From: Bacteroidota bacterium
GTDB taxonomy: Bacteria > Bacteroidota > Ignavibacteria > Ignavibacteriales > Ignavibacteriaceae
Direction: 5' to 3'
DNA length: 64,000 bases
NCBI GenBank assembly: GCA_023453665.1
Contig: JAEXTA010000089.1
Coordinates: 64,846 to 128,845, forward strand
The notes under the pieces: model-generated
Seen by the model: only the letters and a program-made list of their open reading frames with translations
Told to the model about the DNA's origin: nothing
Database searches by the model: none
Position numbers and translations under genes: made by a program
Shown: positions 1-64,000 of the stretch, piece by piece
Numbering within the stretch: position 1 is the stretch's first letter
Layout: each line of letters begins with the position of its first letter

Positions 1-255
1 TTGAATAAAGCTATGAAGTTTTTAATGTTGCAGTACGCATTTGAAACTCTCTGCTGCGAAAGGGTTGAATTCAAAACCGATGTAAAGAACCTGCAATCCC
101 GTAAAGCTTTAACAAAGATCGGTGCGGTCGAAGAAGGCGTTTTGAGGAGTCATACACAGATGCACAGCAACAGGCGGCGGGATACAATTTACTACAGCAT
201 ATTGAATAATGAATGGAACAGTCTGAAATCAAAAATTTTTAGTGAATTCATTTAA
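1..255 (+). CDS. GNAT family N-acetyltransferase, C-terminal fragment (5' end outside window)
   Basis: ORF runs from the window edge. The C-terminal GNAT-like sequence (ERVEFKTDVKNLQSRKALTKIGAVEEGVLRSH) resembles RimJ/RimL-type acetyltransferases. Stop TAA at 253-255. Confidence 0.7.
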   Translation: MNKAMKFLMLQYAFETLCCERVEFKTDVKNLQSRKALTKIGAVEEGVLRSHTQMHSNRRRDTIYYSILNNEWNSLKSKIFSEFI

Positions 256-277
256 TCAAAAAATTTTGGGATACCAA

Positions 278-757
278 ATGAATAAAGATGAATCAATAAG
301 ATTATACCTTGAAGGATATCATAAACTAAAAGAATGTCTGGAAGAACTTCCATCGGAAATGTGGGACTTCAAACCCGCGTCCGATAAATGGAGCGTACGT
401 GAAATTGTCATTCATATTATGGACAGCGAAATAAATGCTTATATAAGATGCAGAAAAATTATTGCAGAAAGCGGTTCAACAATTACGGCCTATGACCAGG
501 ATAAATGGGCAATGGCTTTAAATTATAAAGATCAGAATATTGATATTGCAGTTGAAGTGTTTAAGTTTCTTAGAATGATAACTCATGACTTGTTGATTTC
601 GCTGCCAGATGACGTATGGGATAATTATGTAATTCATCCTGAAACAGGAAATTTGAAATTAACAGAGTGGCTAAAAACCTATATCGTTCATATAACAAAA
701 CATTGCAGCCAGATGCGCCGTAATTACGACGAATGGCAAAAAAATAATAAAGTTTAA
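278..757 (+). CDS. DinB family (YfiT-like) protein
   Basis: ATG at 278; the GTG at 242 used by the ORF track overlaps the upstream stop. Helical-bundle DinB-like sequence with conserved His positions (VREIVIHIMDSE, YIVHITKHCSQM). Confidence 0.7.
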   Translation: MNKDESIRLYLEGYHKLKECLEELPSEMWDFKPASDKWSVREIVIHIMDSEINAYIRCRKIIAESGSTITAYDQDKWAMALNYKDQNIDIAVEVFKFLRMITHDLLISLPDDVWDNYVIHPETGNLKLTEWLKTYIVHITKHCSQMRRNYDEWQKNNKV

Positions 758-783
758 TTCATCATAATTATTCCGGAGAATCA

Positions 784-1281
784 ATGAGCAGCAACAGTCG
801 CCCTTTGTGGGATGAATACTTTTTAAAATTAGCAATGCTCGCATCAGAGCGTTCGACTTGCCCGCGTATGCATTGCGGGTGTGTGCTGGTTAAAGACCGT
901 TTTGTGCTTGCAACAGGTTACAACGGTTCAATACCCGGATTACCGCATTGTGAAGATGTGGGTTGTTTAATCGTTGAAAATCATTGTGTAAGAACAAACC
1001 ATGCAGAAATAAATGCACTGGTTCAGGCTGCAGTTCACGGAGTGAGTATTAAAGGCGCAACGGCTTACATTACAAATATGTCATGCACTACCTGCGCAAA
1101 AGCATTGATTGCTGCGGGTATAGTTCGTGTTGTTGTTTTTTCTGATTTTCACGATACACTTGCAACACAATTTTATACTGATTCAAAAGTTGAAATTGTT
1201 AAACTGCCTATGCCCGACAGAATGATTAAGTATGATCTTGAAAAATATACCTCAGCAAAAAAAACGGAAAAATCTAAATAG
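784..1281 (+). CDS. dCMP deaminase (ComEB-type cytidine/deoxycytidylate deaminase fold)
   Basis: Zinc-ligand motifs HAEINAL and CTTCAKAL in the spacing typical of deoxycytidylate deaminases. ATG preceded by GGAGA. Confidence 0.8.
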   Translation: MSSNSRPLWDEYFLKLAMLASERSTCPRMHCGCVLVKDRFVLATGYNGSIPGLPHCEDVGCLIVENHCVRTNHAEINALVQAAVHGVSIKGATAYITNMSCTTCAKALIAAGIVRVVVFSDFHDTLATQFYTDSKVEIVKLPMPDRMIKYDLEKYTSAKKTEKSK

Positions 1282-1521
1282 GTATTCTCACAGGTTTTTT
1301 ATAGATATTTTTAACCGTTCAACATATTCAGGATAAATTCTGTTATTCATATGAATATTTTTGTTTGGTGTAATAATGGTTTTCATTGCATTGAAAATCA
1401 GTATCTTTAACCACTTTTTTCTGATGTGTTGAATAAATATCGCACACCCGGCTGAAAAAAATCAATTTAAAGACCAGGCAAATGTAAACCCGCACTTATT
1501 CCGCGGGTACATAAAAATAAT

Positions 1522-4200
1522 ATGACAGTTCCGTTACTTAATACAAAAATATTTAAACCTGCATCAGGACCTCAGACAATAATACGCAAACGTCTAACAG
1601 ATAAACTTAATGCGGGTCTTAAATCAAAAGTAATTTTAATATCGGCTCCTGCAGGATTTGGAAAAACCACACTCATAAGCACATGGACAGATAACACTGA
1701 AATCAAAACCGGATGGTTATCACTCGACCCAGCAGACAATGACCCGAACCGTTTTCTAACTTATTGCTTTGCTTCATTGCAGACCGTTCATAAAAATTTC
1801 GGCGATTCTACATTCTCACTTCTTCAATCACCGCAGGCCGTTTCAACAGAGCTTATAATAACAAATTTAATAAATGATATTTCTGCCTCCCCCGGAAAAA
1901 CAATTCTGGTACTGGATGATTTTCACCTGATTGAATCCAAAGAAATTCATACGACCATGGATTTTTTTATCGATAATCTTCCATCAAACCTTACTCTTGT
2001 TGTGCTAAGCCGGCAGGATCCGCCGTGGCATCTTTCAAGAATGCGTGTGAGAAATCAACTTACTGAATTGAGGGAAGCTGATTTAAGATTTACGGTTGAT
2101 GAAGCCGAAGATTTTTTTCGGGATACAATGCATCTTGAACTATCCAACAATGATATTGCCGCGCTCGAAACAAGAACAGAGGGATGGATAGCTAGTCTGC
2201 AGTTAGCCGGTCTCGCTATGCAAAACAGAAAAGACATTTCATCTTTCATTTCTGATTTTACAGGAAGTCATAGTTACATTGTTGATTATCTTACTGAAGA
2301 AGTTTTGCAGCATCAGTCTGCAGAGATTTCCGAATTTCTTTTAAAGACCAGCATTCTCAGCCGTTTTTGCAGTGGACTTTGTGACGCCGTAACCGGAAGA
2401 AATAATTCTACCGAAGTACTCGACTACCTGACCAAAACAAAATTATTTGTCATTCCTTTAAGCGATACAAGAATCTGGTACAGGTATCATCACCTGTTCA
2501 GCGACCTTTTGCAATATCGGTTATCACAAACTTATCCCGATAAAGTGAAAGATCTGCATATAAGAGCAAGTATCTGGTTTGAAGAAAACGGATTAATTGA
2601 AGAAGCATTTTATCATGCAATTCAGGGTGATGATTATGAAAGTGCCGCCGATCTACTGGAATCAGTTTCGGTAAATACTTTAATGAGAGGAGAAATTGTT
2701 ACTCTTCAAAAATGGATAACACAAATTCCAGAAAGTGCAATTAATTCAAGAGCTTTAATAAGTATCTGCCGGGCTTGGATTTACAATATTTCGGGAGAAC
2801 TTCAAAAAGTTGAACCGGAAGTTTTAAAAGCTGAGTCCGCTGTAACCGAAGGGCAAAAAAGATATAACGATTCCGAGGTCGCAAATATTAAAGGTCATAT
2901 CGTTTTGCTTCGTTCTTATTATTTCAGTCCTTTTTATACCGGCAATCCAGAGAACATTTTAAAGCACAGAGAACTTTTACTTGAAGCGAAAAAAAATCTG
3001 CGTACCGACAACCCGATTATACTCAGCATACTCCAGCTTGTAATCGGCGGAACATATTACTTTACGTGTGAATGGGACCAGGCACAGGCAGCTTTTACAT
3101 CAGCACAATATTATGGCGAGTTATCGGGGAATCATCTTGTAACTTTTGCAGCTATAAACAACCAGGCTGAAATTCTTTTTTACCAGGGAAAATTAAAAGA
3201 AGCTCATCATCTAATATCTTCGACTATTAATTCCGCAACACTTAAATACGGAAAGATGTTCCCGCCGTTATCATTCACTTATCTTGCAATGGGAAAAATT
3301 CTTTATGAAATGAATGATGTTGAAAACGCAGAAGAACATTTTCAATTGTGTATTAAACTTACCAACACAATTGCTAATCCCGCAATTTACCTTATGGCGT
3401 TGCTTCAGATGGCTTATATAAAACAGGTACAGGGCAATGTTAAGGAAGCAAAATCATATCTGCAAAAGACTGAAGTTGTCGGACCAATTAACACAATTTA
3501 TCTGCGGGAAATTACTGTTGAATCATTACGCGCGCGGGTTTTACTTCTGCAGAAAAATTATAAAAGTATTTTAGTTTGGATAGAAAAATTCCGCAAAGAC
3601 CCGATGACAAGCGCTGGATTATTTTCGCAGGCAAAATTAATTATCGCCAGAACTTTTGTTGCGTTGAAAGAAAATGATAACGCACTTCTTCTTTTATCTG
3701 AATTAAAAGATTCATCGGAAAAATTTAATGCGGATGGCTGGTTGATAGAAACTCATATTCTTGAAGCACTTGCTTTTGACAGCGAGGGAGAAACAAACCG
3801 GGCAATTGAATCTATCCGGCACGCATTAACACTCGCCGAACCACAGGGATATTTCCGGTTGTTCACTGACTTCGGCGAAAGAATCGTTGAACTGCTTGAA
3901 ACTGTTCTCGCAATTTATCCTGATGATGAATCATTTTCTGCAGGATATGTTTCCTCTTTAATCAAGCAGATAAATTCTGAGTTTGGTTCCAACGGTCAGC
4001 CCCAGGATGAACAACTAAGCGATAGAGAAGTAGAAGTGTTAAGATTAATTTCTGCGGGCTTTTCAAACAAAACAATAGCTGAGAAATTATTTGTCGCGAT
4101 AGGAACTATTAAAAAACACACTCACTCAATTTATCAAAAGCTTGATGTTGACAGCCGTACTAAAGCTATAAAAAAAGCCCGTGAGCTTAATATCATTTGA
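1522..4200 (+). CDS. MalT-like LuxR family transcriptional regulator (STAND NTPase + TPR-like region + C-terminal HTH)
   Basis: Walker A (SAPAGFGKTT), Walker B (ILVLDDFH), a long helical repeat region, and a C-terminal LuxR/GerE HTH (REVEVLRLISAGFSNKTIAEKLFVAIGTIKKHTHSIYQKLDV). Confidence 0.85.
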   Translation: MTVPLLNTKIFKPASGPQTIIRKRLTDKLNAGLKSKVILISAPAGFGKTTLISTWTDNTEIKTGWLSLDPADNDPNRFLTYCFASLQTVHKNFGDSTFSLLQSPQAVSTELIITNLINDISASPGKTILVLDDFHLIESKEIHTTMDFFIDNLPSNLTLVVLSRQDPPWHLSRMRVRNQLTELREADLRFTVDEAEDFFRDTMHLELSNNDIAALETRTEGWIASLQLAGLAMQNRKDISSFISDFTGSHSYIVDYLTEEVLQHQSAEISEFLLKTSILSRFCSGLCDAVTGRNNSTEVLDYLTKTKLFVIPLSDTRIWYRYHHLFSDLLQYRLSQTYPDKVKDLHIRASIWFEENGLIEEAFYHAIQGDDYESAADLLESVSVNTLMRGEIVTLQKWITQIPESAINSRALISICRAWIYNISGELQKVEPEVLKAESAVTEGQKRYNDSEVANIKGHIVLLRSYYFSPFYTGNPENILKHRELLLEAKKNLRTDNPIILSILQLVIGGTYYFTCEWDQAQAAFTSAQYYGELSGNHLVTFAAINNQAEILFYQGKLKEAHHLISSTINSATLKYGKMFPPLSFTYLAMGKILYEMNDVENAEEHFQLCIKLTNTIANPAIYLMALLQMAYIKQVQGNVKEAKSYLQKTEVVGPINTIYLREITVESLRARVLLLQKNYKSILVWIEKFRKDPMTSAGLFSQAKLIIARTFVALKENDNALLLLSELKDSSEKFNADGWLIETHILEALAFDSEGETNRAIESIRHALTLAEPQGYFRLFTDFGERIVELLETVLAIYPDDESFSAGYVSSLIKQINSEFGSNGQPQDEQLSDREVEVLRLISAGFSNKTIAEKLFVAIGTIKKHTHSIYQKLDVDSRTKAIKKARELNII

Positions 4201-4903
4201 GTTTTAACCACGTAATTTTTCTATCCTTCTTAAACCCGATTTTATTGACAAGATTAATTGCATTCAGATTATCTTCTTCAATATTTGCAAAAGGTATTTT
4301 TCCTTTAGCAATTACTTTTTGTGCAAGAGAGATCGTCGTTGATATTCCAAATCCCCGTCGTTTATAATTATCCATCACCTGTAAAAATCCTAACGAACCA
4401 TCATCGTGTGTTAATGCCCAGGCGGCTAGTTCATCATCAATACGAATGCAGGAACTTAATCCGTTCTGAATCCTCTCGATTATATAATCGATAGAAAGAT
4501 AATCTTTATACTTTGCATTTTTCATGATGAAAAAAGCATCATCGAGAATAAGTGAACTTGTTGTATGTGCAGTTTGCGGAAGTGTAATTTCTTTTGGCAG
4601 ATAATAACGCATAGTAACAAGTTTCCATTCAATATTTCTTTCTTTAGTTATGTGCGGTATCATCCAGTCTTCAACTGAAGCATAATACTCATCTTCACTG
4701 CCTAAAGATTCAAGCAACATGAAAAATTCACTATCATCTTTACTGCTGATATAAACCCAGAGTTGGTCACTTTTTTGTTTTATCATTAATGATTGCCCGA
4801 CCTGCTTAAAATCCTGTACGCCATTGTTTTCTATAAAACCTGTGATGCTCAGATTTCTGATCGGGTCTTCTGAAAGTACTGTAAGTATGTTTTCAATATT
4901 CAT
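4193..4903 (-). CDS. GNAT family N-acetyltransferase
   Basis: C-terminal acetyl-CoA binding-like motif (QVMDNYKRRGFGISTTISLAQ...NLVNKIGFK). ATG start. Its 3' end overlaps the convergent regulator gene by 8 nt. Confidence 0.7.
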   Translation of the reverse strand: MNIENILTVLSEDPIRNLSITGFIENNGVQDFKQVGQSLMIKQKSDQLWVYISSKDDSEFFMLLESLGSEDEYYASVEDWMIPHITKERNIEWKLVTMRYYLPKEITLPQTAHTTSSLILDDAFFIMKNAKYKDYLSIDYIIERIQNGLSSCIRIDDELAAWALTHDDGSLGFLQVMDNYKRRGFGISTTISLAQKVIAKGKIPFANIEEDNLNAINLVNKIGFKKDRKITWLKLK

Positions 4904-5007
4904 TTCTTACTTTTATTCTTAATCTTTCTCTTATTCTTACTCTTTGTTCGCACAAATTATTTTCTTCATTATATTTCAAGAGCAAATATAAATAAAGAGT
5001 CCTGCAA

Positions 5008-6186
5008 TTGAATCCATACAAGTCGCTTAAAAGTCTTCCGCATGATATGTGGATACTTTTCTTTGCCACACTTATCAACCGTTCAGGAACTATGGTTCTC
5101 CCTTTTCTTGCATTATATCTTACACAGGATTTAAGGGTTGCCGCAACATCTGCGGGATTATTGATTGCTTTTTACGGCGGCGGAGCTTTACTGACAGCGC
5201 CATTTGCAGGGAGATTAAGCGATAAACTCGGCGCATTAAAAGTGATGATATTTTCTCTCATCATTTCAGGAATTCTTCTTATAGTCTATTCATTTATTAC
5301 TGAATATATTTTTCTAATTGCACTAACACTTATTTGGGCAGTTGTAAGTGAAGCATTTCGTCCGGCGAACCTTGCATACATTTCAGAGGTTGTTTCTGCA
5401 GATCAGAGAAGAGTAGCGTATGCTTTAAACAGGCTTGCAATCAATATCGGGATGAGTATCGGTCCAGTTGCCGCAGGATTTCTTTCTTTAATTGATTACT
5501 CAATTATTTTTTATGTTGATGGAATCACATCTATCATTGCTGGTATTTTTCTTATTTATGCGCCATGGGAAAAGAGTAATAATACGATCTCATCAACTGA
5601 AACTTCAGAAGAAGATATAAAAACATTAAATCATTCTGACAGCAATAAAAAATTAATTTATTTTCTGATTGCTATGATTCCCATCTCAATGGTTTTCTTT
5701 CAGCACATATCAACAATGCCTTTGTTTGTTGTTGATGAATTAGGAATATCAGCAGCTACATACGGATTGTTATTTGCTATTAATACAGGGTTGGTAATTT
5801 TATTTGAAGTTCCTTTAAATGATTACCTTGGAAAATTTAAAGAAGGCAGAGTGCTTGCTGTTGGGGCATTTCTAACCGGCTTGGGATTCGGCGGAATGGC
5901 TTTCTGCACCGATGTCTTTTCTGTTGCAATTACAATTGTAATCTGGACTGTTGGTGAAATGATAATACTTCCGATAAGTGTTTCGTACGTTTCAAACATT
6001 GCCCCCGATAATAAACGCGGTGCTTACATGGGCTTTTACCAAATGATTTTTAACTTAGCATTTACAATGGGACCCTGGCTTGGAACAATAATTATGGAAA
6101 CTCATGGAAGTAGAATCTTGTGGTATGCTATTTTTATCCTGGGTTTAATTTCAACATTAATGATGTTAAAGCTGGATAAAAAGTAA
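5008..6186 (+). CDS. MFS transporter
   Basis: About 12 hydrophobic segments, with an MFS-like loop motif (GRLSDKLG) between the predicted TM2 and TM3. TTG start at 5008; the alternative ATG at 5047 would shorten the N-terminus. Confidence 0.8.
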   Translation: MNPYKSLKSLPHDMWILFFATLINRSGTMVLPFLALYLTQDLRVAATSAGLLIAFYGGGALLTAPFAGRLSDKLGALKVMIFSLIISGILLIVYSFITEYIFLIALTLIWAVVSEAFRPANLAYISEVVSADQRRVAYALNRLAINIGMSIGPVAAGFLSLIDYSIIFYVDGITSIIAGIFLIYAPWEKSNNTISSTETSEEDIKTLNHSDSNKKLIYFLIAMIPISMVFFQHISTMPLFVVDELGISAATYGLLFAINTGLVILFEVPLNDYLGKFKEGRVLAVGAFLTGLGFGGMAFCTDVFSVAITIVIWTVGEMIILPISVSYVSNIAPDNKRGAYMGFYQMIFNLAFTMGPWLGTIIMETHGSRILWYAIFILGLISTLMMLKLDKK

Positions 6187-6229
6187 ATCTTATCCAGCGT
6201 CTTTTATCATAACTAATACTTTCTTGAAC

Positions 6230-6733
6230 CTAAATAGATTCTGAAACCTTAATTATTTTATTCGGGGCATGATTCCACGCATCACCTTTTTTACTGTCAT
6301 CATTGTTTGTGCTGTTGCCGTTTGCAAAAATTGTAATCTCTCCTGGTGTTTCTGGTGCAGTATATTTGAATTTGAAAATTACTTTTCCATCAACCGGGTT
6401 CTTAGGATCTGAATGAGTCAATTCACCTTTTTTCAAAACTAAACCCTCCCCCCTTTCTAACTTTCCTGAGGAAACGGCTATGTTTGTTCCGCCTTTCTTT
6501 AGCGGTCCGCCTGTTATTGTCAAAATATATTCCGCAGTTTGGTTTGCTTTGAGTTCTGATGGACCATCAATCATAACTGTAACTTTTGAATTTGCATCGC
6601 CGTGACAATCGCAGCCTTCGCCGTTCTTTTTTGTTGTTCCTATTTTGCCGTTTGTTTTTGCATAGATAATAAAACTAACTGTTACCAGAATTAATAAAGT
6701 TGTGACAGAGTGTTTCAGCAGTTTTGAGTTCAT
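6230..6733 (-). CDS. Exported hypothetical protein with a CxCH motif
   Basis: N-terminal signal/anchor (LLILVTVSFIIYA), then a beta-rich sequence carrying GEGCDCHGD. I recognise no family. Confidence 0.6.
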   Translation of the reverse strand: MNSKLLKHSVTTLLILVTVSFIIYAKTNGKIGTTKKNGEGCDCHGDANSKVTVMIDGPSELKANQTAEYILTITGGPLKKGGTNIAVSSGKLERGEGLVLKKGELTHSDPKNPVDGKVIFKFKYTAPETPGEITIFANGNSTNNDDSKKGDAWNHAPNKIIKVSESI

Positions 6734-6942
6734 TGATTTTCCTTATAAATAAAGTGTGAGGATAGATTTTCTTAATTACCGAACTTATTTCTTTTATCTG
6801 TAATAATTAGTTGCGCAAATCTTTGTTTTGTGACAAAACATATAAAATAAATATGACCATATCTGCAGTGGAATAAAATTGTTTTACTCGACTTCTATTT
6901 TTAATTTGCCGTTGCCTTTCCAAATAACTCAAAGGGAAAAAT

Positions 6943-7725
6943 ATGTCATTAACTTATTCAGGGTATCTGCATCTAGATGAATTACTTCATATTCAACAGC
7001 CGCGCTCGGAAGGTCCCGATCATGATGAAATGTTGTTTATAATTATTCATCAGACCTATGAACTTTGGTTCAAACAAATTTTGCATGAGATTGATCATCT
7101 TAAAAAACTGCTTCTGAAAAATGACCTGCCAAGAGCACTTCACACAATGAAAAGAATTCTGACAATATTAAAAGTGCTGGTTCATCAGACAGATATACTT
7201 GAAACAATGACGCCGCTTGAATTTCTTACCTTCCGCGACAGGCTTGAAACAGCAAGCGGATTCCAATCGTTTCAGTTCCGTGAACTTGAATTTTCTCTCG
7301 GGCAAAAAAATGATAAAATACTCTCGCGGTTTGAAGAACATTCTACTGAAAGAAAACTCCTTCAGAAAAGGTTTGATGCACCATCATTATGGCAGGCATT
7401 TTTAAACCTTTTGAAACAGAATAATTATTCAGTTCCCGAAAGTGCTGTCAACTCAACCAAAAACGATGAAGATGCAGAAGCTGTAGAAAAGATTTTAATT
7501 GATGTATATCAGAAGAACCCTGACATTGCGCAGTTCTGTGAATTACTGCTTGATATGGATGAAGGCTTCCAGGAGTGGCGTTACCGCCATGTAAAAATGG
7601 TTGAACGAACTATCGGCACAAAACAAGGAACAGGCGGTTCAGACGGAGTAAAATATTTAATGGCAACTTTATCAATAAAATTTTTCCCGTTACTCTGGTC
7701 AATAAGAAAGGATTTCAGTAAATGA
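6943..7725 (+). CDS. kynA: Tryptophan 2,3-dioxygenase
   Basis: Strong match to bacterial TDO signatures (YSGYLHLDELLHIQQP...HDEMLFIIIHQTYELWFKQILHE...FRDRL..ASGFQS.QFRE.E...WRYRHVKMVERTIG.K.GTGGS.G..YL). Confidence 0.9.
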   Translation: MSLTYSGYLHLDELLHIQQPRSEGPDHDEMLFIIIHQTYELWFKQILHEIDHLKKLLLKNDLPRALHTMKRILTILKVLVHQTDILETMTPLEFLTFRDRLETASGFQSFQFRELEFSLGQKNDKILSRFEEHSTERKLLQKRFDAPSLWQAFLNLLKQNNYSVPESAVNSTKNDEDAEAVEKILIDVYQKNPDIAQFCELLLDMDEGFQEWRYRHVKMVERTIGTKQGTGGSDGVKYLMATLSIKFFPLLWSIRKDFSK

Positions 7726-8918
7726 AAATTTCCCCCGAAGACATTTACAATTCTCCTAACAAACTGGCTTCACATTATTCAAAGTTTAAGGTTTCTAAAA
7801 AACTTTTATTCACCGGACATTCACATCAAGCCTGGCCGGACTGCGGTTTTACTGGTCAGAAAAAAGCATGGGAAGATGCCGCAGAGTTCGTTGATGATAA
7901 ATGGGAAAAAGCTTTTGAAAAAGCAGATGAGGTAAAACAAGGTTTTTCAAAACTATTAAATGATAAATCAGGTTATATAACACTAGCCTCCAACACTCAC
8001 GAACATTTAATAAAATTTTTATCAGCACTTCCACTCAAGACAAAACCTAAGCTGATAACATCTGATGGTGAGTTTCATACAATAAGAAGACAGCTTGACA
8101 GGCTTGGAGAAGAAGGAATAGAAATAGCAAAAGTTTCATCTTCACCTGTTGATGAAGTTGTTGGTAAATTAATTTCAAAGTGCGATGATAGTACTTCAGC
8201 AGTAATTGTGTCATCGGTTTTTTTTCAATCGGGATTAATTCTACCTCACTTAAGTGAACTTGCTGAACATTGTATTAACAACAACATCGAATTATTAATT
8301 GATACATATCATCACCTGAATGTTGTTCCTTTTTCGATCAAAGAAAATAAACTTGAAAATGCCTTCATCATAGGCGGCGGATATAAGTACTGCCAGCTTG
8401 GTGAAGGAAATTGTTTTTTAAGAATTCCGAAAGACTGTAAATTGCGTCCCGTTATTACCGGATGGTACAGCGAGTTTACAGCATTAGCAGATAAGAAAAA
8501 ACCAGGTGAGGTTATTTATGGAACTGGCGGTGATTTATTTGCTGGTGCAACATACGATCCTACCAGTCATTACAGAGCGGCAGAAGTTTTTAACTTCTAT
8601 AACGAAATGAAACTCACTCCTGAATTTTTACGTGAAGTAAGTCAGCACCAGGTTTCTTTACTTGCTGAAGAGTTTGACGCTTTGAACCTGGATGACAATA
8701 TTATAACCCGTGACAGGAATGTCGATATTAAAAACGTCGGCGGATTTCTTGTACTTAAATCCGAAACAGCCGGCACAATATCACAGAAGTTGAAAGAAAG
8801 CGGAGTATTGACTGACTACAGGGGAAGTTCTCTTCGGTTAGGTCCTGCGCCTTACATATCGGATAGTCAGATTAAAGAAGCTATTAAAATCTTAGGTAAG
8901 GTTGCTGCTGATTTATAA
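7722..8918 (+). CDS. kynU: Kynureninase-family PLP-dependent enzyme
   Basis: ATGA start/stop overlap with kynA. Fold-type I PLP enzyme with a YKY lysine motif (GGGYKYCQLGEG), GWY and a C-terminal DYRG..LRLGPAPY, which resemble kynureninase motifs. Confidence 0.7.
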   Translation: MKISPEDIYNSPNKLASHYSKFKVSKKLLFTGHSHQAWPDCGFTGQKKAWEDAAEFVDDKWEKAFEKADEVKQGFSKLLNDKSGYITLASNTHEHLIKFLSALPLKTKPKLITSDGEFHTIRRQLDRLGEEGIEIAKVSSSPVDEVVGKLISKCDDSTSAVIVSSVFFQSGLILPHLSELAEHCINNNIELLIDTYHHLNVVPFSIKENKLENAFIIGGGYKYCQLGEGNCFLRIPKDCKLRPVITGWYSEFTALADKKKPGEVIYGTGGDLFAGATYDPTSHYRAAEVFNFYNEMKLTPEFLREVSQHQVSLLAEEFDALNLDDNIITRDRNVDIKNVGGFLVLKSETAGTISQKLKESGVLTDYRGSSLRLGPAPYISDSQIKEAIKILGKVAADL

Positions 8919-9010
8919 AAAGTAAAAACAAAAGTATCAGTGCGTTTTCGTAAACTATAAATAATATCTAAATTTGATTCAGAAATTATTTTACAATGTA
9001 ATAAAGCGAT

Positions 9011-10564
9011 ATGAACACAAAAGAAAAATTTACGGAAGAAATAAAATCGGCGTACACTTTCAACAGTGAATATATAACACTTGGAGGGGCTATCTTTGAA
9101 GGTGATTGTGTAAACAATCTTCATATCAATATTCCGCTTAAAACATTAAACAGGCATGGATTAATTGCCGGCGCAACCGGAACAGGAAAAACCAAAACAT
9201 TACAGGTGATCACCGAGCAGTTGTCTTCCAAAAGTATTCCTGTTTTAGTTATGGATATTAAAGGAGACTTCAGCGGTATTGCAATGCCCGGAACAACAAA
9301 TCCCAAAATAGAAGAACGTCATAATAAAATCGGACTGACGTATACACCTTCAGGTTTTCCAGTTGAATTACTAACTCTTTCGGAAGAGAAAGGTGTTCGT
9401 CTGCGCGCAACAGTTTCTGAATTCGGGCCTGTATTGCTTTCAAAAATACTTGAACTGAATGATACCCAATCAAGTTTCGTTTCTCTCATTTTCAAATATT
9501 GTGATGATGTTCAGCTTCCAGTACTTGATTTAAAGGATTTCAAACGTGTGCTTCAATACATTTCAAATGAAGGAAAAGCAGAGATAGAAAAAGAGTACGG
9601 TAAAATATCAACAACTTCAGTTGGAACTATACTGCGTAAAGTGATTGAACTTGAACAACAAGGTGCCGAAAAATTTTTCGGTGAAAAATCTTTTGAAGTA
9701 GATGACCTGGTAAGAATAGATGAAAACGGTCGGGGGGTAATATCAATAATCCGGCTTGCGGATATTCAGGACAAGCCGAAATTATTTTCGACTTTTATGC
9801 TTTCACTGCTCGCAGAAATTTATTCATCTTTTCCTGAAGAAGGTGATGTGAGCCAGCCTAAGCTTACAATCTTTATTGACGAAGCGCATTTAATATTTAA
9901 GGAAGCCTCCAAAGCATTACTCGAACAAATTGAAACAATAATAAAATTAATAAGATCAAAAGGTGTTGGTATTTTCTTTTGCACACAAAATCCAACTGAT
10001 GTGCCTTCAAGTGTTCTTAGTCAATTGGGATTAAAAGTTCAACATGCACTGAGAGCATTTACAGCTAAAGACAGACAGATGATAAAACTGACGGCAGAAA
10101 ATTACCCGATATCAGAATATTATAAAACTGATGAAATGTTAACATCTCTTGGAATTGGTGAAGCAGCAATCACCGCATTGAATGAAAAAGGAATTCCAAC
10201 ACCACTAACCGCAGTACTGTTAAGAGCTCCCCAATCAAGAATGGATATACTTGCAGATAATGAGATAGATGAACTTGTGCGCAGCTCAAAATTAATCCCG
10301 AAGTACAACGAAGAGTTTGACAGAGAAAGCGCTTACGAAATGCTGAACAAAAAACTGGAGGTTTCGAAAACCCCAAAGACCGAACCTTTACCAAAGTACC
10401 AGCCTCCAACTCAGCCAAGGCAAACAACAAGACAGGAAAAAAGTACATTCGAAAAAGTGTTAACTAACCCGACAACGAAACAAATAGGCAATACAATTGT
10501 CAAAGAACTTGCCCGCGGCTTACTTGGTGTACTTGGTTTAGGCGGAACAACCAGACGAAGATAA
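9011..10564 (+). CDS. HerA-like / DUF853 (YjgR-type) P-loop NTPase
   Basis: Walker A (GATGTGKTKT), Walker B (LTIFIDEAHLIF), FFCTQNP motif and a basic C-terminal tail, in the layout of DUF853 family proteins. Confidence 0.8.
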   Translation: MNTKEKFTEEIKSAYTFNSEYITLGGAIFEGDCVNNLHINIPLKTLNRHGLIAGATGTGKTKTLQVITEQLSSKSIPVLVMDIKGDFSGIAMPGTTNPKIEERHNKIGLTYTPSGFPVELLTLSEEKGVRLRATVSEFGPVLLSKILELNDTQSSFVSLIFKYCDDVQLPVLDLKDFKRVLQYISNEGKAEIEKEYGKISTTSVGTILRKVIELEQQGAEKFFGEKSFEVDDLVRIDENGRGVISIIRLADIQDKPKLFSTFMLSLLAEIYSSFPEEGDVSQPKLTIFIDEAHLIFKEASKALLEQIETIIKLIRSKGVGIFFCTQNPTDVPSSVLSQLGLKVQHALRAFTAKDRQMIKLTAENYPISEYYKTDEMLTSLGIGEAAITALNEKGIPTPLTAVLLRAPQSRMDILADNEIDELVRSSKLIPKYNEEFDRESAYEMLNKKLEVSKTPKTEPLPKYQPPTQPRQTTRQEKSTFEKVLTNPTTKQIGNTIVKELARGLLGVLGLGGTTRRR

Positions 10565-10670
10565 TTTTTTTTCAGCACGGCGCTCAGAATCCTGTTTGTG
10601 TTTCACTCATCTGACTTTGTGCTATACACAATTACATTCGAAATCAAATAATTATAACAAAGGAGGCACT

Positions 10671-11072
10671 ATGGGTATTTTAGATAATCTTCAATCATCT
10701 TCCGGCGAACAAAACGGAAACCAGAATGATTTATTAAATACTGTTATGAACTTAATCGGTGGACAGGGCGGTGGCTTAAACGGATTGATCAGTCAGTTTA
10801 CTTCCAACGGACTTGGCGATATAATTGGCTCGTGGGTTGGTACAGGAAAAAATCTTCCTATTTCCGGTGACCAGCTTCAGAATATTTTAGGTAATGATAC
10901 TGTTAAAAATCTTGCTTCAAAACTTGGAATGGATTCAGGAGCTTTGACTTCACAGCTTTCTAACTTATTGCCGAATGTTGTTGACAAACTGACGCCGGAA
11001 GGTAAAGTGCCGGAAGGTGATATACTCAGCCAGGGAATGAATCTTCTTGGCGGATTGTTCGGGGAGAAATAA
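10671..11072 (+). CDS. YidB family protein (DUF937)
   Basis: ATG at 10671 preceded by AGGAGG; the track start at 10596 is an unlikely extension. DUF937-like sequence (GLGDIIGSWVGTGKNLPISGDQLQNILG...LSNLLPNVVDKLTPEG). Confidence 0.8.
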   Translation: MGILDNLQSSSGEQNGNQNDLLNTVMNLIGGQGGGLNGLISQFTSNGLGDIIGSWVGTGKNLPISGDQLQNILGNDTVKNLASKLGMDSGALTSQLSNLLPNVVDKLTPEGKVPEGDILSQGMNLLGGLFGEK

Positions 11073-11093
11073 ACTCTATTGCAATCATAATTT

Positions 11094-11124
11094 AAAGCCG
11101 TGTCATTCAGCACGGCTTTTTTTA
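11094..11124 (+). terminator. Rho-independent terminator
   Basis: 9-bp stem AAAGCCGTG / CACGGCTTT with an 8-nt loop, followed by a T7 run, directly after the YidB-family gene. Confidence 0.7.
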
Positions 11125-12528
11125 TTCATCAGTCAAAAGATGATCAAACATTTTCGCTTCAATCTGAAAACACCAGAAACCTTTTTCATTTTTTAGATTT
11201 TTATGTTCAGACGAAAACCCGGTTGAATAACCCGCTTCAATATTATTTGTAAAAAAATTATAGACTGTTATTTCGTTTTCTTTTGGAATGATTCCGTACT
11301 TCTCCCCCTTGTATTCTCTGCCGGGGAAAAGCTCTTTAAAGAGTATACTTTGATAATCAGTCGGCTCTCCTGCTTTTATAAACAATGGCTCGTTAAGGTT
11401 AAAAAAATAGTAATTGCCTTCCTGGTAATATTTTCTCTCGTCAGATTTTTCACTCAGGATTATAATTGGATTAACATAACCCTGATAAAAATTTTTCCAT
11501 TCCGATTCTGAAGGAAGAACATCAGTATCGATTTCCATTTCACTTATTGAACTTTCGTTTGAAGAATATTTCCGGTAGAGTTCAAAATATTTTTCGACAC
11601 CAAGCCGCTCAAGCAAAAAAGAACTATACAATCCGCTGACCGGGTAAGTAATTGATGCGTCATTCATTTTAAAATCAGAATTCTTTAGTATCTCTTTATA
11701 ACTGACAAAGCCGGATGTTTCAAGAAATGATGCAATGTGAAGCAATGATGATGGAGAAAATCCGCCGCGACCACCTAACGCAACAGCGATACCTTCCTGC
11801 AAGAATGAATGAGTATATAGTAGAAGTTTTTTCAATTTATAATTTACGAGAAGATGAACAAGTTCATGATAATGCGAATTGTAAGTTGTGATTATCATAT
11901 CTCCCGCAAGGTTATACATTCCGCGAGCTTTATAACCGGTGAGCTTTTCAACTTCATCTTCGCCGTCACATAACACATAATATATTTTTTCTTTTTCGAG
12001 TAATGCAAAATCCTTTTCTGTAAACCGAAATAATTTCCCGGTTTCTTCAACAAACTCATCCAACTTTTTAATTGCATATTCATTTGTAAGAGATTTATCC
12101 TGTAATAAAAACTTAAAGTACTTACTGTCGCGAACAGTCCAGTCATTTGTAAAAACTAAAACAGGGTGCGTGAATTTTGAATTGGTGAAATAATACTGAG
12201 TCGAGTAACCTTTTGATGGAGCCGACAGCTTAAGTTTATCAACTGAATCAGAAATCTTTTCAATCGAAAATGAAAATTGAGATATATCAACTAAAAATAA
12301 TTTTTTAATCTCTGCCGGAAGTTCATAAGAAATCATTGATTTGTTCCGGACATTATCATATTCAATACCGAGTCTGTTAGTTATCTTCAGCGTTTGAGTA
12401 TCAATCATTGAATATAGATTACTGTCTGAACAAAGCTGAAGAATAAATTTCTTAGCGGATTCTTCTGTGAGAGATTGTGGATATAAACCGGACACCAAAG
12501 CAAAGGCGAACAATAAACGTATTAACAT
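11122..12528 (-). CDS. Exported protein with a gluzincin-type (peptidase MA-like) motif
   Basis: Start moved to the ATG at 12528, which gives the signal peptide MLIRLLFAFALVSGLYPQ. HELVH followed 19 residues after its second His by E in QEGIAVAL (HExxH...E), as in Peptidase_MA_2-type domains. Confidence 0.6.
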   Translation of the reverse strand: MLIRLLFAFALVSGLYPQSLTEESAKKFILQLCSDSNLYSMIDTQTLKITNRLGIEYDNVRNKSMISYELPAEIKKLFLVDISQFSFSIEKISDSVDKLKLSAPSKGYSTQYYFTNSKFTHPVLVFTNDWTVRDSKYFKFLLQDKSLTNEYAIKKLDEFVEETGKLFRFTEKDFALLEKEKIYYVLCDGEDEVEKLTGYKARGMYNLAGDMIITTYNSHYHELVHLLVNYKLKKLLLYTHSFLQEGIAVALGGRGGFSPSSLLHIASFLETSGFVSYKEILKNSDFKMNDASITYPVSGLYSSFLLERLGVEKYFELYRKYSSNESSISEMEIDTDVLPSESEWKNFYQGYVNPIIILSEKSDERKYYQEGNYYFFNLNEPLFIKAGEPTDYQSILFKELFPGREYKGEKYGIIPKENEITVYNFFTNNIEAGYSTGFSSEHKNLKNEKGFWCFQIEAKMFDHLLTDE

Positions 12529-12780
12529 ATCCCTCGAGTAAATTGTGAATCGACAAAACAAAATTTGTTTAACGGCACAACTAAATAAATGGGAATATTT
12601 GTACACTGAGTAAAGTGGGAAAAGTTTTCAATAAGCCCAAATTTCTTAAAGCCAATTACAATTAAATTTTTTTATTTTTGTAACAGAATTGATTACAACT
12701 GTTTATTACTCAGCATAAAGATCTTAATCGTATATGGAAAAATTGATGATTGATCTTAACGATACGGGTACAAGTCTAAA

Positions 12781-15504
12781 TTGACAGAATATCCTAAAGA
12801 AATAAAATTCAAATACAGTTGGAGAAAATACCAACAACGTGTGCTTGATGAATTACAGAGCCATTTATCAGATGGAAATTTACACGTAATTGCGCCTCCA
12901 GGTTCTGGCAAGACAGTTTTAGGTCTCGAGGTTGCTATTAGGTTGAACAAGCCGACTTTAATTCTTGCGCCTACACTTGCAATTCGAAATCAATGGATAC
13001 AACGCTTTTGTGATCTTTTTCTTCAAACTAATTCAATACCAAATTGGATTTCAAGAGATATAAGAAACCCCAAATTTATTACGGTCGTAACTTATCAAGG
13101 ACTTCGTACCGCTTGTAATAACCTGAAAATTCAGGAACATGAAATTGATGAAGAAGAAGAAATAGAAGAAAATGAAAACGGCACATCAACAAATCCAAAT
13201 CTTGAAAAAATTGCATCTGGTTTAAAATTACAAGGCATTAAAACTTTTGTATTGGATGAAGCACATCATTTAAAAAATGAATGGTGGCATACACTGATTA
13301 AGATTAAGGAAAATCTTAACCCGATTATCGTTAGTTTAACCGCAACTCCACCATATGATGTGACTGCAACAGAATGGCAGCGCTATATCGAATTAAATGG
13401 ACCCGTAGATACAGAAATTTCAGTTCCTGAATTAGTCATAGAAGGCGATTTATGTCCGCATCAGGACTACGTGTATTTTTCATTACCTACAGATAAAGAA
13501 AATGGAGAGATAATTGAGTTTCGAAAAAATATTAAAAAACTTTTTCAGGAGATCAAGAATGATGAAACAATAATTAAAGCATTTGAAAACCATCCGGCCT
13601 GGATTAATCCAACCGAACAACTGGATTGGATTTATGATAATCTTACCTGCTATTCATCGTGTTTAATTTTTCTTAACGCCAATAAAAAAGAAATCCCCGG
13701 GATACATCTTGAAGTTATTGGAGATAAAAAACTTATTATTCCGGCACTCGACTATAGTTGGATGGAAACAGTTTTGGATTTTTATCTTTACGGGGACAGG
13801 CAAAATTTTAAACAATTTGAAGAACACAAAAAATATCTTGAAAACAAACTAAGGCGATATGGTGCAATTGAAAAACGGCAAATAAGTTTTTTCCAAAACA
13901 AGCGGGTTACGAGTTTTCTAACTTCAAGTATCAATAAACTAAATGGAATTAAAGAGATTGTTGATTTTGAATTCAACCAGTTAGGTAAAAATCTGCGAAT
14001 GGTTATTCTTTCTGATTTTATCCGCAAAGAGTTTTACACTAATTCCACGGCAAACACTATTGAATTAAATAAAATTGGAATAATTCCAATATTTGAAAAA
14101 CTAAGAAGAGAAAATTCAAATAATAAAAAAATAGGTGTATTAACAGGTTCAATTATAATTATACCTAAATCAGCTTATACCGCTTTTAAATTAGAAGTTG
14201 CGAAGTTTGGAATATCTTCGATTAACTCTACACCTGTTCCATTTGATAATAGATACGTGGAAATTCTTCAACCAGATGAAATTAAAAATAGTATAATCCA
14301 AATAGTCACTCAGATTTTTGAGCAGGGAGAAATTGAAGTTTTAATTGGAACAAAATCTTTGCTGGGTGAAGGTTGGGATGCTCCAACAATTAATTCTTTA
14401 ATATTGGCAAGTTTTGTTGGTTCTTTCGTCCTCTCAAATCAAATGCGCGGAAGGGCTATCAGAACACAGCTTGAAAATTCAGAGAAAACAAGTAACATTT
14501 GGCATTTAGTCACCATTGATCCAACCTCGCCAACTGGTGGTGATGATTTCGATTTAATAAAAAGACGTTTCAGAGGTTTTGTTGGTGTTTCATTTAAAGA
14601 AGAATCGGGAATTGAAAACGGTATCGGACGCCTAAATTTACCCGAAAATATTTTTAATAAAGAAGAAGCCGAAAAAAAGAATTTTGAAATGTTTAACTAT
14701 GCTGGAAACAGAGAAAGCTTAAGAAAAAGATGGAATACCGCTCTTGAGAAAGGAGTGATGCTTACAGAAGAAATAAAAATACCATTTGCTGAAAAAAAAG
14801 AATACAAAGCGGTGAAGTCATTGTATTTGAACAAAACAATTGCAAACCTAATGGCAACTTTAGGCTCAGGCTTGATTGGTTTTGGTTTGGAAAGTTTGCA
14901 GGGTCTTTTGAGAGCAACGAAAAACATAAAATCACCACAAGATTTGTATTCTTACCTGGCAGTTATTGGCAGTATCGGTGTGGCCTTATTTGGAATCCAA
15001 ACTTACAAAACACTTAAGTTATATTTTAAGTATAGAGATATCTCAAAGGACATCCAGAAAATAGGAGTCGCCTTATTAAATTCTTTAATTAAAGCAAAAA
15101 TTATTCGTACTGAATATTCTAAATTAAAAGTTGAAACTTCTATCGACGATAGGGGGTCTGTATTCTGTCATTTAGATGGCGGGACAACTTTTGATAAATC
15201 AACCTTTATAAATTCCCTTCAAGAAATCATCGCTCCTATTGATAATCCTAGGTACGTAATCATAAGAAAAAATAAGTTTATGCTTTTCGTTAATCAAATA
15301 GATTATCATTCAGTTCCCGAGATTATCGGAAAGAACAAAACCTTTGCAGAGTATTTTAAAAACCAATGGGAACGCTTTGTTGGAAGTTGTGAATTAGTAT
15401 TTACGCGTACAATTGCTGGAAGAAAACTACTTCTAAAATCAAGAGTTAATTCGGTGGCTTCTCAATTCGGTGATACAGTTGAGCGCGTAAACAAATGGAA
15501 GTAA
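12781..15504 (+). CDS. SF2 DEAD/DEAH-box (ResIII-like) helicase with an extended C-terminal region
   Basis: Motif I (APPGSGKT), II (LDEAHH), III (SLTATP) and V/VI (GEGWDAP...QMRGRAIR). TTG start, with an in-frame stop at 12757 upstream and no early ATG. The C-terminal ~250 aa has two hydrophobic segments. Confidence 0.85.
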   Translation: MTEYPKEIKFKYSWRKYQQRVLDELQSHLSDGNLHVIAPPGSGKTVLGLEVAIRLNKPTLILAPTLAIRNQWIQRFCDLFLQTNSIPNWISRDIRNPKFITVVTYQGLRTACNNLKIQEHEIDEEEEIEENENGTSTNPNLEKIASGLKLQGIKTFVLDEAHHLKNEWWHTLIKIKENLNPIIVSLTATPPYDVTATEWQRYIELNGPVDTEISVPELVIEGDLCPHQDYVYFSLPTDKENGEIIEFRKNIKKLFQEIKNDETIIKAFENHPAWINPTEQLDWIYDNLTCYSSCLIFLNANKKEIPGIHLEVIGDKKLIIPALDYSWMETVLDFYLYGDRQNFKQFEEHKKYLENKLRRYGAIEKRQISFFQNKRVTSFLTSSINKLNGIKEIVDFEFNQLGKNLRMVILSDFIRKEFYTNSTANTIELNKIGIIPIFEKLRRENSNNKKIGVLTGSIIIIPKSAYTAFKLEVAKFGISSINSTPVPFDNRYVEILQPDEIKNSIIQIVTQIFEQGEIEVLIGTKSLLGEGWDAPTINSLILASFVGSFVLSNQMRGRAIRTQLENSEKTSNIWHLVTIDPTSPTGGDDFDLIKRRFRGFVGVSFKEESGIENGIGRLNLPENIFNKEEAEKKNFEMFNYAGNRESLRKRWNTALEKGVMLTEEIKIPFAEKKEYKAVKSLYLNKTIANLMATLGSGLIGFGLESLQGLLRATKNIKSPQDLYSYLAVIGSIGVALFGIQTYKTLKLYFKYRDISKDIQKIGVALLNSLIKAKIIRTEYSKLKVETSIDDRGSVFCHLDGGTTFDKSTFINSLQEIIAPIDNPRYVIIRKNKFMLFVNQIDYHSVPEIIGKNKTFAEYFKNQWERFVGSCELVFTRTIAGRKLLLKSRVNSVASQFGDTVERVNKWK

Positions 15505-15639
15505 AAAGAAACCAGCCTCGTCTACGGTTTAACCAATTCTACAACCGATAAGTATCTTTTCTCACCACTTTAATTCAACCCTTGCCCTTTTATGATTTTT
15601 CTTCTATGTTTGTTATGAACATATGCTCATAATAAAAAA

Positions 15640-16026
15640 ATGGCTAGACCAAAATTAAAACGAACAATCCGGTGCAATCCTTCGGCATATTATTTTAAAC
15701 CGAGAGGAATACCGATTTCTGATCTCGAAGAAATTATTCTTAACGATGATGAAGTGGAAGCAATAAGACTCGCTGATCTGGATGGACTATTTCATGAAGA
15801 TGCGGCAATTAAAATGAAAATATCCCGTGCGACATTCGGGCGTGTGCTGCATTCAGCAAGAAATAAAGTTGCTGACAGCATTATAAACGGTAAAGCGATA
15901 AAAATTTCAGAGTCACTTAAACAAATCAATATTAGACCTCAAAGCCGATGTAATAAATGCGGAAACAGGTTTAGAAAAAGAAATAAAGCGAATGTAAACA
16001 TTTGCTCTAATTGTAATAACAAATAA
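15640..16026 (+). CDS. DUF134 (UPF0251) family DNA-binding protein with a C-terminal Cys4 ribbon
   Basis: Typical DUF134 N-terminus (MARPKLKRTIRCNPSAYYFKPRGIP...EAIRLADLDGL.HEDAA.KM.ISRATFGR.L..AR.KVA). C-terminal CNKCG...CSNC. Confidence 0.8.
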   Translation: MARPKLKRTIRCNPSAYYFKPRGIPISDLEEIILNDDEVEAIRLADLDGLFHEDAAIKMKISRATFGRVLHSARNKVADSIINGKAIKISESLKQINIRPQSRCNKCGNRFRKRNKANVNICSNCNNK

Positions 16027-16039
16027 GGGAGATATAAAA

Positions 16040-16426
16040 ATGAAAATAGCAGTAGCAACAGACGACAATCAAACAGTTACAGGTCACATAGGAAGATGTA
16101 ACGCGTTTATTTTCTACACAATTGAAGATGGAAAAATTGTGAACCGGGAAATAAAGGAGAACAATCATACTCACCATAAAATGCACGGACATGATCATAC
16201 CGGTGAAGAGCATTCACACGGACATAGTCACTCCGGTCTGATTAATTTACTTGATGGATGCAGTGCGCTGATTTTCAGTTACGGCGGATGGCGGCTTATC
16301 GAAGACCTGAAACAGAATAAAATTAATCCTGTAATGACGGACGTTTCACTTGCTGATGAAGCTGCCCTTCTGTATTCAACAGGTAAGCTTGTGAATAAAG
16401 AAGAGAACACCTGCAATCATCACTAA
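16040..16426 (+). CDS. NifB/NifX-family (dinitrogenase FeMo-cofactor-binding fold) protein with a His-rich insert
   Basis: MKIAVATDD...VTGHIGRC..F.I start typical of the NifX/NafY-like fold. The segment HTHHKMHGHDHTGEEHSHGHSHS carries 10 His. RBS AAGGGAG upstream. Lies 13 nt after the DUF134 gene. Confidence 0.75.
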   Translation: MKIAVATDDNQTVTGHIGRCNAFIFYTIEDGKIVNREIKENNHTHHKMHGHDHTGEEHSHGHSHSGLINLLDGCSALIFSYGGWRLIEDLKQNKINPVMTDVSLADEAALLYSTGKLVNKEENTCNHH

Positions 16427-16537
16427 AAACAATTGACAGCAGTAAACAAATTAGTCACTTTGCACTATTGAATTAGCAAATTGATTTATGAATATTTTCA
16501 TAAGACAAATTAAAAATTATTATTTGAAGGTAAGATT

Positions 16538-17362
16538 ATGAAAAAGTTATTCTTTCTTATGATCGCATCAGTAGTGCTTTTCGGTTTCACCGCAGGCAGA
16601 ATGATTGATGACAAAACTCAATCATTGTTAAAACAATTTCAGCTTAGTGAAGATAATGCGATGAACCAGGTTTTCTCAAACATATCCGGACCATCATTTT
16701 ATATTCCGAACGTTAAAGTTTTAAAAGCAATGGCAACCGGCGAGCGCGTTGAGATGGTAAAAACCATCGGGCACTATGTAAAAGAATTTACTGCTTCTAA
16801 GGAATTTGTTAAGCGATATAATGAATACCGTGAAAATAAAAAGCCCACTGAGCCTCAAAAACCGGAATCTGGAGCTGAACTGCAGAAGAAAGCCATTGCT
16901 AATATGAAAAAAAGTATTTCAGAGATGGAAACGCAAATGAAACAAATGCCTGCCGATCAACAGGCGATGTTTGGGGACGTAATAAAGCAGAATAAACAGA
17001 TGCTTGCTGAATATGAAAAACCGGATAACCCGATGTTCGGAAAAAATTATGACGATTCCATGAATCAATCTTATCAGTATCAGATGACTGATTACAACAA
17101 CAAAATGACAGAATGGAAAACAAAATACCCGGAAGGAAAACCATCATTCCTGGTAAAAGAATGGCTAACGCTTTATCTTGAAAAATCAAAAGACATTGAC
17201 TTCACAGCAAAGACTGCTGCAAATAATTACGGCAAACAGGTGTTTGCAAAAGCTGAGTATGAAAGAAAAGATTATTTATGGAAGATGTTGTTCCGTGCCG
17301 GTAAGGAAAGCGTTGATGCAAGCAGATCATTCGCACAATCATGGCTTAACGAACTTAAATAA
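16538..17362 (+). CDS. Exported hypothetical protein (Lys/Glu/Met-rich)
   Basis: Signal peptide MKKLFFLMIASVVLFGFTAG. No recognisable domain. Followed by a strong terminator. Confidence 0.6.
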   Translation: MKKLFFLMIASVVLFGFTAGRMIDDKTQSLLKQFQLSEDNAMNQVFSNISGPSFYIPNVKVLKAMATGERVEMVKTIGHYVKEFTASKEFVKRYNEYRENKKPTEPQKPESGAELQKKAIANMKKSISEMETQMKQMPADQQAMFGDVIKQNKQMLAEYEKPDNPMFGKNYDDSMNQSYQYQMTDYNNKMTEWKTKYPEGKPSFLVKEWLTLYLEKSKDIDFTAKTAANNYGKQVFAKAEYERKDYLWKMLFRAGKESVDASRSFAQSWLNELK

Positions 17363-17382
17363 TATTACTTGCTTAAAATTAT

Positions 17383-17417
17383 AGTCACACCTATTGCAAA
17401 ACGGTGTGACTTTTTTA
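17383..17417 (+). terminator. Rho-independent terminator
   Basis: Stem GTCACACC / GGTGTGAC with an 11-nt loop, followed by T6. Confidence 0.75.
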
Positions 17418-17554
17418 TTTCTATCCAATAAAAAATTCCTGTTTTTATTTTTTGATTTTAATCTTAAATTAAAACCAGGAACCTAACTCAAATTACTGCC
17501 TTAATAACCTGCCGGGGATTAATAATCAGCTAACAAAAAATTTTTGAGGTGAAC

Positions 17555-19405
17555 ATGAAAAAGTTATTGTTACTGTTAGTCCTTTGTTTCATACCCGCTG
17601 CGTATTCACAGACAAGTATTGATTTCACTAATTTTAACAGTTCATCTGCAAACGGCTGGATGATGGCTAACGGTTCCCAGCCCAATAAATGGGTAATAGG
17701 AGGTGCGGCAAGTTATTACGATTTTTTTTCCCGTTCCGGCGCTTATATAAGTAATGATATGGGAACGACGTATGGTTACGTTGACGATACTACCGCGATT
17801 GTTCATTTTTACAAAGACATTGCAATAAATGCTGTGACAAAAGATATGATGCTTACATTTAAACTTATGTGTCCTGGTGAAGAGGGCAATGATTACCTGA
17901 CCGTGCATGTTGTTTCATCGTCGATAACACCGCAGGCAGGTGTTGAGTTGACAGAAGGTTTGGTGGGAAAATCGGAATACAGCGGTGATGACTACTGGAG
18001 AGGTTATTCTATAAATCTTAAAAGAGATCTTTACACAGAAAATTTTATGAGAATTGTTTTTACATGGAAGAATGACAACAACGGATCAGGAACTAATCCG
18101 GCGGCATTGGATGAAATCAGACTATCTGAACTAAGTATGAATTATGATACTTTTCTTCCCAAAATTAATCTGCCAAGCGGACGATATTACGGCGGCTCGT
18201 TGATGAGCGGTTATTCAACATATTTTGTCGGCGGCGATGTCGGTGGTCCGCCAACACAGCAGGCAGTTGAAATTGATTACGGCGGACAGGCAGGTAAAGA
18301 TCTTCCTCAAATCACAGAAGCCGTAAGATTAAATGAACTTACAAAAATGAACGGAAAGATTTTCAGCATTGGAGGATTTAATACCGGCGCTACTGATCCT
18401 ACAGATGAAATTTATTCCCTGGACTTAAAAACTTTTCAATGGAACCCGGAAAATCCTTACCCGAAAAAAATATTCTACCATCGTGTTGCCACTTACGATT
18501 GGAAGGCAATGTATTCAATCGGCGGATCTGACGAAACAAATCAGCTTCTGAATAGCGTTTACTACAAATTAGCGGCTGGTATAAATTGGGAAGAAGCAAC
18601 ACCTCTCCCCGGCGATGGTCGGGCAGACGGCGGATTGGCAATTCTTGATCGCGAAAATAAAATTTTTTACGTCGGCGGATTTACAAACTCATTTGATTTT
18701 CAAAGACAGGTTGACAGCGTTTTTATCGGGACAATTGATACAGCAAATCCCGGTGTTATAACATGGACAACAGGAACAAGTTTTCCGGGCGGACCACGTG
18801 CAAGGCTACGCGCATTTCCGTGGGGCAGAGATAAAGTTATAGTTGTTGGAGGAACGGATGGGGGGAATTTCAACACCTCAACAATTTTTAATGATGTATG
18901 GGAATACGATCTGTCCGAAGATCAATGGACGCTGCTTGGTAATATGCCGCTTGCATTGTGTGCTTATATGGGCGGGACAGAAAGATTATCCGGAGGATTG
19001 TGGGCAATGTATTTCGGCGGAGGAATTAAACCCGGTCCCGCGATTTCAAATACTACCTATGCTTACTTTGATACAGTACAAACTCCGACATCAGTTGAAG
19101 ACAATGAAACAGTTGTGAATGATTATTTTCTTTCACAAAACTATCCAAACCCCTTCAACCCAACAACAAAAATAAAGTTTACAATACCAGCCGTAGAGAC
19201 GAGGCACGCCTCGTCTCAACACGCCGTAAGCCTAAAAGTCTTCGACATACTCGGCAATGAAGTTGCTACTCTAGTAAACGAAACAAAACCATCCGGCACT
19301 TACGAAGTTGAGTTCAATGCGGAAGGATTATCAAGCGGTGTTTATTTCTATCAGTTAAAAGCAGGTAGCTTTATTTCAACAAAAAAACTTTTACTGCTGA
19401 AATAA
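17555..19405 (+). CDS. T9SS-sorted protein: MAM/choice-of-anchor-J-like N-domain + Kelch-like repeats + type-A CTD
   Basis: ATG at 17555 after GAGG (the track uses GTG at 17549). Signal peptide present. Repeated GG..G motifs (IFSIGGFN, YSIGGSD, FYVGGFT, VIVVGGTDG) typical of Kelch blades. C-terminal NYPNPFNPTTKIKF...KKLLLLK. Confidence 0.8.
   Translation: MKKLLLLLVLCFIPAAYSQTSIDFTNFNSSSANGWMMANGSQPNKWVIGGAASYYDFFSRSGAYISNDMGTTYGYVDDTTAIVHFYKDIAINAVTKDMMLTFKLMCPGEEGNDYLTVHVVSSSITPQAGVELTEGLVGKSEYSGDDYWRGYSINLKRDLYTENFMRIVFTWKNDNNGSGTNPAALDEIRLSELSMNYDTFLPKINLPSGRYYGGSLMSGYSTYFVGGDVGGPPTQQAVEIDYGGQAGKDLPQITEAVRLNELTKMNGKIFSIGGFNTGATDPTDEIYSLDLKTFQWNPENPYPKKIFYHRVATYDWKAMYSIGGSDETNQLLNSVYYKLAAGINWEEATPLPGDGRADGGLAILDRENKIFYVGGFTNSFDFQRQVDSVFIGTIDTANPGVITWTTGTSFPGGPRARLRAFPWGRDKVIVVGGTDGGNFNTSTIFNDVWEYDLSEDQWTLLGNMPLALCAYMGGTERLSGGLWAMYFGGGIKPGPAISNTTYAYFDTVQTPTSVEDNETVVNDYFLSQNYPNPFNPTTKIKFTIPAVETRHASSQHAVSLKVFDILGNEVATLVNETKPSGTYEVEFNAEGLSSGVYFYQLKAGSFISTKKLLLLK
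19193..19220. repeat. In-frame palindromic element (GTAGAGAC family) inside the T9SS CTD coding sequence
   Basis: GAGACGAGGC-AC-GCCTCGTCTC is a perfect 10-bp inverted repeat at 19196-19217. It encodes ETRHASS in the CTD loop. Confidence 0.8.
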
Positions 19406-19441
19406 ATTTTATTGGATTAACTTTCTCTTTAAACTAAAAAA

Positions 19442-19485
19442 ATGTCAGTCTTCAATCCCAAACAACCGGGAGCGCAGACTGACAT
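19442..19485. terminator. Hairpin between convergent genes (possible bidirectional terminator)
   Basis: 10-bp stem ATGTCAGTCT / AGACTGACAT with a 24-nt loop, between the stops of the 17555..19405 (+) and 19507..19878 (-) genes. The large loop lowers confidence. Confidence 0.5.
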
Positions 19486-19506
19486 CATTATTAAACAGAC
19501 AAGTTT

Positions 19507-19878
19507 TTATTTAGGCGAATGGAATGCCATGTTGTTTCCTTCACAGTCAATGAAGAAAGCCATATAACCAATATCATCATTTATTTTAGTTTTGGGCATT
19601 GTAATTTTTCCTCCGGCTTTTTCCACTTTACCGAGAGGAACACTAAGATCCTCGCCGCCATTTAAATAAAGTTTTGGTCCGTCCATTGTCGGTTTGTAAC
19701 CTTCGCCCTGGCACAGTGAACCACTTACTTCCTTTGGATCTTCCATAGGAAAGAAAGCCATTTTAATACCGTACATTTCAACGTGCTGAAATTCACCGCC
19801 GATTACATCGGTGTAAAACTTTACCGCGCGATCCATATTTGTTACCGGGATCTCTACCCAATTAATTAAGTTAGCCAT
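19507..19878 (-). CDS. VOC family protein (glyoxalase/bleomycin-resistance fold)
   Basis: N-terminus MANLINWVEIPVTNMDRAVKFYTDVIGGEF is typical of small VOC proteins, and the size (123 aa) fits. Confidence 0.8.
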   Translation of the reverse strand: MANLINWVEIPVTNMDRAVKFYTDVIGGEFQHVEMYGIKMAFFPMEDPKEVSGSLCQGEGYKPTMDGPKLYLNGGEDLSVPLGKVEKAGGKITMPKTKINDDIGYMAFFIDCEGNNMAFHSPK

Positions 19879-20046
19879 CTGTGTCTCCTGAAATTTAGTT
19901 AATAAAAATTTTGGGCAGGCAGAATAGTAAATAATTTTTATTCCCGGCTAATACTTTTTGTAATGGTCAATAAAATTGATAAAAGGTTGAATCGATAAAA
20001 GAATTTTTTTGACTGTGTTCATCAATTCAACCTTAAGAATGAAAGT

Positions 20047-21696
20047 CTATTTCATCAGTATCATTTTTTTAGTCTGATTGAATTGACCGGATTTTAAAGT
20101 ATAAAAGTATAATCCGCTTGATAATTCATTCGCACTAAAATTGACTTCATAACTTCCGGGGCTTTTTTCTCCATTAACCAGGGTAACAATTTCTTTACCA
20201 AGCACATCGTAAACACGCAATGTTACCCACGCCCGGGACACATAGTATCCGTCCCCAACAGTGTATCGAATTTTTGTATTTGGATTGAATGGATTAGGGT
20301 AATTTTGTTCAAGTGAAAAACTTTTTACAAAGAAATCTTCCTCATCAACATTTGTTGTTGCTGTTAATTTAACAGCCATTAAATCCTGGTTCCCGTTTGT
20401 ACCTTCCCCATCCCCAGATGCATATACATTCCCAACTCCATCAATCCACATTGCAAATGCTCTTGATGATTCGTTTATATCATAAGCATATTCCCATTGA
20501 TAATTTCCTGATGAGTTATACTTTACAACAGTAAATACAAAGTTTGAACCAGTCCGGTTGCTTTCGCCGCAAACATAAATATTTCCATCTGCATCAAGAT
20601 TAATTGCAAGGGGATCATCATCAAGATTATTCGGACCATCATAATATGATACCCACTGCTGTACTCCGGAACTATTATATTTTACGATTGCGAAATCATT
20701 GTACCCGCTTCCTGAGGCCCTTCTTGTTCTTCCGGTTACAAATACATTTCCACTTTCATCTAACACCATATCTTCGGGAATATCCTGAGCATTATTTTCA
20801 TTGAACTCTGATCGCCATAAGACTTGTCCGGCAGCATTTATTTTTAGTGTTGCATAGTCTGTTCCGCTGTTTGTGTTTTGAATTCTGCATAACGCATAAA
20901 TATTTCCCTCATCATCCAGATCAAGATCAATTGCAAATTCATTAAGACTGTTATTAGTTCCATTAACACTAACTGTCCAGACGGTATCAAGAGACGAATT
21001 GTATTTGATAATTACCACTTCCTCTCCGTTTGTTAATCCGCTGAAACTATGTCCTGCGGAAAATATATTCCCGTTATTATCAGCGATTATATTTGTTCCG
21101 TCATCACTTGCATTAGTCACCTGTCCGAAATAATGCCAGTCAAGGATGTTGCCGTTTGCATCCATTTTTATTGTTGCCATATCATAGTAACCGTTATTTA
21201 AAGGTGAAAGTCTTCCTGTTACATAAACGTTACCATTTTCATCGGCAAAAACATCATAGGCTTCACCATCTGAAGTACCGGAAGAATCAAAAGCACATAT
21301 CCACTGCAGCACACCGGTTGAAGAATATTTAAGAGTTACGATTTTACTTGCAACCGAAGTCCAGTCACTTGTTCCGGTTACATAAACATTGCCGGAGTTA
21401 TCAACACAAATACCATAAGGACGGTCAGTTCTGTTTTGCGGACCATTGTAAATAGCTGTCCATTCGGCATTTCCTGATATGTTACATTTAACAGTGATTA
21501 AATCAGAACCTTGTCCTCCCTGTGTAAAATATCCGTATCCCGTTATATAAGCATTGCCTGAATTATCATACACAACACGTTCTGCTGTCTCGGGTACATT
21601 TCCGGGAGCTGTAAAAAAACTCATCCATTGCGGTGCGATTTGTGCAAAGAGTATTGGCGGACAACAAAGCAGAACAAACAGTATCACTGCTTTCAT
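20047..21696 (-). CDS. T9SS-sorted SBBP-repeat beta-propeller protein
   Basis: Signal peptide. Many D.SGN.YVTG / D..GN.Y..G repeats (SBBP-type). C-terminal NYPNPFNPNTKIRY...KKMILMK. Confidence 0.8.
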   Translation of the reverse strand: MKAVILFVLLCCPPILFAQIAPQWMSFFTAPGNVPETAERVVYDNSGNAYITGYGYFTQGGQGSDLITVKCNISGNAEWTAIYNGPQNRTDRPYGICVDNSGNVYVTGTSDWTSVASKIVTLKYSSTGVLQWICAFDSSGTSDGEAYDVFADENGNVYVTGRLSPLNNGYYDMATIKMDANGNILDWHYFGQVTNASDDGTNIIADNNGNIFSAGHSFSGLTNGEEVVIIKYNSSLDTVWTVSVNGTNNSLNEFAIDLDLDDEGNIYALCRIQNTNSGTDYATLKINAAGQVLWRSEFNENNAQDIPEDMVLDESGNVFVTGRTRRASGSGYNDFAIVKYNSSGVQQWVSYYDGPNNLDDDPLAINLDADGNIYVCGESNRTGSNFVFTVVKYNSSGNYQWEYAYDINESSRAFAMWIDGVGNVYASGDGEGTNGNQDLMAVKLTATTNVDEEDFFVKSFSLEQNYPNPFNPNTKIRYTVGDGYYVSRAWVTLRVYDVLGKEIVTLVNGEKSPGSYEVNFSANELSSGLYFYTLKSGQFNQTKKMILMK

Positions 21697-21857
21697 ATAC
21701 AGAATCTCCTATAAAAATATTTGTGATCTGGTTAAGTTTGCCGGCAGGGTGTTCATAATAATATTGCCGGACTAAAAGGAAGAAAAATTTATGTTGAACA
21801 TAGCGTTTTAAGGTTATTCTGTCAAGAGAACAACCGGCGGTAAACACGAATCACTTT

Positions 21858-22781
21858 TTATGATAACAACGAATAACTTATCAGAAGTTTTCCATCAGAT
21901 TGCCATTGAATCCAGCCTTCACCTTTTTTATTAAGGTCATCATCGTAAAGAATTACTTTTATCCAATTGTCTTTAACAAAAACAGGAGACATTATTGAAA
22001 CTTCTTCCATGTGAACTAAACCAGCATTTGACAGAGGTTTTACCCGGAGCGGATTAGTTTCAGGATAAAGATTTTCAACTGAAAAAACTTTTAATAAAAA
22101 TTCCTGCCACAAAATTATTTCTGCATCAGATGAAGATATCCATGCTGACAGTTCCGTTTCTTTATTTACTTCAACTTCAACCCAATCTTTAGAAAGTGTA
22201 ATGATTTTAAGATACAGAATTTCATAATCCATTTTTTGATGCTCAGGATAAAACCATGGCGGCGCATAACTTATATCATATTGATGATGGTCAGAGTGTG
22301 AAAAGACAATACTGTCAGATGGAAAATGTTCAGCGGCTGATTTTTCAAAAACGGGTTCAGGATAAAAATATAAAACTCTTTTGTTGAAGAAATCCGGCTT
22401 TGCCATACCGAGTCCCATTTCGTCATTTGATTTTTTCTGATTGACAAAACTGATCAATGGTTTTATTGATGCATAATTTATTTCTGAATTTCCACGATGA
22501 TCAAAAGCTGATGAGGCAGACATTACGCGGACTATTGTCCATCCAAAAAACAGCAGATTTATCACAGCAAGTACAATTATTAATTTTTTTAATACTTCTG
22601 GTTTTACTTTTTGAATCACCATAACTGATATGACAATTCCCACAACAAAACCTGCTATGCTGAAAAGAAATACTGCTGCCCCGCCGGCTAATCCGGCATC
22701 ACGCTGCAATGTAAGCCCGGCAATTGAAGCGCCAATAAAAATGCCGGTGATTGCGCTAAGAATTACAAAAAGAATTTTCAT
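21858..22781 (-). CDS. Membrane protein (three N-terminal TM segments + ~200-aa extracytoplasmic domain)
   Basis: Hydrophobic N-terminus. The start codon lies 1 nt after the stop of the upstream Ser/Thr kinase gene. Confidence 0.65.
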   Translation of the reverse strand: MKILFVILSAITGIFIGASIAGLTLQRDAGLAGGAAVFLFSIAGFVVGIVISVMVIQKVKPEVLKKLIIVLAVINLLFFGWTIVRVMSASSAFDHRGNSEINYASIKPLISFVNQKKSNDEMGLGMAKPDFFNKRVLYFYPEPVFEKSAAEHFPSDSIVFSHSDHHQYDISYAPPWFYPEHQKMDYEILYLKIITLSKDWVEVEVNKETELSAWISSSDAEIILWQEFLLKVFSVENLYPETNPLRVKPLSNAGLVHMEEVSIMSPVFVKDNWIKVILYDDDLNKKGEGWIQWQSDGKLLISYSLLS

Positions 22782-22782
22782 T

Positions 22783-25353
22783 TTATTCCAGAATTATTTT
22801 TGAATAATAATCTGCTTCTTTCTTTTTCCCCCATTCTTTATACAATTCAACAAGAGCGTCTAAAGCTTTTCGGGTATTTTCATGTTTGCTGCCCGAGATT
22901 TCAGCTAATCCCTCATAACAATTTTTAAGGTGATGTTCTGCTTCAGTAAACTTCTTTGCGGTAAGCAGGCATAATCCAAAATGAAATTGAGTTGTAAGCG
23001 TAAGATTATTTTTCTCGCCAAATTCTTTTTTTCTTATTTCATAAGCTCTCTTGAGATAAGATATACCTTCTTCAAACTTTCCGTTTCCTTCAAGCGCTCT
23101 GCCGTACCACATATACGAGCGGCTTAAATTGACATTATCTTCATCATAATTTTTTAAGCCTACATCCACCGAAGCTTTCATAAACTTTTCTGCTTTATCA
23201 TAAACCCCGATGTTGTGATATGTGCTTCCGACATTAGAATAGGCAAGTATAAGATCAGGATGATCTTGTCCCAAGACTTTTATTTTGATGTTAAGAGCTT
23301 CTTCAAGAAGTGGAATTGCTTTTTCATGTTCTTTTTTAAATATACTTATGAAAGCCAGATTGTTTATAACTCTCGATACCTGTATATGATAATTGCCATA
23401 ATGTTTTCTGAAAACTCTCAGCGCTTCCCGGTATAGTGAATCGGCTTCATCAAGTTTATCAAGATAGTTTAATGATGTTGCAAGATTATTTTTTATCTGC
23501 GCTACATCAGTGTCTTCGGGTCCTTTAATACTTTCACCAATAATCAGAGCTTCCCTGGTTATTTCCTCTGCCTGTTCGTATTCACCTTTATCTGTCATAA
23601 GTGAACCAATTGCATCAAGCAGCAGCGCTCTTTCAAATGTAGGTGCCGATTCAACCGTTCTCAGCATTTCAAGCGAGGTACTATAAAACTTTTCACTCTT
23701 TTCGAAATCACCTTCATAATGATAAACCAACCCGAGATTTTTCAAACTCATTGCTGTCTCTTTACTTCTTTCGCCGAATAGTTTTTTGTTAATCTCCAGA
23801 GCTTTATTCATTTCAGCTTCAGCAGAACTGTAGATACCAAGATTCTGATAAGTGTTGCCAAGCAGTGTTCTTATTTCGGCTTCAAGCTGCGGCAGTTCGG
23901 CAAGTTCAAATTCAAGTTTGCCAGACGCTTTGTTTAATACATCTATAACTTTTACTTCGCTGCCTTCCTGCTTGGGGTCCGGTGCGGATATCATTTCAAG
24001 CAGGAATGATTTAATCCTGTTTGATTTATCGGCTTCAAGTTTTGCAATATCTCTTTCTTTCGCAGCAAGATGTCCCTGCCAGAGTATTCCTGCCAGCCCG
24101 GCGTTTATCAAAACAAAAATTATTGCTGCCGGAATTACTGCTGTTTTATTTCTTTTAACAAATTTTTTAGCGCGGTAAGTAAATGAATCTTTATGCGCTG
24201 CAACGGGCAGATCATTCAAATATCTTTTTATGTCTTCAGCAAAATGTTCGATGGATGAATATCGTCGTTCGGGCTCTTTCCTGATTGACATCGAAATAAT
24301 ATTATCTAAATCACCTGCTAATTTTTTATGGAGTTTGTCAATATTACCTTCTCTGGTACTGCTGACGGATTCAGGATTAATTATGATTATTTCTTCATCT
24401 GATTTTTTTTCAATTGTCTGATAAATAATTTCACTTGGTTTTGCTGGTTCAGTCTGTGTAACAACTTTGCTTATGTCAGACTGAAGAATACTTTTTATTT
24501 TATATGGACTATGACCGGTTAAAAGTTTATACAGAATTATTCCGAGCGAATACACATCACTTGCTGTTGTTATTGCTTCTCCCTTTACTTGTTCGGGACT
24601 CGCATATTCAGGCGTTAAATTCCAGACCCCTTTGTGAGTTAGCATTTCATTTGCTTCACCCTCGGGAGTTAAAAATTTTGCAATACCGAAATCAAGAAGT
24701 TTGGGTTCGCCATCCTGCGTTACAAGTATGTTGTTTGGTTTTAAATCTCTGTGAACAACTAAATTATGATGTGCATACTGAACAACCGATGCAACTTTAA
24801 GAAACAGATTTAACCGTTCTTTAATATTTAATTTATGATTGTCGCAGTATTCATCGATAGGAATCCCTTCAATATATTCCATCACTAAAAACTGGATACC
24901 GTCATCAGTGATTCCGCCGTCAAGCAGTCTTGAAATATTCGGGTGATTTAGATTAGCTAAAGTCTGCCGTTCATTCTGAAATCTTTTTATAACAGTACTG
25001 GAAGCAGCGCCGGGATTAATAATTTTTATTGCGGCTTTTTGTTTTACCTCGTCATCACGAAAACCGAGATAAACCAAACCCATTCCGCCCTGTGCAATAA
25101 GTTTTTCAACTTTATATCTTCCGAAAAATTTACCTATAAAAAAGGCACTGTTCTCTTTTTCAGACTGATTTAAAAGATGTGCTGATTCCATAAATTTTTC
25201 AGATTTGTCGTGCGCGCTAAGTAAAGAGAGAACTTCTTTCTTTAATTCCGGATCACTGCAATTTTCATTAAGAAATGTTTCTCTTTCACTTTCAGTGAGT
25301 TCGTATGCTTTATAAAATATTGTTTTAAGGTCTGACCAGGTGTTTTTATCCAT
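22783..25353 (-). CDS. Membrane Ser/Thr protein kinase with C-terminal TPR domain
   Basis: Hanks kinase motifs (AIKII, HRDLKPNNIL, DFGIAK, TPEYASPEQ). Single TM (VIPAAIIFVLINAGLAGILW). About 420 aa of TPR repeats after the TM. The N-terminal ~55-aa helical segment is shared with the second kinase. Confidence 0.9.
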   Translation of the reverse strand: MDKNTWSDLKTIFYKAYELTESERETFLNENCSDPELKKEVLSLLSAHDKSEKFMESAHLLNQSEKENSAFFIGKFFGRYKVEKLIAQGGMGLVYLGFRDDEVKQKAAIKIINPGAASSTVIKRFQNERQTLANLNHPNISRLLDGGITDDGIQFLVMEYIEGIPIDEYCDNHKLNIKERLNLFLKVASVVQYAHHNLVVHRDLKPNNILVTQDGEPKLLDFGIAKFLTPEGEANEMLTHKGVWNLTPEYASPEQVKGEAITTASDVYSLGIILYKLLTGHSPYKIKSILQSDISKVVTQTEPAKPSEIIYQTIEKKSDEEIIIINPESVSSTREGNIDKLHKKLAGDLDNIISMSIRKEPERRYSSIEHFAEDIKRYLNDLPVAAHKDSFTYRAKKFVKRNKTAVIPAAIIFVLINAGLAGILWQGHLAAKERDIAKLEADKSNRIKSFLLEMISAPDPKQEGSEVKVIDVLNKASGKLEFELAELPQLEAEIRTLLGNTYQNLGIYSSAEAEMNKALEINKKLFGERSKETAMSLKNLGLVYHYEGDFEKSEKFYSTSLEMLRTVESAPTFERALLLDAIGSLMTDKGEYEQAEEITREALIIGESIKGPEDTDVAQIKNNLATSLNYLDKLDEADSLYREALRVFRKHYGNYHIQVSRVINNLAFISIFKKEHEKAIPLLEEALNIKIKVLGQDHPDLILAYSNVGSTYHNIGVYDKAEKFMKASVDVGLKNYDEDNVNLSRSYMWYGRALEGNGKFEEGISYLKRAYEIRKKEFGEKNNLTLTTQFHFGLCLLTAKKFTEAEHHLKNCYEGLAEISGSKHENTRKALDALVELYKEWGKKKEADYYSKIILE

Positions 25354-25546
25354 CGACTTCTGTCCTTAATGAACACTCTGCTGTTATTAAAAATGAATGA
25401 TAAAAGATCCGAACGGTGTAACAAGAATAAATATTTTAATTTTCATTTTAAAGGAGAATAATAAATAACTCAACATATTGCCTAGGTCATACTTTACTTA
25501 AAAAACAGCATCCCAGCAAAGCGGGATTTCTGATTAAGTGATCGCA

Positions 25547-26806
25547 TCACTTAATCATCAACATTTTTTTTGTTTCTTTAAAATCTCCGACTGTCATCTG
25601 GTAAAAGTAAATTCCGCTGGATAAGCCTGATGCATTCCATTCAATCTCATAAGTACCTTCAGATTTTTCTGCATTAACGAGAATGGCAATTTCATTACCC
25701 AAGACATCATATACTTTTAATGTTGTTTGTAGAGATGAGGCATGCCATGTCTCTACTACGGGAATTGTGTATTTGATCTTTGTGCTTGGGTTAAAAGGAT
25801 TCGGATAATTTTGTCCTAAATAAAAATCCACAGGCGAAGAATTATTTTCTTCAACAGAAGTAATATCGCTAGTTTTGCGTATCCAGATACCATAACCAGA
25901 ATTATTGACATCAGCAGCGGCAGCAACAATTAATCCCAAGTTAATATCCATAGCAGAAACAAATTGAAAAGGCGGAGTATTGCCCGGCAGGGCGTTTATT
26001 GATGTGCTGTCGGTATGAATTTTATACATTTCAGGAATCAAAGATCCGATAAACAAATATTCTCCATAGCTTTTAAATTCAGATGGATACCATGTGAAAG
26101 GTCCGATTCGTTCCCAGCTAGCTCCATCATTTGTACTTTGGAACATTGCACTGTAAGTCAAATAAAATAACCTGCCGTTAAGCTTTTCCAGTGAAGATAA
26201 AGTTGATGAACCCAAATTGCTTTCGGTGGGAGTCCATGTTAAACCAAAATCTTCAGATTTGTAAATAAGATTACCTGAAGAAACTAATAAACATGCAAAA
26301 AAATTATTCCCTGATCTCAAAAACTCACTGACGTTGGAATTTAAACTATCTATTGTTATTGCATTCCATGAAAAACCTTTATCAGTAGAGCGGTAAGACA
26401 TTGAATCAGCTCCGGCAAAAATATGATTTTCTGTTCTGTAAATCGTATTGATATTTTTGTCAGTAAGTTCTAATGTTAATTCATTCCAGGAAGTTCCATA
26501 GTTAGTTGAACTAAAAAGTCCGCTGTCGGTTGCCGCGTATATAAAAGTTGTATCCGGTTCTTTATAAGCAAATAAATCCCTAATAACTGATCCGTTTAAG
26601 CCGGACACAGCAACTTCCCAGCTTCCGCCAAGATTTGAAGTTCTGTATATAATTCCATTATCATACCCTGTTCCTGCAATAATAAAATCATCAACGTAAA
26701 CTAATGCGCCTACCTCTTCACCAGGTAAAGGATAATTTATTGAAGTCCATTGTGCCTTAATTGGTTTGACTATTAAAATTAACAAGAGTAAAAAAATATA
26801 TTTCAT
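25547..26806 (-). CDS. T9SS-sorted BNR/Asp-box beta-propeller protein
   Basis: Signal peptide. Five S/T.D/N.G.SW-type Asp-box motifs (SNLGGSWE, TNYGTSWN, TDKGFSWN, EDFGLTWT, TNDGASWE). C-terminal NYPNPFNPSTKIKY...KKMLMIK. Confidence 0.8.
   Translation of the reverse strand: MKYIFLLLLILIVKPIKAQWTSINYPLPGEEVGALVYVDDFIIAGTGYDNGIIYRTSNLGGSWEVAVSGLNGSVIRDLFAYKEPDTTFIYAATDSGLFSSTNYGTSWNELTLELTDKNINTIYRTENHIFAGADSMSYRSTDKGFSWNAITIDSLNSNVSEFLRSGNNFFACLLVSSGNLIYKSEDFGLTWTPTESNLGSSTLSSLEKLNGRLFYLTYSAMFQSTNDGASWERIGPFTWYPSEFKSYGEYLFIGSLIPEMYKIHTDSTSINALPGNTPPFQFVSAMDINLGLIVAAAADVNNSGYGIWIRKTSDITSVEENNSSPVDFYLGQNYPNPFNPSTKIKYTIPVVETWHASSLQTTLKVYDVLGNEIAILVNAEKSEGTYEIEWNASGLSSGIYFYQMTVGDFKETKKMLMIK
25729..25756. 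repeat. Degenerate GTAGAGAC-family palindrome inside the CTD coding sequence
   Basis: GTAGAGATGAGGCATGCCATGTCTCTAC. The outer 7 bp pair perfectly and the inner arms are degenerate. It encodes VETWHASSL at the same CTD loop position as 19193..19220. Confidence 0.6.
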
Positions 26807-26826
26807 TTTTGATCTTCTCAGTTTAT

Positions 26827-28941
26827 TTATTTTATTAAAATCATTTTTTTAGTTTCAACAAGATTATTTATTTGAAGCTGATAGAAATAAATCCCGCTGG
26901 ATAATCCAGCGGCATTCCATTCAACTTCATAAGTACCGGCAGATTTTTCTGCGTTAACGAGAATGGCAATTTCATTACCCAAAACATCATATACTTTTAA
27001 TGTTGTTTGTAGAGACGAGGTTTGCCTCTTCTCTAATTCAGGAATTGTATATTTGATCTTTGTAGTTGGATTAAAAGGGTTCGGATAATTTTGTAAAAGC
27101 AAAAATTCTGTTGGGGTTTTATTGATTTCATTTTCTGCAAAAGTAGCCCCGCCATTTGTAGTTCTGATAATTGTTCCGTATTCACCAACTGCTGTTCCGT
27201 TATTTTCATCAGTAAAAGAAACATCGTATAAGGTATTTCTTGTTCCGCTGAATTGTGAGATCCAGGTAGTTCCTCCATCTGTAGTTTTCAGAATAACACC
27301 TGATACACCTGCTGCAATTCCAATTTCAGAATTAATAAAAACAACGCTTGTTATATCGCTTGTAGTTCCACTTGATTGCAGAGTCCATTCTTCACCCCCA
27401 TTTGTAGTTTTTAGAATTGTTCCCTGATGCCCTACAATTATTCCATTGTTTAAGTCTGTAAAAAAAACTCCGTTAAGATTTCGAAAAGTTGAACTTGTTT
27501 GAGGCATCCAGTCAACTCCACCATTTGTAGTTTTTAAAATTCTACCATTGCCGCCAACAGCAGTTCCGTTAACATTATCAATAAAATGAACATCATAAAA
27601 ATTTTCTGATACCCCGCTTGATTGCGGAGACCATAATGTTCCTCCATTTGTCGTTCTTAATATTATTCCTTCATTTCCAACTATAGTCCCGTTATCCGGA
27701 TCAGTAAAATAAATTTCATTTAATTGTTTTGTTGTTCCGCTTACCTGTGTAGTCCAAGATGAGCCACTATTTGTTGTTCTAAGTATTTTTCCATTTGCTC
27801 CTGCAATTGTTCCATGAGTTGCATCCGCAAAGAAAACATCATATAGATAATTGGATGTTCCGCTTGATTGCGATGACCAAAGAGCGCCGCCGTTTGTAGT
27901 ACGTAATAATAAGCCTTCTTCCCCTACAGCTACTCCATTATCATTAGTTGGAAAGTAAACACTAAATATCCACCTTGATGTTCCTTGTGATTGTGATGTC
28001 CATTGAACACCACCATTTGTGGTCCTTAGTATTTTTCCATATTCACCAACAGCAGTTCCATTATTTAAGTCAGAAAAGTTGACACTGAATAATGATAAAT
28101 CAGTTCCGCTTGATTGAGGAGACCAATTAGCCCCGCCATTTGTTGTTCTTATGATAGAGCCAAAAAGACTAACAGCCGTTCCATTGTTTGCATCTCTGAA
28201 ATAAACACTCTTCAGCCAGTTTGAAGTTCCACTGGAAACCGGATTCCAATTAACTCCTCCGTTTGTTGTTCTCATTATTGTTCCGGAAGTACCAACGACT
28301 ATTCCGTTATTAGCATCTGTAAAAAATATAGCGTCAAACCCTGCCTGAATTCCCGATAGCTGCGGAAACCAATCAGTCCCTCCATTTGTAGTTCTGAGTA
28401 TTGTTCCGAAGCAAACTGCAGCTCCGTTATTGGCATCAATAAAATGAACACCATATATAGAATTTGTTGTTCCGCTTGATTGGGGCAACCAGTTATTACC
28501 ACCATCTGTAGTTTTAAGAATTGTACCATTTTCACCGACAATAATTCCGAGATTTGTGTTGATAAAAAAGATGTTTCTTAACGAACGTGTAGTTTGACTT
28601 TCCCGGGGAAACCAGGTATCACCACCATTTGTAGTTTTGATTATTAACCCACCTGAGCCAACAACTGTTCCATTATTTTCATCAGTAAAAAAAACAGCAT
28701 TTAAAGCATTGGTTGTTCCACTTGATTGAAAATTCCAATCGATGCCGCCATTTGTTGTTTTCAAAATTGTTCCGGCGTGACCGACAGTCCAGCCGACTGA
28801 AGACGAAATAAACTTAGCTCCAAATAGTGAATTGCCTTGCGGTAAGGGATTCTGCCAGAACCATCCGGCAGAGGCTGTAGATTGTGCTTTCAGAATATTA
28901 ATGCACATTATTAAAACCACAACAACGGAAAGCTTTTTCAT
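26827..28941 (-). CDS. T9SS-sorted Ycf48/BNR-like double beta-propeller protein
   Basis: Signal peptide. Fourteen ~40-aa repeats of the form G.IL(K/R)TTNGG..W..Q.SGT...L..V.F.D.N.G. C-terminal NYPNPFNPTTKIKY...KKMILIK. Confidence 0.85.
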   Translation of the reverse strand: MKKLSVVVVLIMCINILKAQSTASAGWFWQNPLPQGNSLFGAKFISSSVGWTVGHAGTILKTTNGGIDWNFQSSGTTNALNAVFFTDENNGTVVGSGGLIIKTTNGGDTWFPRESQTTRSLRNIFFINTNLGIIVGENGTILKTTDGGNNWLPQSSGTTNSIYGVHFIDANNGAAVCFGTILRTTNGGTDWFPQLSGIQAGFDAIFFTDANNGIVVGTSGTIMRTTNGGVNWNPVSSGTSNWLKSVYFRDANNGTAVSLFGSIIRTTNGGANWSPQSSGTDLSLFSVNFSDLNNGTAVGEYGKILRTTNGGVQWTSQSQGTSRWIFSVYFPTNDNGVAVGEEGLLLRTTNGGALWSSQSSGTSNYLYDVFFADATHGTIAGANGKILRTTNSGSSWTTQVSGTTKQLNEIYFTDPDNGTIVGNEGIILRTTNGGTLWSPQSSGVSENFYDVHFIDNVNGTAVGGNGRILKTTNGGVDWMPQTSSTFRNLNGVFFTDLNNGIIVGHQGTILKTTNGGEEWTLQSSGTTSDITSVVFINSEIGIAAGVSGVILKTTDGGTTWISQFSGTRNTLYDVSFTDENNGTAVGEYGTIIRTTNGGATFAENEINKTPTEFLLLQNYPNPFNPTTKIKYTIPELEKRQTSSLQTTLKVYDVLGNEIAILVNAEKSAGTYEVEWNAAGLSSGIYFYQLQINNLVETKKMILIK
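27009..27036. repeat. Degenerate GTAGAGAC-family palindrome inside the CTD coding sequence
   Basis: GTAGAGACGAGGTTTGCCTCTTCTCTAA, with arms AGAGACGAGG / CCTCTTCTCT pairing except for one mismatch. It encodes LEKRQTSSL at the same loop position. Confidence 0.6.
27123..28821 (-). repeat. Fourteen tandem ~120-nt coding repeats (propeller blades)
   Basis: The TTNGG motif recurs 12 times exactly, plus 2 variants (TTDGG, TTNSG), at ~40-aa spacing in the translation of 26827..28941. Confidence 0.8.
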
Positions 28942-29078
28942 ATTTTGCCTTTTGTCTAATGTAAATGAAAAATGTTTTTAAAGTGTCTTACACTATTTCA
29001 TGCGTAAAAAATGAAAATCGGGCTCAAATAAGATTGGTTAAGTTTTGAAAGGATTGAATTAGCTGTTTATAAAATTTG

Positions 29079-29645
29079 CTATACACCTAATTCTCTGAAC
29101 AGCCATGCTTTTGCCAGGCTCCACTCTCTTTTTACTGTAGCTGCGGAACACTCAAGTACATTAGCAGTTTCTTCAACACTAAGTCCGGCAAAAAACCTAA
29201 GCTCAACTACCTTACTAAGTCTTGGGTCAAATGATTCAAGTTTTTGAAGAGCATCTTCCAGGGCAATAATATCTTCGTCTGATTCGATTGCCATTTCCAT
29301 TGCTTGTTCAAGCGCTAGTATTGTTTTTCCTTCGCCTCTTTTTAGAGAATTACGTTTACGAGCATGGTCAACTAATATCTGCCTCATTGAATTTGCAGCA
29401 ATACCGAAAAAGTGTGAGCGGTTTTGCCAGGAAAGGTTTTGATCCCCCACAAGTTTTAAATATGCTTCGTGTACAAGTTCGGTTGTCTGCAGAGTATGAT
29501 TTCGGTATTCATCTCTCAGATACTTTGATGAAATTTTTCTAAGCTCATTGAATATGTATGGAAGAAGTTCATCTACAGCTTCTTTTTTTCCATTGCTGTA
29601 TGCTCCAAGAAGGAGCGTAATATTCTGTTGAGATTTGTCCGGCAT
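29079..29645 (-). CDS. ECF-type sigma factor (PF07638 / TIGR02999-like, kinase-associated class)
   Basis: Characteristic N-terminus (LL.....G...A.DELLP.I..ELRKISSKYLRDEYRNHTLQTTELVHEAYLKL) and region 4 HTH (LRFFAGLSVEETANVLECSAATVKREW..AKAWL.REL). Confidence 0.9.
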   Translation of the reverse strand: MPDKSQQNITLLLGAYSNGKKEAVDELLPYIFNELRKISSKYLRDEYRNHTLQTTELVHEAYLKLVGDQNLSWQNRSHFFGIAANSMRQILVDHARKRNSLKRGEGKTILALEQAMEMAIESDEDIIALEDALQKLESFDPRLSKVVELRFFAGLSVEETANVLECSAATVKREWSLAKAWLFRELGV

Positions 29646-29764
29646 TATTAATTCAGAATGTTTAGGGATATTGAATTCGGGACTTAAAATAGAGGATTAT
29701 CTAAGGGATGTCAAATGAAAGATATTATTTAAGAATAATTTCAACGTAACTATTCAGAGAGATA

Positions 29765-29795
29765 AAAACGGGATAAGAATCTTTTATCCCGTTTT
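29765..29795 (-). terminator. Rho-independent terminator after the 29819..31447 gene
   Basis: 12-bp stem AAAACGGGATAA / TTATCCCGTTTT with a 7-nt loop and T-rich flanks, 24 nt downstream of the minus-strand stop. It separates the two sigma/kinase modules. Confidence 0.7.
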
Positions 29796-29818
29796 AATAA
29801 TTAATTAATGTTAAATGA

Positions 29819-31447
29819 TTATTTAACTAATATCATTTTTTTGGTTTCTATAAATGAGCCGGTTTGTAATTTGTAAAAATAAATCCCGCTTGATAAGCTT
29901 TCAGCATTAAATTCAACTTCATAATTTCCTGCTGCCAGATATTCATTTATAAGAGTTGCAACTTCATTTCCCAGTGCATCAAAAACTTTTAATGTTTGGT
30001 AACTGCCGACAGGTGATTTCCAACTCATTTTTGTACTTGGATTGAATGGATTCGGATAATTCTGTTCTAAAGTAAATGATGAAATAGAATTTCCTTCATC
30101 ATCAACAGATGTTGGTGTTTGAACATATTTAATTATTACTATGTCATATCCGGTTGTTGAATTATTATCACTGGTGTTTCCAACGGCAACCACATTTTTA
30201 TCCTGATCAACACCAATAGCCACAGGATTATCAGAACTGTTATTTGTTCCCCCGTTAAACATCTTTGCCCACTCAAACGAACCACTCGTATTATATTTAA
30301 CAGTTACAATGTTTGAATTGCCATAAACCTGCCCGATTACATATACACTTGCTTCATTATCAATAGCGAGATTATATCCTGTATAACCGTCTGCGCCAAT
30401 GCCGGTACCATCATACGGACCTACCCAAAGTTCATCTCCGGCAGGGCTGTATTTGATGGTGGTTATCTTATAAGTAAATGGTAACCCTGATGTACCTGTT
30501 GAACCAGTTATATAAACATTTCCAAGATTATCTTTGACGATAGCACGGGCCATGTCCCATCCAGTCGGTGAGTTATATAGCTTACTCCACATAACAGATC
30601 CGGTTGGATCAAACTTAACAGTTGAATAATCAATAGTTGTGCTATTTGTTCCTGTTATTATAATGTTGCTGTTGTTATCAATAACCATGTCAATAACATT
30701 CTGATTCCCGATACCCTGACCATATCTTGCGGCCCAGACAAAATCCAGATTTTGTTCATACTTCAAAACAACAAATGAAAGCGAATCATTGTCATTTACA
30801 TATCCACCGACAATAATTTTACCCGCACCATCGAGTCCGATTTTTCTTCCGCCTTCACTGTTAGAGTGATAGAAAGTCTGATTTAACAGAGCGCCTTCGG
30901 GACTGAATTTTACAAGGGAGATATTATTATAAGTGATTACATTGGTCGCGTACTCCCCAACGACATAAACATTCCCGGTTAAGTCTGTAACAATATCATA
31001 TCCGCCATTGTATGCGCCACTGTATTCGAAAACATATGACCAGAGTTGTGTTCCGTTAGGACTGTATTTAATAACCAGCATATCATTACCACCACCGGAA
31101 TAAATAGCAGTTTCCCCTGTTACATAAACATTACCGGAAGCATCAACATGAATTGCTCTCGTAAAAGCGCCGTTGTTATTAACAGCAACATAATTTTGTA
31201 TCCACTGTTGCTCTCCCTGCGAATTGTACTTAACAGTTACAGATTGTATATCGACATTTGCATTTGTCTGTCTTTGTGAGCCGGTAACATATACATTACC
31301 TTCAGCGTCAACATACATATCATTTACGTTTTCGTTCCTGGTGCTATCAGAAGTAAATCTCTGCACCCATTGTTCCATTACTTGCGCTGTCGCTAATTGA
31401 AATAAACATAACACAGCCCAAAAGGTAAATAAAGTTTTCATATTCAT
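29819..31447 (-). CDS. T9SS-sorted SBBP-repeat beta-propeller protein
   Basis: Signal peptide. Repeated D..GNVYVTG motifs. C-terminal NYPNPFNPSTKMSW...KKMILVK. Paralogous in architecture to 20047..21696. Confidence 0.8.
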   Translation of the reverse strand: MNMKTLFTFWAVLCLFQLATAQVMEQWVQRFTSDSTRNENVNDMYVDAEGNVYVTGSQRQTNANVDIQSVTVKYNSQGEQQWIQNYVAVNNNGAFTRAIHVDASGNVYVTGETAIYSGGGNDMLVIKYSPNGTQLWSYVFEYSGAYNGGYDIVTDLTGNVYVVGEYATNVITYNNISLVKFSPEGALLNQTFYHSNSEGGRKIGLDGAGKIIVGGYVNDNDSLSFVVLKYEQNLDFVWAARYGQGIGNQNVIDMVIDNNSNIIITGTNSTTIDYSTVKFDPTGSVMWSKLYNSPTGWDMARAIVKDNLGNVYITGSTGTSGLPFTYKITTIKYSPAGDELWVGPYDGTGIGADGYTGYNLAIDNEASVYVIGQVYGNSNIVTVKYNTSGSFEWAKMFNGGTNNSSDNPVAIGVDQDKNVVAVGNTSDNNSTTGYDIVIIKYVQTPTSVDDEGNSISSFTLEQNYPNPFNPSTKMSWKSPVGSYQTLKVFDALGNEVATLINEYLAAGNYEVEFNAESLSSGIYFYKLQTGSFIETKKMILVK

Positions 31448-31543
31448 TTCCTTTAATAAGTTTTTAATTAATCAGATCCCCGGATTCAGGATCACATGCG
31501 TAATACTGTGCTCATTTGGCTCATGTATGAACCGGGATTTATT

Positions 31544-34129
31544 TCAGGAAGGATTCGTGATGTGGTTTAATTTTTCTGCTTTTTCTTTTTGATATGTTGA
31601 CTCATAAACTTTAATAAGAAATTCTCTGAACCGAACAGCACTTATATTGTCTGCCCCTCTTTGTTTTACAACCTGCTCATAACCATATAACAATAATTTT
31701 TCTGCTTCGGAATATCTTTTAAGATAGTAGGATGCGATACCTAATTCACCAGAAGCCGTTATTATATTCGGATGGTCTTCGGGATAATTTTTTGATTGAA
31801 TTACCAAAGCATTGCGTAAATATTTTTCTGCGGATACATATTCTTTTTTCTCGAGCAGAACTTTTCCATACCAGTAATTAGTCATTCCCACCCAGATATG
31901 ATCCGGATTAAGTGATGTTTTGAAATTCTCCAGCGCTTTTGAAACATGCTCATAAGATTCTTCAAACTTTCCAGCACGAAACAGAAATCCGCCTAAATTC
32001 ATATAGGCAAGCCCGACCAGTGAATGTTTATCGCCATAGTGATTTATTTTTAATTCAAGTGATTTTTTAAAATACCACTCCGCTTTTTCATTATCGTTTT
32101 TATCAATATAAATGTATCCAAGGTTATTATAATTTGATGAGGCTTCGGGACTGTTTTCACCGAAAAGTTCAATATTCATTTTGAGCGAACGTAAGAAATA
32201 TTTTTCCGCTTGGTCAATTTCTTTTAACTCGTGTAATGTAATTGCAAGATTATTAACAGTGCTTGCAACATCCCTGTCTTTCTCACCAAAATTTTTTTCA
32301 AAAATTTCTAATGCATCCTGGTGATATTTTTTTGCGGTTTCGTATTCTGCATAATCATTTTTAAGAATTCCATAATCATTTAATGCGCTTGCAAGATCTC
32401 TGGGAGGTGCGTCTTTATTCTTTCTAAATATCGAAATACTTTTTTGATAAAGTGAGTCGGCTGTTTTAAGATCAGCAATCCAGTGATAGTAAAATGCAAT
32501 ATCATAAATACTTGCCGCTGCCTGATTGCTTTCATCACCATAAACTTTTTTATTCAGTTGTAAGGCTCTGTCAAGATGCGGTTTCGCCTGATCAAACTCT
32601 CCTAAATTAGTAAGTGTTCTGCCTATTGTTTTTCTGATCGCGGCTTCAATTTCCGGCTGACCTTCAAATCTTTTTCCAACATCATCTGCTGCTTTTTTCA
32701 GAACGTCATATACTTTTACATCTTTTCCTATTTCAGTCGGATCAACAGATGAAAGCATATCCTGTAAAAATTTATTTACAGTTTCAACTTTGATTGCTTC
32801 CGTCCGTGCTTTGTCTCTTTCCATTGCGGCTATATTTGCCTGCCATATGATTGCAATAAGACTGACAATCATAAACAATAAGAATGTTGCGGAAACAACC
32901 ACGCCCTTTTTGTGTCTTTGAACAAATTTTGAAATCCTGTAACCGGCAGTATCTTTTTGTGCAATAACCGGTAAGCCCACAAGGTGTCTTCTGATATCTT
33001 CGGAAAACTGTTCAACAGAAACATATCTTCTTGCAGGATCTTTGTGCATCGCTTTAAGAACTATGTTATCAAGATCTCCCCTGAGTTTATGAAAAAGTTT
33101 TTGACGTTTATCCTCTTGTTTGTTTTCATTATCCGATGCTGATTGGTTATTGCTATCACTTTCAGCAAGTTTTGAAATTGTTTTTCGAAATCGATCACTG
33201 GGTTTAATTATGTTTTCTTCTGTAATTATTTTGCTTATTGCGGATGGCGAGTTGTTTGTGATTTTGTACGGCTGTTCTTCCGTAAGAATCTGGTACAGCA
33301 TTACACCGAGTGAATAGATATCGCTTGTAGTTGTTATCTGCTCGCCTTTGATTTGTTCAGGACTTGCATACTCCGGTGTAAGGTGCCACATACCCGTACG
33401 CGTAAGTCCTTCTTCATTTTCCAGGATGTTTTCATCAAGCAGTTTGGCAATTCCAAAATCTAAAAGCTTGGGGTGACCGTCATTTGTGACTAAAATATTT
33501 CCTGGTTTAATATCCCTGTGGACGACAAGATTCTGATGCGCATATTGAACAGCGCTGCAAACATCTCTGAATAATTTTAATTTCTGATTAATGTTCAAAT
33601 TATTCTGGACGCAGTATTCAGTAATAGGAATGCCGTCTATAAATTCCATTACAAGATAAGGAAGTCCTTCATCGGTCTGTCCACCGTCAAGCAGTTTAGC
33701 TATGAAAGGATACTGAAGACTTGCAAGTGTTTGTCTCTCAATTAAAAATCTTTTAAGGTGATAATCAGAATTCAGACCATGTTTTAAAATCTTTATTGCA
33801 ACTTTTTGTTTGAAGTTTTTATCATTTCTTTGTCCTGAATACACAATACCCATTCCACCGTAACCGGCTTTGCCTTCAATTATAAAGCTTCCTATCTGTT
33901 TGCCAATGTAAGGGTCTGTTATAGAATTTCTTTTTTCATTAATGCCCGAAACCTGCTGTTCAATAAAGTCTTCCGTATTTTCGAGTGAATTGATAAGCGA
34001 GATGATTTCTTTTTTTAATTCTGAATCATTCCCGCATTTTAAATCTAGAAAACTTTCTCGCTCACTCTGCGGAAGCAGCAATGTTTCGTCAAACAATTGG
34101 CGGATTAGTAATAATCGTTCTTTATTCAA
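31544..34129 (-). CDS. Membrane Ser/Thr protein kinase with C-terminal TPR domain
   Basis: Hanks motifs (AIKILK, HRDIKPGNIL, DFGIAK, TPEYASPEQ). Single TM (VVVSATFLLFMIVSLIAIIW) followed by a TPR region. TTG start 15 nt after the sigma-factor stop. Confidence 0.9.
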   Translation of the reverse strand: MNKERLLLIRQLFDETLLLPQSERESFLDLKCGNDSELKKEIISLINSLENTEDFIEQQVSGINEKRNSITDPYIGKQIGSFIIEGKAGYGGMGIVYSGQRNDKNFKQKVAIKILKHGLNSDYHLKRFLIERQTLASLQYPFIAKLLDGGQTDEGLPYLVMEFIDGIPITEYCVQNNLNINQKLKLFRDVCSAVQYAHQNLVVHRDIKPGNILVTNDGHPKLLDFGIAKLLDENILENEEGLTRTGMWHLTPEYASPEQIKGEQITTTSDIYSLGVMLYQILTEEQPYKITNNSPSAISKIITEENIIKPSDRFRKTISKLAESDSNNQSASDNENKQEDKRQKLFHKLRGDLDNIVLKAMHKDPARRYVSVEQFSEDIRRHLVGLPVIAQKDTAGYRISKFVQRHKKGVVVSATFLLFMIVSLIAIIWQANIAAMERDKARTEAIKVETVNKFLQDMLSSVDPTEIGKDVKVYDVLKKAADDVGKRFEGQPEIEAAIRKTIGRTLTNLGEFDQAKPHLDRALQLNKKVYGDESNQAAASIYDIAFYYHWIADLKTADSLYQKSISIFRKNKDAPPRDLASALNDYGILKNDYAEYETAKKYHQDALEIFEKNFGEKDRDVASTVNNLAITLHELKEIDQAEKYFLRSLKMNIELFGENSPEASSNYNNLGYIYIDKNDNEKAEWYFKKSLELKINHYGDKHSLVGLAYMNLGGFLFRAGKFEESYEHVSKALENFKTSLNPDHIWVGMTNYWYGKVLLEKKEYVSAEKYLRNALVIQSKNYPEDHPNIITASGELGIASYYLKRYSEAEKLLLYGYEQVVKQRGADNISAVRFREFLIKVYESTYQKEKAEKLNHITNPS

Positions 34130-34144
34130 TTGATAATAGAGGTT

Positions 34145-34786
34145 TTAGTTAGATTGTATTTCGCGGTAGAGCCATGCTTTGGCAAAGTTCCAGTCACGCT
34201 TAGCTGTTGCGGGTGAAATATTCAGAACTTCCGCGGCTTCTTCGATTGTTAAACCGGAGAAATATCTCAGCTCAATAATTTTACAGGAACGTTCTTCAAC
34301 CTGTTCAAGTTTTTTCATCGCGTCATCAAGCGCCAGTAGTTGTTCATCGCTTTTATCAGATAAATTAAACACATCATCAAGAGAGAGATTTTCTTTTCCC
34401 TCGCCTCTTTTAAGTGATTTTCTTTTGCGTGCATGATCAACAAGAATATTTCTCATAGAATTTGCTGCTATACCAAAAAAGTGAGCGCGGCTTTGCCATG
34501 CGATATTCTGATCACCAACTAATTTGATATAAGCTTCGTGAACCAATTCAGTAGTCTGAAGTGTATGATTTCTGTATTCATCACGTAAATACTTTGAAGA
34601 GATTTTTTTTAATTCGCTGTAAACATGAGGAAGTAGTTCGTCCACCGCCCCTTTTCTTCCCTTAACACAATCCTCCAGGAGTATTGTAATATTTTGAGGT
34701 GTTAATTCAGACAAGATATTTTTTAGCTTTCTTATTAGATACTTTGATGCTGAAAGTAAATTAGTCTTTTGATTGTTGTTTGTCAA
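34145..34786 (-). CDS. ECF-type sigma factor (PF07638 / TIGR02999-like)
   Basis: Close paralogue of 29079..29645 (AVDELLPHVYSELKKISSKYLRDEYRNHTLQTTELVHEAYIKL; LRYFSGLTIEEAAEVLNISPATAKRDW). TTG start. The true start is uncertain because of a ~25-aa N-terminal extension relative to the paralogue. Confidence 0.85.
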   Translation of the reverse strand: MTNNNQKTNLLSASKYLIRKLKNILSELTPQNITILLEDCVKGRKGAVDELLPHVYSELKKISSKYLRDEYRNHTLQTTELVHEAYIKLVGDQNIAWQSRAHFFGIAANSMRNILVDHARKRKSLKRGEGKENLSLDDVFNLSDKSDEQLLALDDAMKKLEQVEERSCKIIELRYFSGLTIEEAAEVLNISPATAKRDWNFAKAWLYREIQSN

Positions 34787-35036
34787 TAATCACCCGGGCG
34801 CAAATATGTTTGTGGAATTCTGCCCGCCGGAATAATTAAAACTTTTAACAGCAGACATAATTGAATTTGAATTTTATTGTTGCAATATTTTATACACACA
34901 TATCTTTCATCCGTATAACAATGGTTAATTCTGTTTGCAGAATATAACCTAGTTAAAGGATTGCCTTATCAGACAATGTTAAATGGGGATGTTTCTGAAT
35001 CATTCAATTCTTTTAATATAATCTTTGGAGGAAACT

Positions 35037-35309
35037 ATGCTGCTTCACAAAAGAGCATTCGGACTTGCAACGGGTCTTCTTGCGGGTTTATCAATCCTGT
35101 TAGGTACGTGGGCATTATTACTTCAAATAACTCCTGAGAATGTTGAATCCAGAATTTCATGGATACTTCTGGGTTATAACTACACCTGGGGCGGAGCTGT
35201 GTATGGATTTTTATGGTTGTTTGTTTTGGGATTTATTGCCGGTGTTATTTTTGCGTGGATATATAATACGTTCAGCAGAATAATTTACAAATCGAAAAGT
35301 AATAATTAG
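35037..35309 (+). CDS. Small membrane protein (hypothetical)
   Basis: ATG at 35037 lies 4 nt after GGAGGA. Two to three hydrophobic helices. No recognisable family. Confidence 0.55.
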   Translation: MLLHKRAFGLATGLLAGLSILLGTWALLLQITPENVESRISWILLGYNYTWGGAVYGFLWLFVLGFIAGVIFAWIYNTFSRIIYKSKSNN

Positions 35310-35348
35310 TTCTCACCCGAATGAATAATAGAGGGTATCAATAATCTT

Positions 35349-35375
35349 GTAGAGACGGGACAGTTCCGTCTCTAC
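35349..35375. repeat. Intergenic GTAGAGAC-family palindrome (probable bidirectional terminator)
   Basis: GTAGAGACGG-GACAGTT-CCGTCTCTAC is a perfect 10-bp stem with a 7-nt loop between convergent genes. The right arm contains the stop codon (35372-35374) of the minus-strand metallopeptidase gene. Confidence 0.85.
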
Positions 35376-36208
35376 AAATTATTTGTATTAAATGTGTTTC
35401 CCTGGTTTATATCTCCGGTTGTAAAACCTTTATAGAACCATTTCTTTCTTTGCTCAGATGTCCCATGTGTAAAAGATTCAGGAACAACATAACCCTGCGA
35501 GCTTTTTTGAATGCGATCATCGCCGACAGCACTTGCAGCGTTCAATGCTTCTTCAAGATCACCTTCATCAAGCAGATCTAGTCTTTCTGTGTAATGAGCC
35601 CAAACTCCTGCATAAAAATCAGCCTGAAGTTCAAGCCGTACAGAATACTTGTTATACTCTTGTTCACTAACCCTTGAACGAAGCTGGTTCATTTTATCCA
35701 TTGTTCCGGTTAAGTTCTGTATATGATGTCCAACTTCATGAGCAATTACATACGCCATTGCAAAATCACCAGGCGCTTTAAATTTCTGCTGAAGCTCATT
35801 ATAAAAACTTAAGTCAATATAAAGTTTTTCGTCCGCCGGACAGTAAAACGGACCCGTTGATGAACCTGCAACTCCGCAGGCGGATTCTACTTTTCCGCTG
35901 TATAAAACCAAAATTGGTTTTCTGTATGTTTCACCTTGTTCACTGAAAATTTTATCCCATACATTTTCAGTTTCTGCAAGAACAACAGAAACAAATTGAG
36001 CAAGTTCTTTATCCTCGGCGCTTTCTGTGTAGTTTGAGCTTCCTGTATCAGAAGAAACATTTTGAAGAATTGAAGTTGGATCACCGCCTAGCAGAAGTAC
36101 AACAATAACAATTGCAATTGTGCCTATTCCTCCGCCTACCATACCTTTGGGAGATAATCCTCTTCTATCTTCAACGTTTGAACTTTGTCTTCTTCCCTGC
36201 CAGCGCAT
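35372..36208 (-). CDS. YpfJ-type neutral zinc metallopeptidase (PF04228-like)
   Basis: Canonical N-terminus MRWQGRRQSSNVEDRRG, a TM segment, and HExxH (IAHEVGHHIQN). Confidence 0.85.
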   Translation of the reverse strand: MRWQGRRQSSNVEDRRGLSPKGMVGGGIGTIAIVIVVLLLGGDPTSILQNVSSDTGSSNYTESAEDKELAQFVSVVLAETENVWDKIFSEQGETYRKPILVLYSGKVESACGVAGSSTGPFYCPADEKLYIDLSFYNELQQKFKAPGDFAMAYVIAHEVGHHIQNLTGTMDKMNQLRSRVSEQEYNKYSVRLELQADFYAGVWAHYTERLDLLDEGDLEEALNAASAVGDDRIQKSSQGYVVPESFTHGTSEQRKKWFYKGFTTGDINQGNTFNTNNL

Positions 36209-36317
36209 ATTATTTCCTTTCGTTTATTAAAAGAAATTATCCGGGTGAAAAAATCGAACCGCTTTAATTTAGTTAATAGACAATTAAACTAAAATTTTAT
36301 GAGCTGATTTGTTACAA

Positions 36318-36349
36318 ATAAAAAGCGGACATTAAATTATGTCCGCTTT
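36318..36349 (-). terminator. Rho-independent terminator after the giant T9SS gene pair
   Basis: 11-bp stem AAAGCGGACAT / ATGTCCGCTTT with a 6-nt loop, followed by a T5 run on the minus strand. Confidence 0.75.
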
Positions 36350-36395
36350 AACAAGAAGATGAATTTAATACAGTTAACTCTTCAAAACATAATTT

Positions 36396-39300
36396 CTATT
36401 TTATCAGAATCATCTTCTTAGTTTCAACGAAACTTCCAGCCTGCAGTTTATAGAAATAAATTCCACTTGCTAAACCGGAAGCATTAAAACTGACCATGTA
36501 AACTCCTCTGTCTTTTTCTTCATTAACGAGCGTTGCAACTTCATTGCCGAGTATATCATAAACCTTCATTGTTACATTGCTTCTTTGCGGAATTGAAAAC
36601 TGAATTGTTGTTACAGGATTGAAAGGATTGGGATAATTTTGTGCAAGGTGGAAGTTGTCTGGTGAAAGCAGAGAACCTCCATCTTTAATTCCCGTTATTT
36701 CATTTTTGAGTGAGAGTGTATCGTCAGTTGTTCCGTCATTGCCGATATCGACTAATATCTTAACAGGCTGGTTTTGAAGATCATTCCAGTCGGGGACAAT
36801 CTGATGAGAAGAGTTTTCTGCAAGATTAATATTACTATTACTGAACTTATAATTACCCAACGAAGATACATATCTGATTTCAAGTTCATAATTTTTCTCA
36901 TCACCATGATTTTTTAGCAGAATATTTTCACGGTTCAGTTCACTTAAATTTATTGAATCATTCTGCACAGCCTCTAAATCTTTAACAACAAAAACTCTTT
37001 CGCTGCTGAATGAGTCGAGTATCACCTGAAGATTTAAATTCTTTTCTGAAACATCAGGAGAGAACAACGTGAGATTATTGTTTAATGTTATCTGATCAGT
37101 CTGATTTAATTCAGCATCCTCTCTTGAGTAAATATAGATTGTTGAATCTTTTATAAATGAAATAAAGGCGGAAGACGAATCAAAATGACTGAGATTAAGT
37201 TTATAAGATTCATTTGGAACGAAATAGCTTATCGGCGGATGATCCCTGCCAATTTTGGGTATTACAGGAATTGCACCGGGTATTGAATTAAAGCTAACAC
37301 CGCTGCTGTATCCAATTGAATCTCCCAATGAATTTACGATACTGATATTATTAGATATATCACTTCCTATTAAAGTTGTCCCCTCAAAAAAGGGTGATCC
37401 AGAAGGTGCAGTAAGTTTTCCCAGAACAGGCGAAGTAAAATATTTTACAGCCGGAATCTCTAAATAAAACCTGTTATTTCCTGTAGGCCAGTTTAATCCA
37501 AGATATTCATCCCAGGTATTATTTAATGAATCAATTTCTAAAAATGCATTATCATTTCCGGGATTGTTGCTGTCATAAACATATATTTGAAAAAGATTTC
37601 CAAAACGCTCCAGTTTATATGGAACTACTGTATGCCCGCCGCTTCCGCCAACATTGAAGAAGCTAATAGCTTTCACTGAGTCCGGAGTTTCCATTTTAAA
37701 AAGATCTTTTAGTTCCTGTAGTGTTTGACGAGGAGTTTTATTTCGGCTTGCAAGATAGTTCTCAACATCTGCTTGTCCATACTGATGCGTAAAATATCCG
37801 TTTATTGCTTTTCGGGAAGTTGTGTTAATAAATAAATCATAAAGATTAGTGAAGTTTGGAATACCGGGATGTCTTGATAAAAACTCATCCTTAAAAGCAA
37901 ACGCAAGTAAACTGGACGTAGCAAATCCATAACAGGAGCCACCCCAGACATCTTTAATATTTCTCCATTTTATTGCTGCACTGCTTTTTGGTATTCCTTC
38001 ATTAATCCAGTAAGTCTGGTTTACACCAAACTGCTCAACGAATAATTGCCAGTCGGGAAAATCCTTCGACACCGCAGACATAGGTGGATTTACAAAATAT
38101 GATGGATATGGGTTTCCGGTAATGTTATCAATTCCTGAATAATCAAACTGGCTCCACCATACATTCGGCCAGATATCTGTAGTATCATTTTGCATTTGCC
38201 ACCCATCTTCTGATGGTAAAAATGCTTCATAAGTTGAATCACTTTTTATTCTTGTAATTACATACGGTTTAATTCTGAATACACCGCTTTTTACATTAAT
38301 ACTTGTATCGTTTGCATCTTGAATTTTTATTATACATTTACGCGAAAGAATTGTATCAGGAATTTCCCAGATATATTTCCCTGAATCGGTAAAATAATTT
38401 TCAACAATTGGAGTGAATTCTCCGCTGCCATTATCATAATTAATACTTAGATAAATATTTACTGAATCTACACCCGCCCATTTAATCGTATCGGTTTCAC
38501 CGGCAATGAATAAATTACCAGCCGAAGGTTTTATAAAAGATAGCGAAGAAGTAATATTAATTGGTCCAAGTATTTCTTCAGCACCCGGTGCAGTAATTCT
38601 AATGTATGCACTATCTGTATTTATATTTGGTATGTTCCAGGAATACCAACCATGACCTGTATGCTCACCATTTAAATGCATAACAGGCGCATTGTCAATA
38701 AACATAAAGGAGCTTCCATCAGCACTCCACTCCAGAGTTACATCTCCGTTTATACCCGAAGCACTCCAATGGATTTCAAGTTGATTTCCACCCTGAACAG
38801 AGTATTGATATATTTTACCGGCTATACCTATGGTACAATCATTAGTAGTACGCAGAACACGTGTAAAAGATCCTTCATAACCAGCAATAGCAAAGCCGTC
38901 ATTACTTATAAGAGTAACCGTTCCATCTGATCCATCGGGGAGAAGATCATCGAATATCACGGGGATAAGGTTAGGATGAAGTCCGCTTTGAATAAGAATA
39001 TCATAAAAATTTGTAACAGAACTTCCCGACCACCAAACATATTTGGTTGTATATCCCGGGGGGCGACGCTGATATGCAAGGATTGACCCATTATCCGTTA
39101 CAAATAAACCTTCGTCATCCGGATCACTTCCGGGCATTATTTCCACGCTGCCATTTGACCAACGGAATGCGAATACATCATTCTGGGAGTCCCAGAAATA
39201 TCCTGTGGTATATAAACCATTACCTGATATATCATTAATTCTGACTGTTACATTCTCAAATCCCTCCATTGATTCCCAAACGCCCGAAGATGCTTTCCAG

Positions 39301-39842
39301 ATAACCGGTTGATTATTTTCAAGCCCCACACGTGTGTTCCCATCGTTGGAAATTGCTCTGAGATTTAAAGCTGGTGCACCCGCAGTTTGCCATCCATTTG
39401 ATGATGTCCAGATATACCCCCTCCCCTGATTTTGTGAATTTACAAGGTTTGCAAAAACCGACCCGCTATTACTAACTCCAACAACATTGTAACCAGATAA
39501 GTTTGGAGGGAATGGCATTGGCAGAATATTTCCGGTTTCTGTCTCCCAGCGATTCCAGTTACCTGAAACGAGTAAAACATAATTTCCATTTTCAGATACA
39601 GCAATTGGTTGTCCATTAGATACCGAAGTAGTTTTTAATCCGGTTGAAACAGAATAATAGTACACATGGCTGCCGCTGGAACTATAGCCTCTACCGACAT
39701 AACCCTTACCATTGCTGGTAATAAAATCTAATGATTGAAATTCAATAAATTCATCAATTAGTGCGCGAACATCTTCTATACATTGCGAAAATGATGTGTT
39801 GATTAAAAAAAATGCAAAAAAAGTTGTTAATATTTTTTTCAT
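36396..39842 (-). CDS. Giant T9SS-sorted protein with a conserved Cys/His/Asp core of unassigned family
   Basis: Signal peptide and C-terminal NYPNPFNPVTTIQF...KKMILIK. The central region is shared with 39880..43017 (FRIKPYV.TR, WGGSC(Y/F)G, GG.GGH, VYD(S/N)). Confidence 0.85.
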   Translation of the reverse strand: MKKILTTFFAFFLINTSFSQCIEDVRALIDEFIEFQSLDFITSNGKGYVGRGYSSSGSHVYYYSVSTGLKTTSVSNGQPIAVSENGNYVLLVSGNWNRWETETGNILPMPFPPNLSGYNVVGVSNSGSVFANLVNSQNQGRGYIWTSSNGWQTAGAPALNLRAISNDGNTRVGLENNQPVIWKASSGVWESMEGFENVTVRINDISGNGLYTTGYFWDSQNDVFAFRWSNGSVEIMPGSDPDDEGLFVTDNGSILAYQRRPPGYTTKYVWWSGSSVTNFYDILIQSGLHPNLIPVIFDDLLPDGSDGTVTLISNDGFAIAGYEGSFTRVLRTTNDCTIGIAGKIYQYSVQGGNQLEIHWSASGINGDVTLEWSADGSSFMFIDNAPVMHLNGEHTGHGWYSWNIPNINTDSAYIRITAPGAEEILGPINITSSLSFIKPSAGNLFIAGETDTIKWAGVDSVNIYLSINYDNGSGEFTPIVENYFTDSGKYIWEIPDTILSRKCIIKIQDANDTSINVKSGVFRIKPYVITRIKSDSTYEAFLPSEDGWQMQNDTTDIWPNVWWSQFDYSGIDNITGNPYPSYFVNPPMSAVSKDFPDWQLFVEQFGVNQTYWINEGIPKSSAAIKWRNIKDVWGGSCYGFATSSLLAFAFKDEFLSRHPGIPNFTNLYDLFINTTSRKAINGYFTHQYGQADVENYLASRNKTPRQTLQELKDLFKMETPDSVKAISFFNVGGSGGHTVVPYKLERFGNLFQIYVYDSNNPGNDNAFLEIDSLNNTWDEYLGLNWPTGNNRFYLEIPAVKYFTSPVLGKLTAPSGSPFFEGTTLIGSDISNNISIVNSLGDSIGYSSGVSFNSIPGAIPVIPKIGRDHPPISYFVPNESYKLNLSHFDSSSAFISFIKDSTIYIYSREDAELNQTDQITLNNNLTLFSPDVSEKNLNLQVILDSFSSERVFVVKDLEAVQNDSINLSELNRENILLKNHGDEKNYELEIRYVSSLGNYKFSNSNINLAENSSHQIVPDWNDLQNQPVKILVDIGNDGTTDDTLSLKNEITGIKDGGSLLSPDNFHLAQNYPNPFNPVTTIQFSIPQRSNVTMKVYDILGNEVATLVNEEKDRGVYMVSFNASGLASGIYFYKLQAGSFVETKKMILIK

Positions 39843-39879
39843 TTGATTCTCTTTTTTATAAAAAATTATTTGAATCCTA

Positions 39880-42800
39880 CTAACGGAGTAAAATCATTTT
39901 CTTAACTTGACTAAAAGTACCAGCCTGAATTTGATAGATGTAAATTCCGCTTGCTAAATTTGCTGCATCAAAAGTAATTGAGTAAACGCCTCTTTCTTTT
40001 TCTTCATTAACAAGAGTAGTTACTTCTTTTCCAAGTATGTCATATACTTTAAATGTAACATTGCTTCTTTGAGGGATTGAATATTGAATTGTTGTTACAG
40101 GATTAAAAGGATTGGGATAATTCTGAGCAAGATTATAACCGTCCGGGGAAAGAAGTGAGCTTTCATCTTTAATTCCTGTTACTTCATTTTTGAGTGAAAG
40201 AGTATCGTCAATTATTCCATCGTTCCCTATATCAACCAGTATCTGTAGTTCCGTATTTGATAAAGTCGTCCACTCAGGAATGAATGTATGTGATGTATTT
40301 CCGGTAAGTTGAATATCAAAAGAACCAAATCTTCCTACACCATTTTCTGTTATATAGTTAAGTTCTACATCATAGTGTTTAGCAGAACCATAAGAAATGA
40401 GCTTTACCTTATTACTGTCGGGGTTTTCAATCTTTACAGAATCGTTTTGTGCAAGCTCAAGTGATCTTATAACGGTTAATTTCTCCTGCGTTGTCTCATT
40501 AATAAGATTTAGCAGTTTAATAGTTTTAGTTTGTGCATCAGGATTTGTAATGGAAATTCCGCCATCAAAAAACAATTTGTCGGTTTCATTTTGTTCTGCG
40601 CCATATCTTTCATAAGAAAATGATTTGCTGCCGGTGAAGAAAAAAACTTCTATCGTATCTTCAGTAAATCCATCCAGGTTTACTGAATAATTATCTGTTG
40701 TTAAAGAATAACCATAAGGAGGTGTTTCACTGCCATTATCAACAATAAGCGGTGAAGAATTGGGAATATCATTCAGAATATTATTGTTGATGAATCCTGT
40801 TATATTTCCAAAACTATCTGTAATCTGAACAGATGCATTTACAGGATTAAATATCTGCAATAGTGTATCTTCGAGAATGAATGGAGAGTTTTGTTTACCA
40901 CCCTTACTCATAGTAGGAATGTTTAAATAATCGATTGCAGGATCTCTAAGATAAAATTTACCGTCTCCACCCCACCCGGGCCAATCAGGATTATCCCAGC
41001 TTCCTATTCCTCCATTTGCAGATGTATCAATCACAATCCTGTTAATTGAATCCGGATAAGAGTTATCATAAACTTTTACATAAAAAATATTTGGATTAAC
41101 GCCATCTTTTTCTAATCCATAAGCTAAAATTGCATGTCCGCCTCCACCTCCATTATTATTAAAACTCAAAGTTCTGACTTGTGCATTATCATCCTTAAAC
41201 ATATCGATTAATTCTATAAGTGTTTCCTTAGGAGTTTTGTTAAGCCCAATAGTTCGCCTATAATTCAGATGAGGGTTCCCTTTCTGATGTGTGTACAATT
41301 CATTAATAACTTTTTTAACACCTTCATTTGAAGCAACTGTAAGGGGGTTTACAAAATTGGGAAACTCGGGATATTTAGTTCTGAAAGCATTTTTATCCCG
41401 GAATGCCAGAGCATTTGCAATTGCAATTCCGAAACAGGAACCTCCCCAGGGATCTCTCCATGCTTTCCATTTGAGAACCGCATCTGACTTATATATTCCA
41501 AGAAATGTACTGTAATAACAAGCATCTGCTGTGAAAGTATTTACCCAGGAAATCCAATCGGGATGATTAGCGATATTTGCATTTACAAATGTTCCATCTG
41601 CCTGCCAACGCGAATACTGGCTTCCGGTGAAAGGGTCTATTCCATTATAATCAAACTGCAGCCACCATTGCGGAGGCCACATATGTTCAATTGCATTTTC
41701 AAATCCCCATTGGTCTCTGTTCTTTCTATAATCATAATAAGTCGAATCAATATTTACTCTTGTTAGTACATATGGTTTGATTCTGAAAATTCCACTTTCA
41801 ATTGTTTCAGAAATATTATCAGCATTTTCAACTATAATTTTTGTTCTGTATGAAAACAGATTATCCGGGATATCCCAATCAAAACTAAATTGATTTAAAG
41901 GCGTACCTTGTGCAATTATAATTTCTCCTTGCAATGGAGTACCGACATTTGTTATGCACTTAATGTTGACTGCATTCCAGTTTGGTCCTGTCCATGAAAT
42001 TGTGTAAGTCTCACCTGAAATCCTTTTAACATAAGGCGAGGGTCTTCCTATTCCTGAGATTATTTCTCCGGGATTTAAAAGCCAGGCACCTCCACCTCCA
42101 ACAATCTGGTTTAGATTATTAATACTATTTGCCTGCACCAACGGCAATGAAGTCGTTAATGTATTAAGATCGGTCATTACACCATTTTCCCAGATAAAAG
42201 CTTTTGTAGTTCCGTTGGCATCTTCCGAGTATCCAACTACCTGACCTAAATCATTGATACCTTGTGCTACACTATTATTACCACCAAGAGTTCCAAGATC
42301 GGTTATAATACCATTTTCCCACATAAATGCTTTAGCTTGTCCATTCACGTCAACGTATGATCCGACAATTTTTCTATCACTATTAATATCATTTGCTTCT
42401 CCACGCAAATTTCCGAGACCGATCATTTGACCATTATCCCAGAGGAAAGGTCTTTGAACCTGATCGGTATCTCTTGCAGTACCTACGACTTGTCCTGAAT
42501 TATTAATTGCATAAGCCCAGCTTTCATAACCACCAAGGGTACCAAGAAATCTAAGGCTGTCGCCTTCAAATATGAACGCCCTTTTGTTGGGATGCTGCAA
42601 AGTATCTGCAACCCCGACTACTTGTCCTGAGTTATTAATATCATAAGCTAAACTATTTGGTCCACCGAAAGTACCTATCTCAGTCATATTTCCATTCTCT
42701 AAAATAAACGCACGGCTAAAGTTATTTGTATTGGCAAAACCCACTATTTGTCCTGCATCATTAATAGCAAATGCGCCGCTGTTGGGACCGCCCAAAGTAC

Positions 42801-43017
42801 CAAGGTCTGTCATTGTACCATCCTCCCATAAGAAAGCGCGGGTTCTATTATCCGGGTAGCTTGCCTGACCGACAACCTGACCCTGGTTATTAATGTCATT
42901 AGCAGAGCCCATACTTCCTCCAAAAGTTCCGATATTTATAAACTCGTATTGAGTCTGTGCAAGACCAGAGACTGCCGTTAGAAAAGAGAATAAAGCGATT
43001 ACAACCATTTTATTCAT
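39880..43017 (-). CDS. Giant T9SS-sorted protein: HAF-type extracellular repeats + the same Cys/His/Asp core
   Basis: Signal peptide. About 6-7 HAF-family-like repeats (..AF.WE.G.M.DLGTLGG..S.A..IN..GQVVG). Central core and last ~120 aa are homologous to 36396..39842. C-terminal NYPNPFNPVTTIQY...KKMILLR. Confidence 0.85.
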   Translation of the reverse strand: MNKMVVIALFSFLTAVSGLAQTQYEFINIGTFGGSMGSANDINNQGQVVGQASYPDNRTRAFLWEDGTMTDLGTLGGPNSGAFAINDAGQIVGFANTNNFSRAFILENGNMTEIGTFGGPNSLAYDINNSGQVVGVADTLQHPNKRAFIFEGDSLRFLGTLGGYESWAYAINNSGQVVGTARDTDQVQRPFLWDNGQMIGLGNLRGEANDINSDRKIVGSYVDVNGQAKAFMWENGIITDLGTLGGNNSVAQGINDLGQVVGYSEDANGTTKAFIWENGVMTDLNTLTTSLPLVQANSINNLNQIVGGGGAWLLNPGEIISGIGRPSPYVKRISGETYTISWTGPNWNAVNIKCITNVGTPLQGEIIIAQGTPLNQFSFDWDIPDNLFSYRTKIIVENADNISETIESGIFRIKPYVLTRVNIDSTYYDYRKNRDQWGFENAIEHMWPPQWWLQFDYNGIDPFTGSQYSRWQADGTFVNANIANHPDWISWVNTFTADACYYSTFLGIYKSDAVLKWKAWRDPWGGSCFGIAIANALAFRDKNAFRTKYPEFPNFVNPLTVASNEGVKKVINELYTHQKGNPHLNYRRTIGLNKTPKETLIELIDMFKDDNAQVRTLSFNNNGGGGGHAILAYGLEKDGVNPNIFYVKVYDNSYPDSINRIVIDTSANGGIGSWDNPDWPGWGGDGKFYLRDPAIDYLNIPTMSKGGKQNSPFILEDTLLQIFNPVNASVQITDSFGNITGFINNNILNDIPNSSPLIVDNGSETPPYGYSLTTDNYSVNLDGFTEDTIEVFFFTGSKSFSYERYGAEQNETDKLFFDGGISITNPDAQTKTIKLLNLINETTQEKLTVIRSLELAQNDSVKIENPDSNKVKLISYGSAKHYDVELNYITENGVGRFGSFDIQLTGNTSHTFIPEWTTLSNTELQILVDIGNDGIIDDTLSLKNEVTGIKDESSLLSPDGYNLAQNYPNPFNPVTTIQYSIPQRSNVTFKVYDILGKEVTTLVNEEKERGVYSITFDAANLASGIYIYQIQAGTFSQVKKMILLR

Positions 43018-43030
43018 TGTATTATTCCAT

Positions 43031-43372
43031 TTAAGTTTTAAATATTTCTTCTATTCTTTCCAGGTTGTCTTTATTAACAAATTCTATCGCCCCGGATCTT
43101 ATTGATGCTTCAATAATTCTTTTGTCATTGAATTGCGATACGATTATTATTTTTGCTTCAGGATGATTTGTTTTTATTTCACGCATTGCTTTTAATCCAT
43201 CCATTTTTTTCATCTTGATGTCCATTAAAACCCAATCAGGTTTAAATTCTTTATATGTTTTGATCGCATCATCGCCATCTTCACATTCATTGATTTCAGT
43301 AAAATGCTCAACACACAATCTTTTTAAGATTGAGCGCATAACGGGATTATCATCTGCAATCAGGAGTTTCAT
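43031..43372 (-). CDS. Single-domain response regulator (CheY-like receiver)
   Basis: MKLLIADDNP start at the ATG at 43372 (the track's TTG at 43402 adds 10 aa). Receiver Asp in VLMDIKMKKMDG and conserved K in the KIIIVSQ region. The stop is 13 nt before the start of 39880..43017. Confidence 0.85.
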   Translation of the reverse strand: MKLLIADDNPVMRSILKRLCVEHFTEINECEDGDDAIKTYKEFKPDWVLMDIKMKKMDGLKAMREIKTNHPEAKIIIVSQFNDKRIIEASIRSGAIEFVNKDNLERIEEIFKT

Positions 43373-43470
43373 TTTTTTATTATTAATTTTGACTTGCTTC
43401 AATTTGGTTTGGTAATATTGAAAGTTAAATGAGTAATACCCCTTAATTTTATAGGTAGAAACCCCTAGAA

Positions 43471-43505
43471 GATGGAAGATGGTTGATGGAAAATGGAAGA
43501 CGGGA
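43471..43505. repeat. Five tandem heptamers (GATGGAA-like)
   Basis: GATGGAA GATGGTT GATGGAA AATGGAA GACGGGA in the intergenic region between the two response-regulator genes. Confidence 0.7.
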
Positions 43506-43625
43506 AAAAGTCGGCAGTTTTCAGTAAGCAGTAGTTATAATTTATTTTCTAAATGTTCCCGCCTTGCGGGATTTAATTGTTGGGATAATTTTGTTCAGCA
43601 TTTTAGCAAACAGATAATTTAATAA

Positions 43626-44282
43626 TTAAAGAAGGGCTTTGTTCGTTATCGCAAATTTCACAAGGCTATGAGCGCCATGAAGATTAAGTTTTTTTGAAAT
43701 GTTTGTTCTGTGGTTATCAACAGTTTTGGTGCTAATAAAAAGTTCTTCGGCAATTTCTTTTGTAGTCTTTTCTTCAGCTATAAGTTTTAAAATTTTTCTT
43801 TCCATTTTTGTCAGATCCTCTATTGATGGACACGACTGTATCAGATCTTTATTTTTCTTTTCTCTTTTTAAAAGTAAATGTGATAGTGCCGGGCTTATAT
43901 AATGGATTCCGTCAGCAACTTTCTTTATACAGTCAACGATATCATCAATGGCATTTTCTTTTAATACAAATCCCATAGCTCCGGCATTCATTGCAAAGTT
44001 GAACATTCTTTCATCATTATACATTGTGATAAAAACTATGCGGGTTTGTATTTCGTACTCTTTTAATTTTCCTATAATTTCCAACCCGCTTAGGCCAGGC
44101 ATTTCAACATCGAGAGTTGCAATGTCAAAATTATTTTTTCTCAATAATTCTAATGCTTCAATTCCGTTTTTCGCTTCAGTAATTTTTTCAACTTCAGGCA
44201 TCTGAACCAATACTGAGTTCAATCCCTGTCTTATAATAGGATGATCATCCGCAATCAATATTTTAATTTTTTTGTTTATCAA
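43626..44282 (-). CDS. NarL/FixJ-family response regulator (REC + LuxR HTH)
   Basis: KILIADDHPI, DVEMPGLSG and a C-terminal LuxR HTH (LTKMERKILKLIAEEKTTKEIAEELFISTKTVDNHRTNISKKL). TTG start. Confidence 0.9.
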   Translation of the reverse strand: MINKKIKILIADDHPIIRQGLNSVLVQMPEVEKITEAKNGIEALELLRKNNFDIATLDVEMPGLSGLEIIGKLKEYEIQTRIVFITMYNDERMFNFAMNAGAMGFVLKENAIDDIVDCIKKVADGIHYISPALSHLLLKREKKNKDLIQSCPSIEDLTKMERKILKLIAEEKTTKEIAEELFISTKTVDNHRTNISKKLNLHGAHSLVKFAITNKALL

Positions 44283-44347
44283 AACAGTATCTAAAAGAAT
44301 TCTAAATTACCGATGAGAGTTCCTTATTATTTATTTACTTAATTTTT

Positions 44348-44430
44348 GGCTAAAGCCGTAATTATTTATTTTCTTAACCCGACTTAAAAGTCGGGGCAAT
44401 TAGTAGTTGCCCCGAACTTTAGTTCGGGGA
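44348..44430. repeat. REP-like repeat (left flank) with two hairpins
   Basis: GGCTAAAGCCGTAATTATTTATTTTCTTAACCCGACTTAAAAGTCGGGG followed by the second hairpin CCCCGAAC-TTTA-GTTCGGGG. Confidence 0.7.
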
Positions 44431-44464
44431 TTTATATTAAATAATAATTTTGACTTTAGTCAAA

Positions 44465-44899
44465 TCAGTCTTTTACAATATCAAAACCATACTTTTTAAT
44501 AAACACATCAAATTCTTCCATAAATGTCTTTTCCTTATGATGTTCTTCCTGGTTATTTATATAATCTATGACTTTTTCTACAATTGATTTCGCAACTGAT
44601 ACAGCTATATAATCATCCTGCCATTCAAATTTTCCCCGGATTAATTTGTTTTTATTAATCCAAAACGAAGATTCTCCTTTTATTAACTGTGCTACTTTGC
44701 TAATAGTTTGGTCATTACCCAAGGAAAGAAGAATATGAATATGATCAGCTGTACAATTCATACAAATAATAAAAATATTTTTTGAAACAGAGTTTTCTTT
44801 AATGTGAGCTAATAATTTCTGTTTAAGTTCCTTTGTTATAATTTTTTCTCTATTCTTTGTAGAGAAAATTAAATGAACAAGAATTTTTATATATGGCAT
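44465..44899 (-). CDS. IS200/IS605-like Y1 transposase (REP-associated tyrosine transposase-like)
   Basis: The 144-aa size fits. HUH-like motif (ADHIHILLS), LIKGESS motif and WQDDYIAVSV (candidate catalytic Tyr), in the order seen in Y1_Tnp/RAYT proteins. Confidence 0.8.
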   Translation of the reverse strand: MPYIKILVHLIFSTKNREKIITKELKQKLLAHIKENSVSKNIFIICMNCTADHIHILLSLGNDQTISKVAQLIKGESSFWINKNKLIRGKFEWQDDYIAVSVAKSIVEKVIDYINNQEEHHKEKTFMEEFDVFIKKYGFDIVKD

Positions 44900-44920
44900 A
44901 ATTTTATGCTTTATTTATTG

Positions 44921-44975
44921 GTTAAAGCCGTACATGTTCTTTCTTGTTAACCCGACTTAAACGCCGGGGAAATTA
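44921..44975. repeat. REP-like repeat (right flank)
   Basis: GGTTAAAGCCGTACATGTTCTTTCTTGTTAACCCGACTTAAACGCCGGGG is roughly 80% identical by eye to 44348-44396 and in the same orientation. Confidence 0.7.
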
Positions 44976-44978
44976 TTT

Positions 44979-47900
44979 TCATATCGGCAACTTAATCATC
45001 ACTTCAGTTCCTTTTCCTGATTCAGAATTAATTTTTATTTCCCCCTTAATCAGGTTTATTCTCTTTTTTAAATTTTCCAGACCAAATCCTTTTGCGTAAT
45101 CTTGCGCCGATATTTCTCCTGATTGAGAGAAGCCGATTCCGTTATCTTTTATTTTGATGACGATCTCAAATTCTTTTTTTTCAATTGTTATTTCTGCTTT
45201 CTCTGCACGTGAGTGTTTAATAATATTATTTATACACTCCTGAATAATTCTGAACAGATTTATTTCTGTTTCCTTTAATAAAATATTATCAATGTTATCT
45301 GCCTTAATATCAAAATTAATCTGCGAAGATATTTCAGCATTATCTAAAATTGAAAGTATCGCGTTTGTTAAACCCAATCTTTCAAGATGATAAGGATGAA
45401 GGTTGTAAGCGATTCTTCTCACTTCATCGATTGCGGAGGCAGTGTTATCTGAAATATCTTCAAAATGTTTAATACCTGTTTCCAGCTCTTTGCTTTTTTT
45501 ACCAAGCGAAGCATAATTTTTTATTAACAGCAAATTTTGTCCGATGCTATCGTGAAGCTCCGAGGCTATTCTCTTTCGTTCTTCTTCCTGTGATTGAATT
45601 AATCTCTTTGAAAATTCCTCCTGTGATTTTTTTTCTTTTTCCAGATTTGATATTCTAAGTCTGTATATAAATCCTACGATACCTATTAAGCCGAATATTA
45701 ATATTCCTCTGAACCAGAACGTTGCCCAGAATGGTGGTTTGATAATTAACAATACCGAAACACCCGCTTCATTCCAGCTGCCAGCATGATTTGTTGCTTT
45801 TACTCTGAATATATATTCGCCAGGGTCAAGATGCGTATAATTTGCAAATCTCCTGTTGTCAACATAGTTCCAGTTTTTATCAAGACCCTCAAGCTTGTAC
45901 GCATATTTATTTCTCTCGGGTAAAGTATAGTCAAGTGATGCAAACTCAAAAGAAAAATTATCTTCATCATAGTTCAGCCGCAGTGTGTCTGCATACGAAA
46001 TATTTTCGGAAAAAATTTTTTCGTTATTGTGAACCTTAAATGATGTAAGCGTAACAGGAACCAACGATGAGTTTGTTGAAAGACTGTCAGGATGAAAATA
46101 ATTTATTCCGTTCAATCCGCCGAAATAAAACATTCCGTTTTTCGTTTTTAATTTTGCCGCAGGGTTGAACTCACCTTTTTGCAAACCATCGTTAAAATCA
46201 TAATTCTTAAAAGTTTTTGCCGTTAGTGAAAATTTTGAAATACCTTTTGAAGTGCTTATCCACAGATTATAGTTATCGTCTTCAAGAATACCGCAAACAA
46301 AATTTCCCGCCAGTCCGTTTTCTTCGGTATAAGTTTCGAAAATGTTTTTTTGTGAATCATATCTGGATAACCCGCCGGAGAAAGTTCCAACCCACAACAC
46401 TCCTTTCGAATCCACAAATAATTCAGGAACGGATATATCTCCTAACGAGGTTGTATCATCATCATTGGGAAAAAAATGCTGAAAAGATTTTTTCTTTTTA
46501 TCAAATTTATTCAGGCCTTTACTGAATGTACCTATCCATAAAAATCCGTCAGAGTCTTCTGTAATTGAGAGAATGCCATCACCACTTATGTTAGAATTTT
46601 TTGTGTTTAGTACTTCAAACGTATTGGTGCCGGCGTTAAACTTTTTTAATCCATCACCGTTTGAACCAAACCATAAATTTCCTTCAGAATCTTCAAAGAT
46701 AGTCCGGATATTATTGGCGCCGGGATTATCTTTTTCAAAATCGAGATCATACTTAATGAAAGAATCAGTTTCACGATCATACTTATTTAATTTTCCGAAG
46801 TAAGTCCCGACCCATAAATTGAACTTGCTGTCCTCAAAAATGTAGCGAATTATTTCGCCTTCAACAGATGCTTTACCAGCTGTAGAATAGGTTTTAATTC
46901 TGCCATCTGGAAATAATTTGCATAAATAACTGTAAGTGCCTATCCAGATATCACCTGCTTTATCTTCGCACATGGTGAAAATAAAATCCTCGGGCAGACT
47001 GTTCTGTTTCCCGGCCGTTGTTTTTATTGTTGAAAATTTTTTTTGCTTACGATCTGTTTTAAAAACTCCGCCAACAATTGTACCTATCCACAGGTTGGAT
47101 GTATTATCCTCATAAATTGTTCTGCCATTGTTCGACGAAACATCGGTTGGATTTTGAGGACTAAGAGCAACCGGAAAGAACTTATTCAATTCATAGTCAT
47201 AATAACATATCCCGTTGGATTGGGTTGCAATCCAGATCAAACCCTGATTGTCTTCAAAGATTTTCCATATAAAATTGCCTGTAAGAGAACCGGGGCTAAG
47301 ATCAGCCTTAAAGTTTGTGAAGATTTTATTTTCATTGTTGAATCTGTCAATGCCATCACCATAAGTTCCAATCCATAAATTACCTTTTGAATCTTCAAGA
47401 AGAGTAACTGCGCTTGTACCACTTATTGATGTGCCAGGGTTTTTATCTGGAAGATAGTGGGTGAAATTATTGTTTGATCTGTCAAAAAGATTCAAGCCGC
47501 CTTTTTCGGTTCCTACCCATAAGTTATCTTTAGAATCTTCATAGACACACCATATTTTATCACTGCTGATTGATTTTTCATCTTCCGGATTATGTTTAAA
47601 CCTGTTAAATGAATCAGAAGCAGGATCGTATAAATTTAAACCCTCACTCCATGTCCCGACCCATAAATTATTTTGTTTGTCAATGTACACACACTGAACA
47701 ATGTCCGAACTTAGTGAGCTTGTATTAAGGCTGTCGAATTTATACTGTATAAATTTTTCAGTTACAGGATCAAACTTATTCAAACCACCGCCGTTTGTTG
47801 CAATCCAGATATAACCGTTTTTATCTTCACACAACGACCAAATATAATTGTGTGATAAGGAATTGTTGTCCCCTCGTTTTTTATAATATGATTTGAATCT

Positions 47901-48104
47901 ATAACCATCATATCTGTTAAGCCCCTCTTCGGTTCCTATCCACAGAAAACCTTTTTTATCCTGTATGATTGATGTAACCCTGTTCGAGCTTAATCCATTT
48001 TCCAAAGTAAGATTTTGAAAATAAAATTCCGGTAACTGTGCTTTAACAGGAAAACATATAAACAAAACTATAACGATGAAATGAATAAAGTTGTTTTTTC
48101 TCAA
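44979..48104 (-). CDS. Sensor histidine kinase: two-component-regulator propeller + Y_Y_Y + TM + HisKA_3/HATPase
   Basis: Signal peptide. Many W(I/V)GT..GL..(F/Y)D propeller repeats. TM (FWFRGILIFGLIGIVGFIY). HisKA_3 H-box (ELHDSIGQNL), N-box (NNIIKHS) and G-boxes (DNGIGF, GFGLENLKKR). TTG start. Confidence 0.9.
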   Translation of the reverse strand: MRKNNFIHFIVIVLFICFPVKAQLPEFYFQNLTLENGLSSNRVTSIIQDKKGFLWIGTEEGLNRYDGYRFKSYYKKRGDNNSLSHNYIWSLCEDKNGYIWIATNGGGLNKFDPVTEKFIQYKFDSLNTSSLSSDIVQCVYIDKQNNLWVGTWSEGLNLYDPASDSFNRFKHNPEDEKSISSDKIWCVYEDSKDNLWVGTEKGGLNLFDRSNNNFTHYLPDKNPGTSISGTSAVTLLEDSKGNLWIGTYGDGIDRFNNENKIFTNFKADLSPGSLTGNFIWKIFEDNQGLIWIATQSNGICYYDYELNKFFPVALSPQNPTDVSSNNGRTIYEDNTSNLWIGTIVGGVFKTDRKQKKFSTIKTTAGKQNSLPEDFIFTMCEDKAGDIWIGTYSYLCKLFPDGRIKTYSTAGKASVEGEIIRYIFEDSKFNLWVGTYFGKLNKYDRETDSFIKYDLDFEKDNPGANNIRTIFEDSEGNLWFGSNGDGLKKFNAGTNTFEVLNTKNSNISGDGILSITEDSDGFLWIGTFSKGLNKFDKKKKSFQHFFPNDDDTTSLGDISVPELFVDSKGVLWVGTFSGGLSRYDSQKNIFETYTEENGLAGNFVCGILEDDNYNLWISTSKGISKFSLTAKTFKNYDFNDGLQKGEFNPAAKLKTKNGMFYFGGLNGINYFHPDSLSTNSSLVPVTLTSFKVHNNEKIFSENISYADTLRLNYDEDNFSFEFASLDYTLPERNKYAYKLEGLDKNWNYVDNRRFANYTHLDPGEYIFRVKATNHAGSWNEAGVSVLLIIKPPFWATFWFRGILIFGLIGIVGFIYRLRISNLEKEKKSQEEFSKRLIQSQEEERKRIASELHDSIGQNLLLIKNYASLGKKSKELETGIKHFEDISDNTASAIDEVRRIAYNLHPYHLERLGLTNAILSILDNAEISSQINFDIKADNIDNILLKETEINLFRIIQECINNIIKHSRAEKAEITIEKKEFEIVIKIKDNGIGFSQSGEISAQDYAKGFGLENLKKRINLIKGEIKINSESGKGTEVMIKLPI

Positions 48105-48191
48105 ACGGGTTAGCTTTTTGTGTTTTGTGAAATTCAGGAAAAAAGAAATGAAAAATTCAGGAGAGATACAAGAATAACTCTGTTAAAAGTT

Positions 48192-48218
48192 CCACCCTCT
48201 CCGTCAATGAGAGGGTGG
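48192..48218 (-). terminator. Terminator hairpin after the 48229..49833 gene
   Basis: 9-bp stem CCACCCTCT / AGAGGGTGG with a 9-nt loop, followed on the minus strand by AACTTTT. Confidence 0.65.
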
Positions 48219-48228
48219 CTGGATTTCA

Positions 48229-49833
48229 TTATTTTATTAAAATCATTTCCTTTGTCTGGTAAAAACTGCCAGATTGTAATCGATAAAAATAAATTCCACT
48301 TGAAAGATTGCCTGCATTAAACTGAATTGAGTGGTTACCAATTTCTTTGTATTCATTAACTAATGTCTTAACCTCTTCGCCAAGAAGATTGTAGATTTTT
48401 AGAATAGTAGTTCCAGCATCAGGAAGTGAGAATCTTATTGTTGTTGTTGGATTAAATGGATTTGGATAGTTCTGTTCCAAACTAAAGGAATAGGATAAGT
48501 CTATTTCTGCCTCAACAACATTCGAGAAATTAAAACTACCGTCATAGTCAATTTGTTTTAACCGATAAAAATATTTTCCCGGTTCAAGCTCGCTGTCAAT
48601 AAATGAATATTGTTTTGTTTCTGTTGTGGTTCCTGATCCGCTTACAGTTCCAATAGCAGCGTAACCAACTCCGTCATCACTTCTCTGAATTTCAAAATGT
48701 GAATTGTTTTTTTCTGATGCGGTTGTCCAATTTAATTTCACACTGTTACTGCTAACAGAAACATTAAATGAAATTAGTTCAACCGGGATAAATCCTCCGT
48801 CACCTGTCCAGCAAGTCGACTGATAATTCGTTGATGAACCGCCCATGTTGCCGCCGCCATAAAACAATTTTACTTGTGAAGACATATAAAAAGAAAGCGC
48901 CAGTCCTCTTTCTGATGCAACATCTCCATCATAAGTCCACGTATTGATTGACGGATCATAATAAAATACTTTTGGGTTTGATGGATATTGGGTATAACCG
49001 CCGCCGGATCCAACCAGCACGATATAATTATTAACAGTTGTGGTTGTCCACTTGCAGAAGCTTACAGGTTCGGGAAGCGGTGCAATAGAACTCCAGGTGT
49101 TCGTGGCTATTTCATATTTCATACATGCAGTCTGATCGCCGCCGGTCGGTACCAATCCTCCGACGAGATATAAAAATCCGTTATGATATGCTAATCCGGC
49201 GTATCTTTTAATTATTGGTGATGGAGATAACACACTCCATGTATCAGTAGAAATACTGTAGCGTTCAAGATATGATGCCGGCGCAGTTGTGCTGTAATTA
49301 GAACAATGTGCATAAATGTAATCACCGCCTCCCCAAACAATTGCGTTCTGAGCATCCATAATATTTGTTGAAGCACTGACAAGTGCTCTCCAGATACCTG
49401 TCCCGCTGCCGTCCGGAGAAAATTTTTCGAATGTAGTTAAAGCGGCAGTTCCTGATATTTTATAAAGTTCACCATCTGCAACACAATAACCGCTGTTGTA
49501 GCCCGGGTCAAGACAAACGGTTGAACTGTCCCAGGTGTTTGTTGTCAGGTCGTAAGCCATTGCAAGAAGTCCGGCATTCTGCCCTGTGAATACATAAACA
49601 TAATTTCCGATTTGACCGCCGATTGAACGGCCAAAAGGCTGCATTGCATCCGGCATACTGTTCCAGTTTAGACTTAGCATCGATAAATTATTATCCACTG
49701 CAATTGGTCCTGATTTGTTTCCGTTTTCATCCAGATATTTTTGATTTAGTTCTTCGGGTGATAGGTGATTTTGCGCACGTAAAAATGCGGATAAGAAAAA
49801 AGTAAAAATGAAAAGTTGTGAATATTTTTTCAT
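48229..49833 (-). CDS. T9SS-sorted Kelch-like repeat protein with an Fn3-like pre-CTD domain
   Basis: Start moved to the ATG at 49833 (AAGGAG RBS; signal peptide MKKYSQLFIFTFFLSAFLRAQ). Kelch-like blades. PVELISFN...LNWTTASEKNN.HFEIQRS domain. C-terminal NYPNPFNPTTTIRF...KEMILIK. Confidence 0.8.
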   Translation of the reverse strand: MKKYSQLFIFTFFLSAFLRAQNHLSPEELNQKYLDENGNKSGPIAVDNNLSMLSLNWNSMPDAMQPFGRSIGGQIGNYVYVFTGQNAGLLAMAYDLTTNTWDSSTVCLDPGYNSGYCVADGELYKISGTAALTTFEKFSPDGSGTGIWRALVSASTNIMDAQNAIVWGGGDYIYAHCSNYSTTAPASYLERYSISTDTWSVLSPSPIIKRYAGLAYHNGFLYLVGGLVPTGGDQTACMKYEIATNTWSSIAPLPEPVSFCKWTTTTVNNYIVLVGSGGGYTQYPSNPKVFYYDPSINTWTYDGDVASERGLALSFYMSSQVKLFYGGGNMGGSSTNYQSTCWTGDGGFIPVELISFNVSVSSNSVKLNWTTASEKNNSHFEIQRSDDGVGYAAIGTVSGSGTTTETKQYSFIDSELEPGKYFYRLKQIDYDGSFNFSNVVEAEIDLSYSFSLEQNYPNPFNPTTTIRFSLPDAGTTILKIYNLLGEEVKTLVNEYKEIGNHSIQFNAGNLSSGIYFYRLQSGSFYQTKEMILIK

Positions 49834-49993
49834 GATTCTCCTTTTATTACGATGAGTGAGAAATAACTTAAAGAATATTAAACTAAGTGACAATGAAATA
49901 ATATTTTTTCATTTACCGTATATTCAATAGTAAGTTTAAAATGTGTCCTTTAATTTATTTGGGATCTTAATTTTCAATTAAGAAAAAGCGAAT

Positions 49994-50698
49994 ATGAAAA
50001 CTATAGGACTTATCGGCGGAACCGGCTGGTTATCAACTATTGAATACTACCGTGAATTGAATCTTGGTATTAATAAAAGACTCGGTGGATTAAGTTCGGC
50101 GAGGATAATACTCGATTCATACAACTATGGTGATATTGATAACCTAAACAAAGCGAATGACCACGAAGGAATTTTAAAACTAATAATTGAATCTGCTATT
50201 AAGCTCCAGCAGAGTGGGGCTGAGTGTATTTTGCTTTGCGCAAACACTCTTCATATGTATGCCGAAAAACTTATTGATAAAATTTCTGTTCCATTAATTC
50301 ATATTGGTGATGCAACAGCCTCAGAAATAAAACAGCGTAACATTTCAACTATTGCTTTACTTGGAACTAAGTGGACAATGGAAAAGGATTTTTACAAAGC
50401 AAGGTTAAATAATTACGGAATAAAATCTCTTGTTCCTTCTTCTGATGAAATTAATTTTATTCATTCAGCAATTATGAATGAGTTACTTAAAGAAAATTTC
50501 AGGGTTGAAACCAAAAACAGGTTTTTAGAAACCGTTAAGAATTTATTATCTCAAGGTGCAGAAGGAATAGTTCTTGGCTGTACAGAAATTCCGTTGATTA
50601 TCAGCCAAAAGGATTTTGAAGTTCCTGTGTTTAATACATTAACAATACATGCTAAAGCTGCCATTGATTTTGCTTTATCATATAAAGAAAGCAGTTAA
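49994..50698 (+). CDS. Aspartate/glutamate/hydantoin racemase family protein
   Basis: MKTIGLIGGTGW N-terminus and the two conserved Cys regions (ILLCANTLH, VLGCTEIPL) of Asp/Glu racemases. Confidence 0.8.
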   Translation: MKTIGLIGGTGWLSTIEYYRELNLGINKRLGGLSSARIILDSYNYGDIDNLNKANDHEGILKLIIESAIKLQQSGAECILLCANTLHMYAEKLIDKISVPLIHIGDATASEIKQRNISTIALLGTKWTMEKDFYKARLNNYGIKSLVPSSDEINFIHSAIMNELLKENFRVETKNRFLETVKNLLSQGAEGIVLGCTEIPLIISQKDFEVPVFNTLTIHAKAAIDFALSYKESS

Positions 50699-50717
50699 AA
50701 AACTGCTTTCGCTTTTT
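50687..50717 (+). terminator. Rho-independent terminator overlapping the racemase stop codon
   Basis: Stem GAAAGCAGTT / AACTGCTTTC with an AAAA loop, followed by GCTTTTT. Confidence 0.7.
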
Positions 50718-50740
50718 CTCAATCTTATTCTTTATCTCGC

Positions 50741-51541
50741 TCACATAAAAAGTTCTTTAAAAAACTTTTTCATATCCTCCCAGCTTTTTTCATCAGCAGC
50801 TTTATTGTAAGCGATTGGAATATTGAATTTCTTTCCAACACTATCTGCGGCTGGATTTGTAAATGCATGTAATCCATCCGGATAATTTATGAACTCATAT
50901 TTTAACCCGGCATCACTCATTACTTTTTCAAAACCAGCGATCTGTTCTTGCGGAATAAACCCATCTGCTTCACCATTACAGACTAACATTTTTGCTTTAA
51001 CAACTGATGGATCGGGAATTGAGTCTGTTGGAAGACTTCCATGAAAACTTACTACACCATTCAAATCAGCTCCGTTAACAGCCATATTCAGAACAACACC
51101 TCCGCCGAAACAATACCCAATTGCAGCAACTTTATTGGGATTAGTCTGTTGTTGTTCTTTGAGAAGTTTTATCGCAGCATTAAATCTTGCAGCAGCTTCT
51201 TCGGGATTCTGCATAACACCACCTGCGAGCGCTCCGGCATCAGTAGGATTATCAACTGTTTTACCGTCACCATACATATCTATTGCCAGGGCTGTATATC
51301 CAAGTTCTGCTAATTTTCTCGCTCTCATTTTTGCATAATCATTATTACCCCACCATTCGTGAACAACGATAACACCCGGTCTTTGTCCTTTTATTTTTTC
51401 GTCATAAGCAAGATATCCTTTCAAAGTTGTACCGTTTGAGGAGTATGTAACATCTTTGGTTGTGATGGTTGACTCGACTTCTTTTTTTGTACATCCTGCA
51501 AATATCAAAAATGACAAAATGATTAATGATAAGTACTTCAT
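50741..51541 (-). CDS. Dienelactone hydrolase family lipoprotein
   Basis: Start moved to the ATG at 51541 (MKYLSLIILSFLIFAGC lipobox). DLH-like motifs (GVIVVHEWWG, nucleophile-elbow-type IGYCFGG, C-terminal His in GLHAF). Confidence 0.8.
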   Translation of the reverse strand: MKYLSLIILSFLIFAGCTKKEVESTITTKDVTYSSNGTTLKGYLAYDEKIKGQRPGVIVVHEWWGNNDYAKMRARKLAELGYTALAIDMYGDGKTVDNPTDAGALAGGVMQNPEEAAARFNAAIKLLKEQQQTNPNKVAAIGYCFGGGVVLNMAVNGADLNGVVSFHGSLPTDSIPDPSVVKAKMLVCNGEADGFIPQEQIAGFEKVMSDAGLKYEFINYPDGLHAFTNPAADSVGKKFNIPIAYNKAADEKSWEDMKKFFKELFM

Positions 51542-51761
51542 ACTTAATCCTTTCTTAAAAAATTTATTGGTCAAATGAGGTGTTTGGAAATCAGTTACTT
51601 GCAAAACTATAAAAAGAATGTGCAATCACAAATGCTTTAATTCTGTGGTAAGGTTTATATGCGGGTGATTTTTATTTCAACAGGAAAATTAGTTTTCGGA
51701 TAATTATATCCAGTAGTTTTTGATCAATTAAATATTTTTAGTTTTGAAATTGCCGAAGTCA

Positions 51762-52532
51762 TTACCCTCTTTCAAGTTCCTGATCTATTAACGAGATTAG
51801 TTTTTTACACAAACTTTTCATCCGCTCTAATTGGTTGTTCATAACTGAAAACTCATAGACCGCCATTGCAAAACCGTTTTTTTGCTTCCGGTTTTTTAAC
51901 AATTGATTAAAATCTTTACCGGAAAGTTTAACGTTTTCACCTTGCTGTCCATTAGAAAATTGAAATGTGAGATTTTTTACCATCGAATTGATATCTAAAA
52001 TACCGTAAGCAGGTTCGTAAAGCATGACTTCTGCATCGTACCGAAAATGTTCTTCTTCGTACTTTAACTTTTTATACAGTGTCTCCAGGTTAAGTAAGCT
52101 GTTTTTTATAGAATCACTTGAGATAATAGCCAGGTTTCCGGAGTTGGTCAGTTCCTGAAATGTATTATTTATCTGAAAAAATTTTTGCCAGGTATATACA
52201 TTAACAGCATGCCTGTTAAACATATTAAGATCAGCTAATGGTTGTCCTTCAAAATAATTTACAACCTCTTTTGCAGAGATGATCTGAGAATTTCTTGTTG
52301 TGATGTAATTATCAATCTCGGCAATATTCAGGTTAAGGTCAGTTTTTAAATTGATCAGGTAATGAAGTTCTTTGTTTCGTTGTTTACGCAGCTCATTCCA
52401 ATTGTTTACCTGGAGTGCAATTAAAATTCCCACTACAACCAAAAGAATTTCCCCAATTGCATAACGAAGATAGCTTGCTGCTTTGTTTTCTGAAGCAAGT
52501 TTTTGCCTGATGTTTCTGAAAATTCTAATCAT
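51762..52532 (-). CDS. DUF6090-like membrane-anchored protein
   Basis: N-terminus MIRIFRNIRQKLASENKAASYLRYAIGEILLVVVGILIALQVNNWNE is characteristic of this FCB-group family as I recall it. Tandem paralogue of the next gene. Confidence 0.6.
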   Translation of the reverse strand: MIRIFRNIRQKLASENKAASYLRYAIGEILLVVVGILIALQVNNWNELRKQRNKELHYLINLKTDLNLNIAEIDNYITTRNSQIISAKEVVNYFEGQPLADLNMFNRHAVNVYTWQKFFQINNTFQELTNSGNLAIISSDSIKNSLLNLETLYKKLKYEEEHFRYDAEVMLYEPAYGILDINSMVKNLTFQFSNGQQGENVKLSGKDFNQLLKNRKQKNGFAMAVYEFSVMNNQLERMKSLCKKLISLIDQELERG

Positions 52533-53286
52533 AATTATTCAATTCTTTATTGAGTAATAGTACAATAGCATTGGTATCTTCCACCAATAACTTTAAATAC
52601 TTAATCGCATCCTGATTAATCCAAAAATGAGCTGCAGAATTATTAATATAAAAGATTCTATTAGTTCTTAAATCATTAGCAAACTTATTTAGGGATTCAG
52701 AGGGAAAAAGAAATGCGGAGGAGGGTTCATATCGCATAATGTTATGCTGATAATAAAATGGAGCATCTATAGGAAGCACCCAATCTATATCAATTCGAAT
52801 CCTTTCTGCAACCTGCTTATGTTTTGTATAAAGCTTTACAAGTTTATCACGCAAACTTGTGTTTCGAATTACTCTTAAATTTCCGGTACTTGATAATTCA
52901 CTAAACGTTGAAGATGAAGGGGTGAAAATCGGGAAAATACTTCCATACTTGAAATACTCATAAGCATAATAAACTAACAGGGAATCGCTGGAATCATTAC
53001 TCTTTAATGCCCCGGATAAAAGTTCAATCGCCTGAATACCTTTTTCCAAATCTTTTATATAAGAATTAAAATTAGCTACATCTTCTTTGTTTTCTTCGAG
53101 AAGTCTATTTAGATATAAGGTTTCTTGTATACCGGATTTACGATCTTCATTCCAGTTATTTATTTGCAACGCAATTAAAATTCCAACAACAACAAGCACA
53201 ATTTCCCCAATAGCATAGCGCAGGTATGCCGCTACTTTATTTTCAGCAGCGAGTTTTTGTCTTATATTTCTGAAAAATCTAATCAT
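52525..53286 (-). CDS. DUF6090-like membrane-anchored protein
   Basis: Start moved to the ATG at 53286 (MIRFFRNIRQKLAAENKVAAYLRYAIGEIVLVVVGILIALQINNWNE). The 3' end overlaps the downstream paralogue's start by 8 nt. Confidence 0.6.
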   Translation of the reverse strand: MIRFFRNIRQKLAAENKVAAYLRYAIGEIVLVVVGILIALQINNWNEDRKSGIQETLYLNRLLEENKEDVANFNSYIKDLEKGIQAIELLSGALKSNDSSDSLLVYYAYEYFKYGSIFPIFTPSSSTFSELSSTGNLRVIRNTSLRDKLVKLYTKHKQVAERIRIDIDWVLPIDAPFYYQHNIMRYEPSSAFLFPSESLNKFANDLRTNRIFYINNSAAHFWINQDAIKYLKLLVEDTNAIVLLLNKELNNYD

Positions 53287-53340
53287 TGCTTTTTTCTTCG
53301 GGAAGATCTCGTTTATAATTATTATGCTAATTAACATTAG

Positions 53341-54744
53341 CTATTTCAATTCTGCCCCGGCAATATTTGTTTCGTGACCGGGGACCATAATTACTAATTT
53401 GTTTGTTTCATTATACCGGTGTTCTAATTCGTCTACGCGTTTCTGATGTTTTTCAAAATTAATGAATCTCATAAGTATAAGCATTGTAGCCGCAAAGAAA
53501 ATATATCCGAGAATTACATACTCCCAATCAAGAAATCCTTTTAGTTGTCCCATAATTGCAGCCCCGGCAGCTAAACCCAGATTTGATACTGCCATATAAA
53601 GTGTAAACTGAGTTACTGAAATTCGCTTCCAGCATAATTGCATAGCCGACGCAAAAATTGCGATGGTTGTAAATGTAACAAGTGTATAGAAGCAAATGAT
53701 AAATGCTGTAATAAAAACTTCACTTTGCCAATAAGTTCTGAGAAATGACATTGAAGCAACCAATAGAATTAAGATAACCAGATAGATGGAGATCATTTTT
53801 ACTTTACCGAAATAGTCTATCAGAAATCCGCCAATGATCATTCCAAGAATTCCGGAAATCAAATTTGCTGTCGCAAAAATTTGAGAGTAATGAGTGTCGA
53901 CCCATCCAAGATGCTGAACGGTAAATACCGGCAATACTGTATCAATCAATCCTCGACCGACTGAAAAACTAAATGCAGCTATTCCCATTATTAAACTTAC
54001 TGGCAGAAAGAACACTTTGAATAAACTTTTAAAAACTTCTTTCCAGCTATGAAGTTGAATAGCGCCTGATGATTTTGAAACCCTTCCGTTTGTCCACGGT
54101 AATAATTTTTCTCCGGGACGTTCACGCAGTAATAAAGGAATAAGAATTATTAACGAGACAATAAACGAGAAAGAAATAATTGCGTAGAAAAATCCTTGTT
54201 CACTGATTATCCTGCTGCCCAAAGCAACTGAACCGGATATTCCTAAAGTTTTTGAACCCCACATTAATCCATTTGCTCTTGCCTGTTGTTCAACAGGAAG
54301 AATATCTATCGCCATTCCATCAACAGCAATATCCTGTGATACACTGAAAAAATTTACAATAAATCCCAGAACCATTAATGCGGGCAAATTGTTTAATGGG
54401 TCTGTAATTAATGACATTGAAAGAAAACTCAGAATTAATCCAAGTTGTCCGAATAAAACCCATGGTCTTCTTCTTCCCATAGGCAAATAGGTGAATCGAT
54501 CCATAAACGGTGCGTTAATAATTTTCAAACTCCAAGGCAATGCAACAACTGCTACGAATGAACCAATTTCTGCCGGAGTTTTTCCGTTCATTGCAAGCCA
54601 TGCGGGTATGGCGTACCACAATAACCCTTCTGGTATTCCCTGCGCAATGTAAAGTGCCGAGAAAGTAAAATATCTTAGAAAACTGTTTTCAGATAATGAA
54701 GGAAAGGACTTTAATTTTATGTTATCTGATTTTACAGAAAGCAT
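53341..54744 (-). CDS. MFS transporter, AmpG-like
   Basis: About 12-14 TM segments. LPWSLKIINAPFMDRF resembles the AmpG-family motif after TM2. Confidence 0.75.
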   Translation of the reverse strand: MLSVKSDNIKLKSFPSLSENSFLRYFTFSALYIAQGIPEGLLWYAIPAWLAMNGKTPAEIGSFVAVVALPWSLKIINAPFMDRFTYLPMGRRRPWVLFGQLGLILSFLSMSLITDPLNNLPALMVLGFIVNFFSVSQDIAVDGMAIDILPVEQQARANGLMWGSKTLGISGSVALGSRIISEQGFFYAIISFSFIVSLIILIPLLLRERPGEKLLPWTNGRVSKSSGAIQLHSWKEVFKSLFKVFFLPVSLIMGIAAFSFSVGRGLIDTVLPVFTVQHLGWVDTHYSQIFATANLISGILGMIIGGFLIDYFGKVKMISIYLVILILLVASMSFLRTYWQSEVFITAFIICFYTLVTFTTIAIFASAMQLCWKRISVTQFTLYMAVSNLGLAAGAAIMGQLKGFLDWEYVILGYIFFAATMLILMRFINFEKHQKRVDELEHRYNETNKLVIMVPGHETNIAGAELK

Positions 54745-54831
54745 TTTACTCCTTTTAAAAGTGATGGATCTTTTATTAATGAGAAAGATGTCATCTTTCT
54801 AAAGACGACATCTTTTCATTAGAATTAATAA

Positions 54832-55248
54832 TTACTTTCTGTACTGTGTGCGGATAGTATAGATGTTATCCTTATGTGCCTGGAAATGTTTTACAACTTC
54901 TGCAAAAGCACCCGGGTGACGTTTATTTCCTCTTTCAACATATTCATCCCAGAATTTATCAAAGGAAGTCATGTCTTTTGCTGTGTACCAGAAGTTAAGA
55001 TTCCATTCATCTCCCCAGTTATGAACGAACTGTCCGAAACTATAAATGTAACCTTCATCTACAAGCTCTCTAAGAATAGGAACAAATATTGAGTCAACTA
55101 TTTTATTCACTTTTCCTGTTTCACTCATTGGAACCATGTTAAAGCTTGTTATAAGCAACGGGCGTTCATCATTTTGAGCAAAGTTTTTTTCACTGAAGAA
55201 GGCCACTACCAATAGTAAGATCGCAGATATTTTAGCTAATTGTTTCAT
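54832..55248 (-). CDS. Small exported hypothetical protein
   Basis: ATG at 55248 with GGAG upstream (the track uses GTG at 55257). Signal peptide ending FAQ. Confidence 0.6.
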   Translation of the reverse strand: MKQLAKISAILLLVVAFFSEKNFAQNDERPLLITSFNMVPMSETGKVNKIVDSIFVPILRELVDEGYIYSFGQFVHNWGDEWNLNFWYTAKDMTSFDKFWDEYVERGNKRHPGAFAEVVKHFQAHKDNIYTIRTQYRK

Positions 55249-55286
55249 CGCACTCACTCCTTTTATTATTTGTTTTTATTGCAAGG

Positions 55287-55754
55287 TTAATTAATGGGTT
55301 TAAGAGTTACACCGCGAAAATATTTTGTGCCTATAAATTTTCTCATTTCAAATCGGGTGGAAATGAGATCACTTATTTTATCCTGATCTTTTATTTTAAA
55401 ATGTTTAGCGGCTATTTCGTTCACCTTATCTTCTTTGCTCTGGTCAAAATCAAGTGCATCGCCGAAACTTTTAAAAACATTTCCTACTGCTACATCCCAA
55501 TCTTCGGGACTTGCAGGGTCATTGATTAGTATGTAATAATCAAGAATGAGTCCCTGTTTTTTAGCTTCCTCCTGTTGTGGAAGAACATTAGCACGAAGGT
55601 ATTTCATATAATTATCAAACTGACCCGGCATTGTTCTATAAAAACTTACTACGCGAACATTGTTTATTGAAAAATGTTCCTGCGCAAATGATGTTGAAGA
55701 ATAAACGCCCATCAACATTATAAAAGCGAATGTGATTTTTAATTTTGAAAACAA
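55287..55754 (-). CDS. Small exported hypothetical protein
   Basis: TTG start 7 nt after AAGGAG. Signal peptide ending SFAQ. Confidence 0.6.
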   Translation of the reverse strand: MFSKLKITFAFIMLMGVYSSTSFAQEHFSINNVRVVSFYRTMPGQFDNYMKYLRANVLPQQEEAKKQGLILDYYILINDPASPEDWDVAVGNVFKSFGDALDFDQSKEDKVNEIAAKHFKIKDQDKISDLISTRFEMRKFIGTKYFRGVTLKPIN

Positions 55755-55814
55755 GATGCATCTCCTTTATAGTTTTTTAGTTTAGGAAAATTTTATTTGT
55801 TGAACACTTCGTTA

Positions 55815-56282
55815 CTAATCATTCTTTTTAACTTCGCCGCCATGGTCTCCAACAAGCATCCACTTGCCGTTTTTCTTCATTAGTATATCCGTCCAGCGTC
55901 CTCTTTCTGTATTTGGTTTACCGTCAGAACTTTCATTCACTTGAACATAATAGTAGTGCGCATAGGCGAAGTCGCCGTTAACCCATATTTTTGCAGGCGT
56001 GATTATGTAATACTGCATTTTGCCCTTGGTGAACCAGTATGCTAATGATTTTTTAGCATCTGCTTTGCCACCCGGAGTTTCATTTTCATAAGACCAGCCG
56101 AGGTACGAATCATCAAAATAATCTAAGAAAGACATTGGATTGCTCGATCCGCTTGCGGCCCAGTACTCTTCAATGCCTGCCCAAACTGATTTTTGTTCGG
56201 GTGACCATTGCTGTGCATTACTGATCTGTGAAAAGAGAATTATAGAAAAGAACAAAACGAACATTGAAAGTGACTGTTTCAT
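55815..56282 (-). CDS. Exported NTF2-like (SnoaL/DUF4440-type) protein
   Basis: Signal peptide ending NAQ. C-terminal GRWTDILMKKNGKWMLVGDHG is typical of the DUF4440/SnoaL-like cone fold. AAGGAG RBS. Confidence 0.6.
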   Translation of the reverse strand: MKQSLSMFVLFFSIILFSQISNAQQWSPEQKSVWAGIEEYWAASGSSNPMSFLDYFDDSYLGWSYENETPGGKADAKKSLAYWFTKGKMQYYIITPAKIWVNGDFAYAHYYYVQVNESSDGKPNTERGRWTDILMKKNGKWMLVGDHGGEVKKND

Positions 56283-56339
56283 AACTACTCCTTAATGTTT
56301 TGTGAATTTTATTTTTGAACGAGAACTATTGTTTAATTT

Positions 56340-56825
56340 TCATTTTGACATGTGCGCTTCCAGCTCTATTTCAATCATGAATTCCGGCAGCGCCAATCCT
56401 TTTACTTCCAGCCATGATCCCGTGGGAAAATTCTTTTTATAAATATCATTTCTATAAGCAGCTTGATTTAAAAACTCAGCCATGTTAGTTGTGAAAATAT
56501 TTTCAACCACGACATCGTCGAATGTATAACCGTAATGCGTTAAAACTTTTTCAAGGTCGGAATAACAGTTTATCATTTGCTGCCGTAAATCACCGACTGC
56601 AGTCGGGGCCCCGGAATCATTCATACTCACAGCCCCGGATACAATCAAATAGTTTCCAATTCGTACAGCATGTGAATACCCGTAAGCTTTTTCAACCTCA
56701 GGACGTAAAAGAAAATATTCCTGTGTTTTTGTTTCTTCTTTTGTCTGTTCTGTCTTTTCTTTATTTGTACACGAGCTGAGAATTAAAACAAATGAAATCA
56801 GTAAAATTGTTGTAAGAATTTTCAT
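56340..56825 (-). CDS. RidA/YjgF-family protein with a lipoprotein signal peptide
   Basis: Lipobox LSSC at residues 15-18. RidA-like core (VRIGNYLIVSGAVS..., C-terminal IEIELEA). Confidence 0.7.
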   Translation of the reverse strand: MKILTTILLISFVLILSSCTNKEKTEQTKEETKTQEYFLLRPEVEKAYGYSHAVRIGNYLIVSGAVSMNDSGAPTAVGDLRQQMINCYSDLEKVLTHYGYTFDDVVVENIFTTNMAEFLNQAAYRNDIYKKNFPTGSWLEVKGLALPEFMIEIELEAHMSK

Positions 56826-56874
56826 ACCTGGTATTCCTGTTTGGTTTTAAGTTGATAGATTATGTGTTTATTCT

Positions 56875-57315
56875 TCATCTTCCGCTAAGCCATAATTCAA
56901 AACTTTTATTTGATTCGCCGGATGCATATTTCCAATCAGGCTTTAAGCGCAAACCGCTGCTGCTTCTCCAGATAAATTCTGTTACTGCATTAATATCTTT
57001 TGGGTTTAAAATCTTTATTGCTATTAGTTTTTTGTTTCCTGCTTCAATCTTTAATATTTCTGATTCAATATTTTGTACAAGAAGTGTGTTGTGAATGACT
57101 TCTGCCTGTCTTGCATCGTAAGTCGCCCAAACGATACCGTTTATTCCTGATAGAAAAATATTTTCATCAAGAGTAAGTGAAAGTTCCACCGAAGTTCCCG
57201 CAGGCAGTTTTGGAAAGTTGGTGTCGCTTAAATCTTGCCACAAAATTGTTCTTAGCGAGTTAAGCACAATTTTTCCTTCTGGCTGATAAATACCTTTTGT
57301 TCGTAGAATATCCAC
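56875..57315 (-). CDS. Hypothetical protein
   Basis: 146-aa ORF with a GTG start. No signal peptide or recognisable motif. First gene downstream of the heptamer array. Confidence 0.5.
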   Translation of the reverse strand: MDILRTKGIYQPEGKIVLNSLRTILWQDLSDTNFPKLPAGTSVELSLTLDENIFLSGINGIVWATYDARQAEVIHNTLLVQNIESEILKIEAGNKKLIAIKILNPKDINAVTEFIWRSSSGLRLKPDWKYASGESNKSFELWLSGR

Positions 57316-57432
57316 TTTGTTAATTGCGCTGGTTTTTATTTAGAAAAATGACGGGACAAAAGTAGGCGAAAGGGGGTGCGTTATCTTGTACTATTAACGC
57401 AATTGTTTGGACTTTTTTGTCAATTTCAACAT

Positions 57433-57526
57433 TTCTAAGTGTTTCTTAGTGCTCTAAGTGTCTTCGTAGTGAACAAGATTTTAATTTACCACTAAGTCAC
57501 TAAGGACACTTAGTTACACTAAGAGT
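57433..57526. repeat. Array of eight CT(A/T)AGTG-like heptamers, four forward then four inverted
   Basis: Forward: CTAAGTG, CTTAGTG, CTAAGTG, CGTAGTG (57435-57475). Inverted: CACTAAG, CACTAAG, CACTTAG, CACTAAG (57490-57523). Confidence 0.8.
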
Positions 57527-57542
57527 TAAAAACGAATATAGA

Positions 57543-60500
57543 TTACTGTGTTTTATATTCAGATGGCGACACACCAAACTGCTTTTTAAACGCCCGGGAA
57601 AAATACGCCTGGTCATTAAAACCAACCTTGTAACAAATTTCTGCAACTGTTCCCGCGTTTTGCTTTAGTAAATCAGCAGCATGTTGAAGACGGAAAGATC
57701 TTATTAATTGTCCGGGAGGCTGATCGATAAGCGCATTTAATTTTCTTGTAAGCTGTGAGACGCTCATATTCATTTTTTCAGCAAGAGTTTCAACCCCGAA
57801 TTGTTCTTCCTCAAAATTAGTTTCAATTAATTTTGTCACCTTTTCAAGAAATATTCTGTCAACAGAATTAGCCGAAACCTCTGAGGGTTTGATTAAAGTT
57901 GATGTGCTGAATTTTTTCCTGAGCAGCGACCTTTGATAGATTAAATTCTTTACTCTTACTCTAAGCTCTTTTGCGCTGAATGGTTTTGTAAGATAGTCAT
58001 CAATACCGGTTTCAAGTCCTTCAATCCTGTCGTCAAGTCCCGCCTTTGCCGTAAGCATAATAATAGGTATGTGGCTTGTCTTTTCATCATGCCTGATTTC
58101 TTTACTTAGTTGATACCCATCTTTCTTCGGCATCATTACATCTGTTATAATTAGATCCGGAATTTCTTTTTGAGCAATAAGTAATGCTTCCTCACCATTC
58201 ATCGCTTCATAAATTTTATACTGAGCCTCTAACTGTTCACGAATATATGCACGTACATCTGCGTTATCCTCGGCTATCAAAATAATCTCAGGCTGGATTT
58301 GGAGAGTTGGGGGTTGGATATTGGTGATTGGAGTTAGTCCCGATTCAGAGAGATTAACTTCATCTAGAGTTTTTTCTTCATAAGATTTGTTTACAGACAA
58401 GTCAATGAATTTTTCTTTTGTGTTCTTTAAATCACCGCAAGGAAAAGTTATTATAAATTCCGAACCTTTGTTCTCTGTGCTGCTTACTGATATTTTTCCT
58501 CTGTGTAATTCCACTAATTCTTTCGTAAGCGCCAAACCAATTCCTGTTCCTTCGTGTTCGCGGGTCATTGAATTGTCAACCTGGTAAAAACGGTCAAAGA
58601 TATGCGGAAGCCTGTCCGCAGGTATTCCAATGCCGGAATCTTTGACACTGATTTCAATAAAATCTTTTATGTTGTAATCCCGAACCTGCCCGACCGGCAG
58701 GCGGGCTTGTTTCGGGATCTCCCATTTTATGGAAGATGCTGAAATAAATTCATTATGACGTACGATTATTGAAACTTTTATTTCACCCGGTGATGATGTA
58801 AACTTGAATGCATTCGATATAAGATTAAAAAATATTTTTTCCATTTTATCCGGGTCAAACGCGAGCTGAATATTTTCACATTCCGATTCAAAAAGAAGTG
58901 TTATATTTTTTTCTTCCGCCATAGATTCAAATGAATAAAAAAGACTTTTAAGAAACGAGACTATGTTATGCTGTTCTGAATTTAACTCCATGCTGCCTGC
59001 TTCAAGTTTAGATAAATCCAATAACTGATTGATCAATGTCAGTAAACGTCTTGCGTTCCTGTTTGCAACCTGCAGCTTCCCTTTTTCTTTTGTTTCAATG
59101 TCTGAAGTCATAACGCTTTCAATCTGCCCGAGAATTAATGTAAGCGGTGTACGAAACTCATGCGAGATGTTCGCAAAGAAATGTGATTTAACCTGGTCAA
59201 GATTTCTCAGTGAATCTGTTTCAACTTTTTCAAGTTTTAACTGGTTTTTAAGTTTTATTCTGTTCAATTCATATTTTCTTATCCAGTAAAGTCCCGAAAT
59301 AAATAATAATCCATCTACAACATAAGCCCACCAGGTGCCCCACCAGGGCGGCGTAACGATAATAGTAATTTTTATTCCTTCTTCATTCCATATACCATCA
59401 TTGTTCGAACCTTTAACACGAAAAACATATTCGCCGGGGGAAAGATTTGTGTATGTTGCCGTTCTTACTGTGCCTGAATTAATCCATTCGTTGTTAAAGT
59501 TTTCAAGCATATAAGCATATTGATTTTTTTCAGGTGCGGAATAGTCCAGGGCAGCAAATTCTAATTGTATAAAATCTTCATCATACGATAAGTTTATATT
59601 TTTTATTTCGGAAATGATTTGCTGTATGGATGTTTCTTTTTCTTTTGATGATGATGAGTTGTTAAAGATTTTAAATCCAGTTAACACGATTTCCGGTTTG
59701 AATGGATTTTCTTTTATTAATTCAGGATAGAAATAATTTAAACCATTTATGCCGCCAAAGAAAAATTCACCTTTTTTGCTTTTATAAAACGCGCCCGTAT
59801 TAAATTCATTGCTTTGCAGCCCGTCACTTACATTAAAATTTCTGAATGATTTTGTTTTAATGTTAAATCGCGAAAGCCCTTTGTTTGTGCTCAACCATAA
59901 ATTGCCGCTGGCATCACTTAAAATCCCGTATACAACATTATTTGGTAAACCATCTGCTTCTGTGTAATGTTCAAACTTTTCTGTTTCAATATTAAATTTG
60001 TTTAAACCGCCTCCGCCTGTACCAATCCATAAATATTTTTCAGGCTCATACGGATCAGCACAAATTGATTTAACATTATTTTCATTTAGGCTTTGCGGAT
60101 CAGACGCATCTGTGTTGTAGTGTGTTATCAATTCAGACGCAGAGTTAAAATGTGTTAACCCATACTTTGTGCCTAACCAGAAGTTTTTCTGTTGATCTTC
60201 GTGAATCACAGCTCTTAAGTTTTCGTTACTCTCGTGATGGTCTTGTCTTAATTTATGTCTTTTGAATATTCCTTTTTCACGGTCGATCAAACGACAAAAA
60301 TAATTTTCTGTTGCTATCCAGATTCTTTTTTGTGAATCTTCAATCACAGCGCTTACATTTTTTTGAGGCAACCCGGATTGGTCTTTGTAATTGTATTTAT
60401 ATAAACGAACACCTCCATTTGCGGGATCGTATCTGAATAAACCCTCGGTTGAGCAAACCCATATTTTTCCGTCGGATGAATTGATCATTGAAAACCCGCC

Positions 60501-61799
60501 TGTGTTACCAAAAGCGTCAATATCATAAGAAGTTTTTTCAAAGCTCCTTAGCTCATCGGTGGTGCGCTTCCATCTGTATAGAACTTCTGTGCTTATCCAG
60601 ATATTTTCGTCGTCGTCTTCAACAATTGAACGAATGCTGAAACCCGTTACTCTCGATGAAGATTCTTTTTTTCTTTTATAAGTTGAAAACCTGTTCGCTT
60701 TAGGATCATAAATATTAATTCCGCCGCCGGCTGTACCAACCCAGACAATTCCTGTTTTGTCGAGGCATAAACTTGAAACCAAATTATAGCTCAGGCTTTT
60801 AATATCGAAAGGATCATTTCTTATATAACTGTATGATTTTGTTTGTGTATCGAAGATCATAAGTTCTGCCGCGGTGCCAAGCCACAACTTACCGTTGCGG
60901 TCTTCAATAATATCGCGTATAACTCCCCAGCCATACCTGAACACATCGTAGTGATGCGGATAAGTTTGATAGTGTCCATTTTCTCTTTCAAATAAAACTA
61001 ACCCGCTCAAATTACCAAGCCATAGATTTCGTTTACTATCTTCATAAATTGATGTGACGCTGGTTTCGTTAGGATCAAATGGCGCCGCAGGATTTTTGCT
61101 TCTAATAACATATTCAGTGAAACGTTTTTTTGTTTTATCAAATTTACTCAGACCGTTTTCAGTTCCTGCCCAAAGTATTCCTTCAGAATCTACAAAGAGC
61201 GAATAAACTTTGCTGCTGCCTAAATCCGATTCAATGTTATAATTATTGATATTCTTAATTGAAGTTTTATTTTGTTGATTATACTGAACAGACAGTCTAA
61301 ACAATCCATTGCCATTTGTTCCTATCCAGATATTTGAATCTTTATCCCGAACAATAGAAGTAACCTCTGAAGAAATGTTTTCGTTTTCATCTGAATTCAG
61401 ATTAATTCTTTTAAAAGATCCGTTGAGAGGATTATAAATACAAATACCGCCATCAACAGTTCCGACCCATATTAATCCGCTTGAGTCTTCGAAGAGCGCT
61501 GAAATATTATTTGAAGAAATTGTTGTTGAATCAAAGGGGTTGTGACTGAAGACAGAGAAAGAATATCCGTCATAACGATTTAAGCCATCGCTTGTTCCAA
61601 ACCACATAAATCCCCGTCTGTCCTGTAGAATTGCGAACACTGCATTCTGTGACAGACCGTCATTGATAGTAAGATGCCTGAAATTAATTGACTGGGCAAA
61701 AAGAATGCTGCTGTAGATGTACAGCAGCATAAAGAAAGGTAATGTTGCTTTTTTAAATGCGGAACAATACAGTGTAAAAGAAAAATTACCGGATCGCAT
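57543..61799 (-). CDS. Hybrid two-component system regulator (propeller sensor + Y_Y_Y + HisKA/HATPase + REC + AraC HTH)
   Basis: Propeller repeats (W(I/V)GT..GL). TM (WWAYVVDGLLFISGLYWI). H-box (ISHEFRTPLT). DSGIGIP and GTGIGLA boxes. Receiver (LIAEDNADV...DVMMPKKDG). C-terminal AraC-type HTH (GFNDQAYFSRAFKKQFGVSPSEYK). Confidence 0.9.
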   Translation of the reverse strand: MRSGNFSFTLYCSAFKKATLPFFMLLYIYSSILFAQSINFRHLTINDGLSQNAVFAILQDRRGFMWFGTSDGLNRYDGYSFSVFSHNPFDSTTISSNNISALFEDSSGLIWVGTVDGGICIYNPLNGSFKRINLNSDENENISSEVTSIVRDKDSNIWIGTNGNGLFRLSVQYNQQNKTSIKNINNYNIESDLGSSKVYSLFVDSEGILWAGTENGLSKFDKTKKRFTEYVIRSKNPAAPFDPNETSVTSIYEDSKRNLWLGNLSGLVLFERENGHYQTYPHHYDVFRYGWGVIRDIIEDRNGKLWLGTAAELMIFDTQTKSYSYIRNDPFDIKSLSYNLVSSLCLDKTGIVWVGTAGGGINIYDPKANRFSTYKRKKESSSRVTGFSIRSIVEDDDENIWISTEVLYRWKRTTDELRSFEKTSYDIDAFGNTGGFSMINSSDGKIWVCSTEGLFRYDPANGGVRLYKYNYKDQSGLPQKNVSAVIEDSQKRIWIATENYFCRLIDREKGIFKRHKLRQDHHESNENLRAVIHEDQQKNFWLGTKYGLTHFNSASELITHYNTDASDPQSLNENNVKSICADPYEPEKYLWIGTGGGGLNKFNIETEKFEHYTEADGLPNNVVYGILSDASGNLWLSTNKGLSRFNIKTKSFRNFNVSDGLQSNEFNTGAFYKSKKGEFFFGGINGLNYFYPELIKENPFKPEIVLTGFKIFNNSSSSKEKETSIQQIISEIKNINLSYDEDFIQLEFAALDYSAPEKNQYAYMLENFNNEWINSGTVRTATYTNLSPGEYVFRVKGSNNDGIWNEEGIKITIIVTPPWWGTWWAYVVDGLLFISGLYWIRKYELNRIKLKNQLKLEKVETDSLRNLDQVKSHFFANISHEFRTPLTLILGQIESVMTSDIETKEKGKLQVANRNARRLLTLINQLLDLSKLEAGSMELNSEQHNIVSFLKSLFYSFESMAEEKNITLLFESECENIQLAFDPDKMEKIFFNLISNAFKFTSSPGEIKVSIIVRHNEFISASSIKWEIPKQARLPVGQVRDYNIKDFIEISVKDSGIGIPADRLPHIFDRFYQVDNSMTREHEGTGIGLALTKELVELHRGKISVSSTENKGSEFIITFPCGDLKNTKEKFIDLSVNKSYEEKTLDEVNLSESGLTPITNIQPPTLQIQPEIILIAEDNADVRAYIREQLEAQYKIYEAMNGEEALLIAQKEIPDLIITDVMMPKKDGYQLSKEIRHDEKTSHIPIIMLTAKAGLDDRIEGLETGIDDYLTKPFSAKELRVRVKNLIYQRSLLRKKFSTSTLIKPSEVSANSVDRIFLEKVTKLIETNFEEEQFGVETLAEKMNMSVSQLTRKLNALIDQPPGQLIRSFRLQHAADLLKQNAGTVAEICYKVGFNDQAYFSRAFKKQFGVSPSEYKTQ
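58677..58718. repeat. GC-rich 42-nt palindromic element embedded in-frame in the HATPase domain
   Basis: ATCCCGAA-CCTGCCCGACCGGCAGGCGGGCTTGT-TTCGGGAT, with an 8-bp outer stem and a nested CCTGCC/GGCAGG stem. Local GC is far above the surrounding sequence. It encodes ...IPKQARLPVGQVRD... Confidence 0.8.
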
Positions 61800-61800
61800 C

Positions 61801-61845
61801 TCTGTAAATTATTTCTGATTAATGTGGTTGAATATAATTTACAGA
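61801..61845. promoter_or_regulatory. Perfect 12-bp inverted repeat abutting the HTCS start codon
   Basis: TCTGTAAATTAT (61801-61812) and ATAATTTACAGA (61834-61845), separated by 21 nt. The start codon is at 61797-61799. Confidence 0.7.
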
Positions 61846-61909
61846 TTATTTGTTCACATAAATAGCGTCATTTAGAATTTTATTAAAGCGCGATTTACTT
61901 AATTCTACA

Positions 61910-63409
61910 TCACTTAATCATCAGCATCTTTTTAGTTTCGACAATATTTCCGGATTCAAGTTTATACAGATAAACTCCGCTTGATAGATTTGAACCATCA
62001 AATGTAATTTCATAATCGCCTGCTTGTTTATTCTCATTTACCAGCGTGGCGACTTCATTGCCCAATACATTATATACTTTCAATATCACATTTGATGTTT
62101 GACCATTCACATTTGCCGGGATCGAATATTTAATCTTTGTCGATGGATTAAATGGATTCGGATAGTTCTGCTCAAGCGAAAATGTTTGAGGAGCTTCAAC
62201 ACTTACTTCTGATTTTAATTCAAAATATTCGAAAGAACCATCAAAGTCTGTCTGTTTTATTCTGTAAGAATATTTTCCTGTTGAAAGATTTTTATCAACG
62301 AAACTATAATTAGTCTGTTCAGTCGTATTTCCTCTTCCTTCAACAAACCCGACTTTGACAAAACCTGAATTGTTAACTTTTCTTTCTAATTCAAATCCCC
62401 TGTTATTTATTTCACTTGCCGTACTCCATTTTAATGTTATTGAACTTCCGTTAACCGATGCAGTGAATGAGTTAAGCTCAACGGGAAGATTTGGATTATC
62501 ATACTTAACTATTGTTCCGTTATCGCCAACTGTCCAGCCTTTTCCGCGATGAAGGAAATATGCTTCATTCAAAGTTGAAGATGAACCGCATGGCTGGCTT
62601 GTCCAGGATTGTCCGCCGTTAGTTGTGAAGAAAATTGTTCCGGCGATACTTACGCCCCATCCGTTATTGGCATCTTTAAAATAAATTCCGTTAACATCAA
62701 AGAAAATTCCCGAGTTGCGTGTAACCCAGTTTTGTCCGCCGTCACTTGTATAAATGAATGTGGAATTGTTACCCCCGGAAAAACCTACATTGTCATTAAT
62801 AAATTGAATATCGTGAAGATCATTACTTGAAACAGGGGCTGTTTGAGTAGTCCAGTTTGAACCAGAGTTAGATGAGTATCTTATTACTCCATCATCACCA
62901 ACCGCCCAGACATTTCCTGAACCCGAAGCTGCGGCTCCTCTGAATCTTGTTGTTGTTCCAGAATTCACCACAGTCCATGATGCGCCATTATCATTGGAGA
63001 CAGCGGCAAGTCCGTCATCACCGGCAGCGAAAACCATATTGCCTGAGCCTGAACTAACTTTGCGGAATTGTTCTGTTGTTCCACTTGAAACAGGACTCCA
63101 GGTAGTCCCGCCATTTACAGTTCTAACAATCGTTCCATTATCACCAACAGCTATCCCGATGTTTGCATCTTTAAATAAAATAGAATTAAGATCATTTCCG
63201 GTTGCTGTAACCTGAGTCCAGTTTTGTCCGGCATTTGTAGTTCGTAATAAAGTTCCTGCATCTCCGCAAACCCAGCCTGTAAGTTCGTCGATCATATAAA
63301 CGTCATTTAATATTTGTGTTGTTCCGGAAGTTTGATATTGCCAGAATTGTGAGTAGCCTGTTGAACAGATTATAACAGAGAAAAGAAGAGTATAAAAATA
63401 CCTTTTCAT
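61910..63409 (-). CDS. T9SS-sorted Ycf48/BNR-like seven-blade propeller + Fn3-like domain
   Basis: Signal peptide. About seven blades (LLRTTNAGQNW, IVRTVNGGTTW, ...). PVELNSFTA...LKWSTASEINNRGFELERK domain. C-terminal NYPNPFNPSTKIKY...KKMLMIK. Confidence 0.85.
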   Translation of the reverse strand: MKRYFYTLLFSVIICSTGYSQFWQYQTSGTTQILNDVYMIDELTGWVCGDAGTLLRTTNAGQNWTQVTATGNDLNSILFKDANIGIAVGDNGTIVRTVNGGTTWSPVSSGTTEQFRKVSSGSGNMVFAAGDDGLAAVSNDNGASWTVVNSGTTTRFRGAAASGSGNVWAVGDDGVIRYSSNSGSNWTTQTAPVSSNDLHDIQFINDNVGFSGGNNSTFIYTSDGGQNWVTRNSGIFFDVNGIYFKDANNGWGVSIAGTIFFTTNGGQSWTSQPCGSSSTLNEAYFLHRGKGWTVGDNGTIVKYDNPNLPVELNSFTASVNGSSITLKWSTASEINNRGFELERKVNNSGFVKVGFVEGRGNTTEQTNYSFVDKNLSTGKYSYRIKQTDFDGSFEYFELKSEVSVEAPQTFSLEQNYPNPFNPSTKIKYSIPANVNGQTSNVILKVYNVLGNEVATLVNENKQAGDYEITFDGSNLSSGVYLYKLESGNIVETKKMLMIK

Positions 63410-63567
63410 ATCACCCTCGTAAGATTATTTGTTGATTGAATTGTTTGAAGATAAAGTATCCGCACAAGATCAAAAGGTGACAATCCATAATATTTTAAGT
63501 GACTCTTACTATTATTTTTTTTTAAGTTTGAACAGAAGATCAGATACAATTAAGCTGGAAAAATAAT

Positions 63568-63729
63568 ATGAGCAAAAAAGTTGAAGTAGCCGGAATTATG
63601 GGTCCGGTATGGTTTATCGGTTGGTTATTTACAATCGGTTTTTTGAAACTTACTTTCTTTAAAGGATTATTAGCACTGGTGATATGGCCTTACTACATAG
63701 GCGATTTCCTTGCCGGTAAAATGGTTTAG
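63568..63729 (+). CDS. Small hydrophobic ORF (53 aa), not in the ORF track
   Basis: My translation: MSKKVEVAGIMGPVWFIGWLFTIGFLKLTFFKGLLALVIWPYYIGDFLAGKMV. Two predicted TM helices. Followed by a terminator. Confidence 0.45.
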   Translation: MSKKVEVAGIMGPVWFIGWLFTIGFLKLTFFKGLLALVIWPYYIGDFLAGKMV

Positions 63730-63744
63730 TTAGTCACTATAAAT

Positions 63745-63778
63745 AAAAAACCCCGACATTCACTGCCGGGGTTTATTT
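63745..63778. terminator. Bidirectional terminator hairpin
   Basis: Stem AACCCCG / CGGGGTT with an 11-nt loop, flanked by an A-run upstream and a T-run downstream, between convergent genes. Confidence 0.7.
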
Positions 63779-63793
63779 ACACATCAACTAATT

Positions 63794-64000
63794 TTATTTT
63801 ATCAGCAGCATCTTTCTTGTCTGAACAAAATCATTAGCGCTGAGTTTGTAAAAATAAACTCCGCTTGATAAATCAGCAGCATTGAAGATTATTTCATAGC
63901 CGCCTGATTGTTTAGTTTCATTTAACAACGTCATAACTTCCTGACCAATTGCATTATAAATTTTTAAAGTTACTAACTGGTCGGATGGAATTGAAAATTT
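63794..64000 (-). CDS. T9SS type-A C-terminal sorting domain, 3' end of a gene that continues beyond the window
   Basis: My reverse-strand translation ends ...GYEIIFNAADLSSGVYFYKLSANDFVQTRKMLLIK with the stop at 63794-63796. Not in the supplied ORF track. Confidence 0.75.
   Translation of the reverse strand, partial: KFSIPSDQLVTLKIYNAIGQEVMTLLNETKQSGGYEIIFNAADLSSGVYFYKLSANDFVQTRKMLLIK

What the first reader, a model, noticed from the sequence alone, without database searches (positions are those of the whole stretch)
19193..19220. Perfect 10-bp palindrome embedded in-frame in a T9SS sorting-domain loop
GAGACGAGGC-AC-GCCTCGTCTC (19196-19217) lies inside the CTD of 17555..19405 and is translated as ETRHASS. 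In CTDs of this window that lack the element, the loop between the conserved NPFNP..T.I.(F/Y) strand and the (L/M)KV(Y/F)D.LG strand is ~5-7 residues (for example IPQRSNVT). Here it is ~14 residues (IPAVETRHASSQHAVS). The extra residues correspond to the palindrome, whose GTAGAGAC core is shared with an intergenic hairpin at 35349..35375. This looks like a REP/MITE-like palindromic element that inserted, or was tolerated, in-frame in a permissive loop of a secretion signal.
Basis: seen in the sequence. Interest (0 to 1): 0.6.

Follow-up and report, generated by a model that had tools for sequence, protein, structure and literature searches.

The report
REP palindrome inside T9SS sorting-domain loop
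A small hairpin-forming DNA repeat of the REP kind, which normally sits between genes, is read in frame as an extra loop of a cleavable secretion tag, and in this bacterium nearly all copies of the repeat sit in that same loop of different secreted-protein genes.

Summary
Window 19193-19220 is a slightly decayed 28-bp element, GTAGAGACG-N10-CGTCTC(A)AC, with a perfect 10-bp stem at 19196-19217. It is read as VETRHASS in the beta2-beta3 loop of a type IX secretion (T9SS) C-terminal domain (CTD).

It belongs to a family of about 20 copies in this Ignavibacteriota genome. Seventeen lie at the same loop position and in the same frame in different CTD genes; only two lie outside CTDs.

The family is a "double-foot" GTAG...CTAC REP:
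- Exact-foot copies occur in many phyla, mostly between genes.
- The inner stem varies but stays self-complementary.
- In a same-genus genome the same 28-mer flanks a REP-associated tyrosine transposase (RAYT, subclass 2.4-like) and also sits in frame inside it.

Between the two congeners, the ortholog of the window gene has near-identical flanks but a different palindrome in this loop. A patch of about 75 nt matches a neighbouring paralog, so short-patch recombination moved this copy.

Other palindrome families occupy the same loop.

In-frame REPs are known (Di Nocera 2013; Quentin 2018; Rickettsia RPEs). No paper in the searched library linked them to T9SS. This scan has already found the same phenomenon on other genomes.

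The parts
19193..19220 (+). Family A REP copy (28 bp). The 5' foot GTAG is intact and the 3' foot has decayed to CAAC. The perfect 10-bp stem lies at 19196-19217. Read in frame as VETRHASS(Q).
17549..19405 (+). Host gene, a 618-aa T9SS cargo protein. The C-terminal sorting domain is about 19142-19402. The loop carrying the REP is residues P26-Q36 of the 97-aa CTD model, between strands 18-25 and 37-45.
19167..19245 (+). Approximate recombination patch of about 75 nt, from ...TTTACAATACC through GTCTTCGAC. Here the window gene matches the neighbouring paralog of the congener (and G000 C101:3287) and not its own ortholog.
   Evidence: four-way alignment; boundaries approximate
25729..25756 (-). 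Decayed family A copy GTAGAGACATGGCATGCCTCATCTCTAC in the same loop of the CTD of the gene at 25550-26848(-); read VVETWHASSLQ.
27009..27036 (-). Decayed family A copy TTAGAGAAGAGGCAAACCTCGTCTCTAC in the same loop of the CTD of the gene at 26830-28977(-); read ELEKRQTSSLQ.
35349..35375 (.). Intergenic family A-like REP GTAGAGACGGGACAGTTCCGTCTCTAC (27 bp) between convergent ORFs. Its TAG (35372-35374, minus strand) is the stop codon of ORF 35372..36208(-).
20231..20259 (-). Decayed family C palindrome. The intact form elsewhere is GTAGGGGACGCATATTATGCGTCCCCTAC, read VGDAYYASP. It sits in the same loop of the CTD of the gene at 20047..21696(-) and is read VGDGYYVSRA here. The ortholog in the congener keeps VGDAYYASPA.

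Best explanation
The palindrome is one copy of a 'double-foot' REP family, 5'-GTAGAGACG-(10-nt self-complementary core)-CGTCTCTAC-3'. This is the kind of single-strand hairpin that RAYT/TnpA_REP enzymes of subclass 2.4 (HUH-Y1) bind and cut.

A copy entered the beta2-beta3 hairpin loop of a type A T9SS C-terminal sorting domain in the stop-free frame GTA|GAG|ACG. There it adds 7-8 residues (VET....SL) to a poorly ordered surface loop of a domain that, from published T9SS work, is cleaved off after export.

More than 230 genes in this genome end in closely similar CTD-coding modules. Short-patch homologous recombination between paralogs moves the loop cassette from gene to gene, so the CTD loops have become the main reservoir of the family in this genome.

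Shown:
- The REP anatomy and the copy census.
- Same loop and same frame in all CTD copies.
- Nucleotide-level conservation of the arms.
- The RAYT linkage in a congener.
- The cassette difference between orthologs, and the roughly 75-nt patch for the window copy.

Inferred:
- That RAYT catalysis created the founding insertion(s) and still feeds new variants into the loops.
- That the insert is neutral for secretion.
For: (a) Anatomy and copies. There are 47 GTAGAGAC sites in the genome, and about 20 of them form 28-bp (near-)perfect palindromes in three core variants. Seventeen sit in CTD loop 1, all read GTA|GAG|ACG.

(b) REP class.
- The exact-foot pattern occurs in 12 of 41 genomes of the same order, against 0 hits for the reversed control. 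The core is nearly always self-complementary, with a dominant variant in several genomes.
- It also occurs in Cyanobacteria, Bacteroidota, Chloroflexota and others, mostly in short-ORF (intergenic) settings.
- In G036 (0 of 14) and G013 (0 of 8) no copy is in CTD loop 1. In G031, 8 of 14 are in that loop.

(c) RAYT link.
- In G001 (same genus), a 194-aa ORF has REP_Tyr_transpos (NF047646, E = 1e-16) as its only NCBIfam hit. Its only PDB hit is E. coli TnpA_REP 4ER8.
- It carries the motifs NHIH, WQ and YIKNNP.
- It is flanked by the 28-mer and carries one copy in frame between HUH and Y. Quentin 2018 (PMC6006769) describes exactly this for subclass 2.4.
- The core variant GGGCATGCCC of the RAYT-flanking 28-mer also fills four G001 CTD loops; the in-gene copy differs by one base (GGGCGTGCCC).

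(d) Nucleotide-level unit. Third-codon identity is 0.47 in the left flank and about 0.9 in the arms. Four copies are identical over all 28 bases although their immediate flanks differ.

(e) Cassette mobility.
- The ortholog (89-90% aa identity) has RPLPGGERGG (CCCCTCCCGGGAGGGG) instead.
- Three of 7 ortholog pairs differ in cassette.
- The patch matches the neighbouring paralog.
- Family A needs 10 changes on a CTD tree built without the loop, against 16.6 when labels are shuffled.

(f) Permissive site. AlphaFold places residues 26-36 in a loop within the lowest-pLDDT block of the model. Families C and B, a second palindrome in another loop, and a non-palindromic class occupy CTD loops as well.
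Against: - No RAYT flanked by family A was found in this genome. The site syntenic with the congener's RAYT keeps only a solo REP (C251:34620), so nothing shows current RAYT activity on these copies here.
- No clean filled-versus-empty site differing only by the 28 bp was found. The net gain is 21-24 nt, not 28.
- The tree behind the count of 10 changes rests on about 215 nt and is poorly resolved.
- All CTD copies use one of the two open frames. That fits few founding events plus recombination, but it would also fit selection on the peptide.
- The G001 RAYT scores below NCBIfam's curated cut-off (60.8 against 80 bits).
- Neutrality for secretion is untested.
Confidence: 0.8

Rival explanations
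1. RAYT-driven targeted insertion is the main route. Each CTD copy would be an independent transposition (or REP-for-REP replacement) into a preferred target in the loop, and recombination between paralogs would be secondary.
For: - Four copies are 28/28 identical while the 4-10 nt directly beside them differ.
- In G001, the core variant of the 28-mer that flanks the RAYT also sits in four CTD loops.
- Family A is scattered on the CTD tree.
- Several different GTAG-headed families start at the same loop position.
- Some short loops read SPVGS, whose codons can spell GTAGG (the nucleotides were not checked).
Against: - The window copy arrived with about 75 nt of flank from a paralog.
- It shares derived changes (CACG centre, lost 3' foot) with C101:3287 and with the congener's neighbouring gene.
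- No family A RAYT was found in this genome.
- The exclusive use of one frame fits shared descent better than repeated insertion.
- No empty/filled pair was found.
Confidence: 0.25
2. The hairpin is kept because it does something in CTD genes. Possible roles: an mRNA structure that pauses translation before the sorting domain or sets mRNA stability; or a DNA or RAYT-binding site that promotes shuffling of sorting-domain modules.
For: - Nucleotide-level conservation of the arms, including third codon positions.
- Covarying cores that keep pairing.
- Stable folds of -18 to -20 kcal/mol in a genome of 35.6% GC.
- The same niche recurs in distant Ignavibacteriota and in a Bacteroidales CTD.
Against: - Most CTDs (142 of 227) lack any insert.
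- Many copies are visibly decaying, including three of the four in this window.
- Orthologs swap unrelated palindromes or have none.
- The same element is purely intergenic in sister genera.
Confidence: 0.12
3. An ancient CTD subtype whose loop peptide (VETxHAxSL) is under protein-level selection; the palindromy would be incidental.
For: One reading frame and one loop position in all CTD copies.
Against: - The peptide core varies freely (HRDA, GHAP, RHAS, GYIP, WHAS) while base pairing is kept.
- The same 28-mers occur between genes and inside RAYT genes, there also in the other open frame.
- Orthologs differ in cassette.
Confidence: 0.02

Closest known systems
'Double-foot' REP sequences of TnpA_REP/RAYT subclass 2.4 (Quentin et al. 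2018, BMC Genomics 19:475, PMC6006769; Bertels group 4)
   Same: - 5' GT[AG]G and 3' C[TC]AC feet around a long hairpin.
- The RAYT carries NH[IFV]H, WQ and YIxNNP motifs.
- REPs flank the RAYT and also sit in frame inside it, between HuH and Y.
- Found in Bacteroidetes, Cyanobacteria and scattered phyla.
All of these were seen here.
   Different: In this genome the family is almost entirely inside protein-coding sequence, in one loop of one domain family. The total copy number is small (about 20), and the cognate RAYT was found only in the congener.
Intragenic GTAG- and CGTC-tagged REPs (Di Nocera, De Gregorio & Rocco 2013, BMC Genomics 14:522, PMC3733652)
   Same: Short REPs lying in frame within ORFs that probably remain functional. 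The authors argue that the insertions are tolerated in modular or terminal parts of proteins.
   Different: That paper reports scattered hosts, many of them replication and repair genes. It does not report a recurrent single-domain niche, cassette exchange between paralogs or orthologs, or T9SS proteins (no T9SS term in the passages read; two searches found no paper joining the two).
Rickettsia palindromic elements (RPE; Ogata et al. 2000, as cited in PMC3733652)
   Same: Selfish palindromic repeats inserted in frame into genes that stay functional, adding surface peptide segments.
   Different: From general knowledge, RPEs are much longer (about 100-150 bp), unrelated in sequence, have no known RAYT partner, and are spread over many unrelated genes and not concentrated in one domain loop. 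Not tested here.

Membership tests
Double-foot GTAG REP (RAYT subclass 2.4 type) | 5' GT[AG]G foot and 3' C[TC]AC foot bounding a hairpin of about 20-40 nt | tested here: met
   The family consensus is GTAGAGACG-N10-CGTCTCTAC, with stems of up to 14-16 bp. The window copy keeps the 5' foot, but its 3' foot has decayed to CAAC.
Double-foot GTAG REP (RAYT subclass 2.4 type) | Repeated in the genome, with covarying stems | tested here: met
   About 20 copies in G000. It is present in 12 of 41 related genomes, with self-complementary cores and a dominant variant in several of them; the control pattern gave 0 hits.
Double-foot GTAG REP (RAYT subclass 2.4 type) | Copies flank a tnpA_REP (RAYT) gene | tested here: inconclusive
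   Met in the same-genus genome G001: at L030, the RAYT at 1459..2043(-) has REPs at 1386, 2081 and 2137. Not met in G000: its Y1 genes are flanked by other hairpins, and the syntenic site keeps only a solo REP. G000 is a draft of 251 contigs.
Double-foot GTAG REP (RAYT subclass 2.4 type) | [quoted passage not shown] | tested here: met
   G001 reads HIHGIIILGS-VETGHAPSL-LGNVV. The same is seen in G017, G030, G006 and G031 and in Bacteroidota loci.
Double-foot GTAG REP (RAYT subclass 2.4 type) | Predominantly extragenic location | tested here: not met
   In G000, 11 of 13 stringent copies (17 of about 20 with relaxed criteria) lie inside CTD coding sequence. It is met in sister genera G036 and G013.
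Double-foot GTAG REP (RAYT subclass 2.4 type) | Bound and cleaved by its RAYT as single-stranded DNA | not testable with these tools
   Needs biochemistry.
T9SS type A C-terminal sorting domain (Por_Secre_tail, PF18962) | Profile match above the curated cut-off, at the extreme C-terminus | tested here: met
   C55:83987-84238, 44.8 bits against a cut-off of 27. The ORF ends ...KKLLLLK*.
T9SS type A C-terminal sorting domain (Por_Secre_tail, PF18962) | Seven-stranded Ig-like beta-sandwich | tested here: met
   The AlphaFold model has pLDDT 82.9 and 7 strands. Foldseek hits include solved T9SS CTDs 8qb1 and 8glk_D among generic Ig-like folds.
T9SS type A C-terminal sorting domain (Por_Secre_tail, PF18962) | T9SS machinery present in the genome | tested here: met
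   SprA translocon TIGR04189, 1011 bits against a cut-off of 200. Other components were not searched.
Rickettsia palindromic elements | Sequence and length of the RPE families | not tested
   Considered only as a functional analogy. Lengths and sequences differ, from general knowledge.

The most novel reading that the evidence does not exclude
The CTD-loop palindromes are not mere passengers. They would be the working parts of a cassette-exchange system, in which RAYT-recognisable hairpins placed at a fixed loop of the T9SS sorting domain create recombination or nicking hot spots that shuffle sorting-domain modules (and so secretion competence) among hundreds of cargo genes. Alternatively, they would act as a shared cis-acting RNA hairpin that coordinates translation of T9SS cargo.
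Probability: 0.1. Interest if true: 0.8.

Novelty: new variant of a known kind. Interest (0 to 1): 0.55.

Why it matters
REPs are defined as extragenic. Their in-frame occurrence has been reported as scattered curiosities, or inside their own transposase genes.

Here one surface loop of one domain family, a secretion tag that published T9SS work shows is cut off after export, is the main home of a REP family. It is also shared with other palindrome families that swap like cassettes even between orthologs.

This has three consequences:
- It gives a natural, countable system for studying how selfish hairpins persist under coding constraint, and how gene conversion among hundreds of paralogous modules spreads them.
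- It identifies a permissive insertion site in the T9SS CTD that could be used for tagging.
- It warns annotators that motifs such as VETGHAPSL or GDAYYASP in CTDs are translated repeats, not functional peptide motifs.

Tried and rejected
- **Y1 genes in this genome.** I looked for a RAYT flanked by family A. The four PF01797 hits and a fifth RAYT (C147) are flanked by other hairpins. The window's own Y1 gene (44549-44887) is IS200-type and unrelated to the element.
- **Ancient peptide motif.** Rejected: the peptide core varies while pairing is kept, and the same 28-mers are intergenic elsewhere.
- **MITE.** Rejected: there are no terminal inverted repeats around a spacer and no target-site duplication.
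- **Empty versus filled site.** I found no clean pair. Orthologs differ by whole loop cassettes or by larger CTD patches.
- **SNVNGEMSNV loop class.** It looked like a further palindrome, but it is not palindromic.
- **One uninformative fold.** The fourth fold used the wrong coordinates (25741-25784 instead of 25729-25756).
- **Literature.** No paper holds both T9SS and RAYT/REP terms in a relevant way. This covers only the open-access library that was searched.

Full report
**1. The observation**

The sequence GAGACGAGGC-AC-GCCTCGTCTC lies at 19196-19217. With its feet, the unit is GTAGAGACGAGGCACGCCTCGTCTCAAC at 19193-19220. It sits inside ORF 17549..19405(+), a 618-aa protein, and is read VETRHASS.

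The C-terminus of that protein is a Por_Secre_tail (T9SS type A CTD) match: 44.8 bits against a cut-off of 27. The genome encodes the SprA translocon.

The pattern GTAGAGAC-N(4-24)-GTCTC occurs 3 times in the window against 0.02 expected. As RNA the stretch folds at -17.9 kcal/mol, z = -4.9. The second site, 35349-35375, shares both feet.

**2. A family, nearly all of it in one protein loop**

The whole genome is 4.32 Mb in 251 contigs, with 35.6% GC. In it, GTAGAGAC occurs 47 times, and about 20 sites are 28-bp (near-)perfect palindromes of the form GTAGAGACG-N10-CGTCTCTAC. Three core variants are seen: CATCGCGATG, GGGCATGCCC and AGGCATGCCT.

An iterative profile search found 234 CTDs.
- 142 of the 227 CTDs with an NPF anchor have the modal loop of 25 residues from NPF to VYD.
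- 63 have loops of 30-35 residues.
- Short loops have best stems of 3-8 bp; long loops reach 16 bp.

Seventeen family A copies lie at the same loop position and are always read GTA|GAG|ACG, giving VET(HRDA/GHAP/RHAS)SL.

Only two copies lie outside CTDs:
- Window 35349-35375 sits between convergent ORFs, and its TAG serves as a stop codon.
- C251:34620 is discussed in section 3.

A stringent census of GT[AG]G...C[TC]AC palindromes found only 27 in the genome. Thirteen of them are family A, and 11 of those are in CTDs.

The same loop also holds three other insert classes:
- Family C, GTAGGGGACGCATATTATGCGTCCCCTAC, read VGDAYYASP. There are about 24 copies, many of them decayed.
- Family B, TGTCACTCTTCGACAGGCTCAGAGTGACA, read SVTLRQAQSD. 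There are 5 copies.
- A non-palindromic class, SNVNGEMSNV.

**3. It is a REP**

- The exact-foot pattern occurs in 12 of 41 genomes of the same order. The reversed control pattern gave no hit.
- The 10-nt core differs between genomes but is almost always self-complementary, and several genomes have a dominant variant. G013 has only ATGCATGCAT. G031 has mainly GGATATATCC. G036 has TAGCATGCTA and AGATATATCT.
- A scan of public genomes finds the same feet in Bacteroidota, Cyanobacteria, Chloroflexota, Acidobacteriota and other phyla. Most of these copies lie in short-ORF, intergenic settings.
- In the same-genus genome G001, a 194-aa ORF has REP_Tyr_transpos (NF047646, E = 1e-16) as its only NCBIfam hit, although it scores below the curated cut-off. 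Its only PDB hit is E. coli TnpA_REP, 4ER8. It carries the motifs NHIH, WQ and YIKNNP.
- That ORF is flanked by family A 28-mers and carries one in frame between HUH and Y...HIHGIIILGS-VETGHAPSL-LGNVV....
- This is the anatomy that Quentin et al. 2018 describe for subclass 2.4: double-foot REPs, and REPs in frame inside tnpA_REP.
- RAYT-internal copies recur in G017, G030, G006, G031 and in Bacteroidota loci, in both open frames.
- In this genome, the site syntenic with the congener's RAYT retains only the solo REP at C251:34620.
- Other RAYT or IS200-like genes in the genome carry other hairpins.

**4. Niche use differs by lineage**

| Genome | Exact-foot copies in CTD loop 1 | Source |
|---|---|---|
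| G036 | 0 of 14 | |
| G013 | 0 of 8 | |
| G017 | 1 of 6 | |
| G031 | 8 of 14 | |
| G001 | 7 of 10 (the other three are at the RAYT locus) | |

In G001, the core variant of the 28-mer that flanks the RAYT also fills four CTD loops, so the CTD copies track that genome's REP pool.

Among 80 CTD loci from other Ignavibacteriota, 26 of 93 CTD loops are long, and 5 of these have stems of at least 9 bp. No short loop has one.

A Bacteroidales CTD carries the element in what appears to be the equivalent loop (L096). One Ignavibacteriota CTD carries it in a different loop (L012).

**5. The unit of conservation is the palindrome**

Among the 17 CTD copies, mean pairwise identity at third codon positions is 0.47 in the left flank and about 0.9 in the arms. 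Four copies are identical over all 28 bases, although the nucleotides directly beside them differ.

**6. Cassette exchange**

The G001 ortholog of the window gene is 89-90% identical in amino acids and has almost identical CTD flanks. In this loop, however, it carries an unrelated palindrome, CCCCTCCCGGGAGGGG, read RPLPGGERGG.

Of seven ortholog pairs in the syntenic block, three differ in cassette type: A against F, none against A-like, and none against E.

A four-way alignment shows that, over about 75 nt around the loop, the window gene matches the congener's neighbouring paralog and G000 C101:3287, including shared derived changes. On both sides of that patch it matches its ortholog. Short-patch recombination therefore explains how this copy reached this gene.

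On a tree of CTD sequences built without the loop, family A needs 10 state changes against 16.6 when labels are shuffled, and family C needs 15 against 23. That tree is short and poorly resolved.

**7. The protein side**

An AlphaFold model of the CTD (pLDDT 82.9) has seven strands. Residues P26-Q36, which include the palindrome-encoded residues, form the loop between strands 18-25 and 37-45 and fall in the lowest-confidence block. Foldseek recovers solved T9SS CTDs among generic Ig-like folds.

The view that the site is permissive because the CTD is removed after export is an inference from published T9SS biology. It was not tested here.

**8. Comparison with what is known, and novelty**

In-frame REPs are known from three sources:
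- Di Nocera et al. 2013.
- REPs inside subclass 2.4 RAYT genes.
- Rickettsia RPEs, as cited in Di Nocera et al. 2013.

I found no paper linking REP or RAYT to T9SS CTDs. That search covers only the open-access library.

Earlier reports from this scan describe the same phenomenon in other genomes. I took two paper leads from them and re-tested the claims here.

My verdict is that this is a known kind of element in a recurrent, apparently undescribed coding niche. One shown route of spread is paralog recombination. A role for the RAYT is inferred.

Noticed in passing
window 44549-44887 (-), hairpins at about window 44391-44429: An IS200/IS605-type Y1 transposase gene (NF033573, 65 bits against a cut-off of 55). 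Next to it are two overlapping hairpins, TCGGGGCAATTAGTAGTTGCCCCGA and CCCCGAACTTTAGTTCGGGG. It is not associated with the family A palindrome.
   Followed up: partly
G000 C167:31165-31739 (locus L004): A pseudogenised RAYT (1 TGA and 1 TAA inside) bracketed by two identical 29-bp double-foot REPs, GTAGGGACAGCATAATATGCTGTCCCTAC. Two more copies lie at C167:36277 and C212:11388, all intergenic. The sequence resembles families A and C.
   Followed up: partly
G000 C147:31584-32273: An intact RAYT (NHFH, WQ, YIEQNP) missed by the Pfam first look. It is flanked on each side by a pair of different REPs (GTAGGGGAGGGGCTTGCCCCTCCC and GACAGGGCGAGCCCTGTCCCTAC) and lies close to the 3' end of a T9SS cargo gene's CTD. 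The first REP resembles the PLPGGERGG / SPLLGGGRGG loop cassettes.
   Followed up: partly
window 35372-35374; L030 1387-1389: In two places, the TAG inside the REP foot (frame b of GTAGAGAC) is the stop codon of the adjacent gene.
   Followed up: partly
G000 C101:1200-3511, C192:4814-6347: A different small palindrome, ATTCTGAC-NNNG-GTCAGAAT, is read SHSD(E/K/A)GQN in a second CTD loop (before L(T/S)SG(I/V)YF) in at least three CTDs.
   Followed up: partly
window 62060-62158 (-) and about 6-8 other CTDs in G000: A loop class, SNVNGEMSNV / ANVNGQTSNV, is 5 residues longer than the modal loop but is not palindromic. It looks like a short imperfect direct repeat (GTCAAA..GT) of unknown origin.
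   Followed up: no
L009 (G013:C9), L191 (G013:C89): In genome G013, the ATGCATGCAT variant occurs in tandem arrays. One array is read through as VETM(H/Y)P repeats inside a long ORF that ends in a CTD.
   Followed up: no
G000 C166:6368-7610 (locus L001): An IS200-like Y1 gene surrounded by arrays of small hairpins with GTAG in the loop (AAATCCTCGTAGAGGATTT, TATTTCCTCGTAGAGGAAATA).
   Followed up: no
L059 (Melioribacteraceae), L091 (Bacteroidales): Family A-type REPs are read in frame in the linker just upstream of the CTD (..VVAVETQNFASLPTNFQLYQNYPNPF..). The CTD loop is therefore not the only tolerated site in T9SS cargo.
   Followed up: no

Follow-up and report, generated by a model that had tools for sequence, protein, structure and literature searches.

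The locus occupies positions 20047 to 34786 of the window, by which we mean the whole stretch of 64,000 nucleotides that was analysed, and all of its genes lie on the minus strand (Table 1). The open reading frames have exactly the coordinates and strands first described, and the domains assigned to them in the original prediction were recovered as profile matches to family models. The sigma factors SigA and SigB (65% identity, E 1e-93), the kinases KinA and KinB (40% identity over the full length, E 0) and the SBBP proteins SbbpA and SbbpB (35% identity over the full length, E 1e-83) are pairwise paralogous well beyond chance, as had been proposed. We refer to sigA, kinA and sbbpA as module A and to the genes from sigB downstream as module B. 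The placement of sbbpB in module B stands as far as its open reading frame, domains and paralogy are concerned, but the promoter motif described below does not connect it to the module. The strong terminator reported behind sbbpA was seen again by reading the sequence and by folding, on which its call rests; a pattern scan did not flag it.

Table 1. Features of the locus in window coordinates
Feature	Position	Strand	Details
Sigma-70-type promoter of sigA	34758..34786	-	TTGACA (34786..34781), 17 nt, TAATTT (34763..34758)
sigA, ECF43-type sigma factor	34145..34714	-	189 aa, TTG start; mechanical ORF reaches 34786
kinA, PknS-like receptor Ser/Thr kinase	31544..34129	-	Start 15 nt past the sigA stop codon; N-terminal extension, Hanks domain, one TM segment, predicted periplasmic TPR
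P_ECF-A, putative ECF-type promoter	31491..31525	-	TGAGCC (31523..31518), N15, TTACGCATG (31503..31495)
sbbpA, SBBP beta-propeller	29819..31447	-	Signal peptide and T9SS type A CTD; predicted P_ECF-A target
Intrinsic terminator closing the sbbpA unit	29765..29795	-	12-bp stem, dG -14.1, z -4.25, UUUUU
Sigma-70-type promoter of sigB	29686..29714	-	TTGACA-17-TATTTT
sigB, ECF43-type sigma factor	29079..29645	-	188 aa; family models and orthologue alignment
P_ECF-B, putative ECF-type promoter	28995..29028	-	TGAGCC (29026..29021), N14, TTACGCATG (29007..28999)
Ycf48-like double 7-bladed propeller with T9SS CTD	26827..28941	-	PSII_BNR, 14 x 41-aa repeats; predicted P_ECF-B target
BNR/sortilin-like propeller with T9SS CTD	25547..26806	-	Start 20 nt past the Ycf48-like gene
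Weak terminator-like hairpin between bnr and kinB	25510..25527	-	z -1.9, not compelling
kinB, PknS-like receptor Ser/Thr kinase	22783..25353	-	Own sigma-70-like promoter candidate at 25424..25397
Membrane protein	21858..22781	-	1 nt after kinB; 3 TM helices and all-beta SH3-like C-terminal domain
sbbpB, second SBBP T9SS cargo	20047..21696	-	Without P_ECF; sigma-70-like TTGACA-17-TATGTT at 21825..21797
Terminator-like hairpin and U run past sbbpB	19985..20032	-	z -3.5

Sigma factors, kinases and propeller proteins

The start of sigA, first placed at 34786, had to be revised. The TTGACA at that position is the -35 box common to the orthologous sigma genes, a TTGACA-17-TATTTT element being present upstream of every one compared, and the likelier start is the TTG at 34714, which gives a protein in line with 13 aligned orthologues of 188-189 aa. 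Both sigma factors match, end to end, PF07638 (183 and 186 bits) and TIGR02999 (215 bits for SigA and 219 for the other, cutoff 126), families that we take to be equivalent to ECF43, and consist of sigma2 and sigma4 with no further domain. ECF43 sigma factors lack the acidic DAED motif of sigma2.2 and have uncharged residues in its place, among them a conserved phospho-threonine, the consensus being QTTA (PMC13147305, PMC8999054). SigA and SigB carry QTTE in place of the acidic motif, within a segment, LQTTELVHEAY, that is invariant across 15 aligned Ignavibacteria sigma factors. The fourth residue of the motif is thus a glutamate instead of the consensus alanine, so that sigma2.2 keeps some acidic character. 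A kinase gene lies near each sigma gene, immediately downstream of sigA and 3.7 kb downstream of sigB in one string of genes. Judged by the family models, the QTTE motif and the kinase neighbour, SigA and SigB are ECF43-type sigma factors. The absence of an anti-sigma factor, expected for loci of this kind, was also seen here: no anti-sigma family matched any of the 10 proteins of the locus.

Both kinases contain a Pkinase domain (144 and 156 bits), with VAIK/AAIK, HRDxKPxN, DFG and TPEY catalytic motifs intact, and TPR_12/TPR_10 repeats C-terminal to a single hydrophobic segment (aa 407-437 and 403-429). This segment has flank charges of +4/+5 N-terminally and 0/+1 C-terminally, in keeping with the positive-inside rule, so that the TPR region is predicted to be periplasmic; a cytoplasmic placement, which would have contradicted the proposed topology, was not obtained. 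The best PDB match, with KinB as the query, is Xanthomonas citri PknS(1-364) (9EED, E 1e-48). The phmmer alignment begins at residue 4 of KinB and residue 7 of PknS and so includes the N-terminal extension, a domain that is also present in sigma-linked kinases of at least six phyla, where the sigma-then-kinase order is found as well. The two kinases differ most in their TPR domains (29% identity vs 53% for the kinase domains), which suggests that the two modules probably sense different signals. We conclude that the sigma/kinase pairs are ordinary ECF43-type modules with a PknS-like kinase, and that the pair itself is not new.

The four cargo proteins match the T9SS CTD models TIGR04183 and PF18962 with 36-41 bits (cutoff 27) and 37-38 bits (cutoff 23), and each has a hydrophobic N-terminus. 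With signal peptides and type A CTDs, they should go via Sec and then T9SS to the cell surface. T9SS is present in Ignavibacteria, and no T9SS machinery gene was found within the 64-kb window. SbbpA and SbbpB combine SBBP with Por_Secre_tail/TIGR04183, and their nearest named relative is a Leptospira adhesin family, matched below the cutoff of that model. The description of the third cargo as a 14-bladed Ycf48-like protein agrees with the repeats and CTD that we found. The BNR gene is probably co-transcribed with the Ycf48-like gene. No catalytic family was detected in the cargo proteins by family-model search. Across the window, T9SS CTDs are encoded by 10 of about 47 genes, and a hybrid two-component system and an HK/LuxR pair also adjoin T9SS propeller genes. 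No family matched the membrane protein encoded behind kinB; its model (pLDDT 86) retrieved only weak SH3-like barrel matches in a fold search, and its family is conserved across the FCB group, where linkage to a kinase is not general.

A candidate promoter ahead of the cargo genes

A bipartite ECF-type motif, TGAnCC-N14/15-TACGCATG, is conserved ahead of the first cargo gene, and only in one position per module type: directly behind the sigma gene in modules of the B type and directly behind the kinase gene in those of the A type. It was counted at 22 sites in 16 Ignavibacteria loci and at two sites in the window, the latter being the clean hold-out, as the motif was derived from the same family of loci in which it was then counted. 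The 64 kb contain just two TACGCATG boxes, one at each expected position. With a PWM trained on the other genomes only, the window being left out, P_ECF-A scored 26.9 bits and P_ECF-B 30.6 bits, and nothing else in the 64 kb exceeded 12 bits. These sites are located 48 nt upstream of the sbbpA ATG and 58 nt upstream of the ATG of the Ycf48-like gene. Thus, of the three genes expected to share an upstream motif, those starting at 31447 and 28941 have it, and the one starting at 21696, sbbpB, lacks it (PWM -1.9), as do the six other CTD genes of the window. An Rfam scan of positions 19000-36500 gave only two sub-threshold chance matches, indicating that P_ECF is not a known RNA element.

Outside the window, the motif keeps close to the modules. 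A search of 297 kb of Ignavibacteria loci gave 12 strict matches, each of which adjoins a module and is on its strand, and 8 further matches were found in loci added later. When the upstream regions of 52 CTD genes were scored, 13 reached at least 24.6, in each case for the gene that immediately follows a sigma or kinase gene; two others, which adjoin sigma genes (L120 and L014), scored 16.3 and 13.5, and the remaining 37 scored 8.3 or less. Loci with a B module only have the 26-nt form of the motif and loci with an A module only have the 27-nt form. The motif has an asymmetric structure, its boxes are about 16-17 nt apart, and start codons follow 45-110 nt downstream; ECF promoters show similar asymmetry, spacing and distance to start codons. 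From its co-location with the sigma genes, we infer that P_ECF is an ECF-type promoter read by the neighbouring sigma factor. Given the close similarity of the A and B promoters, the modules may cross-talk, or a third sigma factor may be involved.

The motif could also be real and be read by another regulator, either another ECF sigma factor or a transcription factor, the sigma/kinase pair and the cargo being adjacent for another reason such as shared island ancestry. The near identity of the A and B sites would allow one common factor to serve both, several modules have no motif, and our literature search found neither a documented target promoter nor a promoter consensus for ECF43. The motif is missing near about half of the A-type modules (L008, L011-13, L119 and L120), which may have their targets elsewhere or work in a different mode. 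However, in about 470 kb of Ignavibacteria DNA no strong site lies more than about 250 nt from a sigma or kinase gene of this family, and all are on the strand of that gene. Modules retain the motif even where their cargo differs, and in one locus (L035) a remnant of the 3' end of the sigma gene was duplicated along with the motif. A dimeric transcription factor would moreover fit poorly with an asymmetric motif. We therefore consider a foreign regulator rather unlikely, and retain the neighbouring sigma factor as the candidate reader of P_ECF.

Module-linked cargo in other genomes

Since CTD genes are common across the whole window, their adjacency to the regulators within it is weak evidence. 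T9SS cargo is frequent enough for any regulator to have such neighbours by chance, and some of the CTD genes of the window indeed stand beside two-component systems. The adjacency of sigma factor, kinase and T9SS cargo is, however, conserved beyond this genome, recurring in 15 of 20 other Ignavibacteria loci. In these 20 loci a CTD is encoded by 22 of 38 module-linked genes (58%) and by 16 of 190 flanking genes (8%), giving an odds ratio of about 15 and a Fisher p of 6e-11 that is overstated, the loci being phylogenetically related. Chance is also at odds with a motif that, in the window, is specific to the linked cargo. Adjacency by chance is largely refuted by these data, and we regard it as very improbable.

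In B-type modules, T9SS cargo lies between the sigma and kinase genes in 10 of 12 genomes. The genes behind the motif vary from genome to genome (SBBP, FG-GAP, Ycf48/BNR, unknown folds, an OMP beta-barrel, or none). The nearest complete genome, CP065001.1 (L114), has no cargo in the sigB-kinB gap, and there the motif directly precedes the kinase gene, indicating that cargo is not obligatory. The link to T9SS was not seen outside Ignavibacteria in the phyla sampled: neither the motif nor a CTD was found by the sigma/kinase pairs of Balneolales, Rhodothermales, Gemmatimonadota and Acidobacteria-like genomes, whose neighbours are an ABC transporter, an M14 peptidase, unknowns and a phosphofructokinase-like gene identified from its N-terminal sequence only. 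When metagenomes were searched with the sigma alignment, most matches were to short, Acidobacteria-like contigs from soil (50-56% identity), which served only as a control without T9SS; the informative loci were L034, L035, L038 and L041 only.

These comparisons bear on the role of the cargo, for which the original prediction offered two alternatives, a dedicated regulon or extracytoplasmic co-sensors. In the second, the periplasmic TPR domain would bind the propeller protein or its CTD in transit and monitor the status of cargo or secretion, and the gene linkage would reflect a receptor-ligand pair. TPR domains mediate protein-protein interactions, the TPR region of the kinases should lie in the periplasm that T9SS cargo crosses, cargo of the B type sits between sigma and kinase genes, and the periplasmic domain of PknS is required for signalling (PMC13147305). 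Yet orthologous kinases that are 63-82% identical adjoin unrelated cargo folds or none, syntenic loci differ only by the presence of cargo (L006 vs L008; L011 vs L012/13), a conserved promoter ahead of the cargo marks it as an output, and the same kinase architecture is common in phyla without T9SS. The co-sensor alternative thus gained no support, and we find it quite improbable. The varied cargo behind the motif favours a private regulon, an alternative backed by the adjacency in 15 of 20 loci and by the motif in the window and 16 other loci, except that sbbpB lacks the motif.

A proposed circuit and its relation to known systems

Our main reading, to which we give a probability of roughly 0.65, is that the locus holds two paralogous ECF43-type modules in each of which the sigma factor, once phosphorylated, drives the adjacent cargo through a private promoter. 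The sigma genes would be transcribed from an ordinary housekeeping-type promoter, the conserved TTGACA-17-TATTTT element. The sigma factor, without the acidic sigma2.2 motif needed for binding core RNA polymerase, would stay inactive until its partner kinase phosphorylates the threonine of QTTE, by analogy with EcfP/PknT and EcfK/PknS. This kinase is predicted to span the membrane, with its N-terminal extension and Hanks domain in the cytoplasm and a TPR sensor in the periplasm. The activated sigma factor would then use the TGAnCC-N14/15-TACGCATG element, whose presence and position are observed and whose recognition is predicted. In module A, this promoter would drive the SBBP propeller gene in a unit ending at the strong terminator. 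In module B, it would drive the Ycf48-like and BNR propeller genes, with possible read-through into kinB and the membrane protein gene leading to positive feedback. The propeller products would reach the cell surface by way of Sec and then T9SS.

This circuit could be extended further. The module (sensor kinase, phospho-switched sigma factor and one private promoter) might be a fixed plug-in expression site where Ignavibacteria repeatedly exchange one T9SS surface propeller for another behind the promoter by gene replacement, and the exported product, or its CTD in transit, might in addition act back on the periplasmic TPR domain of the kinase. The cargo would then be both output and co-sensor, in a self-monitoring, exchangeable surface-protein cassette. 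We consider this extension unlikely; if true, nothing of the kind has been described for T9SS or ECF43.

To our knowledge, among the widespread ECF43-type sigma/kinase pairs only two have been characterised, one governing polymyxin resistance in Vibrio and the other T6SS in Xanthomonas. Few signals or target promoters have been described for such pairs. Sigma factor, kinase, a sharply defined candidate promoter and an output of one or two genes form a compact circuit within 5 kb, an arrangement repeated over many species of the little-studied Ignavibacteria with differing outputs, so that promoter recognition and activation by phosphorylation are directly testable in a heterologous host. Our data suggest that dedicated envelope sensing controls individual T9SS cargo genes in this phylum, and our literature search found no paper describing such control of single T9SS cargo genes. 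The weight of the finding is moderate, as it does not involve a new kind of machinery.

Among known systems, EcfK/PknS of Xanthomonas citri resembles the modules described here in the architecture of its kinase, in which an extension of about 80 aa at the N-terminus precedes a Hanks domain, one TM segment and periplasmic TPRs, and in the uncharged sigma2.2 motif with a conserved threonine, and in both cases the regulator pair is encoded beside secretion-related genes, EcfK/PknS controlling T6SS. By contrast, the predicted output here is single T9SS cargo genes instead of a secretion machine, the TPR region spans about 420 aa instead of three repeats, two or three modules occur in tandem, and the B type has its targets inserted between sigma and kinase genes. 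Here, phosphorylation of the sigma factor is a prediction. EcfP/PknT, which mediates the polymyxin response of Vibrio parahaemolyticus, likewise has a sigma factor without DAED (STTA in EcfP, QTTE here) and no anti-sigma factor encoded nearby, and EcfP is switched on by threonine phosphorylation in sigma2.2, which we predict by analogy for SigA and SigB. It differs in phylum, kinase ectodomain, regulon and the fourth residue of the motif, a glutamate here. PorXY-SigP of Porphyromonas gingivalis also links an ECF sigma factor to type IX secretion in the FCB group, although SigP belongs to another ECF group, answers to a two-component system and has T9SS machinery genes, not single cargo genes, as its targets. 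Finally, the PULs of Bacteroidota, under ECF/anti-sigma or hybrid two-component control, have one dedicated sensor per small set of adjacent genes. Although the modules described here have no SusC/SusD pair, anti-sigma factor or recognisable glycan-degrading enzymes, they follow the same logic of a sensor encoded beside its targets.

Organization of the two modules

An ORF check and searches against Pfam and NCBIfam bore out the gene coordinates, the minus-strand orientation and each domain assignment of the original prediction. Both sigma factors belong to PF07638/TIGR02999, and in both kinases (~860 aa) a Pkinase domain spanning about aa 80-368 is followed by TPR_12/TPR_10 repeats in the C-terminal half. 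Of the four proteins encoded by the cargo, i.e. by the genes for T9SS-exported proteins, two are SBBP proteins, one is Ycf48-like (PSII_BNR) and made up of 14 repeats, each of 41 aa, and one is BNR/sortilin-like; all four have a hydrophobic N-terminus and score above cutoff for the T9SS C-terminal sorting domain (CTD; Por_Secre_tail/TIGR04183). Pairwise paralogy of the modules also held over full lengths, with 65% identity between the sigmas, 40% between the kinases and 35% between the SBBP proteins. Each kinase has a single TM segment whose flanks carry a charge of +4/+5 N-terminally and 0/+1 C-terminally, so that the TPR region is predicted to face the periplasm, as had been proposed. The terminator closing module A proved real (a 12-bp stem with z -4.25 and a U run behind it).

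The start of sigA, previously set at 34786, had to be revised: the TTG at this position opens the TTGACA box of the gene's own promoter, and this box, with TAATTT 17 nt downstream, matches the TTGACA-17-TATTTT element that precedes sigB and all sigma orthologues. The real start is likely the TTG at 34714..34712, judged by the end-to-end alignment of the resulting 189-aa protein with its orthologues. A public annotation of this contig (L001; L numbers designate compared database loci) over-extends the gene in the same way, giving 213 aa.

Features of the two modules and of neighbouring regions (window positions unless a locus is named)
Feature	Position	Strand	Remark
Module A, sigA promoter	34786..34758	-	housekeeping type
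sigA	34714..34145	-	
kinA	34129..31544	-	15 nt after sigA
kinA N-terminal domain	33896-34129	-	
P_ECF-A	31525..31491	-	putative
sbbpA	31447..29819	-	
Terminator	29795..29765	-	
Module B, sigB promoter	29714..29686	-	housekeeping type
sigB	29645..29079	-	
P_ECF-B	29028..28995	-	putative
Ycf48-like gene, then bnr		-	3' of P_ECF-B; 20 nt between
Weak hairpin		-	between bnr and kinB
B-type kinase upstream element	25397-25440	-	also L114:9908-9934 and kinase upstream regions of L002, L005, L007, L035
kinB promoter	25424..25397	-	own sigma-70-like candidate
kinB		-	
kinB N-terminal domain	25129-25353	-	
Membrane protein gene	21858-22781	-	1 nt after kinB
Element upstream of sbbpB	21797-21825	-	sigma-70-like TTGACA-17-TATGTT
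sbbpB		-	without ECF motif
Terminator-like hairpin		-	after sbbpB
Small hydrophobic ORF	35037-35309	+	90 aa
Zn-peptidase gene	35372-36208		
Lone receiver	43031-43402	-	
LuxR response regulator	43626-44282	-	
IS200-like Y1 transposase gene	44465-44899	-	
Reg_prop/Y_Y_Y histidine kinase	44979-48104	-	
Kelch-CTD gene	48229-49893	-	
Hybrid two-component system	57543-61799	-	
Ycf48/BNR-CTD gene	61910-63409	-	adjoins hybrid system

The membrane protein encoded 3' of kinB is a member of a conserved hypothetical family (~310 aa) that also occurs outside Ignavibacteria, in Cyclobacteriaceae, Chitinophagales and Calditrichota, and that usually shows no linkage to a kinase. In its AF2 model (pLDDT 86), three TM helices are joined by a disordered linker with small beta-barrels whose similarity to SH3b domains of NlpC/P60 peptidases is only weak. 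The small hydrophobic ORF has a GGAGG ribosome-binding site and is encoded on the other strand, in the gap separating sigA from the Zn-peptidase gene.

T9SS cargo beside sigma/kinase modules in Ignavibacteria

A CTD profile search of the window returned 10 CTD ORFs among ~47 genes, some of them adjoining a histidine kinase/LuxR pair or a hybrid two-component system. Since a link between modules and cargo was undecidable from the window alone, loci of other genomes were gathered by scanning species-representative genomes with sigB (L002-L033) and metagenomes with a sigma profile, and by looking up kinase homologues. In 20 Ignavibacteria loci, the window being left out, CTD genes made up 22 of the 38 genes that lie within or immediately beside a module on its own strand, versus 16 of the 190 others in the +-10 kb flanks (odds ratio 15; Fisher p 6e-11, an overstated value since the counted loci are related). 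The adjacency of sigma, kinase and T9SS cargo recurs within Ignavibacteria, and both this enrichment and the specificity of the motif described below argue strongly against pure chance. No T9SS neighbours of sigma/kinase pairs were seen in the sampled loci outside Ignavibacteria. We found no earlier description in the literature consulted of this clade-wide coupling of sigma/kinase modules to individual T9SS cargo genes, which we regard as new.

Alignment splits the sigmas into two subtypes. B-type modules, those of sigB and its orthologues, have their sigma and kinase genes separated by one or two T9SS cargo genes in 10/12 genomes. In the A type, the kinase lies directly 3' of the sigma gene, with cargo behind it in about half of these modules. 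In the closest complete genome (L114, CP065001.1:4085059-4107626), three sigma/kinase modules lie in tandem, an SBBP-CTD gene comes after each of them, and the Ycf48/BNR pair is missing from between sigB and kinB; close relatives thus differ in how many modules they have and in the cargo these carry.

Two more neighbourhoods on the minus strand of the window (36396-49893 and 57543-63409) place a sensor beside a T9SS propeller, a theme also seen in L117. The histidine kinase, LuxR and receiver genes of the first are flanked by the Kelch-CTD gene and two CTD proteins of >1000 aa, and the transposase gene separates the histidine kinase from the LuxR regulator. The ECF motif was not found in these two neighbourhoods or in that of L117.

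A candidate ECF promoter

Comparison of upstream regions revealed a shared element before the first cargo gene, TGAnCC followed after 14-15 nt by (T)TACGCATG(T). The bipartite pattern has a chance expectation of 0.66 per window. The 64-kb window contains TACGCATG at two places only: 31502..31495, 48 nt 5' of sbbpA, and 29006..28999, 58 nt 5' of the Ycf48-like gene. Strict matches numbered 12 in 297 kb of other Ignavibacteria loci, all on the module strand, 11 directly after a sigma or kinase gene and one before a cargo gene preceding the sigma; loci added later gave 8 further matches. The motif is asymmetric, with an ECF-like geometry, and lies 45-110 nt 5' of start codons; it measures 26 nt in B-only loci and 27 nt in A-only loci. 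An Rfam scan of the motif region found no RNA family.

A weight matrix trained on 22 sites, all from other genomes, gave scores of 26.9 and 30.6 bits for the pair of sites in the window, with no other match above 12 bits on either strand of the 64 kb; motif discovery and counting drew on overlapping data, the window sites alone being a true hold-out. Best upstream scores of 52 CTD genes were at least 24.6 for 13 genes, intermediate for two and at most 8.3 for 37. Every one of the 13 is the first gene after a sigma or kinase, and the intermediate two (16.3 in L120, 13.5 in L014) adjoin sigma genes. A shared motif had been expected upstream of 28941, 31447 and 21696; it is present at the first two and missing at the third, sbbpB, which falls in the lowest class with the other five window CTD genes. 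A nearby motif is also absent from about half of the A-type modules. That the motif is read by a different factor appears unlikely to us, and this sharply defined candidate target promoter is likewise without an earlier description that we could find.

At the place of the sigma-70-like element upstream of sbbpB, L115 has a canonical ECF motif (12733-12759; compare L114:13960-14110), and the window element looks like an ECF promoter decayed or converted to the housekeeping type. A conserved element, T(A/T)AT(T/C)CTTGTT, precedes the B-type kinase genes and in a MAFFT alignment falls onto TACGCATGTT of the intact motif directly 5' of kinB in L114; this element may be either the remnant of a second promoter copy or an element in its own right.

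The genes that follow the motif vary among genomes: SBBP propellers (window, L006, L038, L114, L115), FG-GAP propellers (L004, L034, L035, L118), Ycf48/BNR proteins (window, L115), unknown domains with a CTD (L002, L009, L014, L035, L117, L121), an OMP beta-barrel (L041, L115), proteins without detectable family or CTD (L116) and, in L114, the kinase itself. An informal count found no recognisable hydrolase behind the motif among loci L004-L121, but propellers, unknown folds and an OMP barrel instead. Background CTD genes of the same loci, also informally counted, include M14 and S8 peptidases, a nuclease, an esterase, an amidase and NAGPA. In L035 (4700-4915), a degraded sigma-gene 3' end and a second motif copy precede a second cargo gene, which indicates a segmental duplication of sigma tail, promoter and cargo; the motif thus moves with the module rather than with the cargo. 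The original prediction had left two roles for the cargo, a dedicated regulon or a co-sensor monitored by the kinase. The co-sensor role is disfavoured because cargo is replaced or absent next to orthologous kinases.

Proposed mechanism and known sigma/kinase systems

Taking the cargo as regulon, we propose that both sigmas would be made constitutively in an inactive form, and that the kinases would sense an envelope cue via their TPR ectodomains. These are the most diverged part of kinA and kinB, at 29% identity versus 53% between the kinase domains, so each module probably responds to a cue of its own. Phosphorylation of a Thr would enable each sigma to use its own private promoter, leading to more expression of one propeller unit, presumably exported to the surface.

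The sigma2.2 region of most ECF sigmas contains an acidic DAED motif, which ECF43 sigmas have lost in favour of a conserved Thr (consensus QTTA); its phosphorylation by the adjoining Hanks kinase lets the sigma bind core RNA polymerase, as demonstrated for EcfP/PknT and EcfK/PknS (PMC8999054, PMC13147305, PMC8103513). Both sigA and sigB have LQTTELVHEAY at this position, invariant across 15 Ignavibacteria sequences, and the catalytic motifs of the kinases are intact.

The N-terminal 60-75 aa of the kinases form a conserved domain, M.PERW..vk.lF..A..l...eR..fL...C..D..L..EV.sLL, present in sigma-linked kinases of Ignavibacteria, Acidobacteriota, Phycisphaerae, Proteobacteria and Acidimicrobiia and in X. 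citri PknS (PDB 9EED); it may be a sigma-docking module. In L020 (10576-11286), a 237-aa protein encoded directly 3' of a sigma gene has this domain without a kinase domain. The sigma/kinase pair is old and widespread; a kinase carrying this N-terminal domain is encoded behind a sigma gene in Acidobacteriota, Gemmatimonadota, Planctomycetota, Proteobacteria, Actinomycetota and Bacteroidota-related lineages.

Among solved structures, X. citri PknS(1-364) (9EED, E 1e-48) is the best relative of kinB's cytoplasmic part. As the alignment starts at residue 4, it takes in the ~80-aa N-terminal extension remarked on by the PknS authors, and PknS also has the TM segment and periplasmic TPRs predicted for the module kinases. 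Together, the sigma2.2 motif and the PknS-like kinase make the pairs new members of an already known type, and the sigma/kinase pair itself is known biology.

Follow-up and report, generated by a model that had tools for sequence, protein, structure and literature searches.

Gene arrangement and domain composition of the locus

The analysed window is a stretch of 64,000 nucleotides from a member of the Ignavibacteriaceae (contig JAEXTA010000089.1), whose minus strand carries two large neighbouring genes, here named P2 and P1 in the direction of reading (Table 1). Both open reading frames and all codons quoted in a preliminary description of the locus proved to be exact, and the observation as a whole was confirmed. 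Inspection of the translation by eye revealed the features of a Sec-type signal peptide in P2, i.e. a basic N-terminus, a hydrophobic stretch and small residues ahead of the cut site. Directly upstream lies the gene of a single-domain response regulator. On the minus strand from this regulator to P1, no terminator-like site was found except a weak 5-bp stem within the P2 coding region, and the hairpin downstream of P1 is the probable end of the transcription unit. Judged from the sequence, the response regulator, P2 and P1 are probably co-transcribed.

Table 1. Features of the P2-P1 locus, with positions in the window and residue numbers of the respective protein.
Feature	Position	Strand	Residues	Remarks
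Response regulator, single-domain	43031..43402	-		PF00072 E = 6.6e-25; ends 13 nt ahead of P2 start
P2	39880..43017	-	1-1045	Signal peptide, 7 HAF repeats, Ig-like domain, Cys-His-Asp core, post-core region, T9SS CTD
P2 Sec-type signal peptide	42955..43017	-	1-21	MNKMVVIALFSFLTAVSGLAQ; read by eye
P2 HAF repeat array	42097..42957	-	21-307	Six full ~43-aa repeats and one partial
P2 Ig-like spacer domain	41788..42060	-	~320-410	Aligned to P1 438-516
P2 core, N-terminal subdomain	41509..41805	-	405-503	Aromatic-rich; AF2 pLDDT ~90-97 as part of core
P2 putative catalytic lobes	40906..41508	-	504-704	Helical lobe with Cys helix, then six-strand antiparallel beta lobe
P2 Cys528 codon	41434..41436	-	528	Putative nucleophile; helix residue 1
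P2 His628 codon	41134..41136	-	628	Putative general base; beta-strand start
P2 Asp651 codon	41065..41067	-	651	Putative third triad member; His+23; end of hairpin partner strand
P2 post-core conserved region	40243..40857	-	721-925	In almost every member
P2 Asp/Gly-rich loop and linker	40138..40242	-	926-960	VDIGNDGIIDDT (loop)
P2 T9SS type-A CTD	39883..40137	-	961-1045	PF18962 E = 3.7e-12; TIGR04183 E = 6.3e-12
P1	36396..39842	-	1-1148	Signal peptide, N-terminal ~420 aa without family, Ig-like domain, Cys-His-Asp core, post-core region, T9SS CTD
P1 Ig-like domain	38295..38531	-	438-516	PF10342 Kre9_KNH E = 1.6e-4, under gathering score
P1 Cys-His-Asp core	37416..38291	-	~518-809	Family HMM E = 7.2e-103
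P1 Cys637 codon	37932..37934	-	637	In WGGSC(Y/F)G
P1 His737 codon	37632..37634	-	737	In GG(S/G)GGH(T/A)
P1 Asp757 codon	37572..37574	-	757	In VYD(S/N); His+20
P1 T9SS type-A CTD	36399..36653	-	~1064-1148	PF18962 E = 1.8e-11; TIGR04183 E = 7.7e-12
Terminator-like hairpin	36322..36349	-		11-bp stem and T-run, 47 nt past P1 stop; consensus match only

The clear HAF-type repeats read earlier in P2 were recovered by TIGR02913 of NCBIfam (E = 1.6e-71, six stretches) and by PF11949 (DUF3466) of Pfam, and an HMM made from P2's own repeats gave seven matches; the array presumably forms a beta-propeller-like binding head. The degenerate repeats claimed for the N-terminus of P1 could not be confirmed, as this part has no Pfam or NCBIfam match and is missed by the HMM of the P2 repeats (E = 2); pairwise comparison with the HAF region detected no more than a weak similarity (E = 0.001-0.004). 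In other members of the family described below, the heads vary as well and comprise SBBP, beta-helix/NosD, FG-GAP, BNR, NHL or Kelch types. The Kre9_KNH match of the Ig-like domain recurs in 19 of 55 and 8 of 39 members of the two homologue sets scanned.

Downstream of the heads, P1 and P2 were thought to share a central region of ~280 aa and a near-identical end of ~120 aa. Instead, BLASTP aligned P1 415-1148 with P2 304-1045 in one continuous stretch of ~750 aa (40% identity, E = 3e-169), which spans the Ig-like domain, the core (41-44% identity), a region of ~220 aa and the CTD. Over the last 120 aa, identity amounts to 77% in protein as well as in DNA, and since it is only 0.61 at third codon positions, this likeness reflects constraint on the CTD and not recent gene conversion. 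The assignment of a T9SS CTD to both proteins was borne out by the Pfam and NCBIfam matches. In the best explanation, P1 and P2 represent a tandem pair of paralogues within a large family of T9SS cargo that has no name so far.

The post-core region has no match to Pfam or to PDB sequences, and its conserved residues are, in P2 numbering, G741, P767, R804, D813, Y882 and W916. In the following loop and linker, D929, N932, G934, D937 and D938 are nearly invariant and P1 and P2 are 83% identical; the Asp/Gly-rich loop might bind Ca2+.

The conserved core and its family

The codons given previously for Cys in WGGSC(Y/F)G, His in GG(S/G)GGH(T/A) and Asp in VYD(S/N) are correct in both proteins, and the distance from Cys to His is exactly 100 residues in each. 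Generally, cysteines are scarce (four in P1, three in P2). The motif Cys of P1 is the sole Cys downstream of its Ig-like domain and can therefore not be part of a disulfide. In the N-terminal subdomain of the P2 core, N441, Y457, D461 and W488 are invariant in the family alignment, and C500 is conserved to ~92% and replaced by Thr in P1.

In agreement with the earlier description of the core as unassigned, no Pfam or NCBIfam family covers it in P1, P2 or 94 homologues scanned, nor was a PDB sequence match obtained. With an exhaustive profile search, 1,452 clusters (50% identity) were recovered at E <= 0.001 and 377 at E <= 1e-30, and 90 cluster representatives count as close. The family is spread over MAGs of the FCB superphylum and occurs widely in Ignavibacteria and related environmental bacteria, with several copies per genome, tandem pairs among them. 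Its C-terminal layout is constant, i.e. the core is followed by ~250 aa and the CTD, with a median of 338 aa past the core end among 133 representatives, 111 of which contain the CTD motif.

The invariance of the triad, which the preliminary description had left to an alignment of homologues, holds in a sample of ~200 diverse members that are only 30-60% identical: Cys is present in 204/204, His in 203/203 and Asp in 197/203, the latter being replaced by Asn in four and Glu in two members. Asp, Asn and Glu are known alternatives at the third position of clan-CA triads. Similar counts came from a first family alignment (Cys 73/73, His 72/72, Asp 72/73) and from the loci in reference genomes (Cys in 55/56, His in 54/54, Asp in 53/54 and Asn in one); in one member, L047, Ala replaces the triad Cys. 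Within the GSC(F/Y)G motif, the first Gly and the Cys occur in 204/204, the Ser in 188/204 and the last Gly in 195/204 sequences, and many of the further invariant residues are aromatic (W, Y). Because of this near-invariance at such low identity, the triad is far beyond chance; throughout the family, the three residues behave like a catalytic triad.

Predicted fold and remote relationships

AlphaFold2 (AF2) predicted the whole core with a pLDDT of 92.1 and a pTM of 0.90 and the lobes alone (P2 aa 504-704) with 93.1 and 0.87. In both models, the N-terminal lobe is purely helical and contains a helix of 13 residues that begins with the Cys. The His is the second residue of a beta-strand, the Asp stands at or immediately behind the end of the antiparallel strand that forms a hairpin with it, and four further antiparallel strands come after this hairpin. 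The lobe model consists of six consecutive helices (residues 8-105, the second headed by the Cys) and then six antiparallel strands with short loops. These two confident models thus agree with the papain-like arrangement suggested earlier: the predicted positions of His and Asp at facing ends of a beta-hairpin and of Cys at a helix start support a papain-type layout, and from the secondary structure and the hairpin geometry we infer that the three residues converge. An oxyanion-hole residue could not be assigned in the core.

Foldseek searches of the whole core and the lobes against the PDB gave no significant match (best E = 0.076, TM-scores 0.2-0.45, large RMSD). Among the best 50 matches, clan-CA thiol peptidases account for 7 with the whole core and 10 with the lobes; these weak matches of the lobes include staphopains A and C (ranks 1-2), Mac-1, T-Mac (TMq 0.45), IdeC, a Josephin-type clippase and vasohibin. 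The staphopains (MEROPS C47; PDB 1cv8, 8oig), small papain-fold thiol endopeptidases, have the best E-values for the lobes, 0.076 and 0.15, but these are not significant, the TM-scores are 0.21-0.29 and any sequence or Pfam match is missing. Moreover, staphopains are single-domain enzymes with a propeptide and the inhibitor staphostatin, to which nothing in P1 or P2 is comparable.

When the family profile was aligned with that of IdeS/Mac by hhalign, 31 sequences gave P = 0.0064, and 193 sequences gave P = 4.9e-4 at a score of 35.9, a test which is not fully independent because IdeS/Mac was chosen on the Foldseek pointer. The reported probability is only 32%; reversed controls scored 14.6-15.3 and 40 block-shuffled ones 12.5-23.3. 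The family His pairs with IdeS His262 and the Asp with Asp284, and a second, weaker alignment that is collinear in the two proteins matches Cys to Cys94, W113 to W79 and N131 to N101, but is not significant on its own (P = 0.35). For IdeS and T-Mac, clan-CA protease activity is proven by experiment and the acid lies 22-24 residues from the His; T-Mac, too, is secreted and composed of several domains, with Ig-like ones ahead of the protease (PMC11833123). IdeS/Mac (MEROPS C66, PF09028; T. denticola T-Mac TDE0362, PDB 9mdk, 9mdm) and the new family have in common the papain-fold layout with a helical and then a beta lobe, the order of the Cys-His-Asp/Asn triad, a Cys placed at the N-terminus of a helix and a similar His-to-acid spacing (20-23 residues in P1 and P2). 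However, PF09028 does not match the family even at E <= 10, the 100 residues from Cys to His contrast with 149-168 in IdeS/Mac, and the N-terminal subdomain is a different one with its own invariant residues. Furthermore, the new family has the T9SS CTD and IdeS/Mac another secretion route, and the former is found in environmental bacteria of the FCB superphylum without host-associated lifestyle, the latter in Firmicutes, Mollicutes and spirochaetes. The family stands outside IdeS/Mac, and a distant kinship within one clan is the most that can be assumed.

Proposed function and alternative readings

We consider it likely that the constant module of P1 and P2, as T9SS cargo, holds a thiol hydrolase domain of papain fold, clan-CA-like but highly diverged, in which Cys, His and Asp form the triad; cysteine endopeptidase is its most probable activity. 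In the scheme that we infer for catalysis and substrates, the Sec signal peptide would carry the proteins into the periplasm and the type-A CTD would steer their export via the type IX system. The variable head, formed by HAF repeats in P2, would be the target- or substrate-binding module and the Ig-like domain a spacer. His628 of P2 (His737 of P1) would activate the thiolate of Cys528 (Cys637) at the helix N-terminus and would be oriented by Asp651 (Asp757) on the adjoining hairpin strand. By analogy to the Ig-like domain of gingipains, the conserved N-terminal subdomain of ~100 aa and the post-core region of ~220 aa probably shape the cleft for the substrate or aid folding and secretion. P2 and P1 are probably expressed as one unit with the upstream response regulator. 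Tandem pairs with different heads would give a broader target range.

The same fold and triad could also serve another chemistry, as in a transglutaminase-like cross-linker, an acyltransferase or an amidase with e.g. a glycoconjugate or peptidoglycan as its target, which we regard as rather unlikely. Transglutaminases and bacterial transglutaminase-like cysteine proteinases have the same Cys-His-Asp order and papain-like fold, LapG (C93; 4fgq, 4fgp) and vasohibins (7zcw, 6j4u) are among the weak Foldseek matches, the N-terminal heads belong to carbohydrate- or surface-binding scaffold types, and the G-S-C-F-G-I-A motif of the core presumably recalls the C-x-x-F-A signature of the transglutaminase core. 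However, LapG and vasohibins rank under staphopain and Mac with TM-scores of 0.10-0.15, the top matches (staphopains, Mac-1, T-Mac) are endopeptidases, no Transglut_core or related, NlpC/P60, CHAP or NAT Pfam match was found in ~95 members scanned, and the sole remote link with statistical support leads to the IdeS/Mac endopeptidases. A module which cuts its own chain, e.g. to release or transfer the head after secretion in a sortase-like manner, appears improbable. It is true that a constant enzyme module always placed between a variable head and the CTD, in several copies per genome and tandem pairs, would suit a processing cassette serving any attached head, but a conserved candidate cleavage motif was not found between head and core, the Ig-like spacer resembles, like the N-terminal subdomain with its size and conservation, part of a cleft for external substrates, and known T9SS cargo is processed by PorU and not by itself.

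In our opinion, it is very improbable that the domain lacks catalysis and serves for binding or as a structural part, with Cys, His and Asp in structural or metal-binding roles. The lack of a significant enzyme match in Foldseek, the fold's tolerance of Cys loss in L047 and the many invariant Trp and Tyr residues, typical of binding surfaces, are in line with it. Against this stand the near-absolute conservation of Cys, His and Asp/Asn/Glu in papain order and secondary-structure positions down to ~30% identity, their alignment with catalytic residues of IdeS and the solitary Cys of the P1 module, while one inactivated copy among 56 is normal in enzyme families. An alpha/beta-hydrolase with a Cys nucleophile would fit the near-invariant GSC(F/Y)G as G-x-Nu-x-G "nucleophile elbow", but it is hardly conceivable, since the conserved residues come as Cys, His, Asp and not as nucleophile, acid, His, and such hydrolases are absent from the Pfam and Foldseek matches; with helices followed by antiparallel strands and without beta-alpha-beta alternation, both predicted models effectively refute it.

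The proposed endopeptidase family shares with the known T9SS cysteine peptidases, i.e. gingipains (C25, clan CD) and the streptopain-like C10 enzymes PrtT and interpain A (clan CA), secretion, the thiol mechanism (putative in the new family) and the plan of signal peptide, catalytic domain, Ig-like or beta domain and type-A CTD. However, it has no similarity to C25, which has a caspase-like fold with His ahead of Cys, and no Peptidase_C10 match occurs in P1, P2 or the family members scanned; in addition, its putative catalytic module follows large and variable heads of beta-propeller or beta-helix type on their C-terminal side, and an obvious propeptide is missing. Cysteine peptidases including the clan-CA interpain A are known T9SS cargo and make up ~3.7% of the GO-annotated type-A cargo (PMC11205867), so the earlier claim of a new cargo class was overstated. 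From the preliminary interpretation, the uncharacterised, triad-bearing papain-like core is retained, the domain extents and the cargo-class novelty are not; the novelty lies in the family and not in the class of cargo.

The two predicted secreted proteins and their shared core

The two large tandem paralogues, P1 and P2, exist as had been read from the sequence alone; they are encoded on the minus strand with a gap of 37 nt between them. Both end in a T9SS type-A C-terminal sorting domain (CTD; TIGR04183/PF18962), which again agrees with the preliminary description. The domain was matched in P1 with E = 1.8e-11 in Pfam and 7.7e-12 in NCBIfam, and in P2 with 3.7e-12 and 6.3e-12, respectively, and all these matches stop three residues short of the C-terminus. 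The N-termini of both proteins, judged by eye from sequence, look like typical Sec signal peptides. Two more T9SS type-A cargo genes flank the P1/P2 region, and the window can therefore be regarded as a cluster of secreted beta-propeller proteins. The residues of the putative triad had been placed exactly, i.e. C637, H737 and D757 in P1 and C528, H628 and D651 in P2. Hence, Cys and His are separated by exactly 100 residues in both proteins, and His and Asp by 20 residues in P1 and 23 in P2. Cysteines are generally few, four in P1 and three in P2, and the motif Cys of P1 is the only one past the Ig-like domain.

Other parts of the preliminary description had to be revised. It had assumed a shared island of ~280 aa plus a near-identical tail of ~120 aa. 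Sequence sharing between P1 and P2 is real, but BLASTP showed that it is continuous over ~750 aa with 40% identity (E = 3e-169), spanning the Ig-like domain, the shared Cys-His-Asp domain (the core), a post-core region of ~220 aa, an Asp/Gly-rich loop and the CTD. Identity amounts to 77% over the final ~120 aa and to 28-44% elsewhere, so that the tail is not near-identical. Recent gene conversion was rejected as an explanation for this better-kept C-terminus, since third codon positions are only 0.61 identical in the last 120 aa, a value that points to constraint on the CTD. The Asp/Gly-rich loop, VD-x-GNDG-T/I-IDDT, is acidic, nearly invariant and situated before the CTD linker; P1 and P2 share 83% identity in this loop, and its sequence resembles Ca2+-binding loops of the DxDxDG type. 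In the N-terminal half, the HAF repeats proposed for P2 were confirmed by TIGR02913 (E = 1.6e-71) as tandem units of ~40 aa, and an HMM made from P2's own repeats counted seven of them. Degenerate repeats had also been assumed for P1; its N-terminal ~420 aa gave no match to any family, including TIGR02913, and were missed by the HMM of the P2 repeats, so that the reading as degenerate HAF repeats was dropped. A weak pairwise similarity of this part to the HAF region of P2 was found by BLASTP (E = 0.001-0.004).

Features in and around the P1/P2 region, in window coordinates
Feature	Coordinates	Strand	Remarks
Second PF07638-type ECF sigma factor gene	29079-29645		Within 6 kb of the first
T9SS type-A cargo gene, SBBP-like + CTD	29819-31447	-	Flanks the P1/P2 region
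Ser/Thr kinase with TPR repeats	31544-34129		861 aa; follows the first ECF gene
PF07638-type ECF sigma factor gene (first)	34145-34786		Downstream of P1; then kinase gene
Long perfect inverted repeat	35346-35378		Overlaps stop codon of the YpfJ-like gene
YpfJ-like putative neutral Zn metallopeptidase	35372-36208	-	PF04228, E = 2.7e-111; directly downstream of P1 past the hairpin
Terminator-like hairpin	36322-36349		After P1
P1	36396-39842	-	1148 aa
P2	39880-43017	-	1045 aa
Asp/Gly-rich loop of P2	40138-40242	-	Equivalent loop in P1
Single-domain response regulator	43031-43402		Ends 13 nt before P2 start
LuxR-type response regulator	43626-44282		Farther upstream of P2
Nested hairpins	44391-44429		Stems up to 11 bp
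IS200-like Y1 transposase gene	44465-44899	-	PF01797, E = 1.6e-25; between LuxR-type regulator and histidine kinase
Reg_prop/Y_Y_Y histidine kinase	44979-48104		Upstream of P2
T9SS type-A cargo gene, Kelch beta-propeller + CTD	48229-49893	-	Flanks the P1/P2 region

Conservation of the triad

The proposed invariance of Cys, His and Asp, initially seen in two copies, holds for the homologues, in which the three residues are near-invariant and occur in the same order across ~200 sequences. Among close homologues, Cys was found in 73/73, His in 72/72 and Asp in 72/73 cases (one Glu). The larger set, reaching down to ~30% identity, gave 204/204 for Cys, 203/203 for His and 197/203 for Asp (four Asn, two Glu), and six-frame ORFs from the reference-genome loci gave 55/56, 54/54 and 53/54 (one Asn), respectively. 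By their conservation, the three residues thus behave like a catalytic triad. In clan-CA enzymes the catalytic residues follow each other along the sequence as Cys, His and Asn/Asp, and the third position in papain-clan enzymes can be Asp, Asn or Glu. Only one copy with a replaced nucleophile was found, at positions 5290-7611 of locus L047 (DAIPLH010000017.1, a Bacteroidota MAG), where Cys is changed to Ala ('GAAGSFA') and His and Asp are kept; judged by its sequence, this copy has the appearance of a paralogue inactivated to a pseudoenzyme, as is occasionally expected in enzyme families. Further invariant positions include N441, Y457, D461, W488, W517 and G526 (P2 numbering), which point to a large conserved N-terminal subdomain that may form the cleft. 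The oxyanion hole is provided by a residue upstream of the Cys, Gln19 in papain and Lys84 in IdeS. Candidates for this role in the core are a Lys/Arg seven residues upstream of the Cys, present in ~65% of the sequences (125/193), and the invariant N441.

Predicted fold and probable distant relatives

The absence of a named family for the core, as initially supposed, was confirmed with a 2025 copy of Pfam, which gave no match for it in P1, P2, the isolated cores (E <= 10) or 94 homologues, and with NCBIfam (June 2026), in which P1 and P2 were scanned without a match to the core. Specifically, the families C1, C10, C39, C47, C58, NlpC/P60, CHAP, Transglut_core and BtrH_N were matched neither in these Pfam searches nor in the NCBIfam scans of P1 and P2. 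PDB searches by sequence and by profile matched the CTD alone, besides optineurin at E = 0.35, which was judged as noise. A core-only profile run against a word-indexed protein collection returned the same family and no distant relatives with a named Pfam domain.

AlphaFold2 models were calculated from family alignments, one of them of 79 sequences, and secondary structure was assigned by DSSP. High confidence was obtained for the whole core (P2 aa 405-720; pLDDT 92.1, pTM 0.90) as well as for its two lobes (P2 aa 504-704; pLDDT 93.1, pTM 0.87), and the two models agree in their secondary structure, with a helical lobe first and six consecutive antiparallel strands after it. The Cys is residue 1 of a 13-residue helix (124-136 in the whole core, 25-37 in the lobes), and four more helices follow. 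In the lobe model, the His (His125) occupies the second position of strand 124-134, whose hairpin partner 141-148 ends with the Asp (Asp148), and three further short strands come after this hairpin in the same lobe; in the whole-core model the Asp comes directly after the hairpin partner strand. The register of the hairpin places His and Asp side by side. The papain-like layout proposed before is thus found in the models (pLDDT 92-93), with the Cys at a helix N-terminus and His and Asp on adjacent antiparallel strands after the helical lobe, and the predicted layout is that of the papain type. From the secondary structure and the hairpin register, the three residues would be expected to converge in space.

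Foldseek gave no match at E <= 0.001, neither in the PDB with the whole core or the lobes nor in BFVD with the whole core; the best E values were 0.2 (whole core, PDB), 0.07 (BFVD) and 0.076 (lobes, PDB; staphopain A). The domain is therefore far from any solved structure. The weak PDB matches of the models are dominated by one kind of protein, since clan-CA thiol peptidases make up seven of the top 50 for the whole core and ten for the lobes, none of them individually significant. With the whole core, T-Mac/TDE0362 in complex with E-64 ranked first, followed by staphopains A and C, LapG and cathepsin L. With the lobes, staphopains A and C took ranks 1 and 2 and were followed by Mac-1, T-Mac, a Josephin-type clippase, IdeC and two vasohibins; the best TMq in this search was 0.45 for T-Mac (9mdk) over 238 columns. 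Matches to cereblon, spindlin and Tudor domains were set aside as beta-barrel noise.

Experiments have established T-Mac, IdeS and Mac-1 as clan-CA proteases, and the triads are C412/H561/N585 in T-Mac and C94/H262/D284 in IdeS (PMC11833123). The spacing from His to the acid residue is 22-24 residues in IdeS/Mac/T-Mac compared to 20-23 in P1/P2. An IdeS/Mac family alignment was built and compared with the core by hhalign. A single IdeS sequence gave no significant result (probability 0.2), and only family profiles made this comparison informative. The core profile of 31 sequences matched IdeS/Mac with P = 0.0064 and that of 193 sequences with P = 4.9e-4 (score 35.9, probability 32%), compared to scores of 14.6-15.3 for reversed-sequence controls and 12.5-23.3 for 40 block-shuffled controls. 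This alignment runs from the final helix of the helical lobe through the third strand of the beta lobe, and it pairs the family His with His262 and the family Asp with Asp284 of IdeS. A second alignment, by itself not significant (P = 0.35) and in the same order in both proteins, pairs the Cys with Cys94, and W113 with W79 and N131 with N101, residues that are conserved in the core family and in IdeS/Mac. These profile comparisons provide evidence for a remote kinship of both families within the clan. Nevertheless, the core family is not a member of C66, because PF09028 (IdeS/Mac) had no match in either core even at E <= 10, nor in the 94 homologues at E <= 1 or E <= 0.001.

Family size, distribution and architecture

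The search with the shared region minus HAF repeats and CTD returned 90 cluster representatives, mostly proteins of Ignavibacteria MAGs, which have no other names than 'hypothetical', 'T9SS type A sorting domain-containing' or 'SBBP repeat-containing'. When the core-only profile was searched exhaustively by HMMER, representatives of 1,452 clusters (50% identity) were matched at E <= 0.001, of which 377 reached E <= 1e-30. Among reference genomes, the family is almost entirely limited to MAGs of the FCB superphylum, i.e. Ignavibacteriaceae and Ignavibacterium, Kapabacteria, Zixibacteria, Calditrichia, several Bacteroidota lineages and Rhodothermales. In almost all members, ~338 aa lie between the end of the core and the C-terminus (post-core region and CTD). 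The N-terminal heads differ and comprise SBBP, HAF/DUF3466, right-handed beta-helix/NosD, FG-GAP, BNR, NHL, Kelch, Reg_prop or unrecognisable sequence. Head-to-tail tandem pairs like P2-P1 occur in five of ~42 other loci (L012, L020, L026, L028 and L041), belonging to Ignavibacteria, Zixibacteria (L026) and Calditrichia (L028), and tandem duplication with diverged heads recurs in the family.

Two single loci should be mentioned separately. A full-length member of 890 aa with a Por_Secre_tail CTD (P0048/UCH89846.1; locus L004, 8001-10673) lies on the 3.58-Mb contig CP070629.1 (GCA_020356005.1), which is labelled 'Thermoplasmata archaeon', two genes from an archaeal-type ribosomal protein S3Ae gene; this suggests horizontal transfer or another use of a CTD-like domain. 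At 4708-7130 of locus L021 (JADJYU010000012.1), the core is split into two overlapping ORFs (HMM positions 2-220 and 221-306) by a frameshift, which is either due to a pseudogene or to an assembly error.

Possible function

Taken together, we consider it probable that the core defines a new clan-CA-like family, strongly diverged, whose members are thiol hydrolases secreted by the T9SS and most likely act as endopeptidases. The core would then be catalytically active, with the chemistry of a peptidase rather than that of a transglutaminase or amidase. The heads would serve in targeting, and what becomes of the protein once it is secreted is likewise something we infer. A different chemistry on the same fold appears unlikely to us. 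Even less probable is a self-processing or transpeptidase module, and a non-catalytic domain, next to a triad kept in nearly all members, ranks slightly lower still. The motif G-S-C-F-G corresponds to G-x-Nu-x-G and could indicate an alpha/beta-hydrolase with a Cys nucleophile, but the models show a block of helices only and then a block of antiparallel strands only, and nowhere do beta and alpha elements alternate. The residues, moreover, come in the order Cys, His, Asp instead of nucleophile, acid, His. On predicted topology and residue order, this explanation is effectively refuted.

Starting from the thiol hydrolase interpretation, a broader and rather doubtful proposal is a new secreted enzyme family at the MEROPS level with a 'constant blade, exchangeable head'. 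A papain-fold module of core, post-core region and CTD would be joined by recombination to a wide range of unrelated recognition heads with beta-propeller or beta-helix folds, often in tandem pairs, giving Ignavibacteria and other FCB bacteria target-specific extracellular proteases. In the radical version, the proteins would be thiol transpeptidases or cross-linkers attaching or releasing heads at the cell surface under the control of neighbouring two-component systems.

The suggestion of a new cargo class was overstated, because T9SS cargo is already known to comprise cysteine peptidases, among them clan-CA enzymes such as interpain A (PMC11205867). The novelty rather is the family itself, which is large, missing from Pfam and NCBIfam, without solved relative, and combines a constant enzyme with exchangeable heads. 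Our view of T9SS or papain-like catalysis is unchanged and a known theme is extended, i.e. we regard it as a solid, testable annotation advance of interest to specialists for peptidases and FCB bacteria and not as a conceptual surprise. If the prediction is true, at least 1,452 clusters that now bear only the names mentioned above would get a biochemical assignment, clan CA would gain a family undetected by any Pfam or NCBIfam model, and enzymology a new thiol-protease scaffold. Moreover, a constant enzyme with interchangeable heads represents a testable model of how substrate targeting diversifies. The family proteins are among the largest secreted ones of Ignavibacteria, Kapabacteria, Calditrichia, Zixibacteria and environmental Bacteroidota. 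These groups abound in sediments, wastewater reactors and groundwater, all of them settings in which the cycling of carbon and nitrogen is driven by the turnover of extracellular protein.

Gene neighbourhood

The single-domain response regulator, P2 and P1 are likely co-transcribed as one unit, because a terminator-like hairpin follows P1 and no such site was found between the three genes besides a weak 5-bp stem within the P2 coding region. Upstream of P2-P1, a two-component operon may be interrupted by the IS200-like gene. On the other side, the combination of ECF sigma factor and Ser/Thr kinase may represent a recurring regulatory module for clusters of secreted proteins in Ignavibacteria. 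No obligatory partner, inhibitor or immunity gene was apparent among the homologue loci examined. A conserved gene neighbourhood was rejected, since kinase or regulator neighbours occur in some homologue loci and not in others: one has a similar Y_Y_Y kinase and response regulator, another a similar Ser/Thr kinase, and two have neither. The homologue P0022 in locus L005 is preceded by a Ser/Thr kinase similar to that of the window.
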